DNA of 64,000 nt from Ignavibacteria bacterium (GTDB lineage: Bacteria > Bacteroidota > Ignavibacteria > Tepidaquicellales > OLB5). Each line of letters opens with the position of its first letter. Position 1 is the first letter of the stretch. The notes below the pieces were generated by a model that worked only from the letters and a program-made list of their open reading frames with translations, was not told the origin of the DNA and searched no databases. This document shows positions 1 through 64,000 of this stretch, piece after piece. The stretch lies in contig JAYRXC010000023.1 of assembly GCA_041917655.1 (NCBI GenBank), positions 89,809 through 153,808 on the forward strand, read 5' to 3'. Made by a program: the position numbers and the translations under genes.

Positions 1-2
1 CA

Positions 3-956
3 ATGATGATACTTGCGGCAGTTCTTGCCGCACTAACATTTTTCAGAGTGGTACAGCCATGGCACATAATCTCTCTGGCATTTATGCTGGGAACAGCAAA
101 CGCGTTCGATGCGCCATCAAGAGTATCATTCGTGAATGAGCTTGTTGATAAGGCTGACCTTACAAATGCGATAGCGCTCAACTCCACGATGTTCAATACA
201 GCTACTGCTACCGGCCCCGCAATTGCGGGAATTACCTACGCTGTAGCCGGACCCGCATGGTGCTTTACCATTAATGCGCTTTCATTTATTGGTGTGTTGA
301 TTGCGCTGCGGAAAATGAAGCTTAAAGAGCATGTTGTTCCTGTTAGCGGAAGATCCGCGCTGGAAGATATCAAAGAGGGGCTTAAATATATCGCCAGGCA
401 TCCGGTGGTAAGAGTGCTTATCCTGCTGATAGCTTCGATGAGCTTATTCGGGCTCTCGTTTTCAACGCTTCTGCCGGCATGGTCGGTTAAGATTCTGCAT
501 GGCGACTCGGCAACGAACGGATTCCTGCAGTCAGCCCGCGGCGCGGGCGCGCTTGCAAGCGCATTGTTCATTGCGTCGCTCGGCAGGTTCAACTATAAAG
601 GCAAGCTGCTGACAGTTGGCTCAATTGCATTCCCTTTGCTTATGCTGCTGTTCTCTTTCGTAACAATAGTACCGCTTTCTTTGGCTGTAATACTTGCAAC
701 CGGCAGCGCGCTCATCCTCACTATGAATATTGCCAACTCACTAGTACAAACTCTTGTACCTGATAAGCTGCGCGGCAGGGTTATGGGCGTTTACACTTTA
801 ACATTTTTCGGCCTGTTTCCCTTGGGCGCATTATTAATGGGTATACTTGCCGAACATTTTGGAGAAGCGGAGACCATACTGATTTGCGCGCTGGTTACGC
901 TCTCGGTATCACTGATGATTTTCTTTTTTGCACCCGCCATTAAAAAACTGGAATAA
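3..956 (+). CDS. MFS transporter, C-terminal ~317 aa (5' end cut by window edge)
   Basis: ORF is open from the window edge. It is multi-helix and hydrophobic with MFS-like loops (e.g. PDKLRGRVMG). Confidence 0.75.
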   Translation: MMILAAVLAALTFFRVVQPWHIISLAFMLGTANAFDAPSRVSFVNELVDKADLTNAIALNSTMFNTATATGPAIAGITYAVAGPAWCFTINALSFIGVLIALRKMKLKEHVVPVSGRSALEDIKEGLKYIARHPVVRVLILLIASMSLFGLSFSTLLPAWSVKILHGDSATNGFLQSARGAGALASALFIASLGRFNYKGKLLTVGSIAFPLLMLLFSFVTIVPLSLAVILATGSALILTMNIANSLVQTLVPDKLRGRVMGVYTLTFFGLFPLGALLMGILAEHFGEAETILICALVTLSVSLMIFFFAPAIKKLE

Positions 957-1029
957 TCTAGTTGTAACTGAATATTTGCCAAAAATACCATGTTCTTAAG
1001 CTTTTTTTATGATTCTAATCATAGTTTAG

Positions 1030-2580
1030 ATGTGTATTTACACCTTATTTTTGTATATGGGTACAAAGAAATTTTTACCGGATAAGCCGGTATTCTGTAA
1101 AGAGCCTTTTTTGAATAAAGACCTGTTCGCAAAATTCAGGGGAAACACAATCGGATACGATACCGAATTTTCCACACCTTACGGCATAAAAAAAATGATA
1201 TACGCAGATTGGACGGCAAGCGGAAGGCTGTACCGCCCGATCGAGGAAAAGCTGATCAATGAATTTAGCCCCTACCTTGGAAACACACATACCGAAACCA
1301 ATATAACCGGCACTGCAATGACCCTTTCTTACCTCAAGGCAAAGCAGATCATAAAGCAGCATGTAAATGCAGACGCAAACGACGCGATCATAGCAACAGG
1401 CTCGGGAATGACAGGGGCAATGCTGAAGCTTCAGCGTATGCTTGGTTTCAAAATTCCATCCAGGCTGAGAGGGAAATTTAAAATATCGCCTGAAGAGCGC
1501 CCGATAGTTTTTATCACTCACATGGAGCATCACTCCAACCAGACAACCTGGCTGGAAACAATTGCGGATGTAGAAGTTATAGAGCCTGATGAAAATGGAC
1601 TTGTTGATACCAAAAGTCTCGTGCGGTTACTTGAAAAATATAATGAGCGCAGTATTAAGATAGCTTCGGTTACTTCATGCTCAAACGTTACGGGAATTTT
1701 TACACCATACCATGAGATCGCCGAAATAATGCACAAGCATGGCGGATGGTGTTTTGTAGATTTTGCGTGTTCTGCGCCGTATATAAATATCGATATGCAT
1801 CCTGCAGACCCATTGCAGAAGCTTGACGCAATATTCTTTTCGCCGCACAAATTTTTGGGCGGGCCCGGCAGCACGGGCATATTAATTTTTGACCGGAATC
1901 TGTATGACAGCCATTTTTCACCTGACCAGCCCGGCGGCGGTACTGTGAAATGGACAAATCCATGGGGTGAACACAGCTATTATGAGGATGTTGAGCTGCG
2001 CGAAGACGGCGGCACGCCGCCATTTCTCCAGACCATTAAAGCTGCGCTTGCTGTGAAGCTCAAGGAAGAGATCGGAGTTGAAAACATCCGAAGCAGGGAA
2101 GAGGAGATAACCCAACGGGTATTTTCAGGATTAAGTAAAATAAAAAACCTTCACCTGCTTGCAGAAAACATCGAAGAGCGGCTGCCTGTAATTTCATTCT
2201 ATATCGATAACATGCATTATAACCTGGGAGTGAAAATTCTAAATGACAGGTTCGGAATACAGGTGCGCGGCGGATGCTCATGCGCGGGTACATACGGACA
2301 CTACCTGCTGCATGTTTCCAAACAGGAATCGCACAAGATAACTTCTATGATAGAGCACGATGACCTCTCTGCCAAACCGGGGTGGATAAGGATGTCACTG
2401 CATCCCATTATGACAAATGAGGAAATAGATATTATTTTGAATGCTATCGAAGAGCTTTCGCAAAACCACGCAAAATGGCAGGCAGATTACACATATGATC
2501 ACCACAATAATTATTTCAATCATATTTCAGCGCCTGAAAGCGAAAAACAAATGGTAACAGGCTGGTTTGACGAGCTGTGA
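1030..2580 (+). CDS. Aminotransferase class V-fold PLP enzyme (cysteine desulfurase / selenocysteine lyase-like)
   Basis: PLP-lysine context FFSPHKFLGGPGSTGIL and HMEHHSNQTTW. Alternative ATG start at 1057 (MGTKKF). Confidence 0.8.
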   Translation: MCIYTLFLYMGTKKFLPDKPVFCKEPFLNKDLFAKFRGNTIGYDTEFSTPYGIKKMIYADWTASGRLYRPIEEKLINEFSPYLGNTHTETNITGTAMTLSYLKAKQIIKQHVNADANDAIIATGSGMTGAMLKLQRMLGFKIPSRLRGKFKISPEERPIVFITHMEHHSNQTTWLETIADVEVIEPDENGLVDTKSLVRLLEKYNERSIKIASVTSCSNVTGIFTPYHEIAEIMHKHGGWCFVDFACSAPYINIDMHPADPLQKLDAIFFSPHKFLGGPGSTGILIFDRNLYDSHFSPDQPGGGTVKWTNPWGEHSYYEDVELREDGGTPPFLQTIKAALAVKLKEEIGVENIRSREEEITQRVFSGLSKIKNLHLLAENIEERLPVISFYIDNMHYNLGVKILNDRFGIQVRGGCSCAGTYGHYLLHVSKQESHKITSMIEHDDLSAKPGWIRMSLHPIMTNEEIDIILNAIEELSQNHAKWQADYTYDHHNNYFNHISAPESEKQMVTGWFDEL

Positions 2581-2587
2581 AGTTACT

Positions 2588-2652
2588 ACTCATCCGATGA
2601 CTCAAAATTCCCTAATCCTAAAGCCAACTTTATTCCAAGTCATCGGATGAGT
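2588..2652. repeat. 65-bp MITE-like element with 13-nt terminal inverted repeats ACTCATCCGATGA / TCATCGGATGAGT
   Basis: Perfect inverted repeat at 2588-2600 and 2640-2652. The same termini recur at 62857-62869, 62944-62956 and 62967-62978. Confidence 0.6.
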
Positions 2653-2817
2653 TAGCACACCTTTAATTTCTATCGTGTGTAGGGAATGCATCTTTAGCTA
2701 TTATTGAAATGCCTTGTGTGCATCTTAATTTAACGTGATTAAAGCAAGCCGTAGAATTACGCGATGCATTCCTGAATAAAAATTGTGGTAGAGATTAAAG
2801 ATAGAAGAGTATGCAAG

Positions 2818-2857
2818 CTACCCCCTTGTGTTCCCCCTTTCAGGGGGAAATGATCTT
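2818..2857. repeat. 40-nt GC hairpin element (CTACCCCCWTGTGTTCCCCCTTYCAGGGGGAAATG..), copy 1
   Basis: About 36 of 40 nt are identical to 60112-60152. The core hairpin is ttccccc-tttc-aggggga. Confidence 0.65.
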
Positions 2858-3189
2858 GTACAATTCGGTTTAATCTGTGCCGTCAGGTGTTACCTCCTGA
2901 CTTTTGCTTATTGTAACTCGAATCGCCCGATTCGAGTGCATTTGCGTAATGTGAACAATCCGGTCAGGCGACCGGATTTCCCTAACCCCTGTAAAAGCGT
3001 GTATGCGAAAAATCTTTAAACCCCCATTGTGATAATTGCATTAATTAGTCATCGTTCAATCGCCGCTTAACGAAAATTGAAAAAATCGTCCCCCCTTCGA
3101 TTGAAGGGGGGATAATTATCTGCAAGAATAGGTAAGTCTGTATCGTACCTTGATCCTGATATCCGATAAGTAACAATGGGGGTTTGGTC

Positions 3190-3221
3190 AAAAAAATGTC
3201 CGGCATTTTGTACCGGACATT
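3190..3221 (-). terminator. Intrinsic terminator of the 3271-4974 cargo gene
   Basis: Stem aatgtccgg/ccggacatt is followed on the minus strand by a T7 run. Confidence 0.7.
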
Positions 3222-3270
3222 CATTATAAGCAGCTTATCTATTATGTTGCAAACCTATTCACCTACTTAC

Positions 3271-4974
3271 CTACTTGATTAATATCATCTTTTTCACTTC
3301 AGAAAACTCGCCGGCGGTAAGTCTGTAGAAGTACACTCCGCTTGAAAGCTTTGAAGCATCGAAATCAAAGTTGTAGCTTCCGGTATTCATATTCTGATCG
3401 ATAAGCTTTGATACTTCTTTTCCGTTTACGTCATAAACTAACAGCTTAACCGTACCGCCTTTGGGAACAGAGAATTTTATGTTAGTTACCGGGTTAAATG
3501 GATTAGGATAGTTTTGGCTGAGTGAAAAGCCTTCCGGCACTGATGAGCCGATCTGGTTAATACCAATTACAAATAACTCATTATCGAAATATAGCCCGTT
3601 ATTGCCGCTGCCGGTAAACGCAGTTACTGCGTTTTTCGTATTCGCAATTTTATACAATGCGCAAACAGGCGAGGACAATATCGAAGTGTTTACATTGTTT
3701 ACTTTGAATGCTGTATTTGTCCAGTTTCCAGGTGTGCCTTTTTTAATTGTGACCGAATCACCGGTTTGGTTAGAATATGCCATCACAAAATTGCTTCCTC
3801 CCGCTCCAAGTGTATCGCTGCTGCACCAGGTATAGCCGGCTGTTGTATTTGCGACCTGCTCAGCATTTTCCCAGGAAGCGCCGCTGTTTGTAGAATATGC
3901 TGTATATACCTTGTTATCAAAAGTGTAGGTAATCAATATGCTTTTCGCCGGTTTCTGTTGTGCAATTGTTATACATGGCCTTACATTCGTTTCTATAAAA
4001 ACAGTTAAAATGCTGTGGTCTTTGAAGCTGCCCGAATTTGTAACCGGTGTGGTAACAAGCTTGATTGTTGAGTTGCCGTCCCATAATCTTTGCACGGCAA
4101 TAAAGATGGAATCGATCCCGTTATTCGGGCTTTGATAAAATGCTGCCGATGGATAGTAATCGCCATCGAAAGGCTGGGAGGTTGATTGTATCAGGCTGGA
4201 TGTAAATGAAGCGCCCATATCGGTGGTTTTGAACATCCTTAATCCTGCAAAACCGCCCGTATTGAGAAATTCAGCAGTTACAATATACAGGTAAGTATTA
4301 ACGGAGTAATAAGCTCCATCACTGCATACCGAAACATATGTGTATCTATTGCCGGCTGCAGGATTCAAGCTGCTGCCAATATAACTGCCGGTTCCATCCC
4401 TTCTTACACTGCTGAAGGAAATCTTTGTATCATTTCCGTTTGTGTTTGGTCCCGTAGTTACAAATACCACAACCCGGGTAGAATCTCCAATGGCGTTATT
4501 TTTACTTTCAACAGTCATAGAAATTGAGAACATATACTGAGTGCTTGTAACATTCAGGATATTGTTCCAGCTATGTCCGCCATTGGAAGAAGCCCAGACT
4601 TTGTAATTTCCGTTATAGGAAGAGTTGTTTACAATTGCAGCAAGATATAGCCAGCCATCTTCGCCGGTTTTCAGGTCTGTTTGCCTGAATCCTCTGAGCC
4701 CAATTTGAGAATTTGTTACAAGGAAATCCTGGTTGGTCCAGTCACCCGGCTCCTCACCATCGGGCTGCCGGAGGTGCATCTCCTGTCCGGGTTCCTGGAG
4801 CCCTTCGAACTGCAGGAACGGGCGAAGCTCATTTTCTGCGTTTTGGATTGCCTCCTGGTCATAGCTCCTTTTTGCCTTTTCGAGGTTACTCAATAGTGTA
4901 CCCGGAATGCCGTCCTGAGATTTTATAGAAGCTGCAGTTAACAGCAGAATTGTTATAGCGAATATTAATTTCAT
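3271..4974 (-). CDS. T9SS-sorted BNR/Asp-box repeat (beta-propeller-like) secreted protein
   Basis: Signal peptide MKLIFAITILLLTAASIKSQ, Asp-box-like SSNGGHSWN and STNSGASWEN, and a C-terminal NYPNPFNP...GVYFYRL..KKMILIK tail. Confidence 0.8.
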   Translation of the reverse strand: MKLIFAITILLLTAASIKSQDGIPGTLLSNLEKAKRSYDQEAIQNAENELRPFLQFEGLQEPGQEMHLRQPDGEEPGDWTNQDFLVTNSQIGLRGFRQTDLKTGEDGWLYLAAIVNNSSYNGNYKVWASSNGGHSWNNILNVTSTQYMFSISMTVESKNNAIGDSTRVVVFVTTGPNTNGNDTKISFSSVRRDGTGSYIGSSLNPAAGNRYTYVSVCSDGAYYSVNTYLYIVTAEFLNTGGFAGLRMFKTTDMGASFTSSLIQSTSQPFDGDYYPSAAFYQSPNNGIDSIFIAVQRLWDGNSTIKLVTTPVTNSGSFKDHSILTVFIETNVRPCITIAQQKPAKSILITYTFDNKVYTAYSTNSGASWENAEQVANTTAGYTWCSSDTLGAGGSNFVMAYSNQTGDSVTIKKGTPGNWTNTAFKVNNVNTSILSSPVCALYKIANTKNAVTAFTGSGNNGLYFDNELFVIGINQIGSSVPEGFSLSQNYPNPFNPVTNIKFSVPKGGTVKLLVYDVNGKEVSKLIDQNMNTGSYNFDFDASKLSSGVYFYRLTAGEFSEVKKMILIK

Positions 4975-4990
4975 TTTTAGTACTGTATGT

Positions 4991-6703
4991 TTATTTAATT
5001 AATGTCATTTTTTTAGTTGATACATATTCACCGGATTCAATCCTGTAAAAATATACACCCGAAGAAAGACTGGAAGCATCAAAGTCTGCTGAATATGAAC
5101 CGGCTGCAAGCGTTGAATTCACAACAACTGAAACCAATTTGCCGGTTATATCAAATACACTAAGCTTAACATTGCCGCTTTTGGGAACTGAGAATTTTAT
5201 GTTTGTTGACGGGTTAAATGGATTTGGGTAATTCTGTTCAAGCTTATAGCCGGAAGGAACTTCCCCGGAGATCGTACTGACGCCGGTAGTAAGTCCTTCG
5301 CCGTCAAAATAAGCATTTAATCCGCCGCTTCCTGCGAATGCAGTTACAGAGCTTTTGCCGCTTTCGCTATGGTAGATCCCGAATACCGGCACATAAACAG
5401 CAGATGAAGGTGTGTTGTTCACTTTTGTTAAGCTGTTTACTGTAGAGGCAACTGAGATCCTTGTTGTCATTACAGAATCACCCCCCAGGTTTACAAATCC
5501 CAATACGAAGTTGTTCCCTGCCGCCGTTGATGAATCAGAGCTGCAGTAGGTATATGCGCATGTTTTTGTTGACGAGAGCACTTTGAATGTCCACAGCTTT
5601 CCGCCATTGGTTGAGTAATAAGAGTAAGGCAGATTGCGTGAGGTAAAGGTAATGATCATGTTTTTCTGAACGTTGGTAACCTGCTGTGAAATTGTAAGGC
5701 ATGGTTTTTCGTTCTTTACACCATTTTCGATCATAGGCGTTAATACGTAATTCCTTGTAGTCGAAGGCAGCTCGGTAGTTCTGTAGATCCCAAAGCCGGT
5801 TGAATAATTATCAAACACTCTTTCAAAGCTGATGTAAATTGAGTCGCTTGATGTTGTTGCAAGGAATTGTGCACCCGGGTAATTATCAACTGATTCAGTT
5901 GTGATCATTTCATTGGTATGTGTCTGTCCCCAGTTAATTGTTCTGAAATGCCTGAATCCGTTGGTCGTCCCTGCGTTGGATGACTCTTTTACTATTGCAT
6001 GCAGGTAAGTACTGTTCTGGTAATACTGCCCGTCGCTGCAGCAGGTTACCTGTTCGAATTTTCTGCCGGAAGAAGGATAGCCAACAAGTCCTGAGTACTG
6101 CGCGTTACCATTACTGAGGGTTGAGAAAAAACTAAGCCTCGCATCGTTACCGTTGATCTGCGGGCTCGAAGTATAATATATCGTTATCCTGGTAGAATCA
6201 GCGATCATATTGTTTCTGGATTCCACAAGCATATCCAGTGAAAAGAAATATTCAGAATAGCTGGCACCTTCAATTATCAAGTTCCATGTTATTCCTCCAT
6301 CAGAAGATTTGCTCAGTCTGAGAAATCCTTTTTGAGAAAACTGCGGTTTGAGAGATGCAAGCATATACAGCAGGCCGTCTTCTCCCTGTTTTAATATAAG
6401 TGGCTTTTGTGTTTGTTCGCTTAAGTTTCCGCTGCATGCAATGATGTCGTTTGTGTACCAGTCATTCCCGTTGTTGCCGTTGTTGCCGGCGCCGGTCCTG
6501 TTCATTACGAAGCCGTTATCCTGCAAAACGGTGGTATTCATATACTTTTCCATTTCGGCGGCTATTTGAGTCTTTTTTTCGCTGTTCTCAATTTTTTTAA
6601 CTGAATAATATTCCCTCAGAAGCTCTTCCGGAATTCCTTCGGACTGCGATGATGCATTAAATATGATCGTAAGAAACAGTAATACTGCTAAAATGTTCTT
6701 CAT
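4991..6703 (-). CDS. T9SS-sorted BNR/Asp-box repeat secreted protein (tandem paralogue of 3271-4974)
   Basis: Signal peptide, SKSSDGGITWN and STNGGKLWT motifs, T9SS tail. Collinear similarity to the downstream gene, with a 16-bp gap between them. Confidence 0.8.
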   Translation of the reverse strand: MKNILAVLLFLTIIFNASSQSEGIPEELLREYYSVKKIENSEKKTQIAAEMEKYMNTTVLQDNGFVMNRTGAGNNGNNGNDWYTNDIIACSGNLSEQTQKPLILKQGEDGLLYMLASLKPQFSQKGFLRLSKSSDGGITWNLIIEGASYSEYFFSLDMLVESRNNMIADSTRITIYYTSSPQINGNDARLSFFSTLSNGNAQYSGLVGYPSSGRKFEQVTCCSDGQYYQNSTYLHAIVKESSNAGTTNGFRHFRTINWGQTHTNEMITTESVDNYPGAQFLATTSSDSIYISFERVFDNYSTGFGIYRTTELPSTTRNYVLTPMIENGVKNEKPCLTISQQVTNVQKNMIITFTSRNLPYSYYSTNGGKLWTFKVLSSTKTCAYTYCSSDSSTAAGNNFVLGFVNLGGDSVMTTRISVASTVNSLTKVNNTPSSAVYVPVFGIYHSESGKSSVTAFAGSGGLNAYFDGEGLTTGVSTISGEVPSGYKLEQNYPNPFNPSTNIKFSVPKSGNVKLSVFDITGKLVSVVVNSTLAAGSYSADFDASSLSSGVYFYRIESGEYVSTKKMTLIK

Positions 6704-6783
6704 TTTGTTTTGTTTTCCTTATGTTATTTTTGATTAGTATCATTTTCATTGTTTTTGGCAAAGGCGTTGGCTTCAATTTTTTT

Positions 6784-7095
6784 CTAAGAAGCTGTTTCGG
6801 TTGCCGGTGTAGACCATCCCTCCTGGCCTGTTGCTGTTACGGCTGCGATCCTGAAGCTGTATTTTTTCCCGCTCTTTAAGCCAGCAGCCGTATATCTTGT
6901 GCGGCTTACTATATCTGCATGCTTCCATACATGGTCCGGGCGTCCGGGTAAGTTTACCTGGACGATGTATGCCGATGCATCTTTGAGCGGCTTCCACAAT
7001 AATTCTATCTCTCCGGTATTCTGCCCCGGTGCTGCATGCAGAGTGATCTCTTTGCCGGTTGTGAATGTGCTGTTATTGATCTTTGATCCTTTCAT
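6784..7095 (-). CDS. 103-aa stand-alone fibronectin type III-like protein without signal peptide
   Basis: FN3-like pattern (LLWKPLKDASAYIVQV ... GKKYSFRIAAVTATGQEGWS). First gene of the minus-strand cargo operon. Confidence 0.6.
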   Translation of the reverse strand: MKGSKINNSTFTTGKEITLHAAPGQNTGEIELLWKPLKDASAYIVQVNLPGRPDHVWKHADIVSRTRYTAAGLKSGKKYSFRIAAVTATGQEGWSTPATETAS

Positions 7096-7111
7096 TGAAT
7101 TTTTTTCTTTA

Positions 7112-7119
7112 CAAATTTA
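7112..7119 (-). promoter_or_regulatory. Candidate -7 box TAAATTTG for the FN3/cargo operon
   Basis: Matches TAnnTTTG on the minus strand, 16 nt upstream of the ATG at 7095. Confidence 0.3.
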
Positions 7120-7125
7120 GGGATT

Positions 7126-7201
7126 GATGTGTGTGCTGTTCCAAGAAACAAAACCTGTTTTGTTTTATGCCTCCGGTGTTTCTGAAATCAGCACTAACAT
7201 C
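7126..7201. promoter_or_regulatory. 76-nt imperfect palindrome between the divergent promoters of P1 and the cargo operon
   Basis: gatgt-gt-gtgctg (7126-7138) pairs with cagcac-ta-acatc (7189-7201). Nested stems agaaac/gtttct and aacaaaa/ttttgtt. Confidence 0.4.
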
Positions 7202-7234
7202 AAAAAATTGATATTTTTTGCTGTATTTTTAGAT

Positions 7235-7242
7235 TATCTTTG
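7235..7242 (+). promoter_or_regulatory. Candidate -7 box TATCTTTG for P1
   Basis: Exact TAnnTTTG match about 105 nt upstream of the ATG at 7348. Confidence 0.4.
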
Positions 7243-7347
7243 GAAACTCTTTTATATTGGTTTTACAGAAATGTGTTTTGGAAATAAATTCGGATATGTT
7301 TTACGAAACCATAAGTCTACAGTTAATATGTTATTTATAGTGGTTTT

Positions 7348-8796
7348 ATGATCAAGAGCAGCTTACTGGAAATTTTGGGTTCATTTTCATTAAAGGAATA
7401 CAGGGATTTTGGGGAGTTCGTGGCATCTCCCTTTTTTAACAAAAATGAAGCTGTAGTCAAACTTTATGACTACATCAGGCTTCATTTTCCTGATCTTTCC
7501 GGAGCGGCATTTGAAAAGGAAAGCGTTTTTGCGTCCATATTCCCGAATGTTGAATATAATGACGGCTTTATGAGAACAATAATGTTCAATCTAACCCAGC
7601 TTGCCGAAGACTTTCTCGCGTACAGTAATTTCAAAAACCGCGGTGTGCACGAAACACTTCATCTTGTAAATGAGCTTAATAACAGGGTACTGGATAAGCA
7701 AGTGCTTAAAAACCTCAGGCAGGCGGCAGAGAGGCTGGATAAGTATGAATATGAGGATGAAACTTATTTCTTTGATATGTACCTTGTTGAGAAGGAAAGA
7801 AATGTGCTGTATGACAGGACTAAAAAGCTGCTGAACAAAAAAGATATTACAGAACACGACCTTACAAAAGAATCCCAGTACCTTATAAGATTCTTTCTTA
7901 TTCACATACTAAAAAGGTACCGCTACCTGCTTAACCGTGAAAAAGTGATGAATGCGAATTTTGAGTATGAATTCATGGACGATATACTGGGGTACCTTGA
8001 AAAGAACAGGCAAAAATACAGCGGTCTGCCTTCTTTAACAGGGCTGTTGAACCAGGTATTGCTGCTTAAGTATGAAAAAGATGAATATTTTTACGCATGC
8101 AAACAGATCTACCTTGACCTCAATAATACTGTGGGCCGGGGGGAGCGATATAACGGGCTTGTACTCATCAGCGGATACTGCACCAACCAGCATTATAAGG
8201 GCAGGCACGAAATGATGAAGGAATTCATCGAGCTGCAGAAGTTCCGCGATGAACATTATATCGTTAAGATGTATCCGAAGGACCATGTAACCACCCTGTA
8301 TTACCGTAATGTTGTAACAGCGGCAGTTCTTGTAAATGAAATAGAATGGGGCGAGCGGTTCATTGAAAAATATAAGGATGAGCTTCAGCCTGAAGGAAGG
8401 GAAAGCGCATATAATTTTGCTATGGCAAGGATCAGGGAAAAACAGAAACGATATGAAGAATCCATGGGATTCCTGAAGAATGTTAAAATGGAAGATGTTT
8501 ATTATAAGGTGAATGTTAAGTCACTAATGACAAAGCTTTACTACAATATGAACCTGCTGAACGAGCTTACTGACCAGCTTGATACATTCAGGAAATTTCT
8601 CAGAAATGATAAATTGATAGGGGAGAGCTTCAGAAAGGTAAATACAAACTATGTTAAGCTGTTAACCGATCTTGTTAAGCTAAAGGAAAACACAGGCAGA
8701 GTTAAAGCAAGCGAGTTCAGAAAAAAGCTAAAAGAAACTGACACCATAAGCAAAGACTGGCTCACCGAAAAGCTGAACGAGCTGGATCCCCTTTAA
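7348..8796 (+). CDS. Orphan ~482-aa all-helical (TPR-like) protein, family member P1; putative cargo-operon partner or regulator
   Basis: No signal peptide or TM. N-terminal FGEFVASPFFN..VVKLYDYI and C-terminal YNFAMARI...DTFRKFL blocks are shared with P2 and P3. Divergent from T9SS cargo. Confidence 0.75.
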   Translation: MIKSSLLEILGSFSLKEYRDFGEFVASPFFNKNEAVVKLYDYIRLHFPDLSGAAFEKESVFASIFPNVEYNDGFMRTIMFNLTQLAEDFLAYSNFKNRGVHETLHLVNELNNRVLDKQVLKNLRQAAERLDKYEYEDETYFFDMYLVEKERNVLYDRTKKLLNKKDITEHDLTKESQYLIRFFLIHILKRYRYLLNREKVMNANFEYEFMDDILGYLEKNRQKYSGLPSLTGLLNQVLLLKYEKDEYFYACKQIYLDLNNTVGRGERYNGLVLISGYCTNQHYKGRHEMMKEFIELQKFRDEHYIVKMYPKDHVTTLYYRNVVTAAVLVNEIEWGERFIEKYKDELQPEGRESAYNFAMARIREKQKRYEESMGFLKNVKMEDVYYKVNVKSLMTKLYYNMNLLNELTDQLDTFRKFLRNDKLIGESFRKVNTNYVKLLTDLVKLKENTGRVKASEFRKKLKETDTISKDWLTEKLNELDPL

Positions 8797-9932
8797 CGTA
8801 ACGCGGCGCGCTTAATTACAGAATAATACACATTTTCAATATTTGCGGTCATGATATCAACTGTGAATTTCTCCATCATCAGCTCAAAGCTTTTTAGCCC
8901 CATCTGTTTTCTCAGGTTCTCATCGCCGCATAGCAGCAGCAGCTTTTCCGAAATACCCTTTACATCTTTATCTTCCAGAATATAACCGCTTACGCCTTCG
9001 CGCACCATAGCAGGCATATCGCCTACACGTGTTATCACCATGGGCAGCTCCTGCGCAAGCGCGTGAAGCATGGCATAGGGGAATGTTTCGCCGCCGCCTT
9101 CAACTGAGGTGTGCGCGTAGATATCGAATGCGGAATACATTGACTTGATATCCTTCCTGAACCCGGGAAAAATTACTCTATCCTGTATTCCAAGCTCTTC
9201 AGCAAGTGATCTCAGCATTCCGCTTAGCTCGCCATCGCCAACGACCATTAATCTCGACTTCGGGAAAGCTTTGGCAACCGGCGGATAAGCGCGGATAAGA
9301 AATTCCTGTCCCTTGAAAGGAACCATCCTTGCGACATTGCCTATTAATATCTCATCATCTTTAACACCGAATTCATCCCTGATCATTCTGCGTGTATCGG
9401 GATCTTTTTTATTCTGTTCAGGGTCCAGCCCGAGATGAATAAGCGATATTTTATCGGGGTCTATCTTATCTTCATTAACAAGCAGGTCTTTTGTACACTG
9501 GCCGTCAACAATAAAATGGCTGATTAGGAATTTATTCCTGTACCAGTGCGTAAGGTTATGCATTATGCTGTGAAAGCTGTGATTGGTTGTAATATGCGGA
9601 ACGCCTGCACGTTTAGCAGCAAATGCGCCTGCTGTGCGGTCATAATTTGTATTGGAGTGTACTATATCGATCTTATTTTGTTTAATGAATTGGGCCAGCT
9701 CGCCAGATATTTTCCACACCCTGTTTGTGCCGGAGTGTTCGGGATAATCGACCGGGAAAACATCGATTCCTTCTTCAATGCAGCGGCTGTAGATCAGGTT
9801 ATCACTGCGGCAGGATACCCACACTTTGTGTCCGCGCGATTTTAAGAGGTTTGCGAACTGGTAAACAAAAAACTCGCCGCCGCCGTAAATATCCAGCGCG
9901 TTTAGAAGTAATATATTCAGTTTTTTACGCAT
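8793..9932 (-). CDS. Glycosyltransferase family 4
   Basis: GT-B C-terminal motif EGGGETFPYAMLHALAQELPMVITRVGDMPAMVREGVSGYIL. Confidence 0.8.
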   Translation of the reverse strand: MRKKLNILLLNALDIYGGGEFFVYQFANLLKSRGHKVWVSCRSDNLIYSRCIEEGIDVFPVDYPEHSGTNRVWKISGELAQFIKQNKIDIVHSNTNYDRTAGAFAAKRAGVPHITTNHSFHSIMHNLTHWYRNKFLISHFIVDGQCTKDLLVNEDKIDPDKISLIHLGLDPEQNKKDPDTRRMIRDEFGVKDDEILIGNVARMVPFKGQEFLIRAYPPVAKAFPKSRLMVVGDGELSGMLRSLAEELGIQDRVIFPGFRKDIKSMYSAFDIYAHTSVEGGGETFPYAMLHALAQELPMVITRVGDMPAMVREGVSGYILEDKDVKGISEKLLLLCGDENLRKQMGLKSFELMMEKFTVDIMTANIENVYYSVIKRAALR

Positions 9933-10143
9933 TTTTTAGAGGTTACTGCCGTAAATTAGCTCAATAATAGTACATATTAAACCTGCAATTTCGTACCTTT
10001 TTGCAGCTGCAAAATAACTGATAAAAGTCAGTTTTGAACATATCCTATGTCATATGATTTCATGACCTGCGGGAGTTAATTTAGTATTGGTAAAATATCA
10101 AAAACAGAACTTTTAACTACAATTACAGATCAAAAATAGCCAT

Positions 10144-12534
10144 ATGGAAAAGACAAATTATAAGAATGTTGAATCACAAAAGCTTGGATTTGCAGCAAGA
10201 AGAGGTAAGTATTATGATGTGAATGACATCATGAAATCCGGAAAGCCGCTGAGTGAGAATGAAGTGAAGCTGTTTGAAAAGCTTGATGTGATATACAGAA
10301 CCCTGTGCGCGATCATGTTCAATTTTGTACCAACAAGCGGTCATCCCGGAGGGTCAATATCTTCCGGCAGATTTGTGTCTTCAATATTATATAATACACT
10401 CGATTTTGATATCAAGGATCCGTTCAAAGATGAATCTGATATGGTTGTTTATGGCGCAGGACACAAGGCTCTTGGCCTGTACGCAATGTGGGCTTTGAGG
10501 AATGAAGTTGTACGGGCATTCGATCCCAACGCACTTCCTGATGAAAAATTTCAGATGAGGCTTGAAGATCTACTTGGTTTCAGGCGCAATCCGGTTAACT
10601 CATTGACCCTGTTCAAAAAATTCAATGCAAAGGCTCTTGACGGACATCCGACACCTGCAACTCCCCATGTAAAGATTGCAACCGGCGCGAGCGGTGTTGG
10701 CGATACAGCAGCTTTCGGTCTTGCTTTAGGAGCAATAGATTACTTCGGTGAAAATGCGCCGCAGGTACACGTGATCGAAGGCGAAGGCGGCATGACACCG
10801 GGAAGGGTTGCTGAGGCCTTGGCTGCAGCAAGCGCAATGAGGCTCCATAATGTTAAATTCCATATTGATTTTAACCAGGCATCAATCGATTCAAACCGTG
10901 TTTGCCGCGAAGGTGAGTTAAAGGGTGATTACGTACAGTGGAATCCGATGGAGCTTTGCTACCTGCACGACTTCAACGTTATTTATGTTGATGACGGCAC
11001 AGATTTTAATAAAATAGCTGCTGCCCAGCTGTTTGCCAAACAGATAGATAATAAAATGCCGACTGCAATTGTTTATCGCACCGTTAAAGGGTGGAAGTAC
11101 GGCATCGAAGGCAGGGCATCGCACGGGGCTGGGCATAAGCTGAATTCCGAAGGCTATTACAAAGCATGCGAAGAGTTCGAAGAGGCATTCGGCAAAAAAA
11201 TACCGCATTTTTCGGGTGAAGCAACACAAGATAACATGGAAAAGTGCTTCTATGATACATTAATGACAGTCCGCAAAGCCGTTGAAGATGAAGCATCATT
11301 CAAATATTTTGCTGAAGCAATCGCCGAAAGCAAGAAGAGGCTGAATGCCGATAAGAGAGTTCCAAAAGCTTCAGGTATGGATCTTCAGGCTATTTATGAC
11401 GATAATGTGCTTAACGAAAAACAAACTCCGGAAGAGCTTAATGTTAAACCCGGTGAGATCACTACACTGCGCGGTGTGCTCGGCTCATCGCTCGGTTATA
11501 TTAATAAAAAATCCAATGGCGCTATATTAGGTGTAGCCGCGGACCTGTTAGGTTCAACTTCGGTTAACCTGGTTGGCTCGGGATTCCACGAAGGATTTTA
11601 TGATTCAGTAGATAACCCTGATTCAAGGATTCTTGCTGTGGGCGGGATATGCGAAGACGCTATCGGCGGCATGATGGCCGGACTTTCCGCTTACGGCAAA
11701 CATATTGGCGTAAGCTCATCTTACGGAGCATTCATATCAGCGATGGAGCATACGGCTGCAAGGCTTCACGGTATAGGTGAACAAAATAAGGTGATGCACT
11801 TTGGCGGCAACTATAATACATGGATACTGATCAATGCGCATGCAGGATTAAAAACGGGAGAGGACGGTCCAACACACGCAGATCCGCAGTGTCTGCAGCT
11901 TATACAGGAAAATTTCCCTCCGGGAATAATGGTGACACTCACTCCATGGGAGCCGGGCGAAATTTGGCCGCTGTTGGCAGCCGGATTGAAGCAGAGACCC
12001 GCAGTACTTTCTCCATTTGTAACCAGGCCCAATGAGCCGGTTATCGATAGGGAAAAGCTGAATATTGCGCCCGCAAGCGAGGCCGCAAAAGGCGTTTATG
12101 CGCTGAGGAAAGCTGACCCCAAACGGCACCTTGATGGTTCAATAGTTCTGCAGGAAAGCGGCGTGACAATCGAATTTGTTACGAAGGTGCTTCCAAGGCT
12201 TGATGCTGAAGGATTCAATATGAATATTTATCATGTATCCAGCGCAGAGCTGTATGACGCCCATCCGAAGGAAGAACGCGAGGAGCTTTTACCTTATACG
12301 GTTAGAAGAGATGCGTTGGGCATCACCGGCTTCACGCTGCCCACTATGTATAAATGGATCACAGGCTTCGAGGCGCGGTATAATATTCTGCACCCGTTCC
12401 GCCATGGTTATTACCTTGGCAGCGGGACTGCTGAAAGCGTGCTTCACCAGGCCGGACTTGACGCTGACACTATGTATGAAGAAGTAAAAAAATACGCAGC
12501 GCAGAGGTCAAAGGCGGCAGCTTCTGTAAATTAG
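10144..12534 (+). CDS. tkt: Transketolase-like TPP enzyme (long 796-aa form)
   Basis: SGHPGGSISSGR and GLKTGEDGPTHADPQCL motifs. Confidence 0.7.
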   Translation: MEKTNYKNVESQKLGFAARRGKYYDVNDIMKSGKPLSENEVKLFEKLDVIYRTLCAIMFNFVPTSGHPGGSISSGRFVSSILYNTLDFDIKDPFKDESDMVVYGAGHKALGLYAMWALRNEVVRAFDPNALPDEKFQMRLEDLLGFRRNPVNSLTLFKKFNAKALDGHPTPATPHVKIATGASGVGDTAAFGLALGAIDYFGENAPQVHVIEGEGGMTPGRVAEALAAASAMRLHNVKFHIDFNQASIDSNRVCREGELKGDYVQWNPMELCYLHDFNVIYVDDGTDFNKIAAAQLFAKQIDNKMPTAIVYRTVKGWKYGIEGRASHGAGHKLNSEGYYKACEEFEEAFGKKIPHFSGEATQDNMEKCFYDTLMTVRKAVEDEASFKYFAEAIAESKKRLNADKRVPKASGMDLQAIYDDNVLNEKQTPEELNVKPGEITTLRGVLGSSLGYINKKSNGAILGVAADLLGSTSVNLVGSGFHEGFYDSVDNPDSRILAVGGICEDAIGGMMAGLSAYGKHIGVSSSYGAFISAMEHTAARLHGIGEQNKVMHFGGNYNTWILINAHAGLKTGEDGPTHADPQCLQLIQENFPPGIMVTLTPWEPGEIWPLLAAGLKQRPAVLSPFVTRPNEPVIDREKLNIAPASEAAKGVYALRKADPKRHLDGSIVLQESGVTIEFVTKVLPRLDAEGFNMNIYHVSSAELYDAHPKEEREELLPYTVRRDALGITGFTLPTMYKWITGFEARYNILHPFRHGYYLGSGTAESVLHQAGLDADTMYEEVKKYAAQRSKAAASVN

Positions 12535-12579
12535 TTAATCGTTCTTTGGGGGGATATTATGAAAAACCGCTGCTGAAGG

Positions 12580-12614
12580 CCGCTCCATAGGAGCTCCTTC
12601 GGAGCGGTTTTTTT
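12580..12614 (+). terminator. Intrinsic terminator between the convergent tkt and M43 protease genes
   Basis: Stem ccgctcc/ggagcgg with an inner ggagctcc palindrome, followed by T7. Confidence 0.7.
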
Positions 12615-12641
12615 ATTGCATCATTTGACTTGTGAGCAGGG

Positions 12642-14060
12642 TCATTTCAGCAGCACCATTTTTTGAGTGAAAGTGAATCCTCCTGCTGTCATGCGGCAGA
12701 AATATACCCCGCTTGCAAATTCAGAAGCTTTCCATTTAACACTATATGTACCTGCATTCATCTGACCATTTACCAATCGTGATACTTCAATTCCCCCTGC
12801 ATTATGAACAGTGATAGTCAACATGCTTCGCTCCGGTATGCTGAAACGGATCTCCGTTTCGGGATTAAATGGGTTCGGATAATTTTGCAGCAATTCATAT
12901 CCCTGCGGTATTACAGCTCCTTCCTGAGTTACACCTGATACTGCCGAACACAGGCCATGTGTACCGAGAGAATTTCTTAGCGGACTATTCAGCATTGCTG
13001 TTTGCATCCTGAGAGCCTGGTCATAGGTGAACATATACTTCGCCGGGTCTGCGGAATAATCCATGAAGTTCATGTACATTTCACCGTTCGGTGAATTTAA
13101 GGGCGAGCTGCATGAACCGGGATTCAAAGGGTAAACAGGGAATCCGGTATTTGAAGTAAATGCGGGTGGAGTATCAGCGCAATAATCTGTGAGGCAGTTT
13201 CCATCACCCCATATGTGCCTTAAGCCAAGGTAATGACCCGCTTCGTGAGTTATAGTTCTTCCTCTTACGTTGGGAGATGCATAGATGCCGCCGGGAAAGA
13301 TAGATGCAGACCCAACCGCAGATGAATAGCTCCATATGCCATCTGTTGAATCGGTGCCCTCACCATTGCCTGCTATACCGGGCAGTGTGCTGAGCGGCGG
13401 AAGCGTTGAAAATCCCGTAAAAGGTACAGCGGCGTTTTTATCACTTATCCAGATATTCAGGTATTTTGCGGCCTTCCATATTGATTGCGGTTTTACTGTA
13501 CCGTCAAAATATGATCTTAATGCAGCCGGTGTTGTGAATGTGTTTGGATTTGTCCATCCGCGTGTGTTCAGGTTAATTCTTTCGATGCCGGGTTCTGATA
13601 AAACATTCCCATTGGTATCCTTTTCAGCCAGGCAGAATTTGATGTTAATGTTAGCGATTCTAACCCGGCCAAGGCTATCTCTGTTGTCCGGAGGCAGGCT
13701 TTGATTTATTGCCCATTGAATGAATGCATTTGAAGGATACGTTTGGTAATTAAATCCGGTGCCGGCATAATCCTGGTTTAATACGGTGATCTGCGAGCTG
13801 ATCTGTTCCTGCTGAATATTGGGGAATGTTCCGATCGGCTGCCCGCTGTGGATAACATGAAATATTACGGGTATGGTGTATTCTGTGAAGCGGCTGCTGC
13901 CTGATTGAATCTGCTGCCCGCGGAATTCACTGATCAATTCAGAGAAAACAATTTCCCATTGCTTTTCGGGGATTGGAGTGCCGCAGTTTTCGACGGTTAT
14001 TTGAGATCTTAATACTGTGCCTGAAAATATTAAGAGCAGCACCGGAATAAATTTAGTCAT
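12642..14060 (-). CDS. T9SS-sorted zinc metalloprotease, M43 (pappalysin/cytophagalysin-like)
   Basis: HEAGHYLGLRHIWGD zinc motif, signal peptide from MTKFIPVLLLIFSG (start 14060 preferred over 14099), T9SS tail. Confidence 0.8.
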   Translation of the reverse strand: MTKFIPVLLLIFSGTVLRSQITVENCGTPIPEKQWEIVFSELISEFRGQQIQSGSSRFTEYTIPVIFHVIHSGQPIGTFPNIQQEQISSQITVLNQDYAGTGFNYQTYPSNAFIQWAINQSLPPDNRDSLGRVRIANINIKFCLAEKDTNGNVLSEPGIERINLNTRGWTNPNTFTTPAALRSYFDGTVKPQSIWKAAKYLNIWISDKNAAVPFTGFSTLPPLSTLPGIAGNGEGTDSTDGIWSYSSAVGSASIFPGGIYASPNVRGRTITHEAGHYLGLRHIWGDGNCLTDYCADTPPAFTSNTGFPVYPLNPGSCSSPLNSPNGEMYMNFMDYSADPAKYMFTYDQALRMQTAMLNSPLRNSLGTHGLCSAVSGVTQEGAVIPQGYELLQNYPNPFNPETEIRFSIPERSMLTITVHNAGGIEVSRLVNGQMNAGTYSVKWKASEFASGVYFCRMTAGGFTFTQKMVLLK

Positions 14061-14193
14061 ATTTTTCAATACGTATTTAATACGATACAATAATAGCAAT
14101 ATTTGATTCTAATTTTGAGCTAATATTTGGGAAAGGGTAGAGTTTGTAAAAAAAGGACAAAAGATATCTGCCTGCACAGGAATGATAAACTAT

Positions 14194-14359
14194 AAGCTAA
14201 TCAGAGAAGCTCCGCTCTTCAGAGCGGAGAAAAGTAAATCCCGAACAATCGGCTTTAACCGAAATTTCTCATTTCTAAAGAAAGCAGAAAAATGGAAGTG
14301 CGGCTAAAGCCGGTATATTCCCGGAACTTGATCCACGACCTAAATGTCAAAGCTAATCA
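14194..14359. repeat. Hairpin cassette flanked by the 10-nt direct repeat AAGCTAATCA
   Basis: Direct repeat at 14194-14203 and 14350-14359. Interior hairpins ctccgctc-ttca-gagcggag and cggct-aa-agccg. Confidence 0.45.
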
Positions 14360-14436
14360 AGATCCTTTCTCTCTCTATACGGAGCTTAGCAGACAGGAAT
14401 TACAAAGCGCTTATGCCTTGCTTGTGTAAAATAGAA

Positions 14437-14462
14437 AAGGAGGATCTTTTCGGATCCTCCTT
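14437..14462 (-). terminator. Terminator hairpin downstream of tRNA-Leu
   Basis: Perfect stem aaggaggatc/gatcctcctt, with a T-rich tract following on the minus strand. Confidence 0.6.
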
Positions 14463-14467
14463 TAATC

Positions 14468-14552
14468 TGGTGCGGGAGGGGGGACTTGAACCCCCACGCC
14501 TTGTGAGCGCCACCCCCTCAAGATGGTGCGTCTGCCATTTCGCCACTCCCGC
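14468..14552 (-). tRNA. tRNA-Leu (anticodon GAG), class II with long variable arm, CCA encoded
   Basis: Reverse complement reads GCGGGAG..GCGAAATGGCAGACGC..CCATC-TTGAGGG-GGTGG..variable arm..GGGGGTTCAAGTCCCCCCTCCCGCACCA. Confidence 0.9.
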
Positions 14553-14770
14553 AAAAATTCATCAAAATCCATTCTTTTGACGAATTGCTTAAGAATTACA
14601 AATTTAAAAAAACAAAATATTATTTAAAAGATAAAAATATCCCCAAAATCAGAGGATTCTTATATGATTTAGAAGAATTGAACATTGTTCTCAATTTGTG
14701 TATAACAAGCATAAAAAAAGCTTTGTCTGTTAAACAAAGCTTTTATAGAATAAAGTATGTTAAAACACTC

Positions 14771-14878
14771 TTATCCGAATACAAATCCGATTACGATTAT
14801 TGCGAGCATAAGGAATATTGTTGTACCAATATATACATTGCTGCTCTTTTTAACCTGTTCCATCTGCTGTTGTTCCAT
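14771..14878 (-). CDS. 35-aa single-TM peptide S2 (MEQQQMEQVKKSSNVYIGTTIFLMLAIIVIGFVFG)
   Basis: Not in the ORF track (under 60 aa). SD AAGGAGA lies 6 nt upstream of the ATG. Paralogous to S1. Confidence 0.6.
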   Translation of the reverse strand: MEQQQMEQVKKSSNVYIGTTIFLMLAIIVIGFVFG

Positions 14879-15060
14879 TTTGATCTCCTTAAAAAGTTTA
14901 ATGATGAAGTTTTTTTCTTTTCTCTGTAACAAGTTATATCAAAACGGTTATAAGAACAATCACGCTAAGACGTTATATTGTTTCCAGAGCTGTTATTGAA
15001 AGGATTTTAGCATGAATAAATGCTGCTACAGAAGTATTCCGTGGTACCGGTATTTGAATA

Positions 15061-15099
15061 ATTCTGCCGCCCTGTTTCAGACGGCAGAATTGTTTTTTT
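15061..15099 (+). terminator. Plus-strand-oriented intrinsic terminator with no plus-strand gene upstream
   Basis: Stem attctgccg/cggcagaat followed by T7 on the plus strand. Lies just 3' of minus-strand peptide S1. Confidence 0.45.
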
Positions 15100-15122
15100 G
15101 CCGGATACCTGCGATAATATCT

Positions 15123-15230
15123 TCAGCCAAAAATCATGCCGACGATGATTATCGCAAGGAAAATTGTTATTGCTCCGGCAATAAAGAAATTACTTCTTTT
15201 TGTAAATGATGTTAGGTCAGTACTATTCAT
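15123..15230 (-). CDS. 35-aa single-TM peptide S1 (MNSTDLTSFTKRSNFFIAGAITIFLAIIIVGMIFG)
   Basis: Same length and collinear similarity to S2 (K11, S13, N14, I17, I21, L25-A26-I27-I28, G31, F34-G35). Weak SD gaagaggtg. Confidence 0.55.
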   Translation of the reverse strand: MNSTDLTSFTKRSNFFIAGAITIFLAIIIVGMIFG

Positions 15231-15434
15231 ATTTTTTTACACCTCTTCATGGTAAAGGTTGCCAAGATTGCTTTCAATAGCAACACTAAAATAATGCATC
15301 AAATAGCGTTAGTAAATAACGAAACAGGTTATTTAGAACTCAATCAGCATAAATCCGGCAACTAACCTAAATAAGCATTAGGTAAGGATCCTCGTCAATA
15401 AAAAACATGATTTAAGTCGATATGTTATATTTCA

Positions 15435-15462
15435 TAAAAAAAGAGGCCCAATTGAGCCTCTT
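15435..15462 (-). terminator. Terminator of the 2-oxoglutarate dehydrogenase gene
   Basis: Stem aagaggc/gcctctt followed by T7 on the minus strand. Confidence 0.65.
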
Positions 15463-15486
15463 GTAAGCTTCATAAAACGCAAAGCA

Positions 15487-18400
15487 TTATTTAATATCAA
15501 CAACCTTTTCAATAGCCGCAAATGCTTCCACAAGCAGTCTCTTCTGGGTTTGATCAAACACAGAATGCGAACCCGGCGCAGGTGCCGGACTTTCATCCCT
15601 GCTTACTCCATAAAGCGTCAAATTGCTGCCAAGATCCCTGAGATCACGTTTCAGGCGGTAAGACATGAATATTAATGCGCCCATGTTGTGCGGCTCTTCC
15701 TGTGCCCAAACAACCTCTTTTGCGTTTTCATAGGTTTTAAGTACAGATTTGATCTCTTCAGAAGGATAAGGATAATATCTTTCTATCCTCACAATAGCAG
15801 TATTTGTTATATTATTCTCTTTCCTGTGTTTCATCAGGTCATAATAGAATTTACCGCTGGTTAAGATCACCCTGGAAATGTTTTTCTTATCTGTTATTAA
15901 TTCGTCGTCTATCACAAGTCTGTACCTGCCGTCAACAAACTCATCTTTGGGCGAGCGCGCTTCCGGAAGCCTCAAAAGGCTCTTTGGTGTCATCACTACA
16001 AGCGGCCTGCGGTTTGTATACTTGCCCTGTGTGCGCAGCAGGTAATAATACTGAGCAGGTGTTGAAGGATTGCAGACAGTGATGTTCTCATCAGCGCACA
16101 AAGTTAAAAATCTCTCGAGCCTTGCACTTGAGTGTTCAGGTCCCTGTCCCTCCTGGCCGTGCGGCAGAAGCAGCGCCAAATTGCTGGGCAGGTTCCATTT
16201 ATCCTGTGATGCTGCAAGGAAGTTATCTATTATAACCTGCGCCGCGTTGGCAAAATCACCGAACTGTGCTTCCCAGAGAACAAGCGAAAGCGGGTCTGCA
16301 GTGCTGAAACCGAACTCAAATCCAAGAACGGCGGCTTCCGATAGCAGGCTATCGAGCGGCTCTATCTGTGCAAGCCCGGGTGCAATATTATTGTGCGGAA
16401 TTATCTCTTCCTCTGTATCCATATCAGTTAATACAATATGGCGCTGAGAGAATGTACCTCTTGCGCTATCCTGGCCACTTAGCCTGACAGGGATTCCTTC
16501 CATCAGAAGAGTTCCGTAAGCCAATGCTTCCGCAAAAGCCCAGTCAACCAATACATCGCCTTTCAGAAAATCTCTTCTTGATTCAATGAACTTCTTTAAT
16601 TTGGGATGAAGATGGAAGTTCTCCGGGAGAGTTGTTATAACATCCACAACTTTTTCCAGATCTTTCATAGTGATCTTCTCAAGCTGGTGCGAGCGTAATA
16701 TCTTAACCTGTTCATCTGTAAGCCTGATAGGGGTATCGCTTCGGAATGACATTCTTCCTTCATGTGCGCTGGTGTAGCCTTTATCCATTATTTCGTAGAT
16801 GCCTGCTTCCATTTCTTTAACATCTTCGGGGCTGACAATCTTTTCATTTAGAAGCTTTTCCTGGTAAATGTTCTTCACCGAAGCATGGCTCCTGATTGCC
16901 TTGTATAATACAGGCTGAGTAAATGCAGGTTCATCCGACTCATTGTGACCAAGCCTCCTGTAGCTGTATACATCGATCACCACATCCTTATGGAACTTCA
17001 TCCTGTACTCATATGCCAGCCTGGTAACAAGCAATGTTGCTTCCGGGTCGTCTCCGTTTACGTGAAATATTGGCGCCTGTACCATCTTTGCCACATCTGA
17101 AGCATAAACTGTTGAGCGCGCGTCGACAGGGCTGGTGGTGAACCCGATCTGGTTATTAATGATCACATGGATCGTTCCGCCGGTGCTGTAGCCTTTAAGC
17201 TGCGAGAGGTTCAGTGTTTCCGCCACTATACCTTCGCCTGCAAAAGCGGCGTCTCCGTGAATAAGCACAGGAATATATTTATTCCTTTCTGCGTCACGCA
17301 TCATGGTTTGTTTAGCTCTTACGATACCTTCGACAACCGGGTTCACAAACTCAAGGTGGCTTGGGTTCGAGGCAACAGATACATTAATATCATCGCCATA
17401 AAGAGTTTCGTATATGCCTGAAGCGCCAAGGTGATACTTAACGTCTCCTGAGCCTTCTACGGAATCAACATCAGTAATATCTTCAAACTCAGAGAAAATT
17501 TCCTGCAGGTTCTTACCAATGATGTTGGCAAGTATGTTCAGCCTGCCGCGGTGCGCCATTCCAAGCACCATCTCGTCAACTGATTCACGCGCTGCAAGAG
17601 CGAGCAGGTAATCAAGCACAGGTATGATAGTCTCTGAACCTTCAAGAGAAAATCTCTTGTGGCCGATGTATTTTTTATCTACGAACTTTTCGAAATTTTC
17701 CGCCTGGATCAGCTTGTAAAGAATATGTTTCTTTTCTTCGTTTGTGAAAGAGGGCTGGTTGCGGATAGGCTCCATTGCATTTTGAAGCCAGATTTTTTCT
17801 TTCGGGTCCTGGATATGCATATACTCTACCCCGATATTTTCGCAGTAAGTTTTTTGCAGCACATCCATTATTTCGCGCAAAGTTGCTGTTCTAAGCCCGG
17901 CCAGCTTGGGAGTGATAAACTGCCTGTCATAATCCCACACCGTGAAGCCGTAAGTATTAGGGTCAAGCTCCGGATGATATCTTGCGACCGGCTTCAGCGG
18001 GTCAAGGTTTGCAAGCAGGTGCCCGCGTACCCTGTACATATTCACAAGCTGAATTGCTTTAGCCTGTTTTTCAATTTCTTCGAGGTTATCAATGCCGTCA
18101 AAGTTCTCGGGATTGTTATCCTGCTTCCACATCACCGGCTTAACGGGCATTCCCAGATCGCTGAAAATATCATCATAGAAGCCGTCTTCACCTATTAAGA
18201 GCTTGTGTATCTTCTGGAGGAAGAGCCCTGATTCAGCTCCCTGGATTATCCTGTGGTCATAAGTGCTGGTAATATTCATTACCTTACTGATGCCAAGCAT
18301 TGTAATAATATCTTTAGTTACTGCCTGGTATTCTGCAGGGTAATCGAGCGCACCCGTTGCAATAATGGCTCCCTGTCCCAGCATAAGCCTTGGCTGCGAA

Positions 18401-19176
18401 GCGGCCGTGCCAATTGTTCCCGGGTTAGTTAAAGTAATTGTTGTGCCCTGGAAATCAGAGATCTCAATCTTACCGCTTCTTGAACGGTTCACTATATCGT
18501 TGTATGAATCAAAGAACTGCCTGAAGTTCATCTTTTCAGCGCCTTTGATATTTGGCACTATCAATGAACGCGAGCCGTCTTTCTTTTCGAGGTCTATCGC
18601 GAGGCCGAGGTTTATCCCGCTCTTTTTTATAAGGTGCGGAAGCCCGTTGATAACTGTGAATGCATTGTTAAGCGCGGGAATTGAACCGAGCGCTTTTACG
18701 ATTGCCCACCCGATTATATGGGTGAATGAAATTTTACTGCTATTGGTCTTCTTAAGAAAGTTGTTTATTATCAGCCTGTTCTCTTCCAGCACTTTTACCG
18801 GCATTGCGCGGAATGAAGTAGCAATGGGAATAGTAAGGCTTGTTGTCATGTTTTCGATAATTCTCTCGCCAACACCTTTGATCTGTACGGCTTCTTCACC
18901 CTGCTGCGGCTGCGGCATGTTGATCTTTGCCGAAGGCTGCTGCTCACTGTAATTGACGTATGTGCCTGTCTGTAAAGGGGCCTGAGAACCTTCTTTATTG
19001 ATATATTGCCTGCCGTTTGCTTTAATATTGAGACTGCTAAACAGGTCCTGCCAGTCTTGAGCTACGGAATTTGGATTGTTCAGGTAGTTTTCGAGTAACT
19101 CCATGACAAACCATGTATTTACGCCAAATTCCGCGAGTTTTTCACGCTGCTCTTGTGTTAAATCTTCTAATTTCAT
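15487..19176 (-). CDS. sucA: 2-oxoglutarate dehydrogenase E1 fused to an N-terminal E2-type acyltransferase domain (OdhA/Kgd-like, 1229 aa)
   Basis: E2 catalytic region [14 protein letters not shown]. E1o motifs [22 protein letters not shown] and [23 protein letters not shown]. Confidence 0.9.
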   Translation of the reverse strand: [1229 protein letters not shown]

Positions 19177-19333
19177 AGTTTATTTTTGAATAACTGCAAA
19201 TTTAATCAAAATTAAAACCAAGTTCACTTCATTAATTGAGTCTAATATAAATGCTTGTGAAATAGATTACTTAAAAAAGAACGACAACCCTGAGGATTGC
19301 CGTATTAAATGTCACTTGTATGAAAGCCAAATA

Positions 19334-20803
19334 TCAGTTAAGAGGTATCCTTACATCAACTACAGTACCCTTACCGTTTTCTCCATTCATTTTCCAGAGC
19401 CCTCCTAGTATTAACACTCTTTCTTTCATGCCGAGTATTCCCAGGGAACTGCCCTTTTCCATTTCAGCATCGGTAATACCTCTTCCATTATCAGCAACCT
19501 GCAGTAATAACCAGCCGTTTTTTTGAGCAACATCTATCTTAAGCTCGGTTGCACCGGAGTGCCTTGCCGCATTAGTTAATGTTTCCTGGAAGATCCTGAA
19601 AATTGAAATTGACTTTTCGGGTTTAAGCTCGATCTCTCCTTCATAGATATCAGCGATACATTTTATCCCGGTCCTTTTTTCAAACTCGCTTGCGTGCCAT
19701 TCAATTGCTTCGGTGAGTCCGAGTTTATCCAGAATATCGGGCCGCAGCTCGGTCGCAATTTTTCTAACCTTGTTAATTATCGCGTCAATACTTCCGCTCA
19801 TGTTTTTAAGTTCGCCGCATACTCCTTCAAGCTCGGGTATATTTTTTTCTTTAGCCATTTTAGCCGAGTTTTTTCCAAGCATAGAAAGGTCCATTTTCAG
19901 TACGGTTAGGTCCTGGCCCAACTGGTCGTGGATTTCCCTGGCAATGTAAAGTCTTTCTTCCTCCCTTACGCGCTGCTGATAGTTTGATAGCGCCCTCAGC
20001 TTTTGAGTGGTTTCTTCAAGCCGCTCTTCGTAGTTCTTTCTTTCGGTTACATCGGTTACAATTGCCTCAATGGTTTCAGAATCGCTGTTTGAATTCTTTA
20101 CTACAACACTTCGCTGGTTAAGCCATACTTCCTTGCCGGTCCTGTGGATAATCTTGAATTCAAACGGAAGGGTAATATTGGATTTCATAACCTGCTGCTT
20201 CGAGAACATGTATTGTTCTTTCCATTCAGGATGAACCAGGCTATCGAGCAATCCCGGTGTTTCATAATAATCTTCGGGAGAGTAGCCTGTGATCTTTAAT
20301 GCTGAAGCATTAACGTACTTGTAGTTGAGCTTCGCTGCATCCTGGCTCAAGATCATATCCGCTGCATTTTCCGAAAGCCTGAAATATTTATCTTCAGCTG
20401 CTTTGAGCCTGTTTTCAACGTCAAATCTGTACATTGCAGAGTTGATCGCAGTATTAAGGTCCCGGTCATCCAGCGGTTTCGTTATGTAACCGTACGGATT
20501 AGTACCTTTGGTTTTTTCGATGGTATCTTCATCCTGGTGTGCGGTTATATAAACAATCGGAGTCTTGAGGGTTTCATTGATGATCCTGGCCGCTTCTATG
20601 CCATCAATACTCCCTTTTAGAGTAATATCCATTAAGATCAGGTCAGGTTTGCATTCGGCGGCAAGCCTTATGGCGTCTTCGCCTTTGGATACTGCGCCAG
20701 CTGATTCATGACCAATCCTTTTTAAAGTAGATTCAATATCTTTGGCAATGATCTTCTCGTCTTCTACAACAAGAATTTTGGCTTTTTTAAATATCAGGTT
20801 CAT
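19334..20803 (-). CDS. Hybrid response regulator-histidine kinase (REC-PAS-HisKA_3-HATPase)
   Basis: REC (KILVVEDE..DLILMDI), H-box EIHDQLGQDLTVL, ATPase G-boxes DNGRGI and LGILGMKERV. Confidence 0.85.
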   Translation of the reverse strand: MNLIFKKAKILVVEDEKIIAKDIESTLKRIGHESAGAVSKGEDAIRLAAECKPDLILMDITLKGSIDGIEAARIINETLKTPIVYITAHQDEDTIEKTKGTNPYGYITKPLDDRDLNTAINSAMYRFDVENRLKAAEDKYFRLSENAADMILSQDAAKLNYKYVNASALKITGYSPEDYYETPGLLDSLVHPEWKEQYMFSKQQVMKSNITLPFEFKIIHRTGKEVWLNQRSVVVKNSNSDSETIEAIVTDVTERKNYEERLEETTQKLRALSNYQQRVREEERLYIAREIHDQLGQDLTVLKMDLSMLGKNSAKMAKEKNIPELEGVCGELKNMSGSIDAIINKVRKIATELRPDILDKLGLTEAIEWHASEFEKRTGIKCIADIYEGEIELKPEKSISIFRIFQETLTNAARHSGATELKIDVAQKNGWLLLQVADNGRGITDAEMEKGSSLGILGMKERVLILGGLWKMNGENGKGTVVDVRIPLN

Positions 20804-20815
20804 GAGTTTTGTGAT

Positions 20816-23800
20816 TTAATGAGCACTCTTTGATTTTATGATCTGATCAAAGAAAGAAATACGTATTTCAGTACCATTTTGTGTGTTTACTTCAATTGTT
20901 CCTTCAAGCTGCTCTGTCAGTGTTTTAACAAGCTCCATCCCAAGAGTTGAGGACTTTTCAAAATCCAGAGCTGCAGCGCCTGAGCCGTTATCTTTTATTA
21001 TTAATATGTTCTTTATTTCTTCTTCTTTTAACAGGGATACGGTTATTTCACCTTTTTTTGTATTAACGAAAGCATGTTTAAGCGAATTTGTAACCAGTTC
21101 ATTCACAATAAGTCCGCATGGCAGGGCAGTATCAATGGCGAAGTAAATTTCATCTACCCGCATGTTCAGCCCTATATCAGATCTCTTCACATCATATGCA
21201 AAGAAAAGGTAATTACAAAGCTCTTCAAGGTACTGCCGGAAATCGATCTTTGTCAGGTCTTTAGTACGGTATAGCTGCTGATGTATCAATGCCATGCTTC
21301 TTACCCTCTGTTCGCTCATCTTTAGATAGCCAATAGCGGCAGCATCGGTTATGGTTTCAGACTGAAGCCTTAACAGGCTGGAGACTACCTGCAGGTTGTT
21401 CTTCACCCTGTGGTGAATCTCTTTCAGCATCAGTTCTTTTTCGCCCAGAGATCTTAGCAGCTCATCGTTAATAAGTTTAATATCAGTTATGTCCTGGAGG
21501 GTTCCCTGGACTCCCTTAATATTTCCGCGGTGATCAACGATCGGTTCTCCTACAATTTTCACGTAACGAACTTCCCCGTTTGGCCTGATTATCCTGTCTT
21601 CATTGGTATAATGTAATTCTTTTTCGATAGCACCAAGAAGTTTTTGCCGGGTGCGTTCGCGGTCATCAGGATGAATGTAATTCATCGCTTCTTCAAACGA
21701 AAAGCTGTCTGAATCATGCAGTATACCAAGGATCCTGTAAATTTCATTGGAATTGTATATCCGGTTATCTTCTGAATTGTACGTCCAGCTTCCAATATGC
21801 GCGATCCTCTGGGCTCCTTCAAGGTTCTCCCGTATTTCACTGATTTCGTTTTCCTTGTTTATCCTTTCTGCGATCTCAGTTTGTGCCCTCTGGTATAAAG
21901 ATGCGTTCAGGGTTGCAGCCGTGATACTTCCGGCAAGTGATTCAAGTATCCTTAAATCGTTTTCGTTATAGGCATTTTCTTTATAACTCAATACCTGGAT
22001 AACACCTATAACGTCCTCATCCATTTTCAGTGGTACAACAAGCGCAGACGCGTACATTTTACGGTTCTGCGGATCCGCGGTTGAAAGAGTATACCGGTTA
22101 ATGGTTTTGCTGTATTGTTCGTGATAATTTAGTATCAGCCTGGACTCACCTGTCCTGATAACGGTACTTTGTATTCCGAATCCTTCAGGCGCAAGGGGAA
22201 GCGGCTTAAACAATGCAACTTCCGGCTTTTGTCCGTCTGCCCATGCGGAAACAATTGAGATCATTTGCGTTTTTGCGTCGAAGGATGAAATCAGCATTGA
22301 ATCGCAGGGCATTATTCCTGTAACGGTTTTGTAGGAATTCTCATACACTTTTTCAATATCAAGAGATCCCGAAAGCTTCTTCTGTGCCTCGTACAGTATG
22401 CTTAGTTCATTGGTCCTTGCCTTTAGGGCATTTTCAGCTTTTTCTTTTTCAATCAGCTCGTTCTGAGCTTTTTTGTAAAGCAGTGCGTTCACAGTGGCAG
22501 CAGTGACCTGTTTAGAAAGCGATTCAAGCGTTCTGAGATCCTTTTCGCTGAATGCATTTGCTTCGAAACTGAACGCTGTAATTACTCCCACAACACTCTT
22601 GCCAAGCTTCATGGGAACGAACAATGCAGAACGGGTCACTTCCTCGTTACTGTCTATTTTCTCATTTTCATTATCATAATCAATTATATTCCCGCTTTCA
22701 TCAAAGTAGTATTTTCCGTTGTATTTCCTGATGACTTCATCAAAGTTGTTTACTATCAGCGATTTTCCTGTTTTAATTGCCTCACCCTGTGTTCCTTCGG
22801 TCCTTTCCGGGAGGCGAATAGGCGGAAATGCTGTATGGTCATGTCGGGTATCCTCTATCCATGCTCCTGTACAGCGTATCATATTATCTGATTCATCATA
22901 GCTTGAAATTATCATCGAAGCGCAGCGGATCAGTTTTTTAAGGTACATATAAAGCTTTTCATATATTACTTCCGTTTCCAGCGAGCTCGAGAGATCTCTT
23001 TCTGCATCATGCAGCAGAACAATTTCTTCAGATTGTTTTCTTAGAGCCAGCTGGGCTTTTTCCTTCTCCGCAATTTCCGCCTGTGACTGCTGGTAAAGCC
23101 TTGCATTAGCGGTAGCCGCGGATAACTGTGCTGAAAGGCCTTCCAGCAGCCTTAGGTCATCTGAATCGAATGCGTTAAGCTTGTAGCTCATAACGTGGAT
23201 GACACCTATGACCTTGCCTTCAAGCTTCATGGGCACAAGCAGCGCTGATTGAGTTCTTGAAGCTTTAGCCGGCATCCTGCCTTTTAAGACACCCTTCTTA
23301 TCATAATAATAATTATTAATGCTTTTTTTGAGCTCCTCTTCGTAATCATTTATTATCATAGATGAGCCTGTCCTGATGACCCTGCTTTGAATTCCGTGGC
23401 CCTCCGGTTCGAGAGGAAGAAGCGGAAACTTTGTTACGTCCATTTTCCTGTTTTCATGCCAGGAAGCAATGCATTTTATCATCCCGGAGTCAATATCGAA
23501 AGAAGAAATATGCATCGAATCACAGAGTATGTGTTCTTTTATAATGCTGTATATGCTGTCATAAATTTCTCTTGTATGCAATGAAGCAGAGATTTCCTGC
23601 GAAGCCTGGTATAAAAGGTTTATCTCAGAGTTTCTTTTTTTCAGGCTCTCTTCTGCCCGCAGCCTTTCAGTAACATCATTGGCAAGAATCAATATTGCGT
23701 TCTTGCCATCAAAAATTATTGGTGTACGGGTTATTTCAACATCAATAACTTCACCGTTCTTTTTTTTGTGTTTCCATATTCCGGCATTCCCGGAAAAGTT

Positions 23801-25378
23801 CTTTTTGCGGGATCTTACAAGCTTGCTTCTGAACTTCATGTAAACTTTTGCTTCCTGTTTCGGCCGAATATCTATGAGGGTCATTTTCAGGAACTCCTCC
23901 CTGGAATACCCGTAGTGTTTTATTGCGGCTTCGTTTACATCTATAAATTTCAAAGTATCAAAATCAAACAGCCACATTGGCTGCGGGTTGCCGTAGAACA
24001 ATAGCCTGTATTGTTCCTCGGATTTCTTCAGGTTATCTTCCGCGGTTTTCCGGGCTGTAATATCAAGCAGGTATCCCTGCACGCTCATCAACCTGCCGTC
24101 TGAATCATATTTCCCGATTGTGTTCTCTAGAACGATAACTTTTTTCCCGTTCCTTGTAGTTATTGTTCTTTCATGTACCGGTATTTTTTCTCCTTTTTGC
24201 AGCAGTGAAACGAAACCCGTATTTGCAAATTCATCTGAAAATATCCTGAATTTGCGCGATTTAAGAGCGCCAGCTCTGCTTACGAATCCAATAAGCTTGG
24301 CAAAGGCATCATTGCACAGGATCAGCTTACCATTTGTATCCGCAACATAGTTGCCCGTCAGGTCTTCTTCGAATAGCTGACGGTATTGCTCCTCCCTTTC
24401 GCTTAGAGCCAGCTCTGCCAGCTTTCTTTCGGTAGTGTTTATGTGCATTACTACCGCGCCTCTTTTCTTCTTCCTGTCTATTGGGGTCGCAATCAGCCTG
24501 AACCATCTTCTCTCAGTTAACGAATGGCATGGGTATTCTATCTGGAACTCTTTAAGTGTACCGTTCAGGACCTTTTGAATACTGGATGCAATGTGCCATC
24601 CGTTTTCAGAGCACTCTCCCTTTGATTCACGCGAGATTTTAAGGTAATTCGTACCTATTCCATAGTTTCTTTCGGGGGGTAAGTTGTTTTGGTCTGCAAA
24701 CAGCCGCCAGGATTCATTTACAGTAACGATCACTCCGTTCTTATCCAGCATGGCAATATGGGCGGGAAGTGCATTCTGAATTGAAGTAAGCAGCTTCATA
24801 TAGCCCTTCTGAAGCTCAAAGCTTTCCAGCAGCTCTTCCTGGGCGTGTTTTCTGAACGTAATATCGGTTATGTTGCCTATATAACACTCCGGTTTACCTT
24901 TGGAAAAAACAACAGTGTGGTTATCTGCAAGCCATTTGTATTCTCCCGAAGGCATTTTTATCCTGTATTCAATGTAAAGGTTTTTGTTTTTCCTCCCTTT
25001 CAGGTCAAAGAGCATCTTAACATGTTTTACAACCCGTTTTTTATCTTTTGGATGAAGAAGGGGTGTAAGGACAGCACGGCGCCTGGTTATAAATACTTCC
25101 GGTTCTATACCGAGAATATCTGTAGAAGAAGGGCTGATGTATTCGTAACCGCCTTTGGTAAGGTTGAACTTATAAATTACATCACGTGAATTTTCCAGGA
25201 GCTGGCGGTAAGTCTCTTCGCTTTCGACAAACTTCTCTATTTTCTTGCCGGCTGAATGTTTTGATCTCGATTTGCCATCTTTAAGGATCGGGTGAAGCGA
25301 TGCGCTCATCTTACTTTCTTCTGAACCTTGATTGACTAAAGGGAAATCTTTACTGGTCTTTTTGATGATCCTTGCCAC
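20816..25378 (-). CDS. 1520-aa multi-PAS / triple-GAF sensor histidine kinase (HisKA_2/HWE-type)
   Basis: Repeated PAS blocks, three ~190-aa GAF-like repeats, H-box EIHHRVKNNLQVVSSLLRLQ. The annotated start is GTG; an alternative ATG lies at 25309. Confidence 0.85.
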   Translation of the reverse strand: MARIIKKTSKDFPLVNQGSEESKMSASLHPILKDGKSRSKHSAGKKIEKFVESEETYRQLLENSRDVIYKFNLTKGGYEYISPSSTDILGIEPEVFITRRRAVLTPLLHPKDKKRVVKHVKMLFDLKGRKNKNLYIEYRIKMPSGEYKWLADNHTVVFSKGKPECYIGNITDITFRKHAQEELLESFELQKGYMKLLTSIQNALPAHIAMLDKNGVIVTVNESWRLFADQNNLPPERNYGIGTNYLKISRESKGECSENGWHIASSIQKVLNGTLKEFQIEYPCHSLTERRWFRLIATPIDRKKKRGAVVMHINTTERKLAELALSEREEQYRQLFEEDLTGNYVADTNGKLILCNDAFAKLIGFVSRAGALKSRKFRIFSDEFANTGFVSLLQKGEKIPVHERTITTRNGKKVIVLENTIGKYDSDGRLMSVQGYLLDITARKTAEDNLKKSEEQYRLLFYGNPQPMWLFDFDTLKFIDVNEAAIKHYGYSREEFLKMTLIDIRPKQEAKVYMKFRSKLVRSRKKNFSGNAGIWKHKKKNGEVIDVEITRTPIIFDGKNAILILANDVTERLRAEESLKKRNSEINLLYQASQEISASLHTREIYDSIYSIIKEHILCDSMHISSFDIDSGMIKCIASWHENRKMDVTKFPLLPLEPEGHGIQSRVIRTGSSMIINDYEEELKKSINNYYYDKKGVLKGRMPAKASRTQSALLVPMKLEGKVIGVIHVMSYKLNAFDSDDLRLLEGLSAQLSAATANARLYQQSQAEIAEKEKAQLALRKQSEEIVLLHDAERDLSSSLETEVIYEKLYMYLKKLIRCASMIISSYDESDNMIRCTGAWIEDTRHDHTAFPPIRLPERTEGTQGEAIKTGKSLIVNNFDEVIRKYNGKYYFDESGNIIDYDNENEKIDSNEEVTRSALFVPMKLGKSVVGVITAFSFEANAFSEKDLRTLESLSKQVTAATVNALLYKKAQNELIEKEKAENALKARTNELSILYEAQKKLSGSLDIEKVYENSYKTVTGIMPCDSMLISSFDAKTQMISIVSAWADGQKPEVALFKPLPLAPEGFGIQSTVIRTGESRLILNYHEQYSKTINRYTLSTADPQNRKMYASALVVPLKMDEDVIGVIQVLSYKENAYNENDLRILESLAGSITAATLNASLYQRAQTEIAERINKENEISEIRENLEGAQRIAHIGSWTYNSEDNRIYNSNEIYRILGILHDSDSFSFEEAMNYIHPDDRERTRQKLLGAIEKELHYTNEDRIIRPNGEVRYVKIVGEPIVDHRGNIKGVQGTLQDITDIKLINDELLRSLGEKELMLKEIHHRVKNNLQVVSSLLRLQSETITDAAAIGYLKMSEQRVRSMALIHQQLYRTKDLTKIDFRQYLEELCNYLFFAYDVKRSDIGLNMRVDEIYFAIDTALPCGLIVNELVTNSLKHAFVNTKKGEITVSLLKEEEIKNILIIKDNGSGAAALDFEKSSTLGMELVKTLTEQLEGTIEVNTQNGTEIRISFFDQIIKSKSAH

Positions 25379-25614
25379 TTTCTATAATAACAGCGCTATA
25401 TTAATTTCATTAAACTTCTGCAAAGCTCAATTCATAAAGATCTTAAACTCTGCAAATAGTTATCTGACTGCAAACATGTGAAAGCAACTAAGTATTTAAT
25501 ATTTCATTACTTCCTAATATAGTTAATCATTGTTGATATTGATATAATCAAAAGTACTACAAACTAACCGCTTTATTTTATTGTTAGTTAGGGATATAAT
25601 TGCTAATTTGCAGC

Positions 25615-26070
25615 ATGAAAAAGATAATAATTGGTGCTGACCACCGTGGTTTTGGCTTAAAAGAAAAACTCAAACAATCACTTTCATCTGTATTTGATGT
25701 AATTGATGTTGGAACAAATTCAGAAACTTCTGTTGACTATCCCGATATTGCTGAAGCAGTTGTTAAACAGATCTACGGCAAAAATGCAGATAAAGGAATC
25801 CTGATTTGCGGAAGCGGAGTAGGTGCATGTGTTGCCGCAAATAAATTCAGGGGAATACGGGCAGGCATTTGTCATGATGTTTTTTCCGCGCACCAGGGCG
25901 TTGAAGATGATGACATGAATGTTCTCTGTCTTGGCAGCGGCATTGTTGGTGAATCACTTGCAGTGGAAATAATAAATTCATTTGCTAACGCGAAGCTGAA
26001 GCCTGAAGAAAGATACCTAAGAAGGCTTGAGAAAGTTAAAATGATCGAAGATAACAACGGGCAAAAGTAG
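25615..26070 (+). CDS. rpiB: Ribose-5-phosphate isomerase B
   Basis: MKKIIIGADHRGF..DYPD..ILICGSGVGACVAANKFRGIRAG. ATG at 25615 preferred over TTG at 25600. Confidence 0.85.
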   Translation: MKKIIIGADHRGFGLKEKLKQSLSSVFDVIDVGTNSETSVDYPDIAEAVVKQIYGKNADKGILICGSGVGACVAANKFRGIRAGICHDVFSAHQGVEDDDMNVLCLGSGIVGESLAVEIINSFANAKLKPEERYLRRLEKVKMIEDNNGQK

Positions 26071-26111
26071 ATGCGAAGAAGTGATGTAAGCTCCAGATGA
26101 TTATTTTCTGA

Positions 26112-26161
26112 TCAGTATTTGTGCATGTCAGTATTTGTGCAGGTCAGTATTTAAACGTGCA
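26112..26161. repeat. Three tandem copies of a 16-nt unit; the last copy is the 3' end of aat
   Basis: tcagtatttgtgcatg / tcagtatttgtgcagg / tcagtatttaaacgtgca starting at 26112, 26128 and 26144. Confidence 0.7.
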
Positions 26162-26755
26162 CCTTTTTTCCAGGGCTCTTTCAAGCAGCTCCAGGTATTT
26201 GCGCTTTGAAATTTCCACTGCGCCGAACTGCTCAAAATGTGATGTCATCATCTGTATATCAAAAAGGATGTATTCGTTTTCCTGAAGAATGCGGTACAGC
26301 TCAACTACGCAAACCTTTGATGCGTTATCTGCTTTCCTGAACATTGACTCACCAAAAAACGCACCCCTGTAGGCCACGCCGTAAAGACCGCCAGCAAGCT
26401 CACCCTCCTGCCAGGCCTCAACAGAATGAGCATAGCCGTTTTCAAAAAGCTCTGTGTAAGCTGTACGTATCATATCATTTATCCATGTGCTTTCGCGCTG
26501 TGCGCAAAGAGCCAGTACCTGTCTGAAGGCTGTATCTATCTTTATCTCAAAGATATCCTTTTTAATAACCTGTTTAAGCGAGCGTGAGATATTTATTCCC
26601 GCACCGGGTGAGCCGATAGGCATCACTGCACGGGGCGAAGCTTCGTACCATCCTATTGAGCCGTCTACTTCTCCCATGGGAAAAATACCCATCGCGTATC
26701 CGTTTAATACCTGCGGCCAGCTTAGTGTCTTGTATTTATAATCTGCCTCGCGCAA
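26144..26755 (-). CDS. aat: Leucyl/phenylalanyl-tRNA--protein transferase
   Basis: GYAMGIFPM, ESTWINDMI, GGLYGV..GAFFGESMF motifs. TTG start. Confidence 0.85.
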   Translation of the reverse strand: MREADYKYKTLSWPQVLNGYAMGIFPMGEVDGSIGWYEASPRAVMPIGSPGAGINISRSLKQVIKKDIFEIKIDTAFRQVLALCAQRESTWINDMIRTAYTELFENGYAHSVEAWQEGELAGGLYGVAYRGAFFGESMFRKADNASKVCVVELYRILQENEYILFDIQMMTSHFEQFGAVEISKRKYLELLERALEKRCTFKY

Positions 26756-26766
26756 AGGAATGGTGT

Positions 26767-27048
26767 TTATGCGTTTACTTCAATTGAAGTTCTGAGCCCG
26801 ATTTCCTCCAGTATGCTCTGTGCCGATAGGCACTTTCCAAGCTCTCCTGAGATCACTGCAGCGCGTCCTTTTTCATGCGCCTCCATCGTGATCGCCTCAG
26901 CTTTATCGTATCCGCATCCCGCTGCAAGCATAACCTGATTTATCACCTCTTCGAACTCATGATGAGAATCATTGAACAGAATGAGTGTAAAACCCTCCGT
27001 TGTGGTATCTATATCAACCGGATTTACCAGTTCATCTGTCTGCTGCAT
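26767..27048 (-). CDS. clpS: ATP-dependent Clp protease adaptor ClpS
   Basis: 93 aa with the ClpS core ILFNDSHHEFEEVINQVM...A..M.EAHEKGRAVV. Confidence 0.85.
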   Translation of the reverse strand: MQQTDELVNPVDIDTTTEGFTLILFNDSHHEFEEVINQVMLAAGCGYDKAEAITMEAHEKGRAAVISGELGKCLSAQSILEEIGLRTSIEVNA

Positions 27049-27181
27049 AAAAAATATTACTCTTCCGGATATAAGACTTTAAAAGTCTTAGTTTTTCATT
27101 TATAATTATTGTTAATAGTGAATAACCTGATTTCTGAATCATGCTGCAAAAAATGCTTCTTCAATCCGCGATCAGAAATCT

Positions 27182-28735
27182 TTAAAAATTCCATTCTTCG
27201 CTTTCATAGTCATATGACGACCGTGAGCCCTTCTGGGTTGCCTTATTATAAAGCATGGCACCTACCATATCCTTATATGATACGCCCTCGTCCATTTCAT
27301 CTTTTGCTATTTTTGAATTGTTATGCAGTCCTTCGAGCATAAACTCCATCATCGAAGCCAGCTCGTAGTCATTCTCAATTGTTTTGATATGCTTCTTGAC
27401 TGCTTTTTCAAGCCCGTCAATGCGTTTCAGCGCAGCAAAGTAATCATCAAACATCATATCATCATTAAGCTCTATGTAATTACCCCCTTCAAACCATTTT
27501 ATAATTTCCGCATATGGATCGGCGGCCGGTTGTTCCTTCTGTTCAGCCTGTTTCCTCGGCTTCTTCTGCAGGGGATCCGGGAAATACTTCCGGAAGATCT
27601 CCCTGACGCTCTTTCCTATCAGCGCGCGGCTTACTTTTACCGGGCCTTCCTGCTCGCCTTCAAAGACCAGTTCGATCTTTCCGGTCATCCCGGGCAGGGC
27701 AGCGCCCAAATCTGTGATCCTTGGAAAAATAATAGTCTCGCCGTTCATTATCGATCTTCTTTCGGCATTGCTCACAAGGTTTTCCATTGCAGAAATTGTT
27801 AGTCTTGCGCTAACGCCTGATTTCTGCTCTACAAACTCGCTGTTCCTGGCTTCATGAGCAGCCATTTCGATAATCTCTTTCATGTAATAGGGAATTATTA
27901 CATCCTTATCATGATGGCGCTTGATCCAGCTTTGTGATTCGGTTATCTTAATGCCGTCTTCAATGCTCTTGGGATAATGTGTGAGTATCTGAGAATCAAT
28001 CCTGTCCTTAAGCGGAGTAATTATATTCCCCCTGTTAGTGTAATCTTCAGGATTCGCGGTATATACTATAAATACATCCAGCGGGAAACGGATATTGAAC
28101 CCGCGGATCTGAATATCACGCTCCTGCATGATGTTCAGCAGACCGACCTGGATTCTCGGCTGCAGATCCGGCAGCTCGTTGATGGCAAAAATTCCTCTGT
28201 TAGTGCGCGGCACTATACCAAAGTGAATTGCTCCTTCGTGTGAATAATGCAGCCGCTGTGTTGCAGCCTTTATAGGATCTATATCTCCAATTAGATCCGC
28301 AATGGTTACATCAGGTGTTGCCAGCTTTTCGCCGAAGCGGCTTTCCCTGCCTATCCATTCGATCTCTGTATTATCTCCATGTTCATTCACAGCATCAACT
28401 GCGAATTTAGAAATAGGGAAGAATGGGTTATCGTTTATTTCGGATCCTTTTATGATAGGGGTAAACTCGTCGAGAAGGTCAACAAGCATACGGGCCATTT
28501 TTGTTTTTGCCTGACCCCTCAAGCCAAGGAATATAATGTCATGTTTAGCAAGTATAGCATTTATTACCTGTGGAACGACTGTTTTTTCATAGCCTATTAT
28601 GCCGGGGAATACTTCTTCCTTTTTCCTCAGCTTATCGACCAGGTTCTTCCTGATCTCATCTTTAACTGCAAGTACTTTATAACCTGATGCCTTAAGCTCA
28701 CCTAAGGTCTTTGGATGATTTGGTAATTGACCCAT
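27182..28735 (-). CDS. AAA+ ATPase, Mg-chelatase ChlI/BchI-like family
   Basis: Walker-A-like FLGLRGQAKTKMAR, Walker B GIFAINELPDL, sensor region IVYTANPEDYTNRGNIITPLKDR. Confidence 0.65.
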   Translation of the reverse strand: MGQLPNHPKTLGELKASGYKVLAVKDEIRKNLVDKLRKKEEVFPGIIGYEKTVVPQVINAILAKHDIIFLGLRGQAKTKMARMLVDLLDEFTPIIKGSEINDNPFFPISKFAVDAVNEHGDNTEIEWIGRESRFGEKLATPDVTIADLIGDIDPIKAATQRLHYSHEGAIHFGIVPRTNRGIFAINELPDLQPRIQVGLLNIMQERDIQIRGFNIRFPLDVFIVYTANPEDYTNRGNIITPLKDRIDSQILTHYPKSIEDGIKITESQSWIKRHHDKDVIIPYYMKEIIEMAAHEARNSEFVEQKSGVSARLTISAMENLVSNAERRSIMNGETIIFPRITDLGAALPGMTGKIELVFEGEQEGPVKVSRALIGKSVREIFRKYFPDPLQKKPRKQAEQKEQPAADPYAEIIKWFEGGNYIELNDDMMFDDYFAALKRIDGLEKAVKKHIKTIENDYELASMMEFMLEGLHNNSKIAKDEMDEGVSYKDMVGAMLYNKATQKGSRSSYDYESEEWNF

Positions 28736-28888
28736 TTAAAATTGCGTTCTTTCTTTTTTATTGAGATGAAAAATTAGCTAAATAAATCGTGTAATTCAAC
28801 TTCATAAATATTAGCTTTTAGCGTATAATTAAACAACATTCTGCGGGTGCGGCTTGTTCCTTTTGCATTGATCCTGCCTGCCGAATAT

Positions 28889-30340
28889 CTATTTGATCTC
28901 TTCCATTTTTTCCAGTACCCAGCTTCTGCCGATGAAATTCGGGGTATTCTTAGCTTTTAGGTATATTTCTTCCTTCAGCCCTTTCCCGGATGTCTTAGCC
29001 CGTATAAGATGCGCAGTCAGCCTAAGCAGCAGCGGATAGCTTGAAATACTTTCACGCGTAACCCTTCCGCTTGAAGTTATGAATTTCCTGAAGGCATCTA
29101 CTGCCGACTCTGCCTCGAAATAATGACCGAGCTCGTAATATGTTCTTATCAGCATCCATCTTACAGTAAGGTTAACCGGAATATCCGGTGATTTAATTCT
29201 GCTTAGATACTGAATCACATTATTATAGTCGCCTTTGGTTACGTTAAAATAACCCATAAGGAAGTTGTATGTGTTTTCCTTTACAGAAGGTTCAAGCTGA
29301 TCTCTGTAAGTGTTTATGAAATTTCCGGCCCATTGAAAGTCTCTGCAGCCAATAGCCTGCATAGCAATGTTATGATAGCTGCTATCGCTTACAAAACCGT
29401 GATCATCTCTGTATATGACGCCCCTGTTAACATACATTTTATTTATCTCGTGCAGGGTTTTTACATCTACGGGGCCTTTGGATGACTTAGAGAAAATGTA
29501 AGAGGCAAATATCATTTGCCAAAACTCGATATTATCCACCTGTCGGAATCTTTCAATATTTTCAAATGAAAGCTGCTTCAGCTTTTCACGGTATAAGCCA
29601 TTTGGATCGTTTACTTTGCTTAAAAGTCCGTAGTAATAGCATGCAACTAACGGATAGTTTTCCGGTTCATTCGTTTTTATTGTTTCAAGCGCATTTTCAA
29701 AGTTCAGCATCTCGTTAATTCTATCTATAAACACATTCCTGCTTTCATCAGCTTCAACAAATCTGTTCACTTCATAATCGTTAAGAGTTCTCAATATTGA
29801 AACAAGCATATATTTCAATGCTGCAGAGAGCTTTGTGCTGTTGCTTGTTATCTTGAATCTGGAATCATGGTTTTCGGTTAGCTGGTGCTTCAGTTCAAGC
29901 AGGTCATACCTCTTTTTAAGGAAACTTATGCTGTAACCTTCATGCTGATCCTGAATGCTTATTGCCAAATCGGCTTTTTTGTCAGCATAAGAAACGAGTT
30001 TTCTCTTCTGTAATTCTGATATTAACAGAGTGTCATGTGTGAACCGGTCATTGCGAAGCGCTAACTCAACTAAGTATTTTTCGCAAAGCTTTGTGGTGCG
30101 GTGAAGAAGATTTTTTACAACCTGTGTGTTCAGTTTTTCCCGCCCGTAAACTTCCCGGTAAACGGTTTCATCTGAAATTGCGTTTTCTTCAGGGTTGGGG
30201 TAAACGGAGGATAGATACACGAGAAATTTCACTATGTCACTACGGGTATTATGAAATGGAGACCGTGAAAACTCTGCCAATCCTGCCATTTCACTTTGGG
30301 TAAGTGTATTCAGAAGCTTATATACATTTTTAGTGCTCAT
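28889..30340 (-). CDS. Orphan ~483-aa all-helical (TPR-like) protein, family member P2
   Basis: Paralogue of P3 (hand count 26/50 identical in block YYYGLLSKVNDP...). N-terminal SPFHNTRSDIVKF. No signal peptide or TM, no SD. Confidence 0.8.
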   Translation of the reverse strand: MSTKNVYKLLNTLTQSEMAGLAEFSRSPFHNTRSDIVKFLVYLSSVYPNPEENAISDETVYREVYGREKLNTQVVKNLLHRTTKLCEKYLVELALRNDRFTHDTLLISELQKRKLVSYADKKADLAISIQDQHEGYSISFLKKRYDLLELKHQLTENHDSRFKITSNSTKLSAALKYMLVSILRTLNDYEVNRFVEADESRNVFIDRINEMLNFENALETIKTNEPENYPLVACYYYGLLSKVNDPNGLYREKLKQLSFENIERFRQVDNIEFWQMIFASYIFSKSSKGPVDVKTLHEINKMYVNRGVIYRDDHGFVSDSSYHNIAMQAIGCRDFQWAGNFINTYRDQLEPSVKENTYNFLMGYFNVTKGDYNNVIQYLSRIKSPDIPVNLTVRWMLIRTYYELGHYFEAESAVDAFRKFITSSGRVTRESISSYPLLLRLTAHLIRAKTSGKGLKEEIYLKAKNTPNFIGRSWVLEKMEEIK

Positions 30341-30345
30341 ATCCG

Positions 30346-30419
30346 GTGATTACGAATTAGCTCAAAATAATATAATATTTCACAAAAAACAATAAATATT
30401 GCTAAAATAGTGTGATTAC
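30346..30419. promoter_or_regulatory. Direct repeat GTGATTAC x2 (30346-30353, 30412-30419), candidate operator pair
   Basis: Copy 1 lies 6 nt from the P2 start codon and copy 2 lies 49 nt upstream of the cargo -7 box. The P3 cassette has the same geometry. Confidence 0.4.
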
Positions 30420-30460
30420 TTTTCGGGATTTTTCTTTTTGTTAGAGCGATTGCAGAAAAA

Positions 30461-30468
30461 TATATTTG
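30461..30468 (+). promoter_or_regulatory. Candidate -7 box TATATTTG of the cargo operon
   Basis: Exact TAnnTTTG match about 230 nt upstream of the ATG at 30699. Confidence 0.45.
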
Positions 30469-30472
30469 TGAC

Positions 30473-30698
30473 AGATAGCGTAACAAACAATAAACAAAAA
30501 GGGAAGTCAGGATGTTAATTTCAGATTTAGTTCTCCGAAACGCAGCACCCCAATTGCACGTAATATCCGGACTCCCAAGTCAGTTTATTGCGCTATCTAA
30601 CCGGGGAGGGATAACATTTCCCTCTCCGGAATTTTTAGCAAAGCAGTTATCCACAGCAAACGAAATTAACTTAAAAAAATAATAAGGAGATGTAAATT
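30473..30698 (+). promoter_or_regulatory. Long structured 5' leader of the cargo gene
   Basis: agatagcg (30473-30480) pairs with cgctatct (30591-30598). A GC hairpin ccggggaggg..ccctctccgg (30601-30629) is followed by aattttt, an A-rich linker and AATAATAAGGAGA. Confidence 0.4.
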
Positions 30699-32387
30699 AT
30701 GAAACGGAAATTTCATTTAATTGTTTTATTCACACTGCTTTTTGCCGGCAGCCTGAGTTCCCAGTGGACTTCCAATACATCGCAAAATCAGCAGCTTTGC
30801 GGAGCCACGGGTAACCAGTACGCACCGGTGGTTGTTAGTGACGGCTCGGGCGGAGTTATTTCGGCATGGATAGATGAAAGAACAGTGAACGTACAGAAGA
30901 TATATGTTCAGCGGTACAACGCTTCTGGTGTTGCTATGTGGCAGGCAAACGGAGTTGAGCTTGTGCCTTCACAGACCAATGCGGCGGACCTTCAGTGCGT
31001 GCCGGATGGCAGCGGCGGAGCAGTGATCTGCTGGATGGGATCAAGAGCAGGTACAGTATCTATGTTTTATGCACGTAAGATCAATTCAGCCGGGGTACCG
31101 CAGTGGCCTTCAGAAGTTGGTGTTAGCGGTGTATATAACGCTTCATATAATGATGAAAAGTGTTCAATTGCCCCGGACGGAAGCGGGGGAGTTTTGCTTG
31201 CTTACAAAAGATACAATAATTCCGTTTCGAAGTACGAAATTCACTGTCAGTACATTTCCTCAGACGGCTCGCGTTATTTCGGGAGCGGCGGAACAGTTGC
31301 TGCCACCTCAAATGTTTCCGCGTCATTTGATAATCCAAGAATTTGCTCAGATGATGCCGGCGGTGCGATCATAATATATCAGAATTATTCCAGGATCATA
31401 GCACAAAAGCTGAATAACCTTGGGCAGAAGCAGTGGGGAAGTGACGGATTTGATGTTTTCAGCTCTACAGTTGGAAATATGTTCATACCTGTGATCTGCA
31501 AAGATGGAGTTGGCGGCGCTATAGTTGCATGCATCGATGAAAGGGTGCCTTCCAATAATTTTGATATCTACGCACAGAGAGTTAAGAATGGCGCTTCAAT
31601 GTGGGGCGCAGGCGGTAAGCCGATAGCTGTAGGTACAGCGCGCCAGTGGGTTCCAAAGATTGCATATGACAACAATTACGGAGCATACATTGCTTGGCAG
31701 GATGAAAGAGAAAGTGCTGACAGCTCTAAGCCGTATTTGCAGAGGATTGATCTCGCGGGGAATCTTTACTTCCAGTCAAACGGCATCAGGATGGATCCCT
31801 ACAAGTGCGGTCTTATAGATATAACTTCCGGCGACAGCACAGCAGTTTACGCAATTGTTGCATCAGGTAATACTTATCCTCAATTCAATATCAATGTTCA
31901 AAAACTAAGCAGCGCGGGGAGCTTTCCATGGGGGATCAATTCTATTCCGCTTTCAACAGCCTTTTCCGCTAAGAATTTTTCGAAGTTTCCTTTAGCCGTA
32001 GATAATTCAGGTGCTCTTATTTGCGTGTGGGAAGATAACCGCAGCACCCCGGCAATTAAAGTATATGGCCACAAAATACAGGCATCGGGGCTTACCGGAT
32101 TCACAAATACCGTGGAGATACCGGAAAAGTTCAAGCTTGAACAAAATTATCCGAATCCATTTAATCCTTCAACACGCATAAGCTTTTCAATTCCTGAAAA
32201 AAGCATCGTAAAACTTAAGGTTTATGATGTGGCCGGCAGCGAAGTAAAAACGATATTGAATGCGGATATGCAGGCCGGGCATCACTCTGTACAATTCGAT
32301 GCAGTTAGCTTGAGCTCGGGCATTTACTTCTATACGCTTCAGGCAAATGGATTTTCAGAAACACGCAAAATGATATTAATAAAATAA
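30699..32387 (+). CDS. T9SS-sorted repeat (beta-propeller-like) secreted protein
   Basis: Signal peptide, about 8 repeats of the D-G-S/G-G-G-hydrophobic-W/Y type (SDGSGGVISAW, DGSGGAVICW, DGVGGAIVACIDER), T9SS tail. Confidence 0.75.
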   Translation: MKRKFHLIVLFTLLFAGSLSSQWTSNTSQNQQLCGATGNQYAPVVVSDGSGGVISAWIDERTVNVQKIYVQRYNASGVAMWQANGVELVPSQTNAADLQCVPDGSGGAVICWMGSRAGTVSMFYARKINSAGVPQWPSEVGVSGVYNASYNDEKCSIAPDGSGGVLLAYKRYNNSVSKYEIHCQYISSDGSRYFGSGGTVAATSNVSASFDNPRICSDDAGGAIIIYQNYSRIIAQKLNNLGQKQWGSDGFDVFSSTVGNMFIPVICKDGVGGAIVACIDERVPSNNFDIYAQRVKNGASMWGAGGKPIAVGTARQWVPKIAYDNNYGAYIAWQDERESADSSKPYLQRIDLAGNLYFQSNGIRMDPYKCGLIDITSGDSTAVYAIVASGNTYPQFNINVQKLSSAGSFPWGINSIPLSTAFSAKNFSKFPLAVDNSGALICVWEDNRSTPAIKVYGHKIQASGLTGFTNTVEIPEKFKLEQNYPNPFNPSTRISFSIPEKSIVKLKVYDVAGSEVKTILNADMQAGHHSVQFDAVSLSSGIYFYTLQANGFSETRKMILIK

Positions 32388-32449
32388 AAACATAATCTAA
32401 CAGTCCGCCCATTGTAAATATGTGCGGGCGGCAGATAAAGGAGAAAAAA

Positions 32450-32887
32450 ATGAAATTACTTTCGGTAATCATAATAGTTCTGAGTATTACCTGTGGAAAG
32501 CTTTTTTCCCAGGAGTTTCATGTGTGTGATTATGTGGATGATAACTGGAATCCGGTTGGAGCTTCTTCACAAATGAACGGGTCAGGCGGAGTGAATTTCC
32601 TGGCTAAGCTTCCCGAAAAAGTTTATGACCAGCTTTATATGTGGGTTATATATAAAACAGATGATTCGGGGAAGGATTCGGAATTTGTAAATGAGCTTGT
32701 GATGAGAATAGAAGAGGGATATGATATTGTGCATAATGGCGCAAGGTTTTTCTGTACTACTGAAAAGGTTTTCCTGCAGCCGGGTAACTACAGGATATAC
32801 TTTATATATGAGAATGATAAGGAACCGAATTTTAAATACGGCAGCCTGACTAAATATCTTGCAAAGGGCGAAGTGACCATAAATTAG
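32450..32887 (+). CDS. Small secreted or lipoprotein-like hypothetical protein
   Basis: SD AAGGAGA then the ATG at 32450. MKLLSVIIIVLSITCGKLFSQ signal with Cys. Confidence 0.6.
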   Translation: MKLLSVIIIVLSITCGKLFSQEFHVCDYVDDNWNPVGASSQMNGSGGVNFLAKLPEKVYDQLYMWVIYKTDDSGKDSEFVNELVMRIEEGYDIVHNGARFFCTTEKVFLQPGNYRIYFIYENDKEPNFKYGSLTKYLAKGEVTIN

Positions 32888-32902
32888 AAATGGAATTTCT
32901 GA

Positions 32903-32934
32903 GGGGATAGCCGGGAACTATCCCCTTTTGTTTT
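32903..32934 (+). terminator. Intrinsic terminator of the 30699-32887 operon
   Basis: Stem ggggatag/ctatcccc followed by ttttgtttt. Confidence 0.7.
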
Positions 32935-32977
32935 CCTGCCATACCGGGAGTCTCAATTCGTTGTAGGGCAGAAACTA

Positions 32978-34414
32978 CTATAAGAGTTCTTTCATTTTTG
33001 CAATGACCCATATTTTAGAGTTAAATGCAGCACCATTCAATGCCTTGAGGTACAATTCCTCGGGAAGCTTCTTATTTGATGCTTTATGCTTGATTAGCTT
33101 GTAGGCCTGTTTGGCAAATACAAGAAGCGGTTTTTTCAGATGTGAAGGCAGCACTTTATTTTTCTTATGAAATTGCCTTAATGCTTCAGTTCCCGAAAGG
33201 GCTTCTTCGTAATATCCCAGTTCATAATAACACCTTATTGAAAGCGTGGCCACATGTGTCCTTGTCATTACATTATCGATCTTCATTTTGCTGATATATT
33301 GAATGCTCTTTTCGTATTCTTTTCTTTCGAAGCAGCTGCGTGCCATACAAATGTTATAAGTATCATCTGGCGTTCCCGGCGGCAGTTTATACTTATAGTC
33401 ATTCAGGAATTTTTCTGCCCAGTCGTAATCTCCGGCGCTAATTGCCTGGAACGCGATGTTATGGTAGTTGTTTTCCATAATATAGCCCAGCTCATCTCTT
33501 GTTAATATATCCCGCGAAACAAAGAACTTATTAATTCCATGAATCTCCCTGCTCGGGTCGTACTTTGGAGGAGTGTTTGAAAAAATGTAAGCTGCAAATA
33601 GCAAAGTCCAGCAGGTACCCTGGTCCTGGTATTTCATGTTATCGAGGTTTTCAAACACAGTTTTTTTCAGCTCTTCCCTGTATTTCCCATCCGGATCATT
33701 CATTTTGCTCTGCAGACCGTAGTAGAAAACTGCGGTTATCGCATAGTACGGAGAATTTATCAGCCTTAGGTTCTCAATATATTTTTCAAAATCAAAATAC
33801 TTGAAGTATCCATTGAAGATTTCGTCGCTTTCTATAACGGAATTCACATACTTAAATACTATGAAGTCGTTTGCGATTCTAAGCAGATTCAGAATGTAAT
33901 AGTTTACAAATGCTTCCCCCCGGTTCAGCGCATTTTCTGTTTTCTGCCGGAAATTTCTGAGGCTGACTACCAGAGATTCTTTAAGTTCTGTGTAATCATA
34001 GTATTTTTTCAGGTAGTCAATGGTATAGTATTCGTTTTTAAGGTTTGCAATTGCATTCTCAATTGTTTTTCCTGTCAGCCGGTCATGTCCTCTTCGGGCG
34101 AGTTCAAATGAAAGTGCGTTGGTTTTAGCGGCTTCATCCTTCAGAAGCCCTGTAACAGTCAGAAAGTTCAGCAAATGTTTTTGCGTCCTGCTTAACAAAT
34201 TGATTATTACTTGTTTGTTGAAGTTTTGTGTTCCGTAAACATAGATATATACTTCTTCTCTGTTTAGTTCCGTTACCGGTAATTTCTTCTTAATGTAATC
34301 ATAGAATTTTATCAAATCGCTTCTGCCGTTGAAAAAGGGCGATTTCAGGTATTCCCCGAATTTTTCCAGAGATTCGGCATCCAGAGAGTTGAGAATAAGC
34401 AATGCATTTTTCAT
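32978..34414 (-). CDS. Orphan ~478-aa all-helical (TPR-like) protein, family member P3
   Basis: ATG at 34414 (MKNALLILNSL..) aligns with the P1 and P2 N-termini; the ORF track extends to a GTG at 34459. FGEYLKSPFFNGRSDLIKFYDYI. Confidence 0.8.
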   Translation of the reverse strand: MKNALLILNSLDAESLEKFGEYLKSPFFNGRSDLIKFYDYIKKKLPVTELNREEVYIYVYGTQNFNKQVIINLLSRTQKHLLNFLTVTGLLKDEAAKTNALSFELARRGHDRLTGKTIENAIANLKNEYYTIDYLKKYYDYTELKESLVVSLRNFRQKTENALNRGEAFVNYYILNLLRIANDFIVFKYVNSVIESDEIFNGYFKYFDFEKYIENLRLINSPYYAITAVFYYGLQSKMNDPDGKYREELKKTVFENLDNMKYQDQGTCWTLLFAAYIFSNTPPKYDPSREIHGINKFFVSRDILTRDELGYIMENNYHNIAFQAISAGDYDWAEKFLNDYKYKLPPGTPDDTYNICMARSCFERKEYEKSIQYISKMKIDNVMTRTHVATLSIRCYYELGYYEEALSGTEALRQFHKKNKVLPSHLKKPLLVFAKQAYKLIKHKASNKKLPEELYLKALNGAAFNSKIWVIAKMKELL

Positions 34415-34419
34415 TTTAG

Positions 34420-34510
34420 AGTGATTTTTCTGAGTCAAGCTAATAGCAAATTTTACCACAATATCGCAATATAATGCTAACAGAGCATTAAAATAAGTGA
34501 TTTTTTCTGA
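34420..34510. promoter_or_regulatory. Direct repeat AGTGATTTTT(T)CTGA x2 (34420-34433, 34496-34510), candidate operator pair
   Basis: All 14 bases of copy 1 recur in copy 2, which carries one extra T. The GTGATT of copy 1 lies 7 nt from the P3 start codon and that of copy 2 lies 48 nt upstream of the cargo -7 box. Confidence 0.45.
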
Positions 34511-34544
34511 CTAAAATATTCTTTTTTTCATAAAGTCATGCATC

Positions 34545-34552
34545 TATCTTTG
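34545..34552 (+). promoter_or_regulatory. Candidate -7 box TATCTTTG of the SBBP cargo operon
   Basis: Exact TAnnTTTG match about 195 nt upstream of the TTG start at 34748. Confidence 0.45.
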
Positions 34553-34556
34553 TAAA

Positions 34557-34747
34557 GTTAGCGCAGTTAAGGTTATACCATAAGATTTTCAATTCATACG
34601 ACTTCCGACAATATTCAGCATGAAAAAACCCCGCATTGGTGAACTTTTTTACCATGCGCTAACTAAGGAAGGCACTCTGTTTAACAGAGTGCTTCTCCTG
34701 TCAAATTCTGAAATTAGAAAATTTAAATAAATAATAAGGAGAACAAA
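34557..34747 (+). promoter_or_regulatory. Long structured 5' leader of the SBBP cargo operon
   Basis: gttagcgc (34557-34564) pairs with gcgctaac (34656-34663). Hairpin gcactctg-tttaa-cagagtgc (34672-34692), A-rich linker, AATAATAAGGAGA. Confidence 0.4.
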
Positions 34748-36364
34748 TTGAACAGAACAATTATTCTATTTCTAATTTTAATAACAACTTCAGTTTTTTC
34801 GCAGATTTCTCAACAATGGGCTTCCAGGTACAATGCATTTGAAAGTTCGAACGAGAATCTATACGATATGAAGTATGATGGAGCGGGCAACATCTATTTG
34901 TGCGGCGCAAGTGACAGCATTGCAACACTATCTGATGCTATAGTACTAAAGTACAATTCAAATGGTGTTCTATTGTGGAGCTCCAGGTATAACGGACCTG
35001 TAAACGGATACGATAACGCATTTAGTATTGCGCTGGATAATTCCGGTAACGTTTACTTCACAGGCTCCAGCCAGGGTAGCGGTACCGGGAATGATATTAT
35101 AATTGTTAAATTGAACTCAGCAGGGGTTCAGCAATGGGCGCAAAGAATTAACGGTACAGCCAATCAATCAGATTTTGGAATATCAATTGCTGTTGATAAC
35201 ACGGGAAACGTGTATTGCTGCGGCACTGTAAACAGGACAGGTTCTAACGAGGATATTGTAGTTGTTAAGCTGAACTCATCAGGGGCGCAGCAATGGATAG
35301 AATACTACAATTGGGTGAACGGATTTGAAAGCAGCCAAAAACTTCTGCTTGACGCTTCCGGAAATGTATATATTACCGGCAGAAGCGTTAACGCTTCAAA
35401 TAACTACGATATTGTTACTCTAAAATATAACAACGCCGGGGCAAACCAGTTCAGCGTACGTTATAACGGCGCGTCCAACAGGGATGATTACCCCGGCAAT
35501 ATGGATATAGATGCTTCCGGAAATATTTTTGTATGCGGTGTTTCGCTTACAGCATCCAGCGGAAATGAAGGTGTATTGATCAGGTACAACAGTTCTGGTG
35601 TTGAACAATGGGTATCAAAATACAACTATTTGGGAGCATTTGATGACGGGTTTGAAGATGTGAAAATTGATAACAGCGGCAATATCTTTGTCTGCGGATA
35701 TAGTGAAAGCAGTGCCAATGTGTCAAACTTTGCAACTGTTAAATACAGCAGCGCCGGCTCAATTACCTGGGTTCAAAGATACAGTGGACCTATTGCCTCA
35801 GCAGACAACGCAAAGAGTTTGTATATCGATAATGCACAAAATGTAATTATTACCGGATCGGGAGTCGGCTTAAACACTGATTTTGACATTGTAACAGTAA
35901 AATATACCAATGCAGGAAGCCAGGTATGGGACCAAAGATATAATTTTGCAGGGGCTCAGGATCACGGCATCAAAATAGCCGGTGATAATACCGGAAGTAT
36001 CTATGTTGCCGGCTACAGTTATTCTCCTTCAACCCCGGATATTGTACTGGTCAAGTATTCGCAGCCATCAGGTGTAGAACCTGTTTCAGGGAATATTCCT
36101 GTGGACTATTTTCTTAGCCAGAATTTCCCGAATCCGTTTAATCCTCAAACAAAGATAAATTTTAGCCTGCCTCAGGATGGGTTTACTGAACTTATGGTAT
36201 TCGATGTCACAGGCAAAGCAGTAGAAACAATTGTTAAGGAAAACCTGAACGCCGGCGAATACTCAGTTGATTTTGATGCTTCCGGATTAACTTCAGGAGT
36301 GTATTTCTACCGCATTTCATCAAATGGTTACTCAGTTACAAAGAAGATGATTCTGATAAAATAA
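34748..36364 (+). CDS. T9SS-sorted SBBP-repeat beta-propeller protein
   Basis: Repeats D(N/A)SGN(V/I)Y(V/F)(T/C)G and (T/V)VKYN(S/N)(S/A)G..QW, signal peptide, T9SS tail. TTG start 7 nt after the SD. Confidence 0.8.
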   Translation: MNRTIILFLILITTSVFSQISQQWASRYNAFESSNENLYDMKYDGAGNIYLCGASDSIATLSDAIVLKYNSNGVLLWSSRYNGPVNGYDNAFSIALDNSGNVYFTGSSQGSGTGNDIIIVKLNSAGVQQWAQRINGTANQSDFGISIAVDNTGNVYCCGTVNRTGSNEDIVVVKLNSSGAQQWIEYYNWVNGFESSQKLLLDASGNVYITGRSVNASNNYDIVTLKYNNAGANQFSVRYNGASNRDDYPGNMDIDASGNIFVCGVSLTASSGNEGVLIRYNSSGVEQWVSKYNYLGAFDDGFEDVKIDNSGNIFVCGYSESSANVSNFATVKYSSAGSITWVQRYSGPIASADNAKSLYIDNAQNVIITGSGVGLNTDFDIVTVKYTNAGSQVWDQRYNFAGAQDHGIKIAGDNTGSIYVAGYSYSPSTPDIVLVKYSQPSGVEPVSGNIPVDYFLSQNFPNPFNPQTKINFSLPQDGFTELMVFDVTGKAVETIVKENLNAGEYSVDFDASGLTSGVYFYRISSNGYSVTKKMILIK

Positions 36365-36394
36365 ATTTTATATAACACTGAAAGGATACTAAAA

Positions 36395-38005
36395 ATGAAA
36401 AAATTACTTATTCTGATATTGTTTCTTAGTATAACATCAGCTTATACACAGGTCTCACAGCAGTGGGTTTCCAGGTACAGCGCTTCCGGAGGCAGTGACT
36501 CTCCTACCGATATGGCAATAGATGCCGCAGGCAATGTATATGTTACCGGTATAAGCATTGTAAACGGCACAAGCTCCGATTTTTTAACAATAAAATATAA
36601 TGCGGCGGGGGTGCAGCAATGGGAATCGAGGTTCATTGGAAACGGTGGATCGAACAACGACGAAGCATATTCTATTGGCCTGGATGCTTCCGGGAATGTT
36701 TACGTTGGAGGAACAAGTTTTGGAGGAGGTACAAGCCTGGATATCATGATCGTAAAATACAGTAACTCAGGTTCGGTAATCTGGGAAGTAAGATATACCA
36801 ATGCCGAAGCGCGTGAAGATGAGATAATAAAAATGATAGTTGATGGAGCAGGCAATATTTATGTGGGCGGAATTTCGACCTATGCTGCAACCCAAAAGGA
36901 TTTCGTTGTTTTGAAGTATAACTCAGCCGGGCAGCTGCAATGGGCAAGAACTTACAACAACAGCGGTAATAACAATGACTACCTCTCTAATATAGCGGTG
37001 GATGCATCTGGAAATGTATATGCTACAGGCTCCAGCTACGTACCCGGCAACAGCAGCGATTTTGTAACATTAAAATATAACTCAGCAGGTACACTACAGT
37101 ACGCTTATTCGCTGAATGTGGGGGGTGATGAAGTTGGGACTGAAATTGCGGTTGATGGTTCAGGTAACGCATATGTTTCCGGTTACACAGACGCATATGG
37201 TACCGGTTTCGACTTTTTTACCTATTCCCTTTCATCAACAGGCAGTTTCAGATGGCTGCACAGGTACAATGGAGGCGCTAATGCCGAAGACAGGCCGCAG
37301 GGAATAGTTGTTGATGCATCAGGTAATGTTTATGTTGCAGGATTCAGTAACCAGGGAGCAACAGGGTTTGACCTGCTGACTGTTAAGTATAATTCTTCAG
37401 GTGTTGAACAATGGGTAAGGCCATTAAATGTTGGCGGCGATGACAGGGCTTATGATGTGAGTATGGATGCCGGCGGCAATTTGTATCTAGCGGGTAAAAC
37501 CAATGCATATGGTACAGGCGATGATTTCCTTTCATGCTCATATAACTCAAACGGAGATTTCAGGTGGTTGATGGCATATAACAACGCACCCACAAACGGA
37601 AATGATTACGCGCTGAAAATTCTGACTGATGCTTCAGGAAACGTTTTTGTTACCGGGGCAAGCAGCGGAGGCGCCAATGATTACGCGACTATCAAGTACG
37701 CCTCAATTACAGGTATACAGCCGCTGAATAACGAAATTCCAAACGGGTATTCCCTGGATCAGAACTATCCAAATCCGTTCAACCCGGAAACACAGATACA
37801 GTTCAGTATCCCTGAACAGGGAACAGTTAAACTGGCGATATACGATATCAGCGGTAAAGAAGTTGCAAAACTGGTTGATGCTGATCTCGGTGCCGGTGTG
37901 TATAGTTACCGGTTTAATGCATCCGCTCTTTCAAGCGGAATGTATTTCTACAGAATTACAGCCGGCAGCTTCACAGAAACAAAAAAAATGATCTTGATTA
38001 AATAA
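36395..38005 (+). CDS. T9SS-sorted SBBP-repeat beta-propeller protein (tandem paralogue)
   Basis: Same repeat family (DASGNVYVTG, LKYNSAG.LQW), signal peptide, T9SS tail. Confidence 0.8.
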   Translation: MKKLLILILFLSITSAYTQVSQQWVSRYSASGGSDSPTDMAIDAAGNVYVTGISIVNGTSSDFLTIKYNAAGVQQWESRFIGNGGSNNDEAYSIGLDASGNVYVGGTSFGGGTSLDIMIVKYSNSGSVIWEVRYTNAEAREDEIIKMIVDGAGNIYVGGISTYAATQKDFVVLKYNSAGQLQWARTYNNSGNNNDYLSNIAVDASGNVYATGSSYVPGNSSDFVTLKYNSAGTLQYAYSLNVGGDEVGTEIAVDGSGNAYVSGYTDAYGTGFDFFTYSLSSTGSFRWLHRYNGGANAEDRPQGIVVDASGNVYVAGFSNQGATGFDLLTVKYNSSGVEQWVRPLNVGGDDRAYDVSMDAGGNLYLAGKTNAYGTGDDFLSCSYNSNGDFRWLMAYNNAPTNGNDYALKILTDASGNVFVTGASSGGANDYATIKYASITGIQPLNNEIPNGYSLDQNYPNPFNPETQIQFSIPEQGTVKLAIYDISGKEVAKLVDADLGAGVYSYRFNASALSSGMYFYRITAGSFTETKKMILIK

Positions 38006-38018
38006 AGGAGAACATAAT

Positions 38019-38186
38019 ATGAACGCGGCTGCAAAACCTTCGCTATTATCATCAGTTCTAACGGTACTCGTAATTACAATTCCCATTGTGATTGTTACTC
38101 AGCTGTTGGGTCTGGGAATAGGCACAGCAGGAATTGGTGTAATAATTGGTGTCTTATATGCCTTGATCAGGTACAAAAAAGCTTAA
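38019..38186 (+). CDS. 55-aa two-helix membrane peptide (MNAAAKPSLLSSVLTVLVITIPIVIVTQLLGLGIGTAGIGVIIGVLYALIRYKKA)
   Basis: Not in the ORF track. SD AAGGAGA lies 7 nt upstream and the start is 13 nt after the cargo stop. A terminator follows. Confidence 0.55.
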   Translation: MNAAAKPSLLSSVLTVLVITIPIVIVTQLLGLGIGTAGIGVIIGVLYALIRYKKA

Positions 38187-38200
38187 CCCAGCGATAGATA

Positions 38201-38231
38201 AAAAAAGCCCCGGTATTTTTCCGGGGCTTTT
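38201..38231. terminator. Bidirectional intrinsic terminator
   Basis: A6-gccccgg-tattttt-ccggggc-tttt. Confidence 0.75.
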
Positions 38232-38255
38232 AAATTTCACTTTGAATATCAAAAG

Positions 38256-38687
38256 CTATTTATAATAATAGATATATGAATTAAGGTTCTCTATCTCCTG
38301 TTTCTTTTCTTCCGCGTCTTCCTGCATCAGGTCGCGCATTGATACCACTCCAATGAGCTTTTCACCGTCTCTGACAGGCATATGCCTTATGCCTTCCTGC
38401 TGCATTATCTTCATGCAGTCATTATATGAATCGTGGGCTTCCATAAGGATAACACCCCTGGTCATGACTTCATCGATCGGGGTAACCTCCATGTTCAGCT
38501 TTCTGGCTGCGCACCTTATCATAAGGTCGCGTTCGGAAAAGATCCCTTTCAGCTTTCCGCCGTCATCCAGTACGGGCACTGCCCCAACATTATTTTTCGC
38601 CATCTCGCTTACAACTTCATAAACGGTCATACCCGTGTTTACATAGAACATACTTTTATTGGTACAGATATCACGAAGTGATTTCAT
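38256..38687 (-). CDS. CBS-pair domain protein
   Basis: Two CBS motifs (VGAVPVLDDGGKLKGIFSERDL; IRHMPVRDGEKLIGVVSMRDL). Confidence 0.8.
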   Translation of the reverse strand: MKSLRDICTNKSMFYVNTGMTVYEVVSEMAKNNVGAVPVLDDGGKLKGIFSERDLMIRCAARKLNMEVTPIDEVMTRGVILMEAHDSYNDCMKIMQQEGIRHMPVRDGEKLIGVVSMRDLMQEDAEEKKQEIENLNSYIYYYK

Positions 38688-38852
38688 GATGGTACTCCTT
38701 CCTATGCGTTATGCTTCCGGCATTGAGGGCCGGAAATGTTGTATTTCAATTTAACGGATTGCCTAAAGTTAATAATAAATGTATGCTAATGCAACTTCAT
38801 TGGAGCGTAAAAACGTATAAGAAAAGGTTAAAATGAGGTTAAATTGCAGTTG

Positions 38853-39068
38853 TCAGTCTGGCAGCTCTTCACAGAAACAGTCCTGGAGCGCCAATATCCT
38901 TTCAATTTCCGAAGCCGGGATCCCCGCTGCTTCAACGCGAAGTATGTTTTCAGAATCCTCCAGGTCAAAAGTCCACTTGTAAACACCCTTCAGCGAGTTA
39001 AGGTGTGGGGCTAATTTTTTAATATCATCTTCCTTTTCAACTCCTGTTCTGAAAACATATACTTCCAT
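38853..39068 (-). CDS. 71-aa hypothetical protein, last gene of the ECF sigma cluster
   Basis: ORF with an alpha/beta-like pattern and no recognisable motif. Confidence 0.45.
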   Translation of the reverse strand: MEVYVFRTGVEKEDDIKKLAPHLNSLKGVYKWTFDLEDSENILRVEAAGIPASEIERILALQDCFCEELPD

Positions 39069-39107
39069 TGAATTGTTCTCCGTGTAAATTTTTCGGGTGA
39101 TTGCAGC

Positions 39108-39515
39108 TTAAGCCGGTTTGTTTTCGCCGGCTGGATTTCCTGCACCATCCTTCTTTTCGTTTTCGGTGCAGATATCATCAACGAAGCTGAAGCGGCTGCT
39201 GCATTTTGAGCGGAACTTCTCTTTTTCCTCCGGTGTCATGGCTTCGTACTTGGCTCTTAATTTATGCTTCCACATTTCATCGGGGTAATGATGGTGCCTT
39301 TTGCCGAATCCTCGCCCCATTGTGCCGAATAATATTTTTGAAAGAAGGAGCAGTCCGGCGGCTTGCCAATAGCTTACTACCGGCCCGCTGAATATTGCGG
39401 GAATGAGCGCATTCCAAAGTAACATTACTATTACAGAGGAAACCGCGAGAATCAGAATCATCTTTATAAGGAACAGGGGTCCCCTGATATATTTTTTGTG
39501 TTTCATATCGTTCAA
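39108..39515 (-). CDS. Single-pass/two-TM membrane protein, candidate anti-sigma or Spy/CpxP-like partner
   Basis: Lies 20 nt downstream of the ECF sigma gene. N-terminal TM helices and a charged tail with an LTxxQ-like MTPEEKEKF. Confidence 0.4.
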   Translation of the reverse strand: MNDMKHKKYIRGPLFLIKMILILAVSSVIVMLLWNALIPAIFSGPVVSYWQAAGLLLLSKILFGTMGRGFGKRHHHYPDEMWKHKLRAKYEAMTPEEKEKFRSKCSSRFSFVDDICTENEKKDGAGNPAGENKPA

Positions 39516-39535
39516 TATTTAAATTTTTTAGTTGT

Positions 39536-40147
39536 TCAGGAAGTAATTTCATCATAAAGCTCCTGCAGCTCTTCTCTCAGGTACAGCTCGGCATATCTCT
39601 TTCTTGAAAGCAGGGTGTTAATACCGGTTCCGGTAATTTCAGATATTTCCCTGAAGCTTTTCCCTTCAAGCTCATGCATGATGAAAACTTCTCTTTGTTT
39701 TTCGGGCAGATTGTTAAGCAGCTCTTCGAGCATTGGCCAGAATTCCTGCCTGGTGAATAAAATATCCTGTGACTGTGTATCTTTGAAATGGCTGTCTTCC
39801 ATCCTGTACGAAGTATTGAGCTCGTCATCGAAAGTGTGTTCGTTCATTTTATCAAGCGAAACGGGTTTGATCTTCCTGTACCAGTCAATGATCTTGTTTG
39901 AGGCGGCCTTAAAAAGCCATGATGCGGCTTTTTCTATCGGGTCTTCACGCATGGTTTTGGTGAACTGGTAGAATACATCCTGCAGAATATCTTCAGCATC
40001 AGATTCAACTGCAACCCTGCGTTTTATGAAGCCAAGCAGCCTCGGCGACTCCTTTTCGATAACTTCCTTTAAACGGGAGTTTTGTTTTTCCAGTTTTTCC
40101 TTCAACTTATGATCTTCCGGAAGCTCCCTTTGTACAGCTATTTCCAT
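39536..40147 (-). CDS. ECF-type RNA polymerase sigma-70 family factor
   Basis: Region 2 (DAEDILQDVFYQF..W.FKAASNKIIDWYRK) and region 4 HTH (LPEKQREVFIMHELEGKSFREISEITGTGINTLLSRKRYA). Confidence 0.85.
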   Translation of the reverse strand: MEIAVQRELPEDHKLKEKLEKQNSRLKEVIEKESPRLLGFIKRRVAVESDAEDILQDVFYQFTKTMREDPIEKAASWLFKAASNKIIDWYRKIKPVSLDKMNEHTFDDELNTSYRMEDSHFKDTQSQDILFTRQEFWPMLEELLNNLPEKQREVFIMHELEGKSFREISEITGTGINTLLSRKRYAELYLREELQELYDEITS

Positions 40148-40426
40148 TTAGTAAAACAGGATCTTTTATTAACATCTTTCCTTTACATTCATTGAGACGG
40201 TTCCTCCAAAATAATATTTTATTATTAAATAATATGTTGTAATGTAAAACCCATTGAAGTACTTCCTTGGTTTAAAATAATAAAGTATGTAATTGTAAAC
40301 AGCAGTATTTTATTGCTTTAATTTACCCGTTTCACATAATCTGTTTTTGTTGATTCTGTTTGCGGATATTGCTAACTTGTAAGAATTTTTAATTAATTTC
40401 GAACATTTCTAAAAGGAGAACAAAGA

Positions 40427-41653
40427 ATGAAAACACACCTTCATACCATCTTGTTTATGCTTATTTTTATTACGGCTGTTTCAAAATCAGACTGGCAGCC
40501 GCAAACTTCAGGCACCACCGAAAATCTTTATTCGGTTTATTTCCTGAACGAAGTTTCCGGCTGGGCAGTTGGCGCTAACGGAAAGATCATTAATACCACC
40601 AATGGCGGTACTACATGGACACCACAGAGCTCAGGTACAACACAAACTCTCTTCAGCGTGAAATTTGTAACGCAGAGCGTTGGATATATTGTAGGCAGCC
40701 TGAATACTTCGCTCAGAACTACAAACGGCGGGGTAAACTGGGTATCAATGGGGATCGCAAACATGACCAGCATCAATGACATAGATTTCGGGGATATAAA
40801 CACAGGCTATGTTTGCGGGGCCGATGGCGATATTTCTAAAACGACTAACGGCGGAACAAACTGGGTGAAGTCTGATGTTTCAAGTACCGATTTTTTTGTG
40901 ATTGATGCAGTTGATGATAACACTGTTTATGTATGCGGTATCAGCGGAACTATCTACCGAACAACCAACGGCGGTACAAACTGGACGCAGCAGATAACAG
41001 GCTCCAATAATTACATAAGCAGCATAGTATTCACAGATGCATCGAACGGTTATTTTACTACGCTGGGGCTAAGTGAAGATGTACGCCGAACAACCAACGG
41101 CGGACTGAACTGGGCTGCGGTTACTTCTCCCGGTAATTCACCCGGGCTTAATGATCTTTTTGCCGTTTCATCTTCTGTTGTTTATGGAGTAGGACCAAAC
41201 GGCATAATTAGAAGAACTACAAATAGCGGATCAAGCTGGGAGCGGCAGCCCTCAGGTGATACGGTTTCTTTCTTCAGGGGCATTCACATGGCAAGCTCAA
41301 ATGTTGGCTATATAGTTGGAAACGGAGGCAAAATACTGAAGACTTTAAATGGAGGAATTGGAATTCAGCAGATCAGCACAACCGTACCCGCTGGATTTAA
41401 GCTGGAGCAAAACTATCCTAACCCGTTTAACCCGGTTACGAATATAGAGTTTTCGATACCCTCCAGCGGTAACGTGAAGCTCTCGGTGTTTGATGTATCT
41501 GGAAGGAGCATTGAAACGCTGGTTAACGGTAAGCTGCAGGCGGGTGTATATAAAGCAGATTTCAATGCAGGTGAACTTGCAAGCGGTATTTATTTCTATA
41601 CGCTGGAATCACCCGGTTTCAGCATTACCAAAAAGATGATATTAGTGAAATAG
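40427..41653 (+). CDS. T9SS-sorted Ycf48/BNR-like beta-propeller protein
   Basis: About seven T(T/L)NGG.(N/T)W repeats, signal peptide, T9SS tail, SD AAGGAGA. Confidence 0.8.
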   Translation: MKTHLHTILFMLIFITAVSKSDWQPQTSGTTENLYSVYFLNEVSGWAVGANGKIINTTNGGTTWTPQSSGTTQTLFSVKFVTQSVGYIVGSLNTSLRTTNGGVNWVSMGIANMTSINDIDFGDINTGYVCGADGDISKTTNGGTNWVKSDVSSTDFFVIDAVDDNTVYVCGISGTIYRTTNGGTNWTQQITGSNNYISSIVFTDASNGYFTTLGLSEDVRRTTNGGLNWAAVTSPGNSPGLNDLFAVSSSVVYGVGPNGIIRRTTNSGSSWERQPSGDTVSFFRGIHMASSNVGYIVGNGGKILKTLNGGIGIQQISTTVPAGFKLEQNYPNPFNPVTNIEFSIPSSGNVKLSVFDVSGRSIETLVNGKLQAGVYKADFNAGELASGIYFYTLESPGFSITKKMILVK

Positions 41654-41681
41654 GACGAATCTTAGATAAGTTGTTTTAAAA

Positions 41682-41786
41682 GGGGCTGTATCAAAAGTGC
41701 TTTGTCATTCCTGCGCAGGCAGGAATCTTGAGAAATTCAAACACAATTTTTCAGTGACATTGATATTGATATAGCCTCTTTTTTTT
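41682..41786 (+). terminator. Split terminator: an 11-bp stem (with G-U pairs on the plus strand only) plus T8, interrupted by a 75-nt insert carrying a hairpin element
   Basis: ggggctgtatc (41682-41692) pairs with gatatagcctc (41768-41778), followed by T8. Inner hairpin attcctgc-gcag-gcaggaat (41707-41726). Confidence 0.45.
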
Positions 41787-41905
41787 GATCACATTTCATT
41801 CAAAAGCAGCTCAATTGACATGCCAAGTCTAAGATTTACCCTAATAATTATTTCCTTTTAATAAATCATAAACAGAAGTAATTTTGCTATAATCAATAAT
41901 GTAAT

Positions 41906-42904
41906 TTGCAGGAAAACCAGCCGTACCAAAATTTCGAAACTATACCGCAGTATCAGCAGGTTCAGAAGCCGGTAAAAAAAGGTATTGGCCCCTGGCTGAA
42001 CATACTCTTGTTTGCTCTGACATTTATCACAACAACAATGGCAGGCGTTGCATGGCTGAACCGTGACCCGATGGATATCTCGAATTTTCATCTCGGGCTT
42101 ACCTATGCAATACTGATATTGACCTTTCTCACTTTCCATGAATTCGGGCATTACTTCGCGGCGCGTATTCATAAGATCGATGTCACGCTTCCATTTTATA
42201 TTCCGTTCCCTATGATACTCAATCCGTTCGGCACAATGGGCGCAGTTATAAGGATGCGCCAGCAGGTGAATTCTCGCAAAGCGCTTTTTGATATCGGCAT
42301 AGCGGGTCCGATAGCCGGATTCATAGTCGCTGCCGGAATGCTTATCTACGGCATGACGCATCTTCCGCCATTTGAGTATATTTATGATATACATCCCGAA
42401 TACCAGACAACAGGCGTTCCAACCAGCGGATTTGCGTTTGGCCCGAATTTACTATATTTAATGTTCGCGAAGCTGTTCACTTCATCACCGGATGTTTTTA
42501 TGCCGCCAATGAATGAAATGTACCATTATCCTTTCTTATGCGTAGGATGGTTTGGCCTGCTGGTGACAGCGCTGAACCTGCTGCCTGTGGGGCAGCTTGA
42601 TGGCGGACATATTGTTTATGCGATATTCAAAGGTAAAAGCAAATATGTTGCGCGCACGTTTTTCGGGATAATACTCGGTATGGGATTGATCGGTTTGCTG
42701 CCATTTATTGGTATTGAGATGTTCGCGCAATACGGCTTATTAAACTGGCTGGTATGGGCTGTGCTGATATTTTTTGTAATAAAGATCGATCATCCGCCTT
42801 TCTATGACCCTGAGCCGCTGAGCTTTGGAAGGAAGCTTCTCGGACTCTTCGCGCTGTTCATGTTTGTCACATCATTTACGCCTGTTCCCTTTACGGATAT
42901 ATAA
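41906..42904 (+). CDS. Site-2 protease family (M50) membrane metalloprotease
   Basis: HEFGHYFAARIH zinc motif in a TM helix and a distal LNLLPVGQLDGGH motif. TTG start is uncertain. Confidence 0.8.
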   Translation: MQENQPYQNFETIPQYQQVQKPVKKGIGPWLNILLFALTFITTTMAGVAWLNRDPMDISNFHLGLTYAILILTFLTFHEFGHYFAARIHKIDVTLPFYIPFPMILNPFGTMGAVIRMRQQVNSRKALFDIGIAGPIAGFIVAAGMLIYGMTHLPPFEYIYDIHPEYQTTGVPTSGFAFGPNLLYLMFAKLFTSSPDVFMPPMNEMYHYPFLCVGWFGLLVTALNLLPVGQLDGGHIVYAIFKGKSKYVARTFFGIILGMGLIGLLPFIGIEMFAQYGLLNWLVWAVLIFFVIKIDHPPFYDPEPLSFGRKLLGLFALFMFVTSFTPVPFTDI

Positions 42905-42945
42905 TTATAATCTAGTTTAGTAAGGAAGTATAGATTTAAGATCGT

Positions 42946-43455
42946 TTAGTCTGTTGAGGCCTCTACAAGCTTCATATTATCTGAGTTTAGGAACCAAATG
43001 AACCTTCCGGTTTCTTTTTCCGGATCAAACTCAATTTTGCAGACACTGGAATTCTTGAAATTGATCTGCGAAACATTTCTGGGGTTTTCGGTGATCATTC
43101 CGGTAGAGAATATATTCACATCAGGCGCATGGCCAAACAGGGCAATGCTTCCGAAATGCGAATTGCGTTTAATGAACTGCTTGAAACGGTTGAATGAGCT
43201 TCCGCCGATAAGCTCGATCGCTGTACGCACTTCGCCGTTATACTTAAGCACTGATGAAAACAGTTCTGCCGTTTGCAGTGCTCTAACTAATGGACTCGAA
43301 AAGACTCCATCCAGCTCAATTCTCATATCTTTCAGCCTTTGAGCCACAATTTTGCAGTGATTCCTTCCGTGAATAGTTAAATACCTGTAGCTTTCTTCTG
43401 CAATTTCATTATCAAGATCTGCTGCAACCCCGTGTCTTACAATATAAATATCCAT
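42946..43455 (-). CDS. sixA: Phosphohistidine phosphatase SixA-like (histidine phosphatase superfamily)
   Basis: MDIYIVRHGVA..(RHG motif) and GHAP. The start overlaps the mtaB stop (TAATG). Confidence 0.7.
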   Translation of the reverse strand: MDIYIVRHGVAADLDNEIAEESYRYLTIHGRNHCKIVAQRLKDMRIELDGVFSSPLVRALQTAELFSSVLKYNGEVRTAIELIGGSSFNRFKQFIKRNSHFGSIALFGHAPDVNIFSTGMITENPRNVSQINFKNSSVCKIEFDPEKETGRFIWFLNSDNMKLVEASTD

Positions 43456-44765
43456 TATTCTGCTATCCTGCCTTCACCAAAGTTCCAATTTTCGGCTGTG
43501 GTAATTTCAAACTGTTTGATCTGATTTTCTATTTGGCTTTCAGCAACTGTGCGTACTTTAACATAATTTTCTGTAAATCCGTATATAAAGTCATCTTCGC
43601 GGATAGTTTCGAAAAGCACCTTGTGTTTTTTACCTGCGTTACTTTGGTAGAATTTAAGCCTCTTTGCGTTGGAAAGCTCCCTCAGCATCCGGCTTCTTTC
43701 TTTCCGAACGTTCATACCAACCCTGCCGGGCATTGTGACTGCATGCGTGTTCCTTCTTTCAGAATACGTGAATACATGCAGGTAGCTTGCAGGCAATGAT
43801 TCCAGGAATGCATAAGTATTATTGAAACGCTCTTCAGTTTCGCCCGGGAAACCAACAATAACATCAACACCTATCCCGCAGTTTGGTATAGTATCTTTTA
43901 TCTTATAAATAAGCTTTTCATAAAAATCCCTGTTATACCTTCTTCGCATCAGCTTCAGTGTTTCAGGGTCACCGCTTTGCAGCGGTATATGAAAATGGCT
44001 GCAGAAGCTGTTTGAGCTCTTTACCAGTTGGATGATCTCATCGGTCAAAAGGTTTGGCTCAATTGAGCTTATTCTTATTCTCGGAATATTCAGCTTATCA
44101 AGCTCATACAGCACATCAATAAGCTTGAGGTTCTTTCCTGTGGAATCCGTATAATCATAGTCTCCCGTGTTTACGCCTGTAAGAACTATCTCCTTGTAAC
44201 CGCTATCCAATAGCTGCCTGGCATTTTGAATTACACTTGTAATATTCTGGCTTCTTGAAGCTCCTCTTGCCATTGGAATGGTACAGAACGAACAATTGTA
44301 ATCACAGCCATCCTGTATCTTCAAAAACGCGCGGGTCCTTGATTCAACATCCGACGAATACGCGTATTCAAACTCTGTTACTTCGTTAATAGGCGAAGTA
44401 AACACGCATGAAAGATCTTTTTTCTCGAAACCATTCACATAATCAAACAGCCTGAACTTTTCGTTCGCACCCAGAACAAGATCAACACCGTGTATCTCAG
44501 CAATCTCATGCGGCTGAAGCTGGGCATAGCAGCCGGTTACAATAATATATGTATCGGGATTCCTGCCAAGCACGCTGCGGATGATCTGCCTGCACTCTTT
44601 ATCAGCGTTATCTGTTACCGAGCATGTATTGAGCACAAATATATCAGACTTCTCCCCGTACTCTTTCAGGTCAAATCCGTTATTGTGGAATTTGCCCGCA
44701 AGTGTGGAAGTTTCTGAGTAATTCAGCTTACATCCAAGTGTATGTAATGAAACAGATTTCGGCAT
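43455..44765 (-). CDS. mtaB: tRNA t6A37 methylthiotransferase MtaB (radical SAM)
   Basis: N-terminal TLGCKLNYSETS, radical-SAM CDYNCSFCTIP, C-terminal TRAM-like region. Confidence 0.75.
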   Translation of the reverse strand: MPKSVSLHTLGCKLNYSETSTLAGKFHNNGFDLKEYGEKSDIFVLNTCSVTDNADKECRQIIRSVLGRNPDTYIIVTGCYAQLQPHEIAEIHGVDLVLGANEKFRLFDYVNGFEKKDLSCVFTSPINEVTEFEYAYSSDVESRTRAFLKIQDGCDYNCSFCTIPMARGASRSQNITSVIQNARQLLDSGYKEIVLTGVNTGDYDYTDSTGKNLKLIDVLYELDKLNIPRIRISSIEPNLLTDEIIQLVKSSNSFCSHFHIPLQSGDPETLKLMRRRYNRDFYEKLIYKIKDTIPNCGIGVDVIVGFPGETEERFNNTYAFLESLPASYLHVFTYSERRNTHAVTMPGRVGMNVRKERSRMLRELSNAKRLKFYQSNAGKKHKVLFETIREDDFIYGFTENYVKVRTVAESQIENQIKQFEITTAENWNFGEGRIAE

Positions 44766-44828
44766 AATACAAAGTTACTAACAATTACCGAGAGTTTTAA
44801 TGGCAAATTACGTTCACTTTTGGCGTAG

Positions 44829-45095
44829 AAAAGGGCTTTTGCACTCGACAGTAAAACATTTTAAAAGTGAGTTTTTTACCCTCACCCCCAGTCCCCTCTC
44901 CCAGAGGGAGAGGGGAGTAAAAAATCGAGAATTCTGTTTTTCCCTCTCTCTTTTTAGGAGAGGGGGTTAGGTCCGAAGGACACCTTTGGAGGGGTGAGGT
45001 CAAACATTCTGTGCTTTTCGAACAAAAAGTTTCTTCAATCAAAGTTATTCAGATTTTATGCTTGCTGTCGTGTACTTAAAAGGGCTTTTTGCACT
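44829..45095. mobile_element. MITE-like ~230-bp GC-hairpin insert flanked by the 17-nt direct repeat AAAAGGGCTTTT(T)GCACT
   Basis: Direct repeat at 44829-44845 and 45078-45095. Imperfect terminal inverted repeat cgacag.. (44846) / ..ctgtcg (45065-45070). Interior hairpins cccctctcc/ggagagggg plus long-range cctcacccc/ggggtgagg. Confidence 0.45.
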
Positions 45096-45141
45096 GATTT
45101 TTGTATAGTTTTACAACACTGAAAATTCATAAATTGTGTAC

Positions 45142-47136
45142 ATGAAAATCTTTTTGGTAGTGTTATTGCAGCTTTTTGTCGCAGCGTCTTTACTGATTGC
45201 GGAGGAGATACAAACCGTTTCTCCTGACGGAAATGTGATCGTGTACTTCGATCTAAGCCCCATTGGTGAGCCGCAGTATAAGATAAGCTTTGGCGGAAAT
45301 GAATTTATGTTGTGGTCAAAGCTGGGATTGAACCTGAAAAACGGGGGAAAAATTTCCGCCGATATGAAAGTTATTGCAATTGAAAGAGAAACCATCGATG
45401 AAACATACAGGCTGTACTCGGGCAAGTCTGCTTACACAAGGAATTATTGCAGCGAGACCCGGATTTCATTGCAGGAAAACTCGGCAGGTAAACGAAGGCT
45501 GGATATAATATTCAGGGCATACAATGACGGAGCTGCCTTCAGGTATGTCATTCCCGCGCAGCAATCAATTTCGGATTTTGTTATTTCAACTGAGGAAACA
45601 TACTTTAATTTTGCGGGCAACTATTTATGCTGGGCTATGAAAAAAGATAAAATGAGCCACAGCTACGAAGGCGAGTATTTACCTTACACCCTGAATAAAT
45701 TATCGGGAGATCCTTCCGATCCGCTGAAAGCATATCCGTATATCACTATGCCTCTTACAATACAGGCTGCGGATGATCTGTTCATCTGCCTCAGCGAAGC
45801 TGCTATAACTGATTATGCCGGAATGCATTTAACTGTGAACGGTGCCGCCTCGCTCAAAGGCAAACTCTCGCCGTATCCGGATGATAATTCCATAAGCGTA
45901 AAGGGAAGAACACCTGCAAGCTCTCCGTGGCGTGTGTTTGTGCTGGGCAGCACGCCCGGCAGACTGGTGGAATCAAATATTATTCTAAATCTCAATGAAC
46001 CAAACCGCATTCCTGATGCAGAGAGTTGGGTGAAGCCGGGCAAATCACTTTGGAGCTGGTGGAGCCTCGACAGGGGATTCGATGCTTCGTTTGGTTTCCA
46101 GATGGTAGGAACTAACACAACAAAGTACTATATCGATTTTGCCGCGGCAAACTCGCTTGATTATGTACTGCTCGATGGCGGCTGGTACGGCTGGCTTCAT
46201 CTTGAAAAAGGATATGTACACCACGACCCCAAAAAAACCCTTCCCGAGCTTGACCTGCCTGCAGTATCGCAATACGCAGCATCGAAAGGCATCGGACTTA
46301 TAGTTTGGATTCAATGGACTGATATTGATAAAGAAATGGTTTTATGGCTGGACTACCTGCAGTCAATAAATATCAAAGGCATCAAAGTTGATTTTATGGA
46401 TAGGGATGACCAGTATATGGTTGATTTCTATCACCGGCTTGCAGTTGAATGCGCCAAAAGAAAAATAATTATTATATATCATGGCTCATATAAGCCTGAT
46501 GGAAAGGCGCGCACATATCCCAATATTCTAACTTACGAAGGTGTGCTTGGAAATGAATACTCTAAATGGACAAACCAGCCTGTTCCGGTGCATAATGTTA
46601 CTATTCCGTTCACGAGGATGATAACAGGGCCAATGGATTTCACTCCGGGCTCCATGGTGAATACAACTAAAGAGGCTTTTGCCCCTGATATGATGAAGCC
46701 TATGACCATGGGAACAAGGGCGCAGCAGCTTGCAATGCTGGTGGTTTATGAGAGCGGCATCCAGAGTCTTTGCGAATCACCCAAGCTGTATGAGGTACTG
46801 CCTGAATTTGAGTTTTACAGGCAGGCGCCCGCATCGTGGGATTCCACTATTGTTTTAAACGGTAAGATATCTGAGTATATTGTCATTGCCAGGAAGAAAG
46901 GCGATATATGGTTCCTTGGGGCAATGACAAATTGGGATAGGCGTGAGCTTACAGTTGATCTTGATTTCCTTGGCCAGGGCAGCTTTGAAGCGGAAATTTA
47001 TGCAGACGGCCCGAATGCTGATATTACGCCTTCGGAAGTAGTGATCTCAAGAAAGAAGGTTTTGCCCGGTGAATCACTCAACCTGAGCCTTGCCAGGGGC
47101 GGGGGATGCGGAGTTGTTTTCCGCCGGAAGAATTAA
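45142..47136 (+). CDS. Glycoside hydrolase family 97 (alpha-glucosidase/alpha-galactosidase type)
   Basis: GH97-like blocks (GIKVDFMDRDDQ, YHGSYKPDG, LTYEGVLGNEY), signal peptide from the ATG at 45142. Confidence 0.8.
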   Translation: MKIFLVVLLQLFVAASLLIAEEIQTVSPDGNVIVYFDLSPIGEPQYKISFGGNEFMLWSKLGLNLKNGGKISADMKVIAIERETIDETYRLYSGKSAYTRNYCSETRISLQENSAGKRRLDIIFRAYNDGAAFRYVIPAQQSISDFVISTEETYFNFAGNYLCWAMKKDKMSHSYEGEYLPYTLNKLSGDPSDPLKAYPYITMPLTIQAADDLFICLSEAAITDYAGMHLTVNGAASLKGKLSPYPDDNSISVKGRTPASSPWRVFVLGSTPGRLVESNIILNLNEPNRIPDAESWVKPGKSLWSWWSLDRGFDASFGFQMVGTNTTKYYIDFAAANSLDYVLLDGGWYGWLHLEKGYVHHDPKKTLPELDLPAVSQYAASKGIGLIVWIQWTDIDKEMVLWLDYLQSINIKGIKVDFMDRDDQYMVDFYHRLAVECAKRKIIIIYHGSYKPDGKARTYPNILTYEGVLGNEYSKWTNQPVPVHNVTIPFTRMITGPMDFTPGSMVNTTKEAFAPDMMKPMTMGTRAQQLAMLVVYESGIQSLCESPKLYEVLPEFEFYRQAPASWDSTIVLNGKISEYIVIARKKGDIWFLGAMTNWDRRELTVDLDFLGQGSFEAEIYADGPNADITPSEVVISRKKVLPGESLNLSLARGGGCGVVFRRKN

Positions 47137-47151
47137 TTGGTTGGTGGGAAA

Positions 47152-48627
47152 TTATTTGTTTACTTTAAAGCTGACCCACTGGTAAAGATCAAAGTATTCA
47201 AATGCGTTTTTTTCAAACTTATCACTTTTGAGCTTATGCAGCTCCTTCTGCATCCTGTTGAATAAAAATGAAAGTTCATGTTCATTTTTTACTTTAGGCA
47301 GCTTGCGGATAAACTCCAGCACAAGCAGCTCAACCTTAAAGAGCTTTTCTCTTTTGTATAAAAAACGGTAAACTGAAATCAGAAGATATCTTAGCAGCTC
47401 AAAATTCTTGAGCTCAAAGTGTATAATGAGATTCATTATCTTAAGGTAACTTTCGTAATCAGAGCGTTTGCTCAGCAATGGGTGCGAACCCAACTGGTTA
47501 GCGGCCGCTAATGCTGCTGAAAATTTCCCTTCCATCATACGGCACTTCACAATATAGAACATAATAGAGAGCTCGGTATCTATGAGCATCTTGTTTTCGT
47601 ATCTCTTAAGTATATATTCAAGGCGGGGGATGAGCTTCCCCGCCTTTTTAGTTTCGCCTTCAGAAAGATAACCCCTGAAATACACAAAACTGCTGTAAAT
47701 CTCAAAATCATCAAGCGAATCCTTAGAATCATTAAGAATTTCTTTGATCTCTTTGAGATATCCGGCAGCTTCTATCGGGCGGTTAAGCTGGAGGCTGGTT
47801 TCCAGCAGTGAGTACAGGATATCAGACCTGTGGTTCATTACCTGGTCCTGAAACGGGGCCGGATCCTTTTTTACAATTTCCAGTCTTTTAAGCTGAGCAT
47901 GGTATGAGCTTTCATAGTCACCCGTTGCAAATGCAGCCAATTCTTTTACCCTGTAGTATCCCTCAAGGGCTTTGATGCTTTGCGCTTTATCGGTTCCTTC
48001 CATCAAAGGATTTGCAATAATATCTTCAATTGCGTTTTTCTGAGATTCGCCCCGGGTCAACCCGAATTTCCTGAAACTGTTCAGCAGAAGCCCGCTTATA
48101 CGGCTGTATTCAAAGACATTTTTCATCTTTTCCGCAGTTTCGGAAAATTCATTGTGCAGTGAGTTAATTTTCTCTTTGCTCTGTTCTTCTTTCCTTACTA
48201 TAATTTTTTCCATTTCCATTATCTGCATTACATAGCCGTATCGTTCGTGCTTCAATGCTAGTTCCTTGGCTTTTTCGATAGTTCTGAAATACCTGCGATA
48301 AAGTGTTTTCCTGAAAAGCACTTTACACTCGGATATCAGCGCATGTATTTTCGCATCGGCAGACCTGCCTGCCTGGAAATCAATCAGGCTTTTCATAACA
48401 AGGCCGTAAAGATGATTTTTGCTGAAAGCCAGGTTCTTTACAAATCCTTTGCCGGAATTTTCTTTCCTGAATTCCTTTTCATTGTAAACTTCCAGTTTTT
48501 CCAGCGCGTTAAACATCTGAATGTACTGTTTGTTTCCGCTGTGCAGCCTGGAGCGCAGCGCGAAGTATCTTTTCTCACTTTTGGTCATCGAGCTTATAAG
48601 CTCGAACAGGTCGTTGGATTGCTTCAT
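47152..48627 (-). CDS. Orphan 491-aa all-helical protein, distant family member P4
   Basis: Same size and composition. N-terminal LFELISSMTKSEKRYF and C-terminal HFELKNFELLRYLLISVYRFL parallel the P1-P3 blocks. Divergent from T9SS cargo. Confidence 0.65.
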   Translation of the reverse strand: MKQSNDLFELISSMTKSEKRYFALRSRLHSGNKQYIQMFNALEKLEVYNEKEFRKENSGKGFVKNLAFSKNHLYGLVMKSLIDFQAGRSADAKIHALISECKVLFRKTLYRRYFRTIEKAKELALKHERYGYVMQIMEMEKIIVRKEEQSKEKINSLHNEFSETAEKMKNVFEYSRISGLLLNSFRKFGLTRGESQKNAIEDIIANPLMEGTDKAQSIKALEGYYRVKELAAFATGDYESSYHAQLKRLEIVKKDPAPFQDQVMNHRSDILYSLLETSLQLNRPIEAAGYLKEIKEILNDSKDSLDDFEIYSSFVYFRGYLSEGETKKAGKLIPRLEYILKRYENKMLIDTELSIMFYIVKCRMMEGKFSAALAAANQLGSHPLLSKRSDYESYLKIMNLIIHFELKNFELLRYLLISVYRFLYKREKLFKVELLVLEFIRKLPKVKNEHELSFLFNRMQKELHKLKSDKFEKNAFEYFDLYQWVSFKVNK

Positions 48628-48713
48628 AGAAAACTAATATATGGATCGTAAAAACATATAGAAAGACAAAATAATGACTAATTCTGACGATAGGCTGGAA
48701 GTTAGAAATCTTA

Positions 48714-48721
48714 TATTTTTG
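48714..48721 (+). promoter_or_regulatory. Candidate -7 box TATTTTTG of the FG-GAP cargo gene
   Basis: TAnnTTTG match about 100 nt upstream of the ATG at 48824. Confidence 0.35.
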
Positions 48722-48823
48722 GGTATTTGGTGTTTGAGTCTAAGCAGGCCAACTGATATATTAATGAACGAATATCAATTTACTTTAACTCAGAATAATT
48801 AAATACAAACTAAGCCAGATTAC

Positions 48824-50635
48824 ATGAAACCAAAAAACTTTAACAATCGCTATTCTTATCTGTTAATATTTATCTTGACTATATCTATATCCGGATTTTT
48901 TGACCGCGCTGATGCGCAGAGCTTTACCCGCGTAACCCAGGGTTCATTTGTGAATGACGGTGGAGCATCGCGCAGCGTAAACTTTGTTGATTACGATAAT
49001 GACGGCGACCTGGATCTGTACGTAAGCAACGGAAAAAGGTTCGGGCAGTATCCTTTCATGTACAGAAATGATGGTGGACAGTTTTTCAGGCTGATCGCTG
49101 CGAATCCGTTTAACGACAGCCTTCCGTTTGACGGCTCGAGCTGGGCGGATCTTGATAATGACGGCAACCTGGATATGTGCACGGTAACTTGGTATGACTC
49201 GCTAAATGTATTGTACAAAAATAACGGATCCGGTTCATTTACTTCTCTGAACGCCAGTCCGATAGTTACCGACCGCGGATTTTCCGAATCATGCAGCTGG
49301 GGTGATTACGATAACGACGGTTTGGTCGATCTGTTTGTATGTAACAGTAAGACTTCAGGCTCAAGGAACAGGCTGTATAAAAATCTTGGCAGCGGGAATT
49401 TTACCCGTATCGATTCCGGGGCAATTTATCTTGATGTTGGGTATCTCTCGCGTTGTGTAAACTGGGTCGATATAGATAACGATGGCGATCTTGATATTTT
49501 TGTAACGAATGAATCCGGTCCTGCGGATTACATGTACAAAAATAATGGCGGCGGATATTTTACGAAGGTAACCGGTATTCCTCCGGTTTCAACAGCAGGC
49601 AGCTCGTGGAGCTCGAGCTGGGGAGATTATGATAATGATGGTGATTTTGACCTGTTTGTAGCAAACTCAGAAAACCAAAAGAACCTGCTGTTCAGAAATG
49701 ACGGGAATTTTACTTTTACAAGGATCCTAAGCGACCCTATAGTAAATGATAACGGCTACCATGCAAGCTCAGGATGGGGCGACTATGATAATGATGGTGA
49801 CCTTGATATGTTCATAACACAGGCATACGGCCCCGCAGGCGTTAGATTACCGAATTTGCTTTTCCGTAATAAGCTTATGGAAACCGGTACCGCTCAATTC
49901 GAAAAGATAACGGATGGCGAAATTGTCAATGACCTTGGTTATTCATACGGCTTTGCCTGGGCAGACTGGGATGCAGACGGCGACCTGGATATTTTTACCG
50001 CAAGAACATTTAATGAGAATGAAAATAACTCCGCTTTCTTAAATAACGGGAATAATAACAAGTGGTTAGAAATTAAACTGACAGGAAATGCAACCAATCG
50101 CTCGGGTATTGGGTCTAATGTTAAAGTAAGGGCAGTTATAAACGGCTCACCGGTTTGGCTTTCGCGCACAGTTGAAGGACAGGCCGGCTATTGCGGCCAG
50201 AACTTGGACCTGCATTTCGGCCTTGGCAATGCTGTAACCGTCGATTCAATACGGGTAGAGTGGCAATCGGGAACCATTGAAAATTATACAGCGGTTTCTG
50301 TTAATCAGATCATAAGGATAGTCGAAGGCACAGGGATAATAAGTATCCATCAAAATGGCAGTGAAGTGCCTGAAGGATTTAAACTTCATCAGAACTATCC
50401 CAACCCGTTTAATCCGGCAACAATGTTCAGTTTTGATCTGGCTGCTGCAGGTGGTACTGAACTGAAGGTTTTTGACGGATTGGGCAGGGAGCTTGAGGTT
50501 GTTTTTTCCGGCAGGCTGGAAGCTGGTTCATACACATTCAGCTTTGATGCTTCGCGCTATCCAAGCGGTATATATTTTTACACGCTCACTTCGGGAAAGT
50601 TTTCTATGACCAGAAAAATGGTTCTTTTGAAATAA
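48824..50635 (+). CDS. T9SS-sorted FG-GAP/VCBS-repeat protein with ASPIC/UnbV domain (CRTAC1-like)
   Basis: Repeated D(Y/I)DNDGDLD(L/I)(F/Y)V motifs, UnbV-like NKWLEIKLTG..NRSGIGS..LHFGLG...VEWQSG, T9SS tail. Confidence 0.85.
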   Translation: MKPKNFNNRYSYLLIFILTISISGFFDRADAQSFTRVTQGSFVNDGGASRSVNFVDYDNDGDLDLYVSNGKRFGQYPFMYRNDGGQFFRLIAANPFNDSLPFDGSSWADLDNDGNLDMCTVTWYDSLNVLYKNNGSGSFTSLNASPIVTDRGFSESCSWGDYDNDGLVDLFVCNSKTSGSRNRLYKNLGSGNFTRIDSGAIYLDVGYLSRCVNWVDIDNDGDLDIFVTNESGPADYMYKNNGGGYFTKVTGIPPVSTAGSSWSSSWGDYDNDGDFDLFVANSENQKNLLFRNDGNFTFTRILSDPIVNDNGYHASSGWGDYDNDGDLDMFITQAYGPAGVRLPNLLFRNKLMETGTAQFEKITDGEIVNDLGYSYGFAWADWDADGDLDIFTARTFNENENNSAFLNNGNNNKWLEIKLTGNATNRSGIGSNVKVRAVINGSPVWLSRTVEGQAGYCGQNLDLHFGLGNAVTVDSIRVEWQSGTIENYTAVSVNQIIRIVEGTGIISIHQNGSEVPEGFKLHQNYPNPFNPATMFSFDLAAAGGTELKVFDGLGRELEVVFSGRLEAGSYTFSFDASRYPSGIYFYTLTSGKFSMTRKMVLLK

Positions 50636-50828
50636 ATGTTAATCTTTTAAGGACTATATTAAACCCTCATGAGCCCTTTGGCATCAAATAAAATATACAT
50701 AAGGAGTTATATTGCATATTATATAAAGTTTTATATCTTTGTAGGAATTGCGGTATAAAGTTTCAAAAACAGTTCTATTTTGGCATTATTTGTCCGTTCT
50801 AAGTCCTGGATTTTTGATAAAGCGGGCT

Positions 50829-50836
50829 TAATTTTG
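50829..50836 (+). promoter_or_regulatory. Candidate -7 box TAATTTTG directly upstream of structured domain I
   Basis: TAnnTTTG match. A second box, TATCTTTG, lies at 50734-50741. Confidence 0.35.
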
Positions 50837-50839
50837 TAA

Positions 50840-50987
50840 GCAGCAGAGCAGCTGCATGTTGTAATTCTTCGGGATTGCCCGGCTGATATTCAAAGTCATT
50901 CATTTCCAAAATGAACTTGAATACCGGATTAACCGGGAAAACAAATCGGAATGAATGCTGTAACAAACAGATGACAACTGCTGCTGC
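50840..50987 (+). ncRNA. Candidate structured RNA domain I (~148 nt)
   Basis: gcagcag (50840-50846) pairs with ctgctgc (50981-50987). Nested cattcatttcc (50897-50907) / ggaatgaatg (50948-50957). Apical ccgg-attaa-ccgg. Confidence 0.35.
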
Positions 50988-51150
50988 ACCGGCAACCCGG
51001 GGTCAATTCAATTAATCAGAATAATGCCAATTAGAGATTTAAACCTTTTGATTCAAATGTGCATCAAAGAAAAGAGTTCGGTGAATTACAGCATGTGAAA
51101 CTTAGCATGTGAAAAGCTAAACCGGAATTTCTCCTTCTGGAAAAGAATAA

Positions 51151-51304
51151 AGAGCAGTGCGATTGGGCGACGCTTGTTTTGAGGGCTCAAGCGTGTAGGC
51201 GGCTTAGAAAAAAGTAGGCTGCTGCCTGTCTCTAAAATTGTAACCTATATTTGACCCATAGGCAATATTTTTTGAGACAGGCATCGCACAAGCTCTTTTT
51301 TTTT
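51151..51304 (+). ncRNA. Candidate structured RNA domain II: a multi-stem junction closed by a stem and followed by U9 (terminator-like)
   Basis: agagc-a-gtgcgat (51151-51163) pairs with atcgcac-aa-gctct (51283-51296), followed by T9. Inner stems acgcttg/caagcgt, gcctgtctc/gagacaggc, cctat/atagg. Confidence 0.4.
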
Positions 51305-51373
51305 ACTCATCTTCGGCACAAAATAGCAGTATTCAGTAAGCATACATCTCTAATTGTTTTTAAATTGAATTGA

Positions 51374-53464
51374 ATGAAATCTACTTTTTTATCAATACCG
51401 GTTATCCTGCTTATTGCTTTTTTGTTTTCAATGCAGGTTTATGCGCAGACCGAAAATAAAAACGCCGGTGATGATAAAACATCTGCAGATGTTAACTCAG
51501 CTCCTAAAATTGACGGTAAAATAGATAACTCAGAGTGGACGGGCTCAAAGGTGATAACCGACTTCCACATGATGATCCCTAAATCTGACTCTAAGGACTA
51601 TGACAGCACCATTGCTTACATTAGGCAGACAAGAGACGCTATTTATATCGCAATAAAATACTGGCCGCGCGGAAAGATCATAAAGCAGTCACTCACAAGA
51701 GATAGAAGTACTGATGAAGAAAATGAATTTTTCATTCTGCTTGATCTTGAAAACAAGCAGAAGAACGGGTACGTGTTCGTTGTAAGCTTCCTCGATAACC
51801 AGCGCGACGCAGTAGTATATAACCAGACTAACCAGTCATATGAATGGGACTGGCAGTGGGAAAACAAATCAAAAATCTACAAAGAAGCTAAAGACGGTAA
51901 ACCGGGATATGTTGAGCTTGAAATAAAGATCCCGGTTGACAGGCTTCAGAACAAGAATAAAAAACAAATCGGTATCGATCTCCAGCTTTTTTCATATACC
52001 CCTGACGGCAACTACACATGGTATGCTTTAACTCCAAACAGCGAGCTGCTGAACCTGAAAAGTACATATAAGCTCGACCTTACGACTCCTTTTGACGAGA
52101 AGCTCAATTTGCGGTTCAGCCTGACGCCGTTTATAGTTGGCCAATATGCCAATTTCGATACTGCCCGTGTGAAATTCGGCGGTGAGTTCGCTGTAAGCCT
52201 TGATAAACATAAGCTCAAAAGTACAGTGTTTACTGATGAATCAACCATTGAAGCTGACCCTTTCCGCTTTGCGTTTTATGGCAGACCAATTTTTCTACAG
52301 GAAAAGAGACCATTTTTCAGTAAGGATCTGGATATATACAGAACGCCGGTAAATCTATTCTATACAAGGGCAATTCAGAAGATCCAATACGGCTTCAACT
52401 ATACCTATAGAAGCGATAAGTTCAAAATGGGAGCAGTTTTTGTTAAGGATACTGTTCCGGATTTCAGCGGCTCAAGGCGGACATTTGCCGTTGGCAGGCC
52501 AAACTTCAATTTCCAGGATTTTAACATTGGCGGTTTGTTCCTGTATTACCACGATACGCTTGGAAATTACACAGAGAAAGTTCTTAGCATTGACGGAAAG
52601 ATAAACCTGCCGTCAAGGTTCAGGTTCATTCCCCAGGTTGCACGAAGCTTCAATAATGACGGTTCAGGAGCTAACATGTACAGCGGTTACCTGTATTATG
52701 AACAAAACAGTAATGGCGGACCGTATATGGACGCATCATACACCAGGTACGATTCCAACTTCACAGTTTCTACCCTGTTCAATAACTACGGCAATAACTA
52801 TGATGACCTGAATATCAGCGCGGGTTACCAGTTCATAAACAATAACAAATATTTCAATAACATAAATATTTCGGCCGGGTATTTCAGGTCGCATAAATTT
52901 GATGATGATCTGGGCCGGCCGTTTGGATTCAATAAACAAAACGGGGTATTCGGGAACCTGTATTATAAAGTTACCGGATGGTTGAGCTTTGCCCATAACA
53001 TTAATTACGACCGGCCGAATGACTATGATGAGAACGGTAACATAATAACCCGCGATAATATTCTGGCGGATAACAATTTTAAAGTTGTGTTCGGCAACAA
53101 CTCATTTTCAGCAGGCGTTTACGGCGGAAGGTATTTCGGTGAAAAGCTTGTGAATCCATATGCATCAATCGATCTGGCATTCCTGGGCAAGTTCAGGCTG
53201 GGCGCAAATTACAATTACATTAAGCAGGGCGATAATTTCGAGCAGTCTATTTATAACATAAAGCTTGATTATAAGATAATCGAAAAGCTCTTCCTCAGGG
53301 CATATTACCAGCGGGATACATACAACAAAAGGGCGCTGCTAAATACAATGCTGCAATACGAATTCTTTGGAGGAAGCAGCGTTTACCTGGTGCTGAATCT
53401 TGACGGCGACAAGCTTGAATATACAAGGAGATATTTCAAAGTAAGCTATGAGTTCAACTTCTAG
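51374..53464 (+). CDS. DUF5916 / CBM9-like N-terminal domain outer-membrane protein
   Basis: Signal peptide, N-terminal IDGKIDNSEW...ITDF block, Tyr/Asn/Gly/Phe-rich beta-strand composition, C-terminal ...YEFNF. Confidence 0.6.
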   Translation: MKSTFLSIPVILLIAFLFSMQVYAQTENKNAGDDKTSADVNSAPKIDGKIDNSEWTGSKVITDFHMMIPKSDSKDYDSTIAYIRQTRDAIYIAIKYWPRGKIIKQSLTRDRSTDEENEFFILLDLENKQKNGYVFVVSFLDNQRDAVVYNQTNQSYEWDWQWENKSKIYKEAKDGKPGYVELEIKIPVDRLQNKNKKQIGIDLQLFSYTPDGNYTWYALTPNSELLNLKSTYKLDLTTPFDEKLNLRFSLTPFIVGQYANFDTARVKFGGEFAVSLDKHKLKSTVFTDESTIEADPFRFAFYGRPIFLQEKRPFFSKDLDIYRTPVNLFYTRAIQKIQYGFNYTYRSDKFKMGAVFVKDTVPDFSGSRRTFAVGRPNFNFQDFNIGGLFLYYHDTLGNYTEKVLSIDGKINLPSRFRFIPQVARSFNNDGSGANMYSGYLYYEQNSNGGPYMDASYTRYDSNFTVSTLFNNYGNNYDDLNISAGYQFINNNKYFNNINISAGYFRSHKFDDDLGRPFGFNKQNGVFGNLYYKVTGWLSFAHNINYDRPNDYDENGNIITRDNILADNNFKVVFGNNSFSAGVYGGRYFGEKLVNPYASIDLAFLGKFRLGANYNYIKQGDNFEQSIYNIKLDYKIIEKLFLRAYYQRDTYNKRALLNTMLQYEFFGGSSVYLVLNLDGDKLEYTRRYFKVSYEFNF

Positions 53465-53517
53465 CTTCCGGTTTAAGGTTTTTAATATTCTTTTCCAATA
53501 ACATAAAATAAACAGCT

Positions 53518-53874
53518 ATGCAAAAAGTTCTCTTTGCTTTGATCGGATTTGCCCTTCATAGCTTTTTGTTCGGGTCTTTGCTTTACTCCGGCGAGGTGTT
53601 TACTGAGCCGCAAAAATTAAGGTATGAGTATAAGGTCGAAACCGACCTGAATACGGAGAAGTTCTCGGATGTATTCTGCGAACGCCTTAAAACCAAACAC
53701 AAATGGCGGCAGGTCGAGTCGAACGTGTCTGCCGATGAAACGTACACCAATATCTTCAGGTTTAAAGACGATAAACAGCATCGCTGGGAGTGCGAAGTCA
53801 AGATCCGCAGGGATGAAATGGATACCCGTAAGATGGATATCCTCATGCTGATGAGCCCAATGCTCGAAAGCTGA
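53518..53874 (+). CDS. Hypothetical small secreted protein
   Basis: ORF with an N-terminal hydrophobic signal-like segment. Confidence 0.45.
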   Translation: MQKVLFALIGFALHSFLFGSLLYSGEVFTEPQKLRYEYKVETDLNTEKFSDVFCERLKTKHKWRQVESNVSADETYTNIFRFKDDKQHRWECEVKIRRDEMDTRKMDILMLMSPMLES

Positions 53875-53923
53875 AAAACCCGGCTTTAAAAGTGTTTTTT
53901 CATATTTAGTTAATAGCTGTACT

Positions 53924-53955
53924 AGCCGTTTTTTGACAAAAAACGGCTTTCTTTA
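53924..53955 (+). terminator. Intrinsic terminator
   Basis: agccgtttttt-gac-aaaaaacggct followed by ttcttt. Confidence 0.6.
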
Positions 53956-54016
53956 TGATAGGAATCATATTTAAATTTCCCTGCATAAGCTATTTTTGTT
54001 TTCACAGGAGGTGTTT

Positions 54017-54934
54017 ATGCCTATCCCAACCACCAGGACCAGCGAAGCAGCACATGTATTCATAAAAGAACAAAGATGTAATAACTGCGGACTTTGCGCA
54101 GAAGTTTGCAAGGATTTTACCCTCATTATGGAAGAGGGAAAAGTTAAAGTCAGCAAGACCCCTTTATTCGGTTGTATAGCCTGCGGGCAGTGTGCGGCAA
54201 TTTGTCCGCACGATGCTATTTCTATTGCAGGCAGAACGCTGCACTCAAATGATATAGTTGATCTGCCTCCAAAAAAAGTAAGGGCAACTTATGCTTCCTT
54301 GTACGACCTGCTGATATCAAGAAGGAGCGTAAGGGATTTCCGCGATGAAGAAGTTCCGCAAAACCTGATCGGGAAGATCCTTGATGCAGCGGTAACAGCG
54401 CCTATGGGCATACCGCCTTCTGATGTGGGCGTATTAGTTTTTAAAGGCAAAGAAAAGGTCCGCGCGTTTTCTTTTGATTTCATCTCAGGGCTTTCAAGAA
54501 TGAAGGTTTATTTTTCTTCAGTTATGCTTTCTTTGATGAGGCCGTTTATGAGCAAGGCCGATTACAGTTTATCCAAAAGCTTCCTGGTGCCCCTGATTGA
54601 TTTCTTTGAAAGATCAAAAAAGGAAAACAGGAATTACCTCCTGTATGACGCGCCTCTTGCGATGTATTTCTATAATTCGGGCTATTGCGACCCATGCGAC
54701 CCGTACATTCCCGCAACATATGCAATGATTGCTGCACATTCGCTTGGCTTAGGAAGCTGTATGATAGGCAGTATTGCTCCCTTCCTGAAGTATATGAAGA
54801 AGCTGAAAGCAAAATACAGTATGCCGGCCGGTTCAAAAGACGGCATTTTCCTGATATTTGGCTACCCGAAATACAAATACCAAAAAGCTATTAAAAGATC
54901 ATTCGCAAAAGTTACTTACGTGAACTGCGATTAA
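54017..54934 (+). CDS. 2x[4Fe-4S] ferredoxin domain fused to a nitroreductase-family domain
   Basis: CNNCGLCAEVC and CIACGQCAAICP clusters, then a nitroreductase-like SRRSVRDF. SD AGGAGGTG precedes the ATG at 54017. Confidence 0.75.
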   Translation: MPIPTTRTSEAAHVFIKEQRCNNCGLCAEVCKDFTLIMEEGKVKVSKTPLFGCIACGQCAAICPHDAISIAGRTLHSNDIVDLPPKKVRATYASLYDLLISRRSVRDFRDEEVPQNLIGKILDAAVTAPMGIPPSDVGVLVFKGKEKVRAFSFDFISGLSRMKVYFSSVMLSLMRPFMSKADYSLSKSFLVPLIDFFERSKKENRNYLLYDAPLAMYFYNSGYCDPCDPYIPATYAMIAAHSLGLGSCMIGSIAPFLKYMKKLKAKYSMPAGSKDGIFLIFGYPKYKYQKAIKRSFAKVTYVNCD

Positions 54935-54985
54935 TGTTATAAAATAGTTCTCATATTTTAAATCATAAATTGTTATTTTGCCGGC

Positions 54986-56083
54986 ATGGTAAAAAAGTTC
55001 TTAAGAAACGAGCTTTCATTTCTTCTGGCAATTCTTACGCTTATACTGCTTCATTTGTTCGGCAACAGTCCTTTTATCAAGGAATATTTATTGGCAGAAG
55101 CTTTGTTGTTTCTATGCATATTTGCTGTCATAATCTATGCGGCATTGGGAGTTGTGCATCATGCAGAGCTTCTTGCTTATAAGTTCGGTGAACCCTATGG
55201 AACGATGATCCTCACTCTATCCGCCGTTACTGTTGAGATCATTATGATAGCGACCATGATGTCGCATGGCGATTCAGATCCGGCTATAGCAAGAGATACC
55301 ATATTTTCAACCCTGATGATCCTGCTGAACGGCCTTACCGGCCTGATAATGCTGATCGGCGGAATGAAATATGGCGAGCAGAAATATAACCTGAAAAGTA
55401 CAAATTCCTTTTTCTCTATGATCTTCGGGATAGTAGGTATTGGCCTGTTCCTTCCGCTTGCGATACCTATAGAGAGCTTCGGGGCATTTGAAATATTTCT
55501 GATAATTATCTGTATTTTGCTTTATGTTTTTTTTCTGAGGATGCAGTCAAAAGAGCATAACTACTATTTCAAATTCGAAGGCGCGAAAAAGAACCTAAAT
55601 GATGAAAACGAACATCTTCCGCCAAGGGCAAAGATCAGCACTATTTATCACTTTGTCATGCTGCTTGCAACCATAGCCGCTATATCTGTTCTTGCCGAAA
55701 GCCTTTCCGTGTATGTGGATGACGGCATCGAAAAGCTGCATATGCCGGCTGCCGTTGCAGGGCTAATTATTGCTCTCATCATAGTTTCGCCCGAGGCGCT
55801 TACTGCGATACGTGCAGGACTTCACGATGATATGCAGCGCGTTATAAATATATCACTTGGTTCAATGCTTTCGACTGTCAGCCTCACTATACCGGCTGTG
55901 TTGATCGTGGGTTTGGCACTAAAACAGGTTGTTATGCTTGGATTAACTCCTATGCAGTCTGCGATGGTTATAACTTCACTGCTTGTGGGAATACTAACAT
56001 GCAAAGATGGTGAAAGCAACGCGCTCCAGGGATTTATCCACTTCATGCTGTTCTTAACTTTCGTATTCCTGATATTTGCGTAA
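54986..56083 (+). CDS. Ca2+/H+ antiporter (ChaA / CaCA family) membrane protein
   Basis: About 11 TM helices, 365 aa, with a two-fold internal repeat typical of cation/Ca2+ exchangers. Confidence 0.6.
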   Translation: MVKKFLRNELSFLLAILTLILLHLFGNSPFIKEYLLAEALLFLCIFAVIIYAALGVVHHAELLAYKFGEPYGTMILTLSAVTVEIIMIATMMSHGDSDPAIARDTIFSTLMILLNGLTGLIMLIGGMKYGEQKYNLKSTNSFFSMIFGIVGIGLFLPLAIPIESFGAFEIFLIIICILLYVFFLRMQSKEHNYYFKFEGAKKNLNDENEHLPPRAKISTIYHFVMLLATIAAISVLAESLSVYVDDGIEKLHMPAAVAGLIIALIIVSPEALTAIRAGLHDDMQRVINISLGSMLSTVSLTIPAVLIVGLALKQVVMLGLTPMQSAMVITSLLVGILTCKDGESNALQGFIHFMLFLTFVFLIFA

Positions 56084-57155
56084 ACGTATGTTCATGCGGG
56101 CTGTTCTTTCGGTGATCCTGTTGGTTTTCTGTACACATTCATTAAGCACAGATGTACTTTTCCTTGGTGACACTCACTTTGGCGACAACTACCAGTTTTC
56201 ACCGCTGTATAACAAAGGTGTAAATATGATTGAAGAACGCGGCTATAATATTTTTTTCGAAAATGTTAAACATATTCTGAACCGCTCCGAAGCAACCTTT
56301 GCCAACCTCGAAACACCGCTAATAAGTACTCCTGAAACTCCTGTTTCCTATTATAAGCCATACCTTCATTGGTCGGATCCAATTGGAGTCCCTAAGTATT
56401 TTGCCAAATACAATATCAAATTTGTTTCGCTGGGAAATAACCATGTGTTTGATTATGGCTTGCAGGGATTCGAACAGACAGTATTAAGCCTCCAGGCATC
56501 AGGTATCAGCTGGTTTGGGGCAGGGAGCAATGATTCGGCAGCTATTGAACCATTAATAACAACGGCAGGTAATGTAATTTTGATCGTGTTTGGTGGTTTT
56601 GAATACAGGCAGAAGTATGATACATTGTATGATTTTTATGCGTCACAAAATAAACCGGGCGTCAATAAGCTGGATACTACCACACTTAATCCGGTGATCA
56701 AAGAATACCGCCAAAAATATCCGGGAGCTATGATTGTAATATACCCTCATTGGGGAAGCAACTATAAACCTGCCGGCGCGACGCCAAAAAAAATGGCGCA
56801 TTCATTTATTGAAGCAGGCGCAGATATTATAGTCGGTCACGGCGCGCACACCGTGCAGGAAGCTGAACTGTTTAAAGGAAAGTGGATATTCTATAATATC
56901 GGGAACTTTATCTTCAATGCGCCGGGTAGGTATAGCTCAACAAGCGCGAAGCCGTATGGAATGATGGTGAGCCTGAAGATAGCGGGTTCGGAGATACAAC
57001 CTGTTATCTATCCTGTTTTTACAAATAATAAAGAGAGTGATTACAGTTTGAGACTGCTGGATGACGTTGAACTTGAAGACTGCGCTGATTTTGTTTTCGG
57101 CAAAACAAATTTTTTTGTCAATTACAATGAACACAGTATCACCCTTAACAAGTGA
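56076..57155 (+). CDS. CapA-family (PGA_cap) metallophosphatase-like protein
   Basis: FLGDTHFG, FANLETP, SLGNNHVFDYG, PHWG, VGHGAH motifs. The start is uncertain (TTG at 56076 or ATG at 56088 or 56094). Confidence 0.75.
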   Translation: MRKRMFMRAVLSVILLVFCTHSLSTDVLFLGDTHFGDNYQFSPLYNKGVNMIEERGYNIFFENVKHILNRSEATFANLETPLISTPETPVSYYKPYLHWSDPIGVPKYFAKYNIKFVSLGNNHVFDYGLQGFEQTVLSLQASGISWFGAGSNDSAAIEPLITTAGNVILIVFGGFEYRQKYDTLYDFYASQNKPGVNKLDTTTLNPVIKEYRQKYPGAMIVIYPHWGSNYKPAGATPKKMAHSFIEAGADIIVGHGAHTVQEAELFKGKWIFYNIGNFIFNAPGRYSSTSAKPYGMMVSLKIAGSEIQPVIYPVFTNNKESDYSLRLLDDVELEDCADFVFGKTNFFVNYNEHSITLNK

Positions 57156-57156
57156 A

Positions 57157-57708
57157 TCAGTTTATCATTACTCTAATGGTATTTGATTTCAGCTCGCCTG
57201 TCCATGCTTCAACGTATTCTTTGCTGGAGAAATCAGTGTACCGGCTGTTCACAAGATAGTAGTTATCTTTTTCGGTTAAAACTGCGTGGTAAGTTATGTC
57301 GAATTCCCATTTGCCCCACGGCGGCGCACTGCGGCAAAGCCAGCCAATAGAATAATACCCGTTTGATATGAACTCTTCACCCGGCTCAATTTTTACAAAT
57401 GATTCATAACTATGTGAATTGTGATAAGTGAAAGTGCTGTCGTTAACTTTGTCATATTCATATATTCTGAAACAATATCCCGAGCTTGACCTTTCTCCAA
57501 AATAACTCAGGTCAAACTGCCGGTCGGTTTTTAAATAAACACTTTGTGCAGTGTTGTTTCTAAAAGTTGTTGTGATCTTCATATACCGTTCGCGGCCAAA
57601 TGCAAACCGTTGGTTGTATTCGGCAGAATCAGATGCAATTGTAACTTCAATTCCCTGTGCAAATGATACCGCTGATGTTAAAAACAAAATTAAGAATAGT
57701 GCTTTCAT
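57157..57708 (-). CDS. Hypothetical secreted protein
   Basis: Signal peptide MKALFLILFLTSAVSFAQG from the ATG at 57708. The ORF track extends to 57765. Confidence 0.5.
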   Translation of the reverse strand: MKALFLILFLTSAVSFAQGIEVTIASDSAEYNQRFAFGRERYMKITTTFRNNTAQSVYLKTDRQFDLSYFGERSSSGYCFRIYEYDKVNDSTFTYHNSHSYESFVKIEPGEEFISNGYYSIGWLCRSAPPWGKWEFDITYHAVLTEKDNYYLVNSRYTDFSSKEYVEAWTGELKSNTIRVMIN

Positions 57709-57715
57709 ATCGGTC

Positions 57716-58663
57716 TTAGCCTCCATTTGAGATAATAAAATTCCGGATGTTGCTGCAGGTATCATCTATCATTGCCGTTACAGCACCGGAAGTGTGGCTT
57801 GATTTGTGCGGTGACATCACAACATTAGGCAGTTCCCAAAACGGATAGTTAGCCGGCATTTCCGGTTTGGTTTCTTTACCTGGATATCTATACCAAACAT
57901 CCAATGCAGCACCTGCAGCTATATTATTCTTTAGAGCATTATACAATGCTTCTTCCTGGATTGTTTCACCTCTTCCAACGGAAATTATGTATTTTCCTTT
58001 TAAAGCCGCAATATTTTTGCTGTTTATTATGTGTTTTGTTTCCGGCGTAAGCGGCAAAACATTGAATATTACATCACTTTTTTGAAACAGGTCTTCAAGG
58101 CTGTTGGTTAATTCCACGCCGTTATCGTCAGATACCGGGGTAATATTCCTTCTGAAGCCGGTGATTTTGCAGTCAAAGGGTTTTAGATATGCTGCTATAC
58201 ATCTTCCAATATGTCCGTAACCTAGAATGCCGCAGCGTTTACCGCGCAGCGTTGTCCACATGTCCTGATCTTCCTTCGTTCTGTTCCATACGCCCTGTTT
58301 CAGGTCATTGTGAAATTCATTCACCCTTCCAAGTAATGCCATTGCAAGCGCGATGGCATGCTCGGCAACAAATGGTGCGTTTGCATGGGTATTATATAAA
58401 GCAATGTTCCTTTTCTTAATCTCTTCAACCGGAAAATTGTTAAGTCCGGTGAATGGAACAATGACAGCCTTAAGCTTTGTTGATGCTGCATGCTCATCAG
58501 CAGTCAGCCTCCCGCAAATAACTGCATCTGCTGATTTGAGCTCAGTCATTCTTTCGGCAGACTCGCTGTTAACCCGAAAAGTCACACCTGGAAACTCCAG
58601 CCTAAGCTTTTCTAGCTGTTCTTTCCAGTAGCCTTCAGGTTCAAACAATAAAAGTATTTTCAT
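57716..58663 (-). CDS. D-isomer-specific 2-hydroxyacid dehydrogenase family protein
   Basis: NAD-binding GILGYGHIGRCIA and the catalytic region. Start reassigned to MKILLLFEPEG (58663). Confidence 0.8.
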   Translation of the reverse strand: MKILLLFEPEGYWKEQLEKLRLEFPGVTFRVNSESAERMTELKSADAVICGRLTADEHAASTKLKAVIVPFTGLNNFPVEEIKKRNIALYNTHANAPFVAEHAIALAMALLGRVNEFHNDLKQGVWNRTKEDQDMWTTLRGKRCGILGYGHIGRCIAAYLKPFDCKITGFRRNITPVSDDNGVELTNSLEDLFQKSDVIFNVLPLTPETKHIINSKNIAALKGKYIISVGRGETIQEEALYNALKNNIAAGAALDVWYRYPGKETKPEMPANYPFWELPNVVMSPHKSSHTSGAVTAMIDDTCSNIRNFIISNGG

Positions 58664-58808
58664 ATTTTTGTTATGAATTATCTCTTCAAGTTTTTCAATT
58701 CTCATACCCGCACTACATCCAAATCTCATTCCCAAACTCCAGTTTGGGAATGGAGAGAAGTTCCCACTTTCCTCTTGAGAGAGAGGGTAGGTGGTGAGGT
58801 GATTAACC

Positions 58809-59303
58809 TCACCACCCATCCGAGCCTTCTTCGCCTTTGAAGGGGCCCACAATATTTTTCGTTATCCACCCGCCGTAAAACCTGCCCGGCTGCGGTGTCA
58901 CAAGCTCATCATCAATGTAACACTCATCCATCTTCTGGGCATAAAACGCCATGTGGTCCTTCAGCGCTTTGAAGCCTTCTACCGGCTTGGGGTAATACCA
59001 GCAGGCATAGCGCACCTGTTTATCATCCACATTCAGATGGTAGTAATTCGCGGAGCCTTTCCATTCGCAGAATGAATGGTTTTCGGCAGGGGAGAGCAGT
59101 TCGGTTTTTACATCCTGCGGAGGAATGTAATAGACCGGCGGGTGTGAAGTCTCCAGTACGCGCTTTGCGCGTGTTGTATCAGCTATTATTTCTCCCGCAA
59201 ATTTAATTATAATGTGTCCGTTGAAATCTTCGATCTTTGGCGGGCGGGGGTAATCCCAAACTGATTCCTGCCCCGCTTTTGGTGTGATTGGTTTTGGTCT
59301 CAT
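58809..59303 (-). CDS. DUF427 domain protein
   Basis: ESVWDYPRPP and CEWKG.A.YY signature blocks. Confidence 0.7.
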   Translation of the reverse strand: MRPKPITPKAGQESVWDYPRPPKIEDFNGHIIIKFAGEIIADTTRAKRVLETSHPPVYYIPPQDVKTELLSPAENHSFCEWKGSANYYHLNVDDKQVRYACWYYPKPVEGFKALKDHMAFYAQKMDECYIDDELVTPQPGRFYGGWITKNIVGPFKGEEGSDGW

Positions 59304-59341
59304 TTTCTCAACTGTAATAATTTAAAATGTTTAATACCCGC

Positions 59342-59371
59342 AAAATAAAAAAGGCAGATATGATCTGCCTT
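59342..59371 (-). terminator. Intrinsic terminator of apaG
   Basis: Stem aaggcagat/atctgcctt followed by a T-rich run on the minus strand. Confidence 0.7.
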
Positions 59372-59397
59372 ATAATAATCTTGGTTTAAAATTGGCT

Positions 59398-59811
59398 CTA
59401 CGCCAGCACTTCGCTGCTGACCAGGTAGAATCTTTCTATCGTCGCCTCGAACTTCTGTCCGTTATCGCGGATCATTGTATAAGAACCTTCCATTGTGCCC
59501 CAGTTTGTGTTGATAGGGCAGTGGCTGGAGTATTCAAACGATTCGCCAGGCTCAAGCTCGGGAGTATAGCCAACAACGCCCGGACCGTCAACGCGCTCCT
59601 GGTCGCCATCCGCATTTATTATAAGCCAATGCCGGGAAAGCAGCTTAACCTTAGCTTCGCTTTCGTTGGTGATTATCACCTTGTAAGTAAATGAAAATCT
59701 ATTAGTTTCGGGGCTTGATTGCTCCGGGATATACTCCGGGAAAACCTGGACCCTGACCCCCTCAGTTACAGTATCAGAGCCAATTTCATGAACAGCGGTA
59801 ATGTTTTGCAT
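59398..59811 (-). CDS. apaG: ApaG (DUF525) protein
   Basis: F.Y.I.I.N......LLSRHW.I.....E.V.G.GVVG..P.L.PGE.F.Y.S pattern. Confidence 0.8.
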   Translation of the reverse strand: MQNITAVHEIGSDTVTEGVRVQVFPEYIPEQSSPETNRFSFTYKVIITNESEAKVKLLSRHWLIINADGDQERVDGPGVVGYTPELEPGESFEYSSHCPINTNWGTMEGSYTMIRDNGQKFEATIERFYLVSSEVLA

Positions 59812-59948
59812 GGTGTAATTTTAACACAATATTCAGATAAAATCAATGGGTTTGTGAAGTGTGAAAAATTTTTGGATAACGGGAGAATTAGTTGTCTTTT
59901 CGTTGTATGCTGTAAACTGCAGCAACAGTCAGGCGCCAATAACGTGGA

Positions 59949-60017
59949 AATTCTATTCCCCTTTCAAGAAGGGTGGCACTCCGTAAGGAGTGACGGGTGT
60001 GTTCAACCAATTCTATT
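59949..60017. repeat. 51-nt hairpin cassette flanked by the 9-nt direct repeat AATTCTATT
   Basis: Direct repeat at 59949-59957 and 60009-60017. Interior hairpins ccctt-tcaag-aaggg and cactcc-gtaa-ggagtg. Confidence 0.45.
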
Positions 60018-60111
60018 TTGCTGTCAATTATTAATTCTTGTTTGCAGAGTCCTGCTCTCTCAAGGTCTCTGGAATGAACTATAAACCTGCCAGGTTTGAA
60101 CAGCGGAGGAC

Positions 60112-60152
60112 TACCCCCATGTGTTCCCCCTTCCAGGGGGAAATGGTTCTTC
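60112..60152. repeat. 40-nt GC hairpin element, copy 2 (see 2818-2857)
   Basis: About 36 of 40 nt identical to copy 1. Confidence 0.65.
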
Positions 60153-60378
60153 GATGGGCTGCGCCTATCGCTAATGTACTTCCATCCTTTCAGGGCTGAA
60201 AGTTAGCCCACGGATTTATCCGTGGGAATACTAAACGATAAAATCCGCTGAACCACTTCAGTGGTTTTAAACCGTTGAAACGGTTAATGATATTTTTGTG
60301 CTGAATTAACCCCACGACTGAAGTCGTGGGCTGTTTGAACTACAGGTGACCCGCTTATTGGAAACATTAAGGACGGGA

Positions 60379-60426
60379 GAAAAAATTGTTGGTGAAGAAC
60401 TGCACCAGCGGTCAGACACCAACAAT
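60379..60426 (-). terminator. Intrinsic terminator of the ABC transporter gene
   Basis: Stem attgttggtg/caccaacaat followed by T6-7 on the minus strand. Confidence 0.65.
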
Positions 60427-60480
60427 GTAGGAATATTTTTATTTGTTTTTTGCTATTTGTTATTTGATGTATGCTATTTG

Positions 60481-62283
60481 TTATTTTATTTTTGCCAATT
60501 CTCTCGGGCGGATATCTTCGGCCAAGCCCTTGCCGTTTTGCCTGTGGCGTTCACCTATCTGCTGGCGCCACATTGCGTAATACAATCCTTTTATCTCAAG
60601 CAGCTCTTCATGCCTGCCTTCTTCAACTATATGTCCGCGCTCAAGTACGAATATTTTATCTGCATGCATTATTGTCGATAGTCTGTGCGCGATCAGTATT
60701 GTAATATGGTCGGTTCTTGCGGATACATCACGGATCGTTTGACCTATCTCTTCCTCGGTGAGTGAATCCAGCGCCGATGTTGCCTCATCGAATACAAGCA
60801 GCTTTGGTTTCCTCAGCAGCGCGCGTGCAATCGATAGCCGCTGCTTCTCGCCGCCGGAGACTTTCACGCCGCCTTCACCAATTACAGTATCAATCCCTTT
60901 ATCCGCCCGCGCAAGCAAATTCTGGCATGCGGCCTTATTCAGCGCATCCATTATCTCCGCATCACTGGCGTTCGGATTTACAAACAGGAGGTTCTCTTTA
61001 ATTGTGCCGGCGAATAGCTGTGTATCCTGCGTCACAAATCCGATCTGGTTTCTCAGCAGGTCGAAATCAATTTCGCTTCCCGGCACACCGTTATAATAAA
61101 TTGTGCCTGATTGCGGCGAGTACAATCCGACCAGCAGCTTCACAAGCGTGGTCTTTCCTGCGCCCGAGGGACCTACAAATGCCACTGTTTGACCGAGCGT
61201 GGTTTTAAATGTGATGTTCTCAAGCGCGTGATTGGCAGCGCTTAGATGTTTAAAAGTTACACCTTCGAATGCGAAAGTCTCGATCTTACCTATTGATACC
61301 GGCTTTTCAGGTTTTTTCTCAAGCGGAGTTTCTATGATATCCTTGAAGTTATTCAATGATACTTCAGTTTCCCTGTAAACATTGATTATATTGCCAAGCT
61401 CCTGCAGTGGACCGAAAATAAAGAATGAATAAATGTAGAGCGAAAAGAATTCACCTGCTGTTATCACTCGGGAGAAAATCAGGTACATCATTAAAAATAA
61501 TATCGATGTCCTGAGGAAGTTTACAATTGTTCCCTGGATGAAGCTCAGGCTTCGAACAAACCTGACCTTCTTCAGCTCAAGCCCAAGGATCTTTTCAGTT
61601 GTAGAATTTAGCCTGTTGATTTCCTGTCCGGCTAAACCAAGACTCTTAACAAGCTCGATGTTCCTTAACGATTCTGTTGTTGTTCCGGCAAGAGCGGTTG
61701 TTTCACCTACTATCTTTTTCTGTATAACCTTGATCTTTTTACTGAGCTTAGAGCTAATAAAAGCTATAAGCGGGGCAGTAACCGCATACACGGGGAAGAT
61801 AACCCAATGGATTGAAAATGAATATATTGTCACAAATATCAGTCCGATAAGAGTTGTATATACTATATTTATTGCCAGCGCTATCAGCTTTTCTACATCC
61901 GTGCGGACTTTCTGCAGCACACCAAGAGTTTCGCCGCTGCGCTTATCTTCAAATACCTGGTAGGGAAGCTCAAGTGAGTGCTGTATGCCGTCGGCGTACA
62001 TACGCGCCCCGAGCTTCTGGGTTATCATATTAATGTAGTAATCCTGGAAGTTTTTTGCTACCCTTGATACAAACGCCGCGCCTATGCCAAGCCCGAGCAG
62101 CAGCCCCACACCTTTGAAGAACTCTTCCGAGGTGTATTTATCGAATTTTGTGGCGTAATCATCAATTATGTATCTCACGATCAGCGGATCCATCATTGAG
62201 AACATCTGGTTTACGGCTGCTAAAACGAGTGCAAGGATAATAAATCCCCTGTAAGCTTTTAAATACGAAAGAAGTAATTTCAT
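60481..62283 (-). CDS. ABC transporter, fused permease/ATP-binding (MsbA/multidrug exporter type)
   Basis: Six-TM N-terminal domain, Walker A GPSGAGKTT, signature VSGGEKQRLSIARA, Walker B LLVFDEATSALD. Confidence 0.9.
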   Translation of the reverse strand: MKLLLSYLKAYRGFIILALVLAAVNQMFSMMDPLIVRYIIDDYATKFDKYTSEEFFKGVGLLLGLGIGAAFVSRVAKNFQDYYINMITQKLGARMYADGIQHSLELPYQVFEDKRSGETLGVLQKVRTDVEKLIALAINIVYTTLIGLIFVTIYSFSIHWVIFPVYAVTAPLIAFISSKLSKKIKVIQKKIVGETTALAGTTTESLRNIELVKSLGLAGQEINRLNSTTEKILGLELKKVRFVRSLSFIQGTIVNFLRTSILFLMMYLIFSRVITAGEFFSLYIYSFFIFGPLQELGNIINVYRETEVSLNNFKDIIETPLEKKPEKPVSIGKIETFAFEGVTFKHLSAANHALENITFKTTLGQTVAFVGPSGAGKTTLVKLLVGLYSPQSGTIYYNGVPGSEIDFDLLRNQIGFVTQDTQLFAGTIKENLLFVNPNASDAEIMDALNKAACQNLLARADKGIDTVIGEGGVKVSGGEKQRLSIARALLRKPKLLVFDEATSALDSLTEEEIGQTIRDVSARTDHITILIAHRLSTIMHADKIFVLERGHIVEEGRHEELLEIKGLYYAMWRQQIGERHRQNGKGLAEDIRPRELAKIK

Positions 62284-62465
62284 TTATGGATTGTTAGGCT
62301 GCAATTTTAACTAATTTAACTTTACCAAAAAAGGTATTACATATTGATATTTCATGATGAAAGTTCATTTATGATTGCTCCCCACTCCCTCCGGCATAGG
62401 GTTGGAGAGTGAGGGCATATTATCTAAGACGTAATTAACTATTTTTTATTTTGTTAAGAAATAGT

Positions 62466-62473
62466 TATCTTTG
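62466..62473 (+). promoter_or_regulatory. Candidate -7 box TATCTTTG of the HU gene
   Basis: TAnnTTTG match about 47 nt upstream of the ATG at 62520. Confidence 0.45.
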
Positions 62474-62519
62474 TGTAATTCCAAATACAATTAATTAAAT
62501 CAATTAAATAGTAAACAAC

Positions 62520-62798
62520 ATGACAAGAGAAGAGATCATTGCAAAAATGGCTGAAGATGCAGATACCACAAAGGTTGCTGCAAAGGCAGCATTAGATTCA
62601 TTCATCGGCTGTGTAACAAAGACCCTGAAAAAGGGCGGAAAAGTTTCGCTCGTTGGATTCGGTACATTTTCAGTTTCCAAAAGAGCTGCAAGACAGGGAA
62701 GGAATCCCCAGACCGGCGCAACGATCAACATCGCTGCAAGAAAAGTTGCCAGGTTCAAAGCAGGCAAAGGTCTTTCAGATACCGTTAACGGAAAATAA
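62520..62798 (+). CDS. hup: HU family DNA-binding protein
   Basis: GFGTFSVSKRAARQGRNPQTGATINIAARKVARFKAGK. Confidence 0.9.
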   Translation: MTREEIIAKMAEDADTTKVAAKAALDSFIGCVTKTLKKGGKVSLVGFGTFSVSKRAARQGRNPQTGATINIAARKVARFKAGKGLSDTVNGK

Positions 62799-62816
62799 TT
62801 TTATTTCCATCTCAAG

Positions 62817-62847
62817 AAAAAGGACGGTTATTAACCGTCCTTTTTTT
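62817..62847. terminator. Bidirectional-looking intrinsic terminator after HU
   Basis: A5-ggacggtt-att-aaccgtcc-T7. Confidence 0.8.
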
Positions 62848-62856
62848 ATGTGCTTC

Positions 62857-62978
62857 ACTCATCCGATGATTCAATTTCCTTAAGAATTGGAATAAACTTT
62901 GATAAAAGGGAATTTCGCAAACGGGCTTGATTTCAATTTTCAGTCATCGGATGAGTGTACTAATGGTCATCGGATGAG
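62857..62978. repeat. MITE-like element with ACTCATCCGATGA terminal inverted repeats plus an extra solo terminus
   Basis: Inverted repeats at 62857-62869 and 62944-62956, solo copy at 62967-62978. The right end in reverse complement matches the left end of the 2588 element at about 21 of 22 nt. Confidence 0.6.
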
Positions 62979-62992
62979 AATAAACAAAATCA

Positions 62993-63124
62993 TCACATAT
63001 CCCTGAAGCTCGAGCTTACTACGATCAGCTTAATACTCAGGTAAATAACAACACCTGTTGAGAGTATCAAAAACCAAATCAATGCTTTTGAAAGAAGGCT
63101 TGTCTTTTTGGCTGTCTCTTCCAT
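62993..63124 (-). CDS. Possible 43-aa single-TM peptide (MEETAKKTSLLSKALIWFLILSTGVVIYLSIKLIVVSSSFRDM)
   Basis: Short ORF 64 nt downstream of the lipoprotein gene, with no SD. Confidence 0.3.
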   Translation of the reverse strand: MEETAKKTSLLSKALIWFLILSTGVVIYLSIKLIVVSSSFRDM

Positions 63125-63188
63125 AATTTTCTGTATTGAGATTATTTAATATGATTATATAGTTCTTTACTGATTATCAATGAATGCA

Positions 63189-63791
63189 TTAATCGTTTAG
63201 CCTGATAGTTTTGACCTTCACCGGATTGCCGGTAAAATCACCGGGTTCGCCGTCTTCACCGATTGTTTCGCCTATCTCGCGGGTATAGACTTCCAGGTCA
63301 TAGGCCTGCTGAATAACCCATATATCCATTCCAGCGCCTGCCCACCATCCGCGGCAAGCAATAATCGCGTCCTGCGGAACTTCATAATCCTTGTATGACT
63401 CCTTGTTCGTTTCGCTGAAACCAAAATATTCCTTTATGACTGAATAGCTTTTACCGTTCACAAGCAGGTTTACCTGTGTTATCGGAGTATCATATTGGCC
63501 TGTTCCAAGTGTTTTGAAATCCCATTTCAATTCAGGTTTACCGGGGCGTGTGTTCTTTCCTTCTGTTGAATCGCCCGCAGCTGAATTTTTATTTGCTGAC
63601 TTCTCCTTGCTGCTGTTATCTTTTGAGCTGTTATCAACGGACTTGTTCTCTGTTACCTGTTCATTTTTGCTTTTATCGTCATTTGAAGCGGTCTCATTTT
63701 TTGGAGAGAACAGCCCGCATGCAAAAGTAAATGATGCAGCAAGCATCAATACTGAAACTCTAAAAATCATATTCAATTTTCTGTTCCTCAT
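63189..63791 (-). CDS. Putative lipoprotein with a low-complexity Ser/Lys/Asn linker
   Basis: Signal peptide with Cys (SFTFAC), then the linker NDDKSKNEQVTENKSVDNSSKDNSSKEKSANKNS, then a globular C-terminal domain. Confidence 0.55.
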   Translation of the reverse strand: MRNRKLNMIFRVSVLMLAASFTFACGLFSPKNETASNDDKSKNEQVTENKSVDNSSKDNSSKEKSANKNSAAGDSTEGKNTRPGKPELKWDFKTLGTGQYDTPITQVNLLVNGKSYSVIKEYFGFSETNKESYKDYEVPQDAIIACRGWWAGAGMDIWVIQQAYDLEVYTREIGETIGEDGEPGDFTGNPVKVKTIRLND

Positions 63792-63806
63792 TTTATATTT
63801 TTACCC

Positions 63807-64000
63807 TTAAATACATTTTCCGATCAAAAATATCACAGGTACCTTGCCCAGTGTTAAGTTCTTTTGCTTTAGCTCACTTACAGAAGCGCTGGTTACCTTC
63901 TCGCCATCCATTGTAAGCTCTCGGGCAATACATATCATTGTTTCGGGATTAAGCGAAGCCAGCATTTCTTCCAGCAGCTTATCGTTCCTGTGCGGTGCCT
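63807..64000 (-). CDS. C-terminal fragment of an RsmI-like (tetrapyrrole-methylase fold) SAM-dependent methyltransferase; upstream part lies beyond the window
   Basis: Minus-strand frame reads APHRNDKLLEEMLASLNPETMICIARELTMDGEKV..LGKVPVIFLIGKCI*. Absent from the ORF track because there is no start codon inside the window. Confidence 0.5.
   Translation of the reverse strand, partial: APHRNDKLLEEMLASLNPETMICIARELTMDGEKVTSASVSELKQKNLTLGKVPVIFLIGKCI

Follow-up and report, generated by a model that had tools for sequence, protein, structure and literature searches.

RusR-superfamily proteins as candidate regulators of divergent T9SS cargo operons in an Ignavibacteria bacterium

Four helical proteins (P1 to P4) encoded in the window, that is, the whole 64-kb stretch of Ignavibacteria DNA analysed here, are probably dedicated, cassette-specific DNA-binding activators of the divergent T9SS cargo operons, with an additional RNA layer in one clade. 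New are the paired cassette-specific DNA repeats in the gaps, their phased spacing, and a conserved leader RNA missing from Rfam. The genes of the four proteins are as follows.

28889-30340, minus strand: P2, 483-aa all-helical protein, candidate regulator of the RusR superfamily (ORF)
32978-34414, minus strand: P3, 478-aa paralogue of P2 (start from the family HMM)
7348-8796, plus strand: P1, 482-aa family member (E ~1e-24 to P2/P3)
47152-48627, minus strand: P4, 491-aa relative of the RusR (BT2802) family (NF058569 match)

The earlier note on this DNA had described P2 and P3 as parts of two units of the same layout, and the ORFs confirmed both units together with their gaps of 358 bp (30341-30698) and 333 bp (34415-34747). 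P2 and P3 are paralogues (36% identity over 486 aa, E 6e-90); the hand count of 26 identical residues in a block of 50 proved exact, and the shared N-terminal SPF(F/H)N.RSD..KF and C-terminal YYELG blocks are visible in the translations. The mechanical ORF of P3 reaches a GTG at 34459; the family alignment favours the ATG at 34414. P1 shares 22-23% identity with P2 and P3 (E ~1e-24). The reported recurrence of the family held for the layout, which P1 and P4 repeat, but P4 was not linked to P1-P3 by BLAST and was joined to them by profile-profile comparison only; moreover, the orientation of P1 had to be corrected, P1 lying on the plus strand and its cargo operon on the minus strand. The Shine-Dalgarno contrast was also confirmed, with no such site at P1-P4 and AAGGAGA at the 562-, 538- and 408-aa cargos. 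P is the sole cassette-specific protein without a signal peptide, and no membrane segment, kinase, receiver or sigma domain was found in the P proteins.

Residues 1-490 of P4 matched positions 1-494 of 502 in the NCBIfam profile NF058569 (BT2802/RusR; E 1.5e-41); the score of 143 bits falls short of the curated cut-off (550). P1-P3 matched neither NF058569 nor any Pfam/NCBIfam model; their alignment (A1) matched a RusR-like alignment from the P4 side (A2) end to end over 438 columns (hhalign 95.6%, E 1.2e-8). By profile homology, P1-P3 are remote homologues of RusR. Since P4 scored below the cut-off and P1-P3 had no match, P4 and P1-P3 are assigned to subfamilies other than BT2802 proper. An exhaustive profile search placed ~11,000 clusters at 50% identity in the family, for which there is no Pfam model. 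With a family of this size, a full-length RusR match for P4 and P1-P3 as remote relatives, both the label "orphan" and the claim of no resemblance to any known T9SS/PUL regulator had to be given up.

RusR is the sole studied member of this very large, Pfam-less superfamily. A ΔrusR mutant of Bacteroides thetaiotaomicron did not grow on ribose, the induction of the adjacent locus was only ~10%, and the authors regarded RusR as a candidate positive regulator unlike the known PUL regulators (bioRxiv 10.1101/574913). It was still labelled "putative" in 2025 (PMC12596196), and the expression of rusR itself was not induced (bioRxiv 10.1101/574913; PMC12596196). The RusR literature searched describes neither binding sites nor a leader RNA nor a mechanism, and RusR itself is not known to bind DNA. 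Like P, RusR is a cytoplasmic all-helical protein of about 500 aa without a Pfam domain, and its gene adjoins the locus whose induction needs it. The target of RusR is a ribokinase/SusCD ribose PUL, whereas that of P would be a T9SS cargo operon, and the RusR partners, cytoplasmic kinases and a PUL, are unlike the P cargos.

The cargo operons of the four units comprise the following features.

30699-32387, plus strand: cargo 1, 562 aa, signal peptide and T9SS tail (PF18962, E 1.9e-10)
32420-32887, plus strand: operon 1, small second gene, about 145-155 aa with a lipoprotein-like N-terminus (ORF)
32901-32927: terminator-like site after operon 1 (terminator scan)
34748-38005, plus strand: cargo operon 2, two SBBP beta-propeller proteins with T9SS tails (PF06739, PF18962)
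34748-36364 and 36395-38005, plus strand: operon 2 genes, 538 and 536 aa (PF18962 in both)
3271-7095, minus strand: P1 cargo operon, two T9SS-tailed proteins and an fn3 gene
4991-6703 and 3271-4974, minus strand: T9SS-tailed proteins of the P1 operon (PF18962 in both)
6784-7095, minus strand: first gene of the P1 operon, 103-aa fn3, previously unlisted
48824-50635, plus strand: P4 cargo, FG-GAP/UnbV_ASPIC protein with T9SS tail (Pfam, including PF18962)

The cargo features read earlier from the translations stood for the signal peptides (judged by eye from the N-termini), for the T9SS tails and for the SBBP propellers of both P3 cargos, but for cargo 1 Pfam gave the T9SS tail alone. Cargo 1 orthologues are always divergent from P2-like genes, and in the related loci L039, L040, L041 and L046 the gene next after the 562-aa cargo orthologue encodes 143-145 aa. 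P4 orthologues of 49% and 44% identity have the same cargo pairing, and independent gene calls in L039-L048 gave the same layout. Across 50 related loci, a T9SS-tailed operon (a tail among its first three genes) was faced by 47 of the 70 assessable family genes, compared to 3 of 172 controls, which were other genes of at least 300 aa (Fisher p 7e-29, odds ratio about 115; the counts are non-independent because the cassettes are orthologous). The divergent orientation was kept in 53 of 60 cases. Dedicated coupling of partner and cargo, as argued in the earlier note, is strongly supported by this conserved divergent synteny across Ignavibacteria.

In each gap in the window a cassette-specific motif occurs twice as a direct repeat, once at or near the P start codon.

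30346-30357, plus strand: unit 1 site A (GTGATTACGAAT), 5 nt from the P2 start codon
30412-30423, plus strand: unit 1 site B (GTGATTACTTTT), 66 bp from site A
30438-30468, plus strand: unit 1 predicted cargo promoter, TTG (30438-30440), 20 nt, TATATTTG (30461-30468)
34420-34433, plus strand: unit 2 site A (AGTGATTTTTCTGA), 5 nt from the P3 start codon
34496-34510, plus strand: unit 2 site B (AGTGATTTTTTCTGA), 76 bp from site A
7347-7333 and 7264-7250: P1 unit direct repeat AAAACCA(C/A)TATAAA, 83 bp apart, an atypical spacing
7119-7112: P1 operon predicted -7 box TAAATTTG
48628-48638, plus strand: P4 unit site AGAAAACTAAT, abutting the start codon
48704-48714, plus strand: P4 unit site AGAAATCTTAT, 76 bp from the start-codon site

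In unit 1, GTGATTAC-N58-GTGATTAC matched once in the window and never in 100 shuffles, and site A is conserved in the orthologous cassettes L039, L040, L041, L046 and L001. The unit 1 promoter, predicted to be of the Bacteroidota -33/-7 consensus type, has its -7 box in the same place in 18/18 cassettes with this leader. In unit 2, AGTGATTTTT occurs in the window only at 34420 and 34496. Site B precedes the predicted cargo -7 box by about 50 bp both in unit 1 and in unit 2 (box TATCTTTG, 34545-34552), and this distance from the second repeat to the predicted cargo promoter is general in P2/P3-type cassettes. Autocorrelation of the gaps peaked at offset 66 in type 1 (7.83/12 vs 4.62+-0.81 over all offsets) and at offset 76 in type 2 (9.25/12 vs 4.96+-0.75), about 4-6 sd above the other offsets. 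The P1 unit repeat is far from the promoter, and a pair of AGAAAYCNAAT sites is retained in the P4 orthologues, 76-77 bp apart in L047 and 65 bp apart in L048.

An unsupervised scan covered 76 cassettes; in 26.3 of them the start-proximal 11-mer had its best repeat at 64-66 or 75-78 bp, against a uniform expectation of 3.1 and a cross-cassette control of 4.6+-1.4; by this criterion, in AT-rich DNA, about two thirds of the cassettes have no clear repeat at the canonical spacing. The two spacing classes differ by about one helical turn, smaller peaks stood at 85-89 and 95-99 bp, and the resulting period of roughly 10-11 bp suggests helical phasing. The same spacing recurs in at least 12 unrelated motif classes, and within a cassette the two sites vary in step; the association of motif class with P clade is confounded, since entire cassettes share common descent. 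Judged from sequence, the repeats are family-wide and, unlike the leader RNA, present beyond the P2/P3 clade.

The leader RNA, about 130-170 nt long where conserved, stands at the predicted 5' end of P2/P3-type cargo mRNAs.

30473-30637, plus strand: type 1 leader RNA (unit 1), closing helix 30473-30480 with 30591-30598
30601-30629, plus strand: type 1 hairpin, then AAUUUUU
34556-34698, plus strand: type 2a leader RNA (unit 2), closing helix 34556-34565 with 34655-34664
34671-34693, plus strand: type 2a hairpin, extended base

The RNAfold z-score was -5.15 for the type 1 leader and -4.48 for the type 2a leader; the covariance model R1 gave 134.9 bits on type 2a and matched type 1 weakly (E 0.11). 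In a covariation analysis of 12 leader sequences, pairing amounted to 93.5% vs 36-45% when slid, and doubly changed cells numbered 31 vs 10.6+-2.6 in shuffles (0/500). The type 1 orthologues keep the helix and 5/6 keep the U-run, and the type 1 hairpin with its AATTTTT was the top site of the terminator scan in 28700-38400. The leader matched no Rfam family, and no alternative antiterminator pairing was found in it. In the 692 kb of sequence searched, leaders were confined to P-cargo gaps and to three subclades that are related; units P1 and P4 and most other members of the family have no such leader, and no further family member matched R1. Conservation in some leader stretches exceeds that of the P proteins. 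As in riboswitch and attenuator leaders, a long-range helix closes a folded domain and a hairpin follows directly; in type 1, as in attenuators, the hairpin is followed by a U-run some 60 nt ahead of the start codon, a feature missing from types 2a and 2b.

The AF2 model of P2 (pLDDT 89, 26 helices) matched generic TPR folds only. These TPR solenoids resemble peptide-binding adaptors (kinesin light chain, LGN, APC/C subunits), and the weak matches include IFIT5 and, at ranks 39-42, NprR. Among the hidden folds suspected earlier, TPR was thus matched (AF2 plus Foldseek), but a winged helix was not: the N-terminal 100 residues hit OmpR-type winged-helix domains in Foldseek at E 3-5 only, hhalign against the DNA-binding domains of PhoB, OmpR and CpxR gave a probability of 0.4%, and an OmpR-type N-terminus was not supported. 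That the family has no detectable classical HTH was upheld, the Pfam, PDB profile and fold searches being all negative or insignificant; PDB profile searches with the family returned weak TPR or unrelated matches only, and no XRE-type HTH was found in the P proteins. The N-terminal domain of the model has no beta-strands, and P is most basic at the C-terminus rather than at the N-terminus. The signature of "NxQVxxNL", a conserved N-terminal helix (P2 residues 71-78), varies between motif classes.

We propose that P1-P4 are cytoplasmic one-component regulators. A P oligomer would bind a pair of cassette-specific motifs (~10-12 bp), directly repeated on one helix face and spaced 64-66 or 75-78 bp. 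Site B, just upstream of the cargo -33 element and about 50 bp before the -7 box, would be an activator position; P would control its own expression by binding to site A, which precedes its start codon by 1-9 nt. Oligomerisation and/or the sensing of a signal may fall to the TPR solenoid at the C-terminus. In the P2/P3 clade, the structured leader at the cargo mRNA 5' end, with its closing helix and then hairpin, may add a second layer; the P2-type hairpin resembles an intrinsic terminator, and cargo transcription is possibly attenuated. Among the three options raised earlier, a specific transcription factor fits best because of the RusR homology and the phased cassette-specific repeats. The antiterminator option gains from the terminator-like hairpin that ends the P2-type leader, but not as a general mechanism, since P1 and P4 have no leader and the repeats are family-wide.

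It is rather unlikely that P acts on RNA, as an antiterminator or processing factor on the cargo 5' leader that, in the P2 type, would block termination at the hairpin and U-run. The long and unusually stable leaders (z -5.15 and -4.48), their compensatory changes and restriction to P-cargo gaps over 692 kb, the best terminator-like site of the region (30601-30629 with AATTTTT), and leader parts more conserved than P would suit such a role, as would TPR-like solenoids able to bind RNA, with IFIT5 among the weak fold matches. However, the leader is found in three related subclades only and is absent from the P1 and P4 units and most family members, no U-run stands behind the hairpin in types 2a and 2b, site B is upstream of the predicted transcription start and would be outside the RNA, and a ~10.5-bp phasing of repeat spacings is a B-DNA property. 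Improbable, too, is a role of P in the cytoplasm as a TPR-type chaperone, adaptor or scaffold of the neighbouring cargo, for example holding the pre-protein until export, with another factor on the repeats. The sole fold signal is a TPR solenoid like peptide-binding adaptors, and there is one P for each cargo operon; yet the RusR phenotype is transcriptional, with ~10% induction in the mutant (bioRxiv 10.1101/574913), and its partners are cytoplasmic kinases and a PUL. Furthermore, from one P clade to another the cargos are unrelated in structure (SBBP propellers, FG-GAP/ASPIC, fn3, BNR-like with dockerin-like ends), and the repeats are cassette-specific, yet no other cassette-specific cytoplasmic protein is there to bind them.

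An adjacency without functional meaning, arising as a by-product of T9SS-tailed gene density, is extremely improbable. The background is high, with 8 T9SS-tailed ORFs in the window, and for the one at 40427-41653 the partner is an ECF sigma factor instead. Nevertheless, a T9SS-tailed operon is faced in 67% vs 1.7% of focal genes (odds ratio about 115), divergence is kept in 53/60 cases, and orthologous pairs are maintained at 44-55% protein identity. This reading is already refuted at the synteny level.

A DNA-binding activator role of P can be compared with known systems. SARP-type activators (AfsR, DnrI) combine an OmpR-type winged helix with a BTAD/TPR-like domain and bind helically phased direct repeats beside the promoter of a pathway-specific operon, typically with one SARP per cluster. 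Like P as proposed, they carry a small DNA-binding module at the N-terminus, joined to a helical-repeat domain; they differ from P in phylum and targets, in sites 1-2 turns apart rather than the 6-7 turns of the P-unit repeats, and in the OmpR-type fold, which is unsupported in P with its strandless N-terminal model. RNPP regulators (PlcR, NprR, Rap, PrgX) and phage AimR, which are HTH plus TPR peptide sensors, share with the proposed P a one-component design of DNA-binding head and TPR sensor. However, no XRE-type HTH was found in P, and its NprR fold match was no better than those to other TPR proteins; no small peptide gene adjoining P genes was identified. The hybrid two-component, SusR, ECF sigma/anti-sigma and PorXY-SigP systems belong to protein families unrelated to P and, as with P, have many paralogous regulators, each beside its own secreted or surface locus. 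In the window, an ECF sigma/anti-sigma pair (39108-40147) lies divergent from another T9SS cargo (40427-41653).

The four open reading frames that the earlier note had assigned to the helical P family, with products of about 480 aa, are present in the window as follows.

7348-8796, + strand, P1
28889-30340, - strand, P2
32978-34414, - strand, P3, the open frame of which extends up to a GTG at 34459
47152-48627, - strand, P4

P2 and P3 shared 36% identity over their whole length (BLAST, E 6e-90), and the block in which 26 of 50 residues had been counted as identical by hand gave exactly the same number on recount. P1 was 22-23% identical to P2 and P3 (E ~1e-24), and no link of P4 to P1-P3 was found by BLAST. 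The contrast drawn previously between the P genes, without Shine-Dalgarno sites, and several cargo genes with perfect ones was also exact when rechecked. The exact -7 box TAnnTTTG was found for P genes in only 17 of 76 cassettes (a P gene with its divergent cargo operon), at scattered positions. The nearest relatives of the P and cargo proteins were those of Ignavibacteria metagenome-assembled genomes.

The cargo proteins had been described as signal-peptide proteins with a T9SS tail, and this description was confirmed. PF18962 (Por_Secre_tail) was located at the extreme C-terminus of six of them (E 2.7e-7 to 1.8e-14), and the N-terminal signal peptides were read from the sequence. Furthermore, the P3 cargos contained SBBP propeller repeats, and the P4 cargo contained FG-GAP/ASPIC. 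For the neighbourhood tabulation, 38 loci with a family member and 12 loci obtained via exact-protein look-up were sampled; the ORFs were called with a simple caller of our own, and the T9SS tails were marked by an HMM of the window's eight tails. An upstream neighbour was present for 60 family genes, and in 53 of these cases the two were divergent. When small, probably spurious ORFs were skipped and the divergent operon was read as far as its third gene, a T9SS-tailed gene was faced by 47 of the 70 assessable family genes, compared to 3 of the 172 other genes in these loci that encode at least 300 aa (Fisher p 7e-29, a value inflated by orthologous cassettes). The P-cargo coupling that the earlier note had proposed is real, and chance adjacency of the two is rejected. 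Many of the remaining P neighbours were cut by contig ends, and others were signal-peptide BNR-like propellers with dockerin-like ends. Therefore, the partner is best termed a "secreted repeat protein", which in most but not all cases carries a T9SS tail.

Tandem arrays of cassettes were common among the related loci (L001, L008, and L011). In the close relative L039, the P2 of which is 84% identical, the P2 unit was directly followed by a CBS-domain gene and the P3 unit (window 32978-38186) was missing; both the P2 and P3 units were present in L041 and L046. Since the P3 unit is missing in L039, the units behave as modules that are gained or lost. In addition, the P4 orthologues at 49% and 44% identity retained the same FG-GAP/ASPIC cargo.

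Two further features were located in the window.

6784-7095, - strand, fn3 gene of 103 aa (PF00041, E 5.6e-10) without signal peptide, heading the P1 cargo operon
14468-14552, - strand, tRNA-Leu(GAG), within the ORF-poor stretch 14100-15486

The fn3 gene had been overlooked before and sits within the stretch counted as the P1 gap, i.e. the non-coding stretch between P and cargo. In L043-L045 and in several further loci, too, the cargo operon begins with a small gene (~100-150 aa). The 1.4-kb stretch 14100-15486 is of low GC content (36%), is without long ORFs, contains several hairpins, and lies upstream of a T9SS-tailed, metalloprotease-like gene (12642-14099, - strand); a decayed P gene was sought in it and no remnant was found. 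An ECF sigma factor gene (39536-40147, - strand) is divergent from a T9SS-tailed BNR/Ycf48-like propeller gene (40427-41653, + strand) and has a putative small membrane protein gene (39108-39515, - strand) downstream. These genes (39108-41653) form a further pairing of regulator and cargo, of another kind than the P units, and the sigma-factor block recurs beside P units in L039, L040, and L044.

Nothing could be learnt from aligning the window's four gaps with MAFFT; paired repeats and a leader RNA emerged only once orthologues were compared. Each of 18 P2/P3-type gaps, from the window and the related loci, contained two copies of RTGATTAYTTT in the same orientation. One copy (site A) preceded the P start codon by 1-9 nt; the other (site B) preceded the cargo -7 box by approximately 50 bp and lay directly before the -33 TTG. 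The motif varied by cassette type, and sites A and B varied together. The motifs of the three types and the repeat copies in the window are as follows.

Type 1 motif (P2 type), TGATTACT
Type 2a motif (P3 type), TGATTT(A/T)T
Type 2b motif (third P clade), TG(A/T)TTATT
30346 and 30412, GTGATTAC, P2 unit, with 0 matches of the gapped pattern in 100 shuffles
34420 and 34496, AGTGATTTTT, P3 unit, with no other copy in the window
48628 (AGAAAACTAAT) and 48704 (AGAAATCTTAT), P4 unit, 76 bp apart

The spacing was 66 bp in type 1 (autocorrelation peak 7.83/12 compared to 4.62±0.81) and 76 bp in type 2 (9.25/12 compared to 4.96±0.75). The orthologues of the P4 unit retained such a repeat pair, 76-77 or 65 bp apart. 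When 76 cassettes from across the family were scanned without supervision, the start-proximal 11-mer had its best direct repeat 64-66 or 75-78 bp away in 26.3, compared to a uniform expectation of 3.1 and to 4.6±1.4 when the 11-mer was taken from another cassette; the offsets 85-89 and 95-99 bp gave minor peaks. This spacing rule is followed by at least 12 motif classes that are unrelated to one another. Spacings approximately 10-11 bp apart are the pattern predicted for a protein on one face of B-DNA. Each cassette has its own motif, and P is the sole cytoplasmic protein that is likewise cassette-specific; P is thus the obvious candidate binder, and we infer that the repeats are bound by P. 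The conserved N-terminal helix "NxQVxxNL" (P2 residues 71-78) carried a signature that differed per motif class, namely VVK, VI(I/V), V(T/A)R, (I/T)MK, VMW, and others. This would suit a recognition helix, for which it is a candidate, with common descent confounding the tie between signature and motif.

The P2/P3-type units had the following predicted elements, with the leader RNAs at the 5' end of the cargo mRNAs.

30461-30468, predicted Bacteroidota-type cargo -7 box TATATTTG, P2 unit
34545-34552, predicted Bacteroidota-type cargo -7 box TATCTTTG, P3 unit
30473-30637 and 34556-34698, + strand, leader RNAs of a kind (~130-170 nt) also found in L001, L002, L003, and L039-L046

In both units, the cargo start lay approximately 200-240 nt beyond the -7 box. 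The two predicted leaders were far more stably folded than shuffled sequences, with z values of -5.15 and -4.48. The first nucleotides, G[A/U]UAGCG, pair with CGCUA[U/A]C approximately 100-130 nt downstream to form a closing helix, which is directly followed by a strong hairpin, and unpaired stretches such as YCCCGCAWUGGUGAA and GCGCUAACUAAGGA were highly conserved. A pattern search returned 20 instances, all of them in P-cargo gaps, and the three leader subtypes corresponded to the three operator types. R1, a covariance model built on subtype 2a alone, recovered 2b (E 1e-6 to 1e-3) and, weakly, type 1 (E 0.01-0.6), and gave nothing convincing elsewhere in 692 kb. In 12 leader sequences, 93.5% of the cells were paired compared to 36-45% with slid partners, and 31 cells were changed on both sides compared to 10.6±2.6 in shuffles (0/500), figures in which the structure is favoured since the alignment was fitted to the model. 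Both-sided changes were seen in 9 of the 16 pairs of the terminal hairpin; the closing helix was invariant within type 2 and showed an A-U to U-A swap relative to type 1.

The type 1 hairpin (30601-30629) has an 11-bp stem with 8 GC pairs followed by AAUUUUU, and it was the best terminator-like site in 28700-38400. The U-run after the hairpin was present in five of six type 1 orthologues and in none of types 2a and 2b. The most natural reading of the type 1 leader is a predicted attenuator or riboswitch-like element. No gathering-level Rfam match was found in the whole window, and at E≤5 the region 30400-34800 gave one antisense chance match only (MCS4, E 0.97). The leader RNA was absent from the P1 and P4 units. 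When metagenomes were scanned with the 15-mer TGCGCTAACTAAGGA, most matches were due to chance, and only one of 80 loci (L109) had a real leader as judged by R1. The leader was also inspected by eye for a leader peptide, for an SD/anti-SD switch, and for an alternative pairing of the antiterminator kind; each fitted one subtype only, and all three were rejected. In the type 2b leaders (L043 5691-5860, L044 5678-5861, and L045 5659-5861), a conserved UAAGGAUGAUG at the hairpin foot resembles a Shine-Dalgarno site with start codons and opens a short, poorly conserved frame of approximately 20-25 codons running through the hairpin; types 1 and 2a are without that AUG.

P2 was modelled with AlphaFold2 on the basis of the family alignment; the model was confident (pLDDT 89) and all-helical with 26 helices, and Foldseek against the PDB returned TPR solenoids only (best E 1.6e-3, TM 0.2-0.5). 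No Pfam TPR model exceeded its gathering score; ANAPC3 reached 23.1 bits in P3 (cut-off 27.2) and TPR_19 reached 12.9 bits in P2. Some homologues had a precomputed PF12895 match, and the PDB sequence searches with both family profiles gave weak TPR matches only. When P2 residues 1-100 were modelled separately (pLDDT 82), the top Foldseek matches were the OmpR-family DNA-binding domains of SaeR and CadC, at a non-significant E of 3-5. Sixteen N-terminal fragments had no Pfam match at E≤10, the PDB profile search gave no OmpR/PhoB-type winged-helix domain, and the Pfam and NCBIfam scans gave no XRE-type or other HTH family. An OmpR-type winged helix is retained as no more than a lead, and hhalign against the PhoB/OmpR/CpxR domains reached only 0.4% (E 0.17); the visual likeness of SxExIYxxVYG...QVVxNLxSRL to SREQLLNHVWG...DRTVDVHIRRLRKAL was the top hhalign alignment, at that probability of 0.4%.

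The family had been regarded as an orphan, and this can no longer be maintained. P4 matched NCBIfam NF058569, "BT2802 family ribose utilization protein", with residues 1-490 on profile positions 1-494 of 502 (E 1.5e-41); this shows homology, with a score of 143 bits that is far below the curated cut-off of 550. An exhaustive family profile search yielded 11,037 clusters at 50% identity with E≤1e-3, 4,798 of them with E≤1e-30, and among the 150 best matches listed nearly all were 465-505 aa and aligned over the full length. The Pfam scan gave no model for the P family. P1-P3 had no match to NF058569 at E≤1. Alignments of the P1-P3 clade and of the P4/RusR-like clade (25 sequences each) were compared with hhalign, and they matched with 95.6% probability (E 1.2e-8) over 438 columns, covering both proteins end to end. 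Judged from these profiles, P1-P3 are homologues of the RusR-like clade at the superfamily level, and the P family constitutes new subfamilies of the RusR superfamily by descent.

BT2802 and RusR are the same protein. In B. thetaiotaomicron, the rusR deletion mutant failed to grow on ribose, and the adjacent rus locus was induced to only ~10% (10.1101/574913). RusR was considered by those authors a candidate positive regulator without homology to known PUL regulators (10.1101/574913), and it was still putative in 2025 (PMC12596196). Unlike in the RusR locus, the neighbours of the P genes are T9SS-tailed proteins, and no ribokinase or SusCD lies beside the P genes. The requirement for induction of the adjacent locus is known only for BT2802, and the same role is a candidate one for P1-P4. 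By both score and gene context, the P proteins fall outside the curated BT2802 family.

In the best-supported model, which we consider fairly probable, each P protein is an activator of the RusR superfamily that binds the DNA of its own cassette. Bound at site B, P would switch on the cargo promoter, and bound at site A it would regulate its own gene; its TPR domain would sense or oligomerise, and the leader RNA would act as a second control layer in one clade. An RNA-binding antiterminator, conceivable for the P2 type, fails to explain the family-wide DNA pattern and seems improbable. A chaperone role conflicts with both the RusR phenotype and the cargo diversity, and we give it equally little weight.

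The activator reading has a likeness in design to the SARP or RNPP regulators, in which a small DNA-binding head is joined to a helical-repeat sensor, one per gene cluster; the defining domains of the SARP and RNPP families were sought in P and none was found. We rate the P units as a variant of a known but barely characterised kind of regulator. Tentatively, the P/RusR superfamily (~11,000 clusters, without a Pfam model) might be an unrecognised major class of one-component transcription factors in Bacteroidota-Ignavibacteriota-Chlorobiota, with a new DNA-binding head reading direct repeats 6 or 7 helical turns apart. In Ignavibacteria, it might then have radiated such that individual T9SS cargo operons came to have regulators of their own, and one clade might have added a structured leader RNA of a new kind (attenuator or riboswitch-like) as a second control layer. 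Among the searchable papers, none was found that connects RusR-like proteins with T9SS cargo or describes the spacing rule of the operators or the leader. To our knowledge, little has been described of how individual T9SS substrates are regulated beyond PorXY/SigP and some ECF sigma factors, and we know of no working mode for RusR despite its clear phenotype in a model gut symbiont. The present analysis joins these two questions and shows that the family is very large. It supplies predicted operator pairs, for which exact coordinates and a rule of spacing are given, a candidate recognition helix tracking the operator sequence, predicted promoters, and a conserved leader RNA absent from Rfam. 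If true, this would be a new regulator class for Ignavibacteria and Bacteroidota with a role comparable to that of hybrid two-component systems or SARPs, and it would open a way to work out which signals induce hundreds of secreted proteins that are as yet uncharacterised.

A GH97 gene (PF10566, E 1.5e-87) at 45136-47136 is convergent to P4, ends 15 bp from the P4 3' end, and is the only carbohydrate-active gene adjoining a family member in the window. It is of interest because RusR is linked to sugar utilisation; GH97 is absent from that position in L047 and L048, the loci of the P4 orthologues. Further RusR-like members of approximately 505 aa (L047 2390-3919 and L048 2476-3987) are located one gene from the P4 orthologues, and their divergent neighbours are other large genes, one of which, in L048, encodes a Kelch propeller. 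The L048 member is itself accompanied by two AGAATACTATG repeats at a distance of 65 bp.
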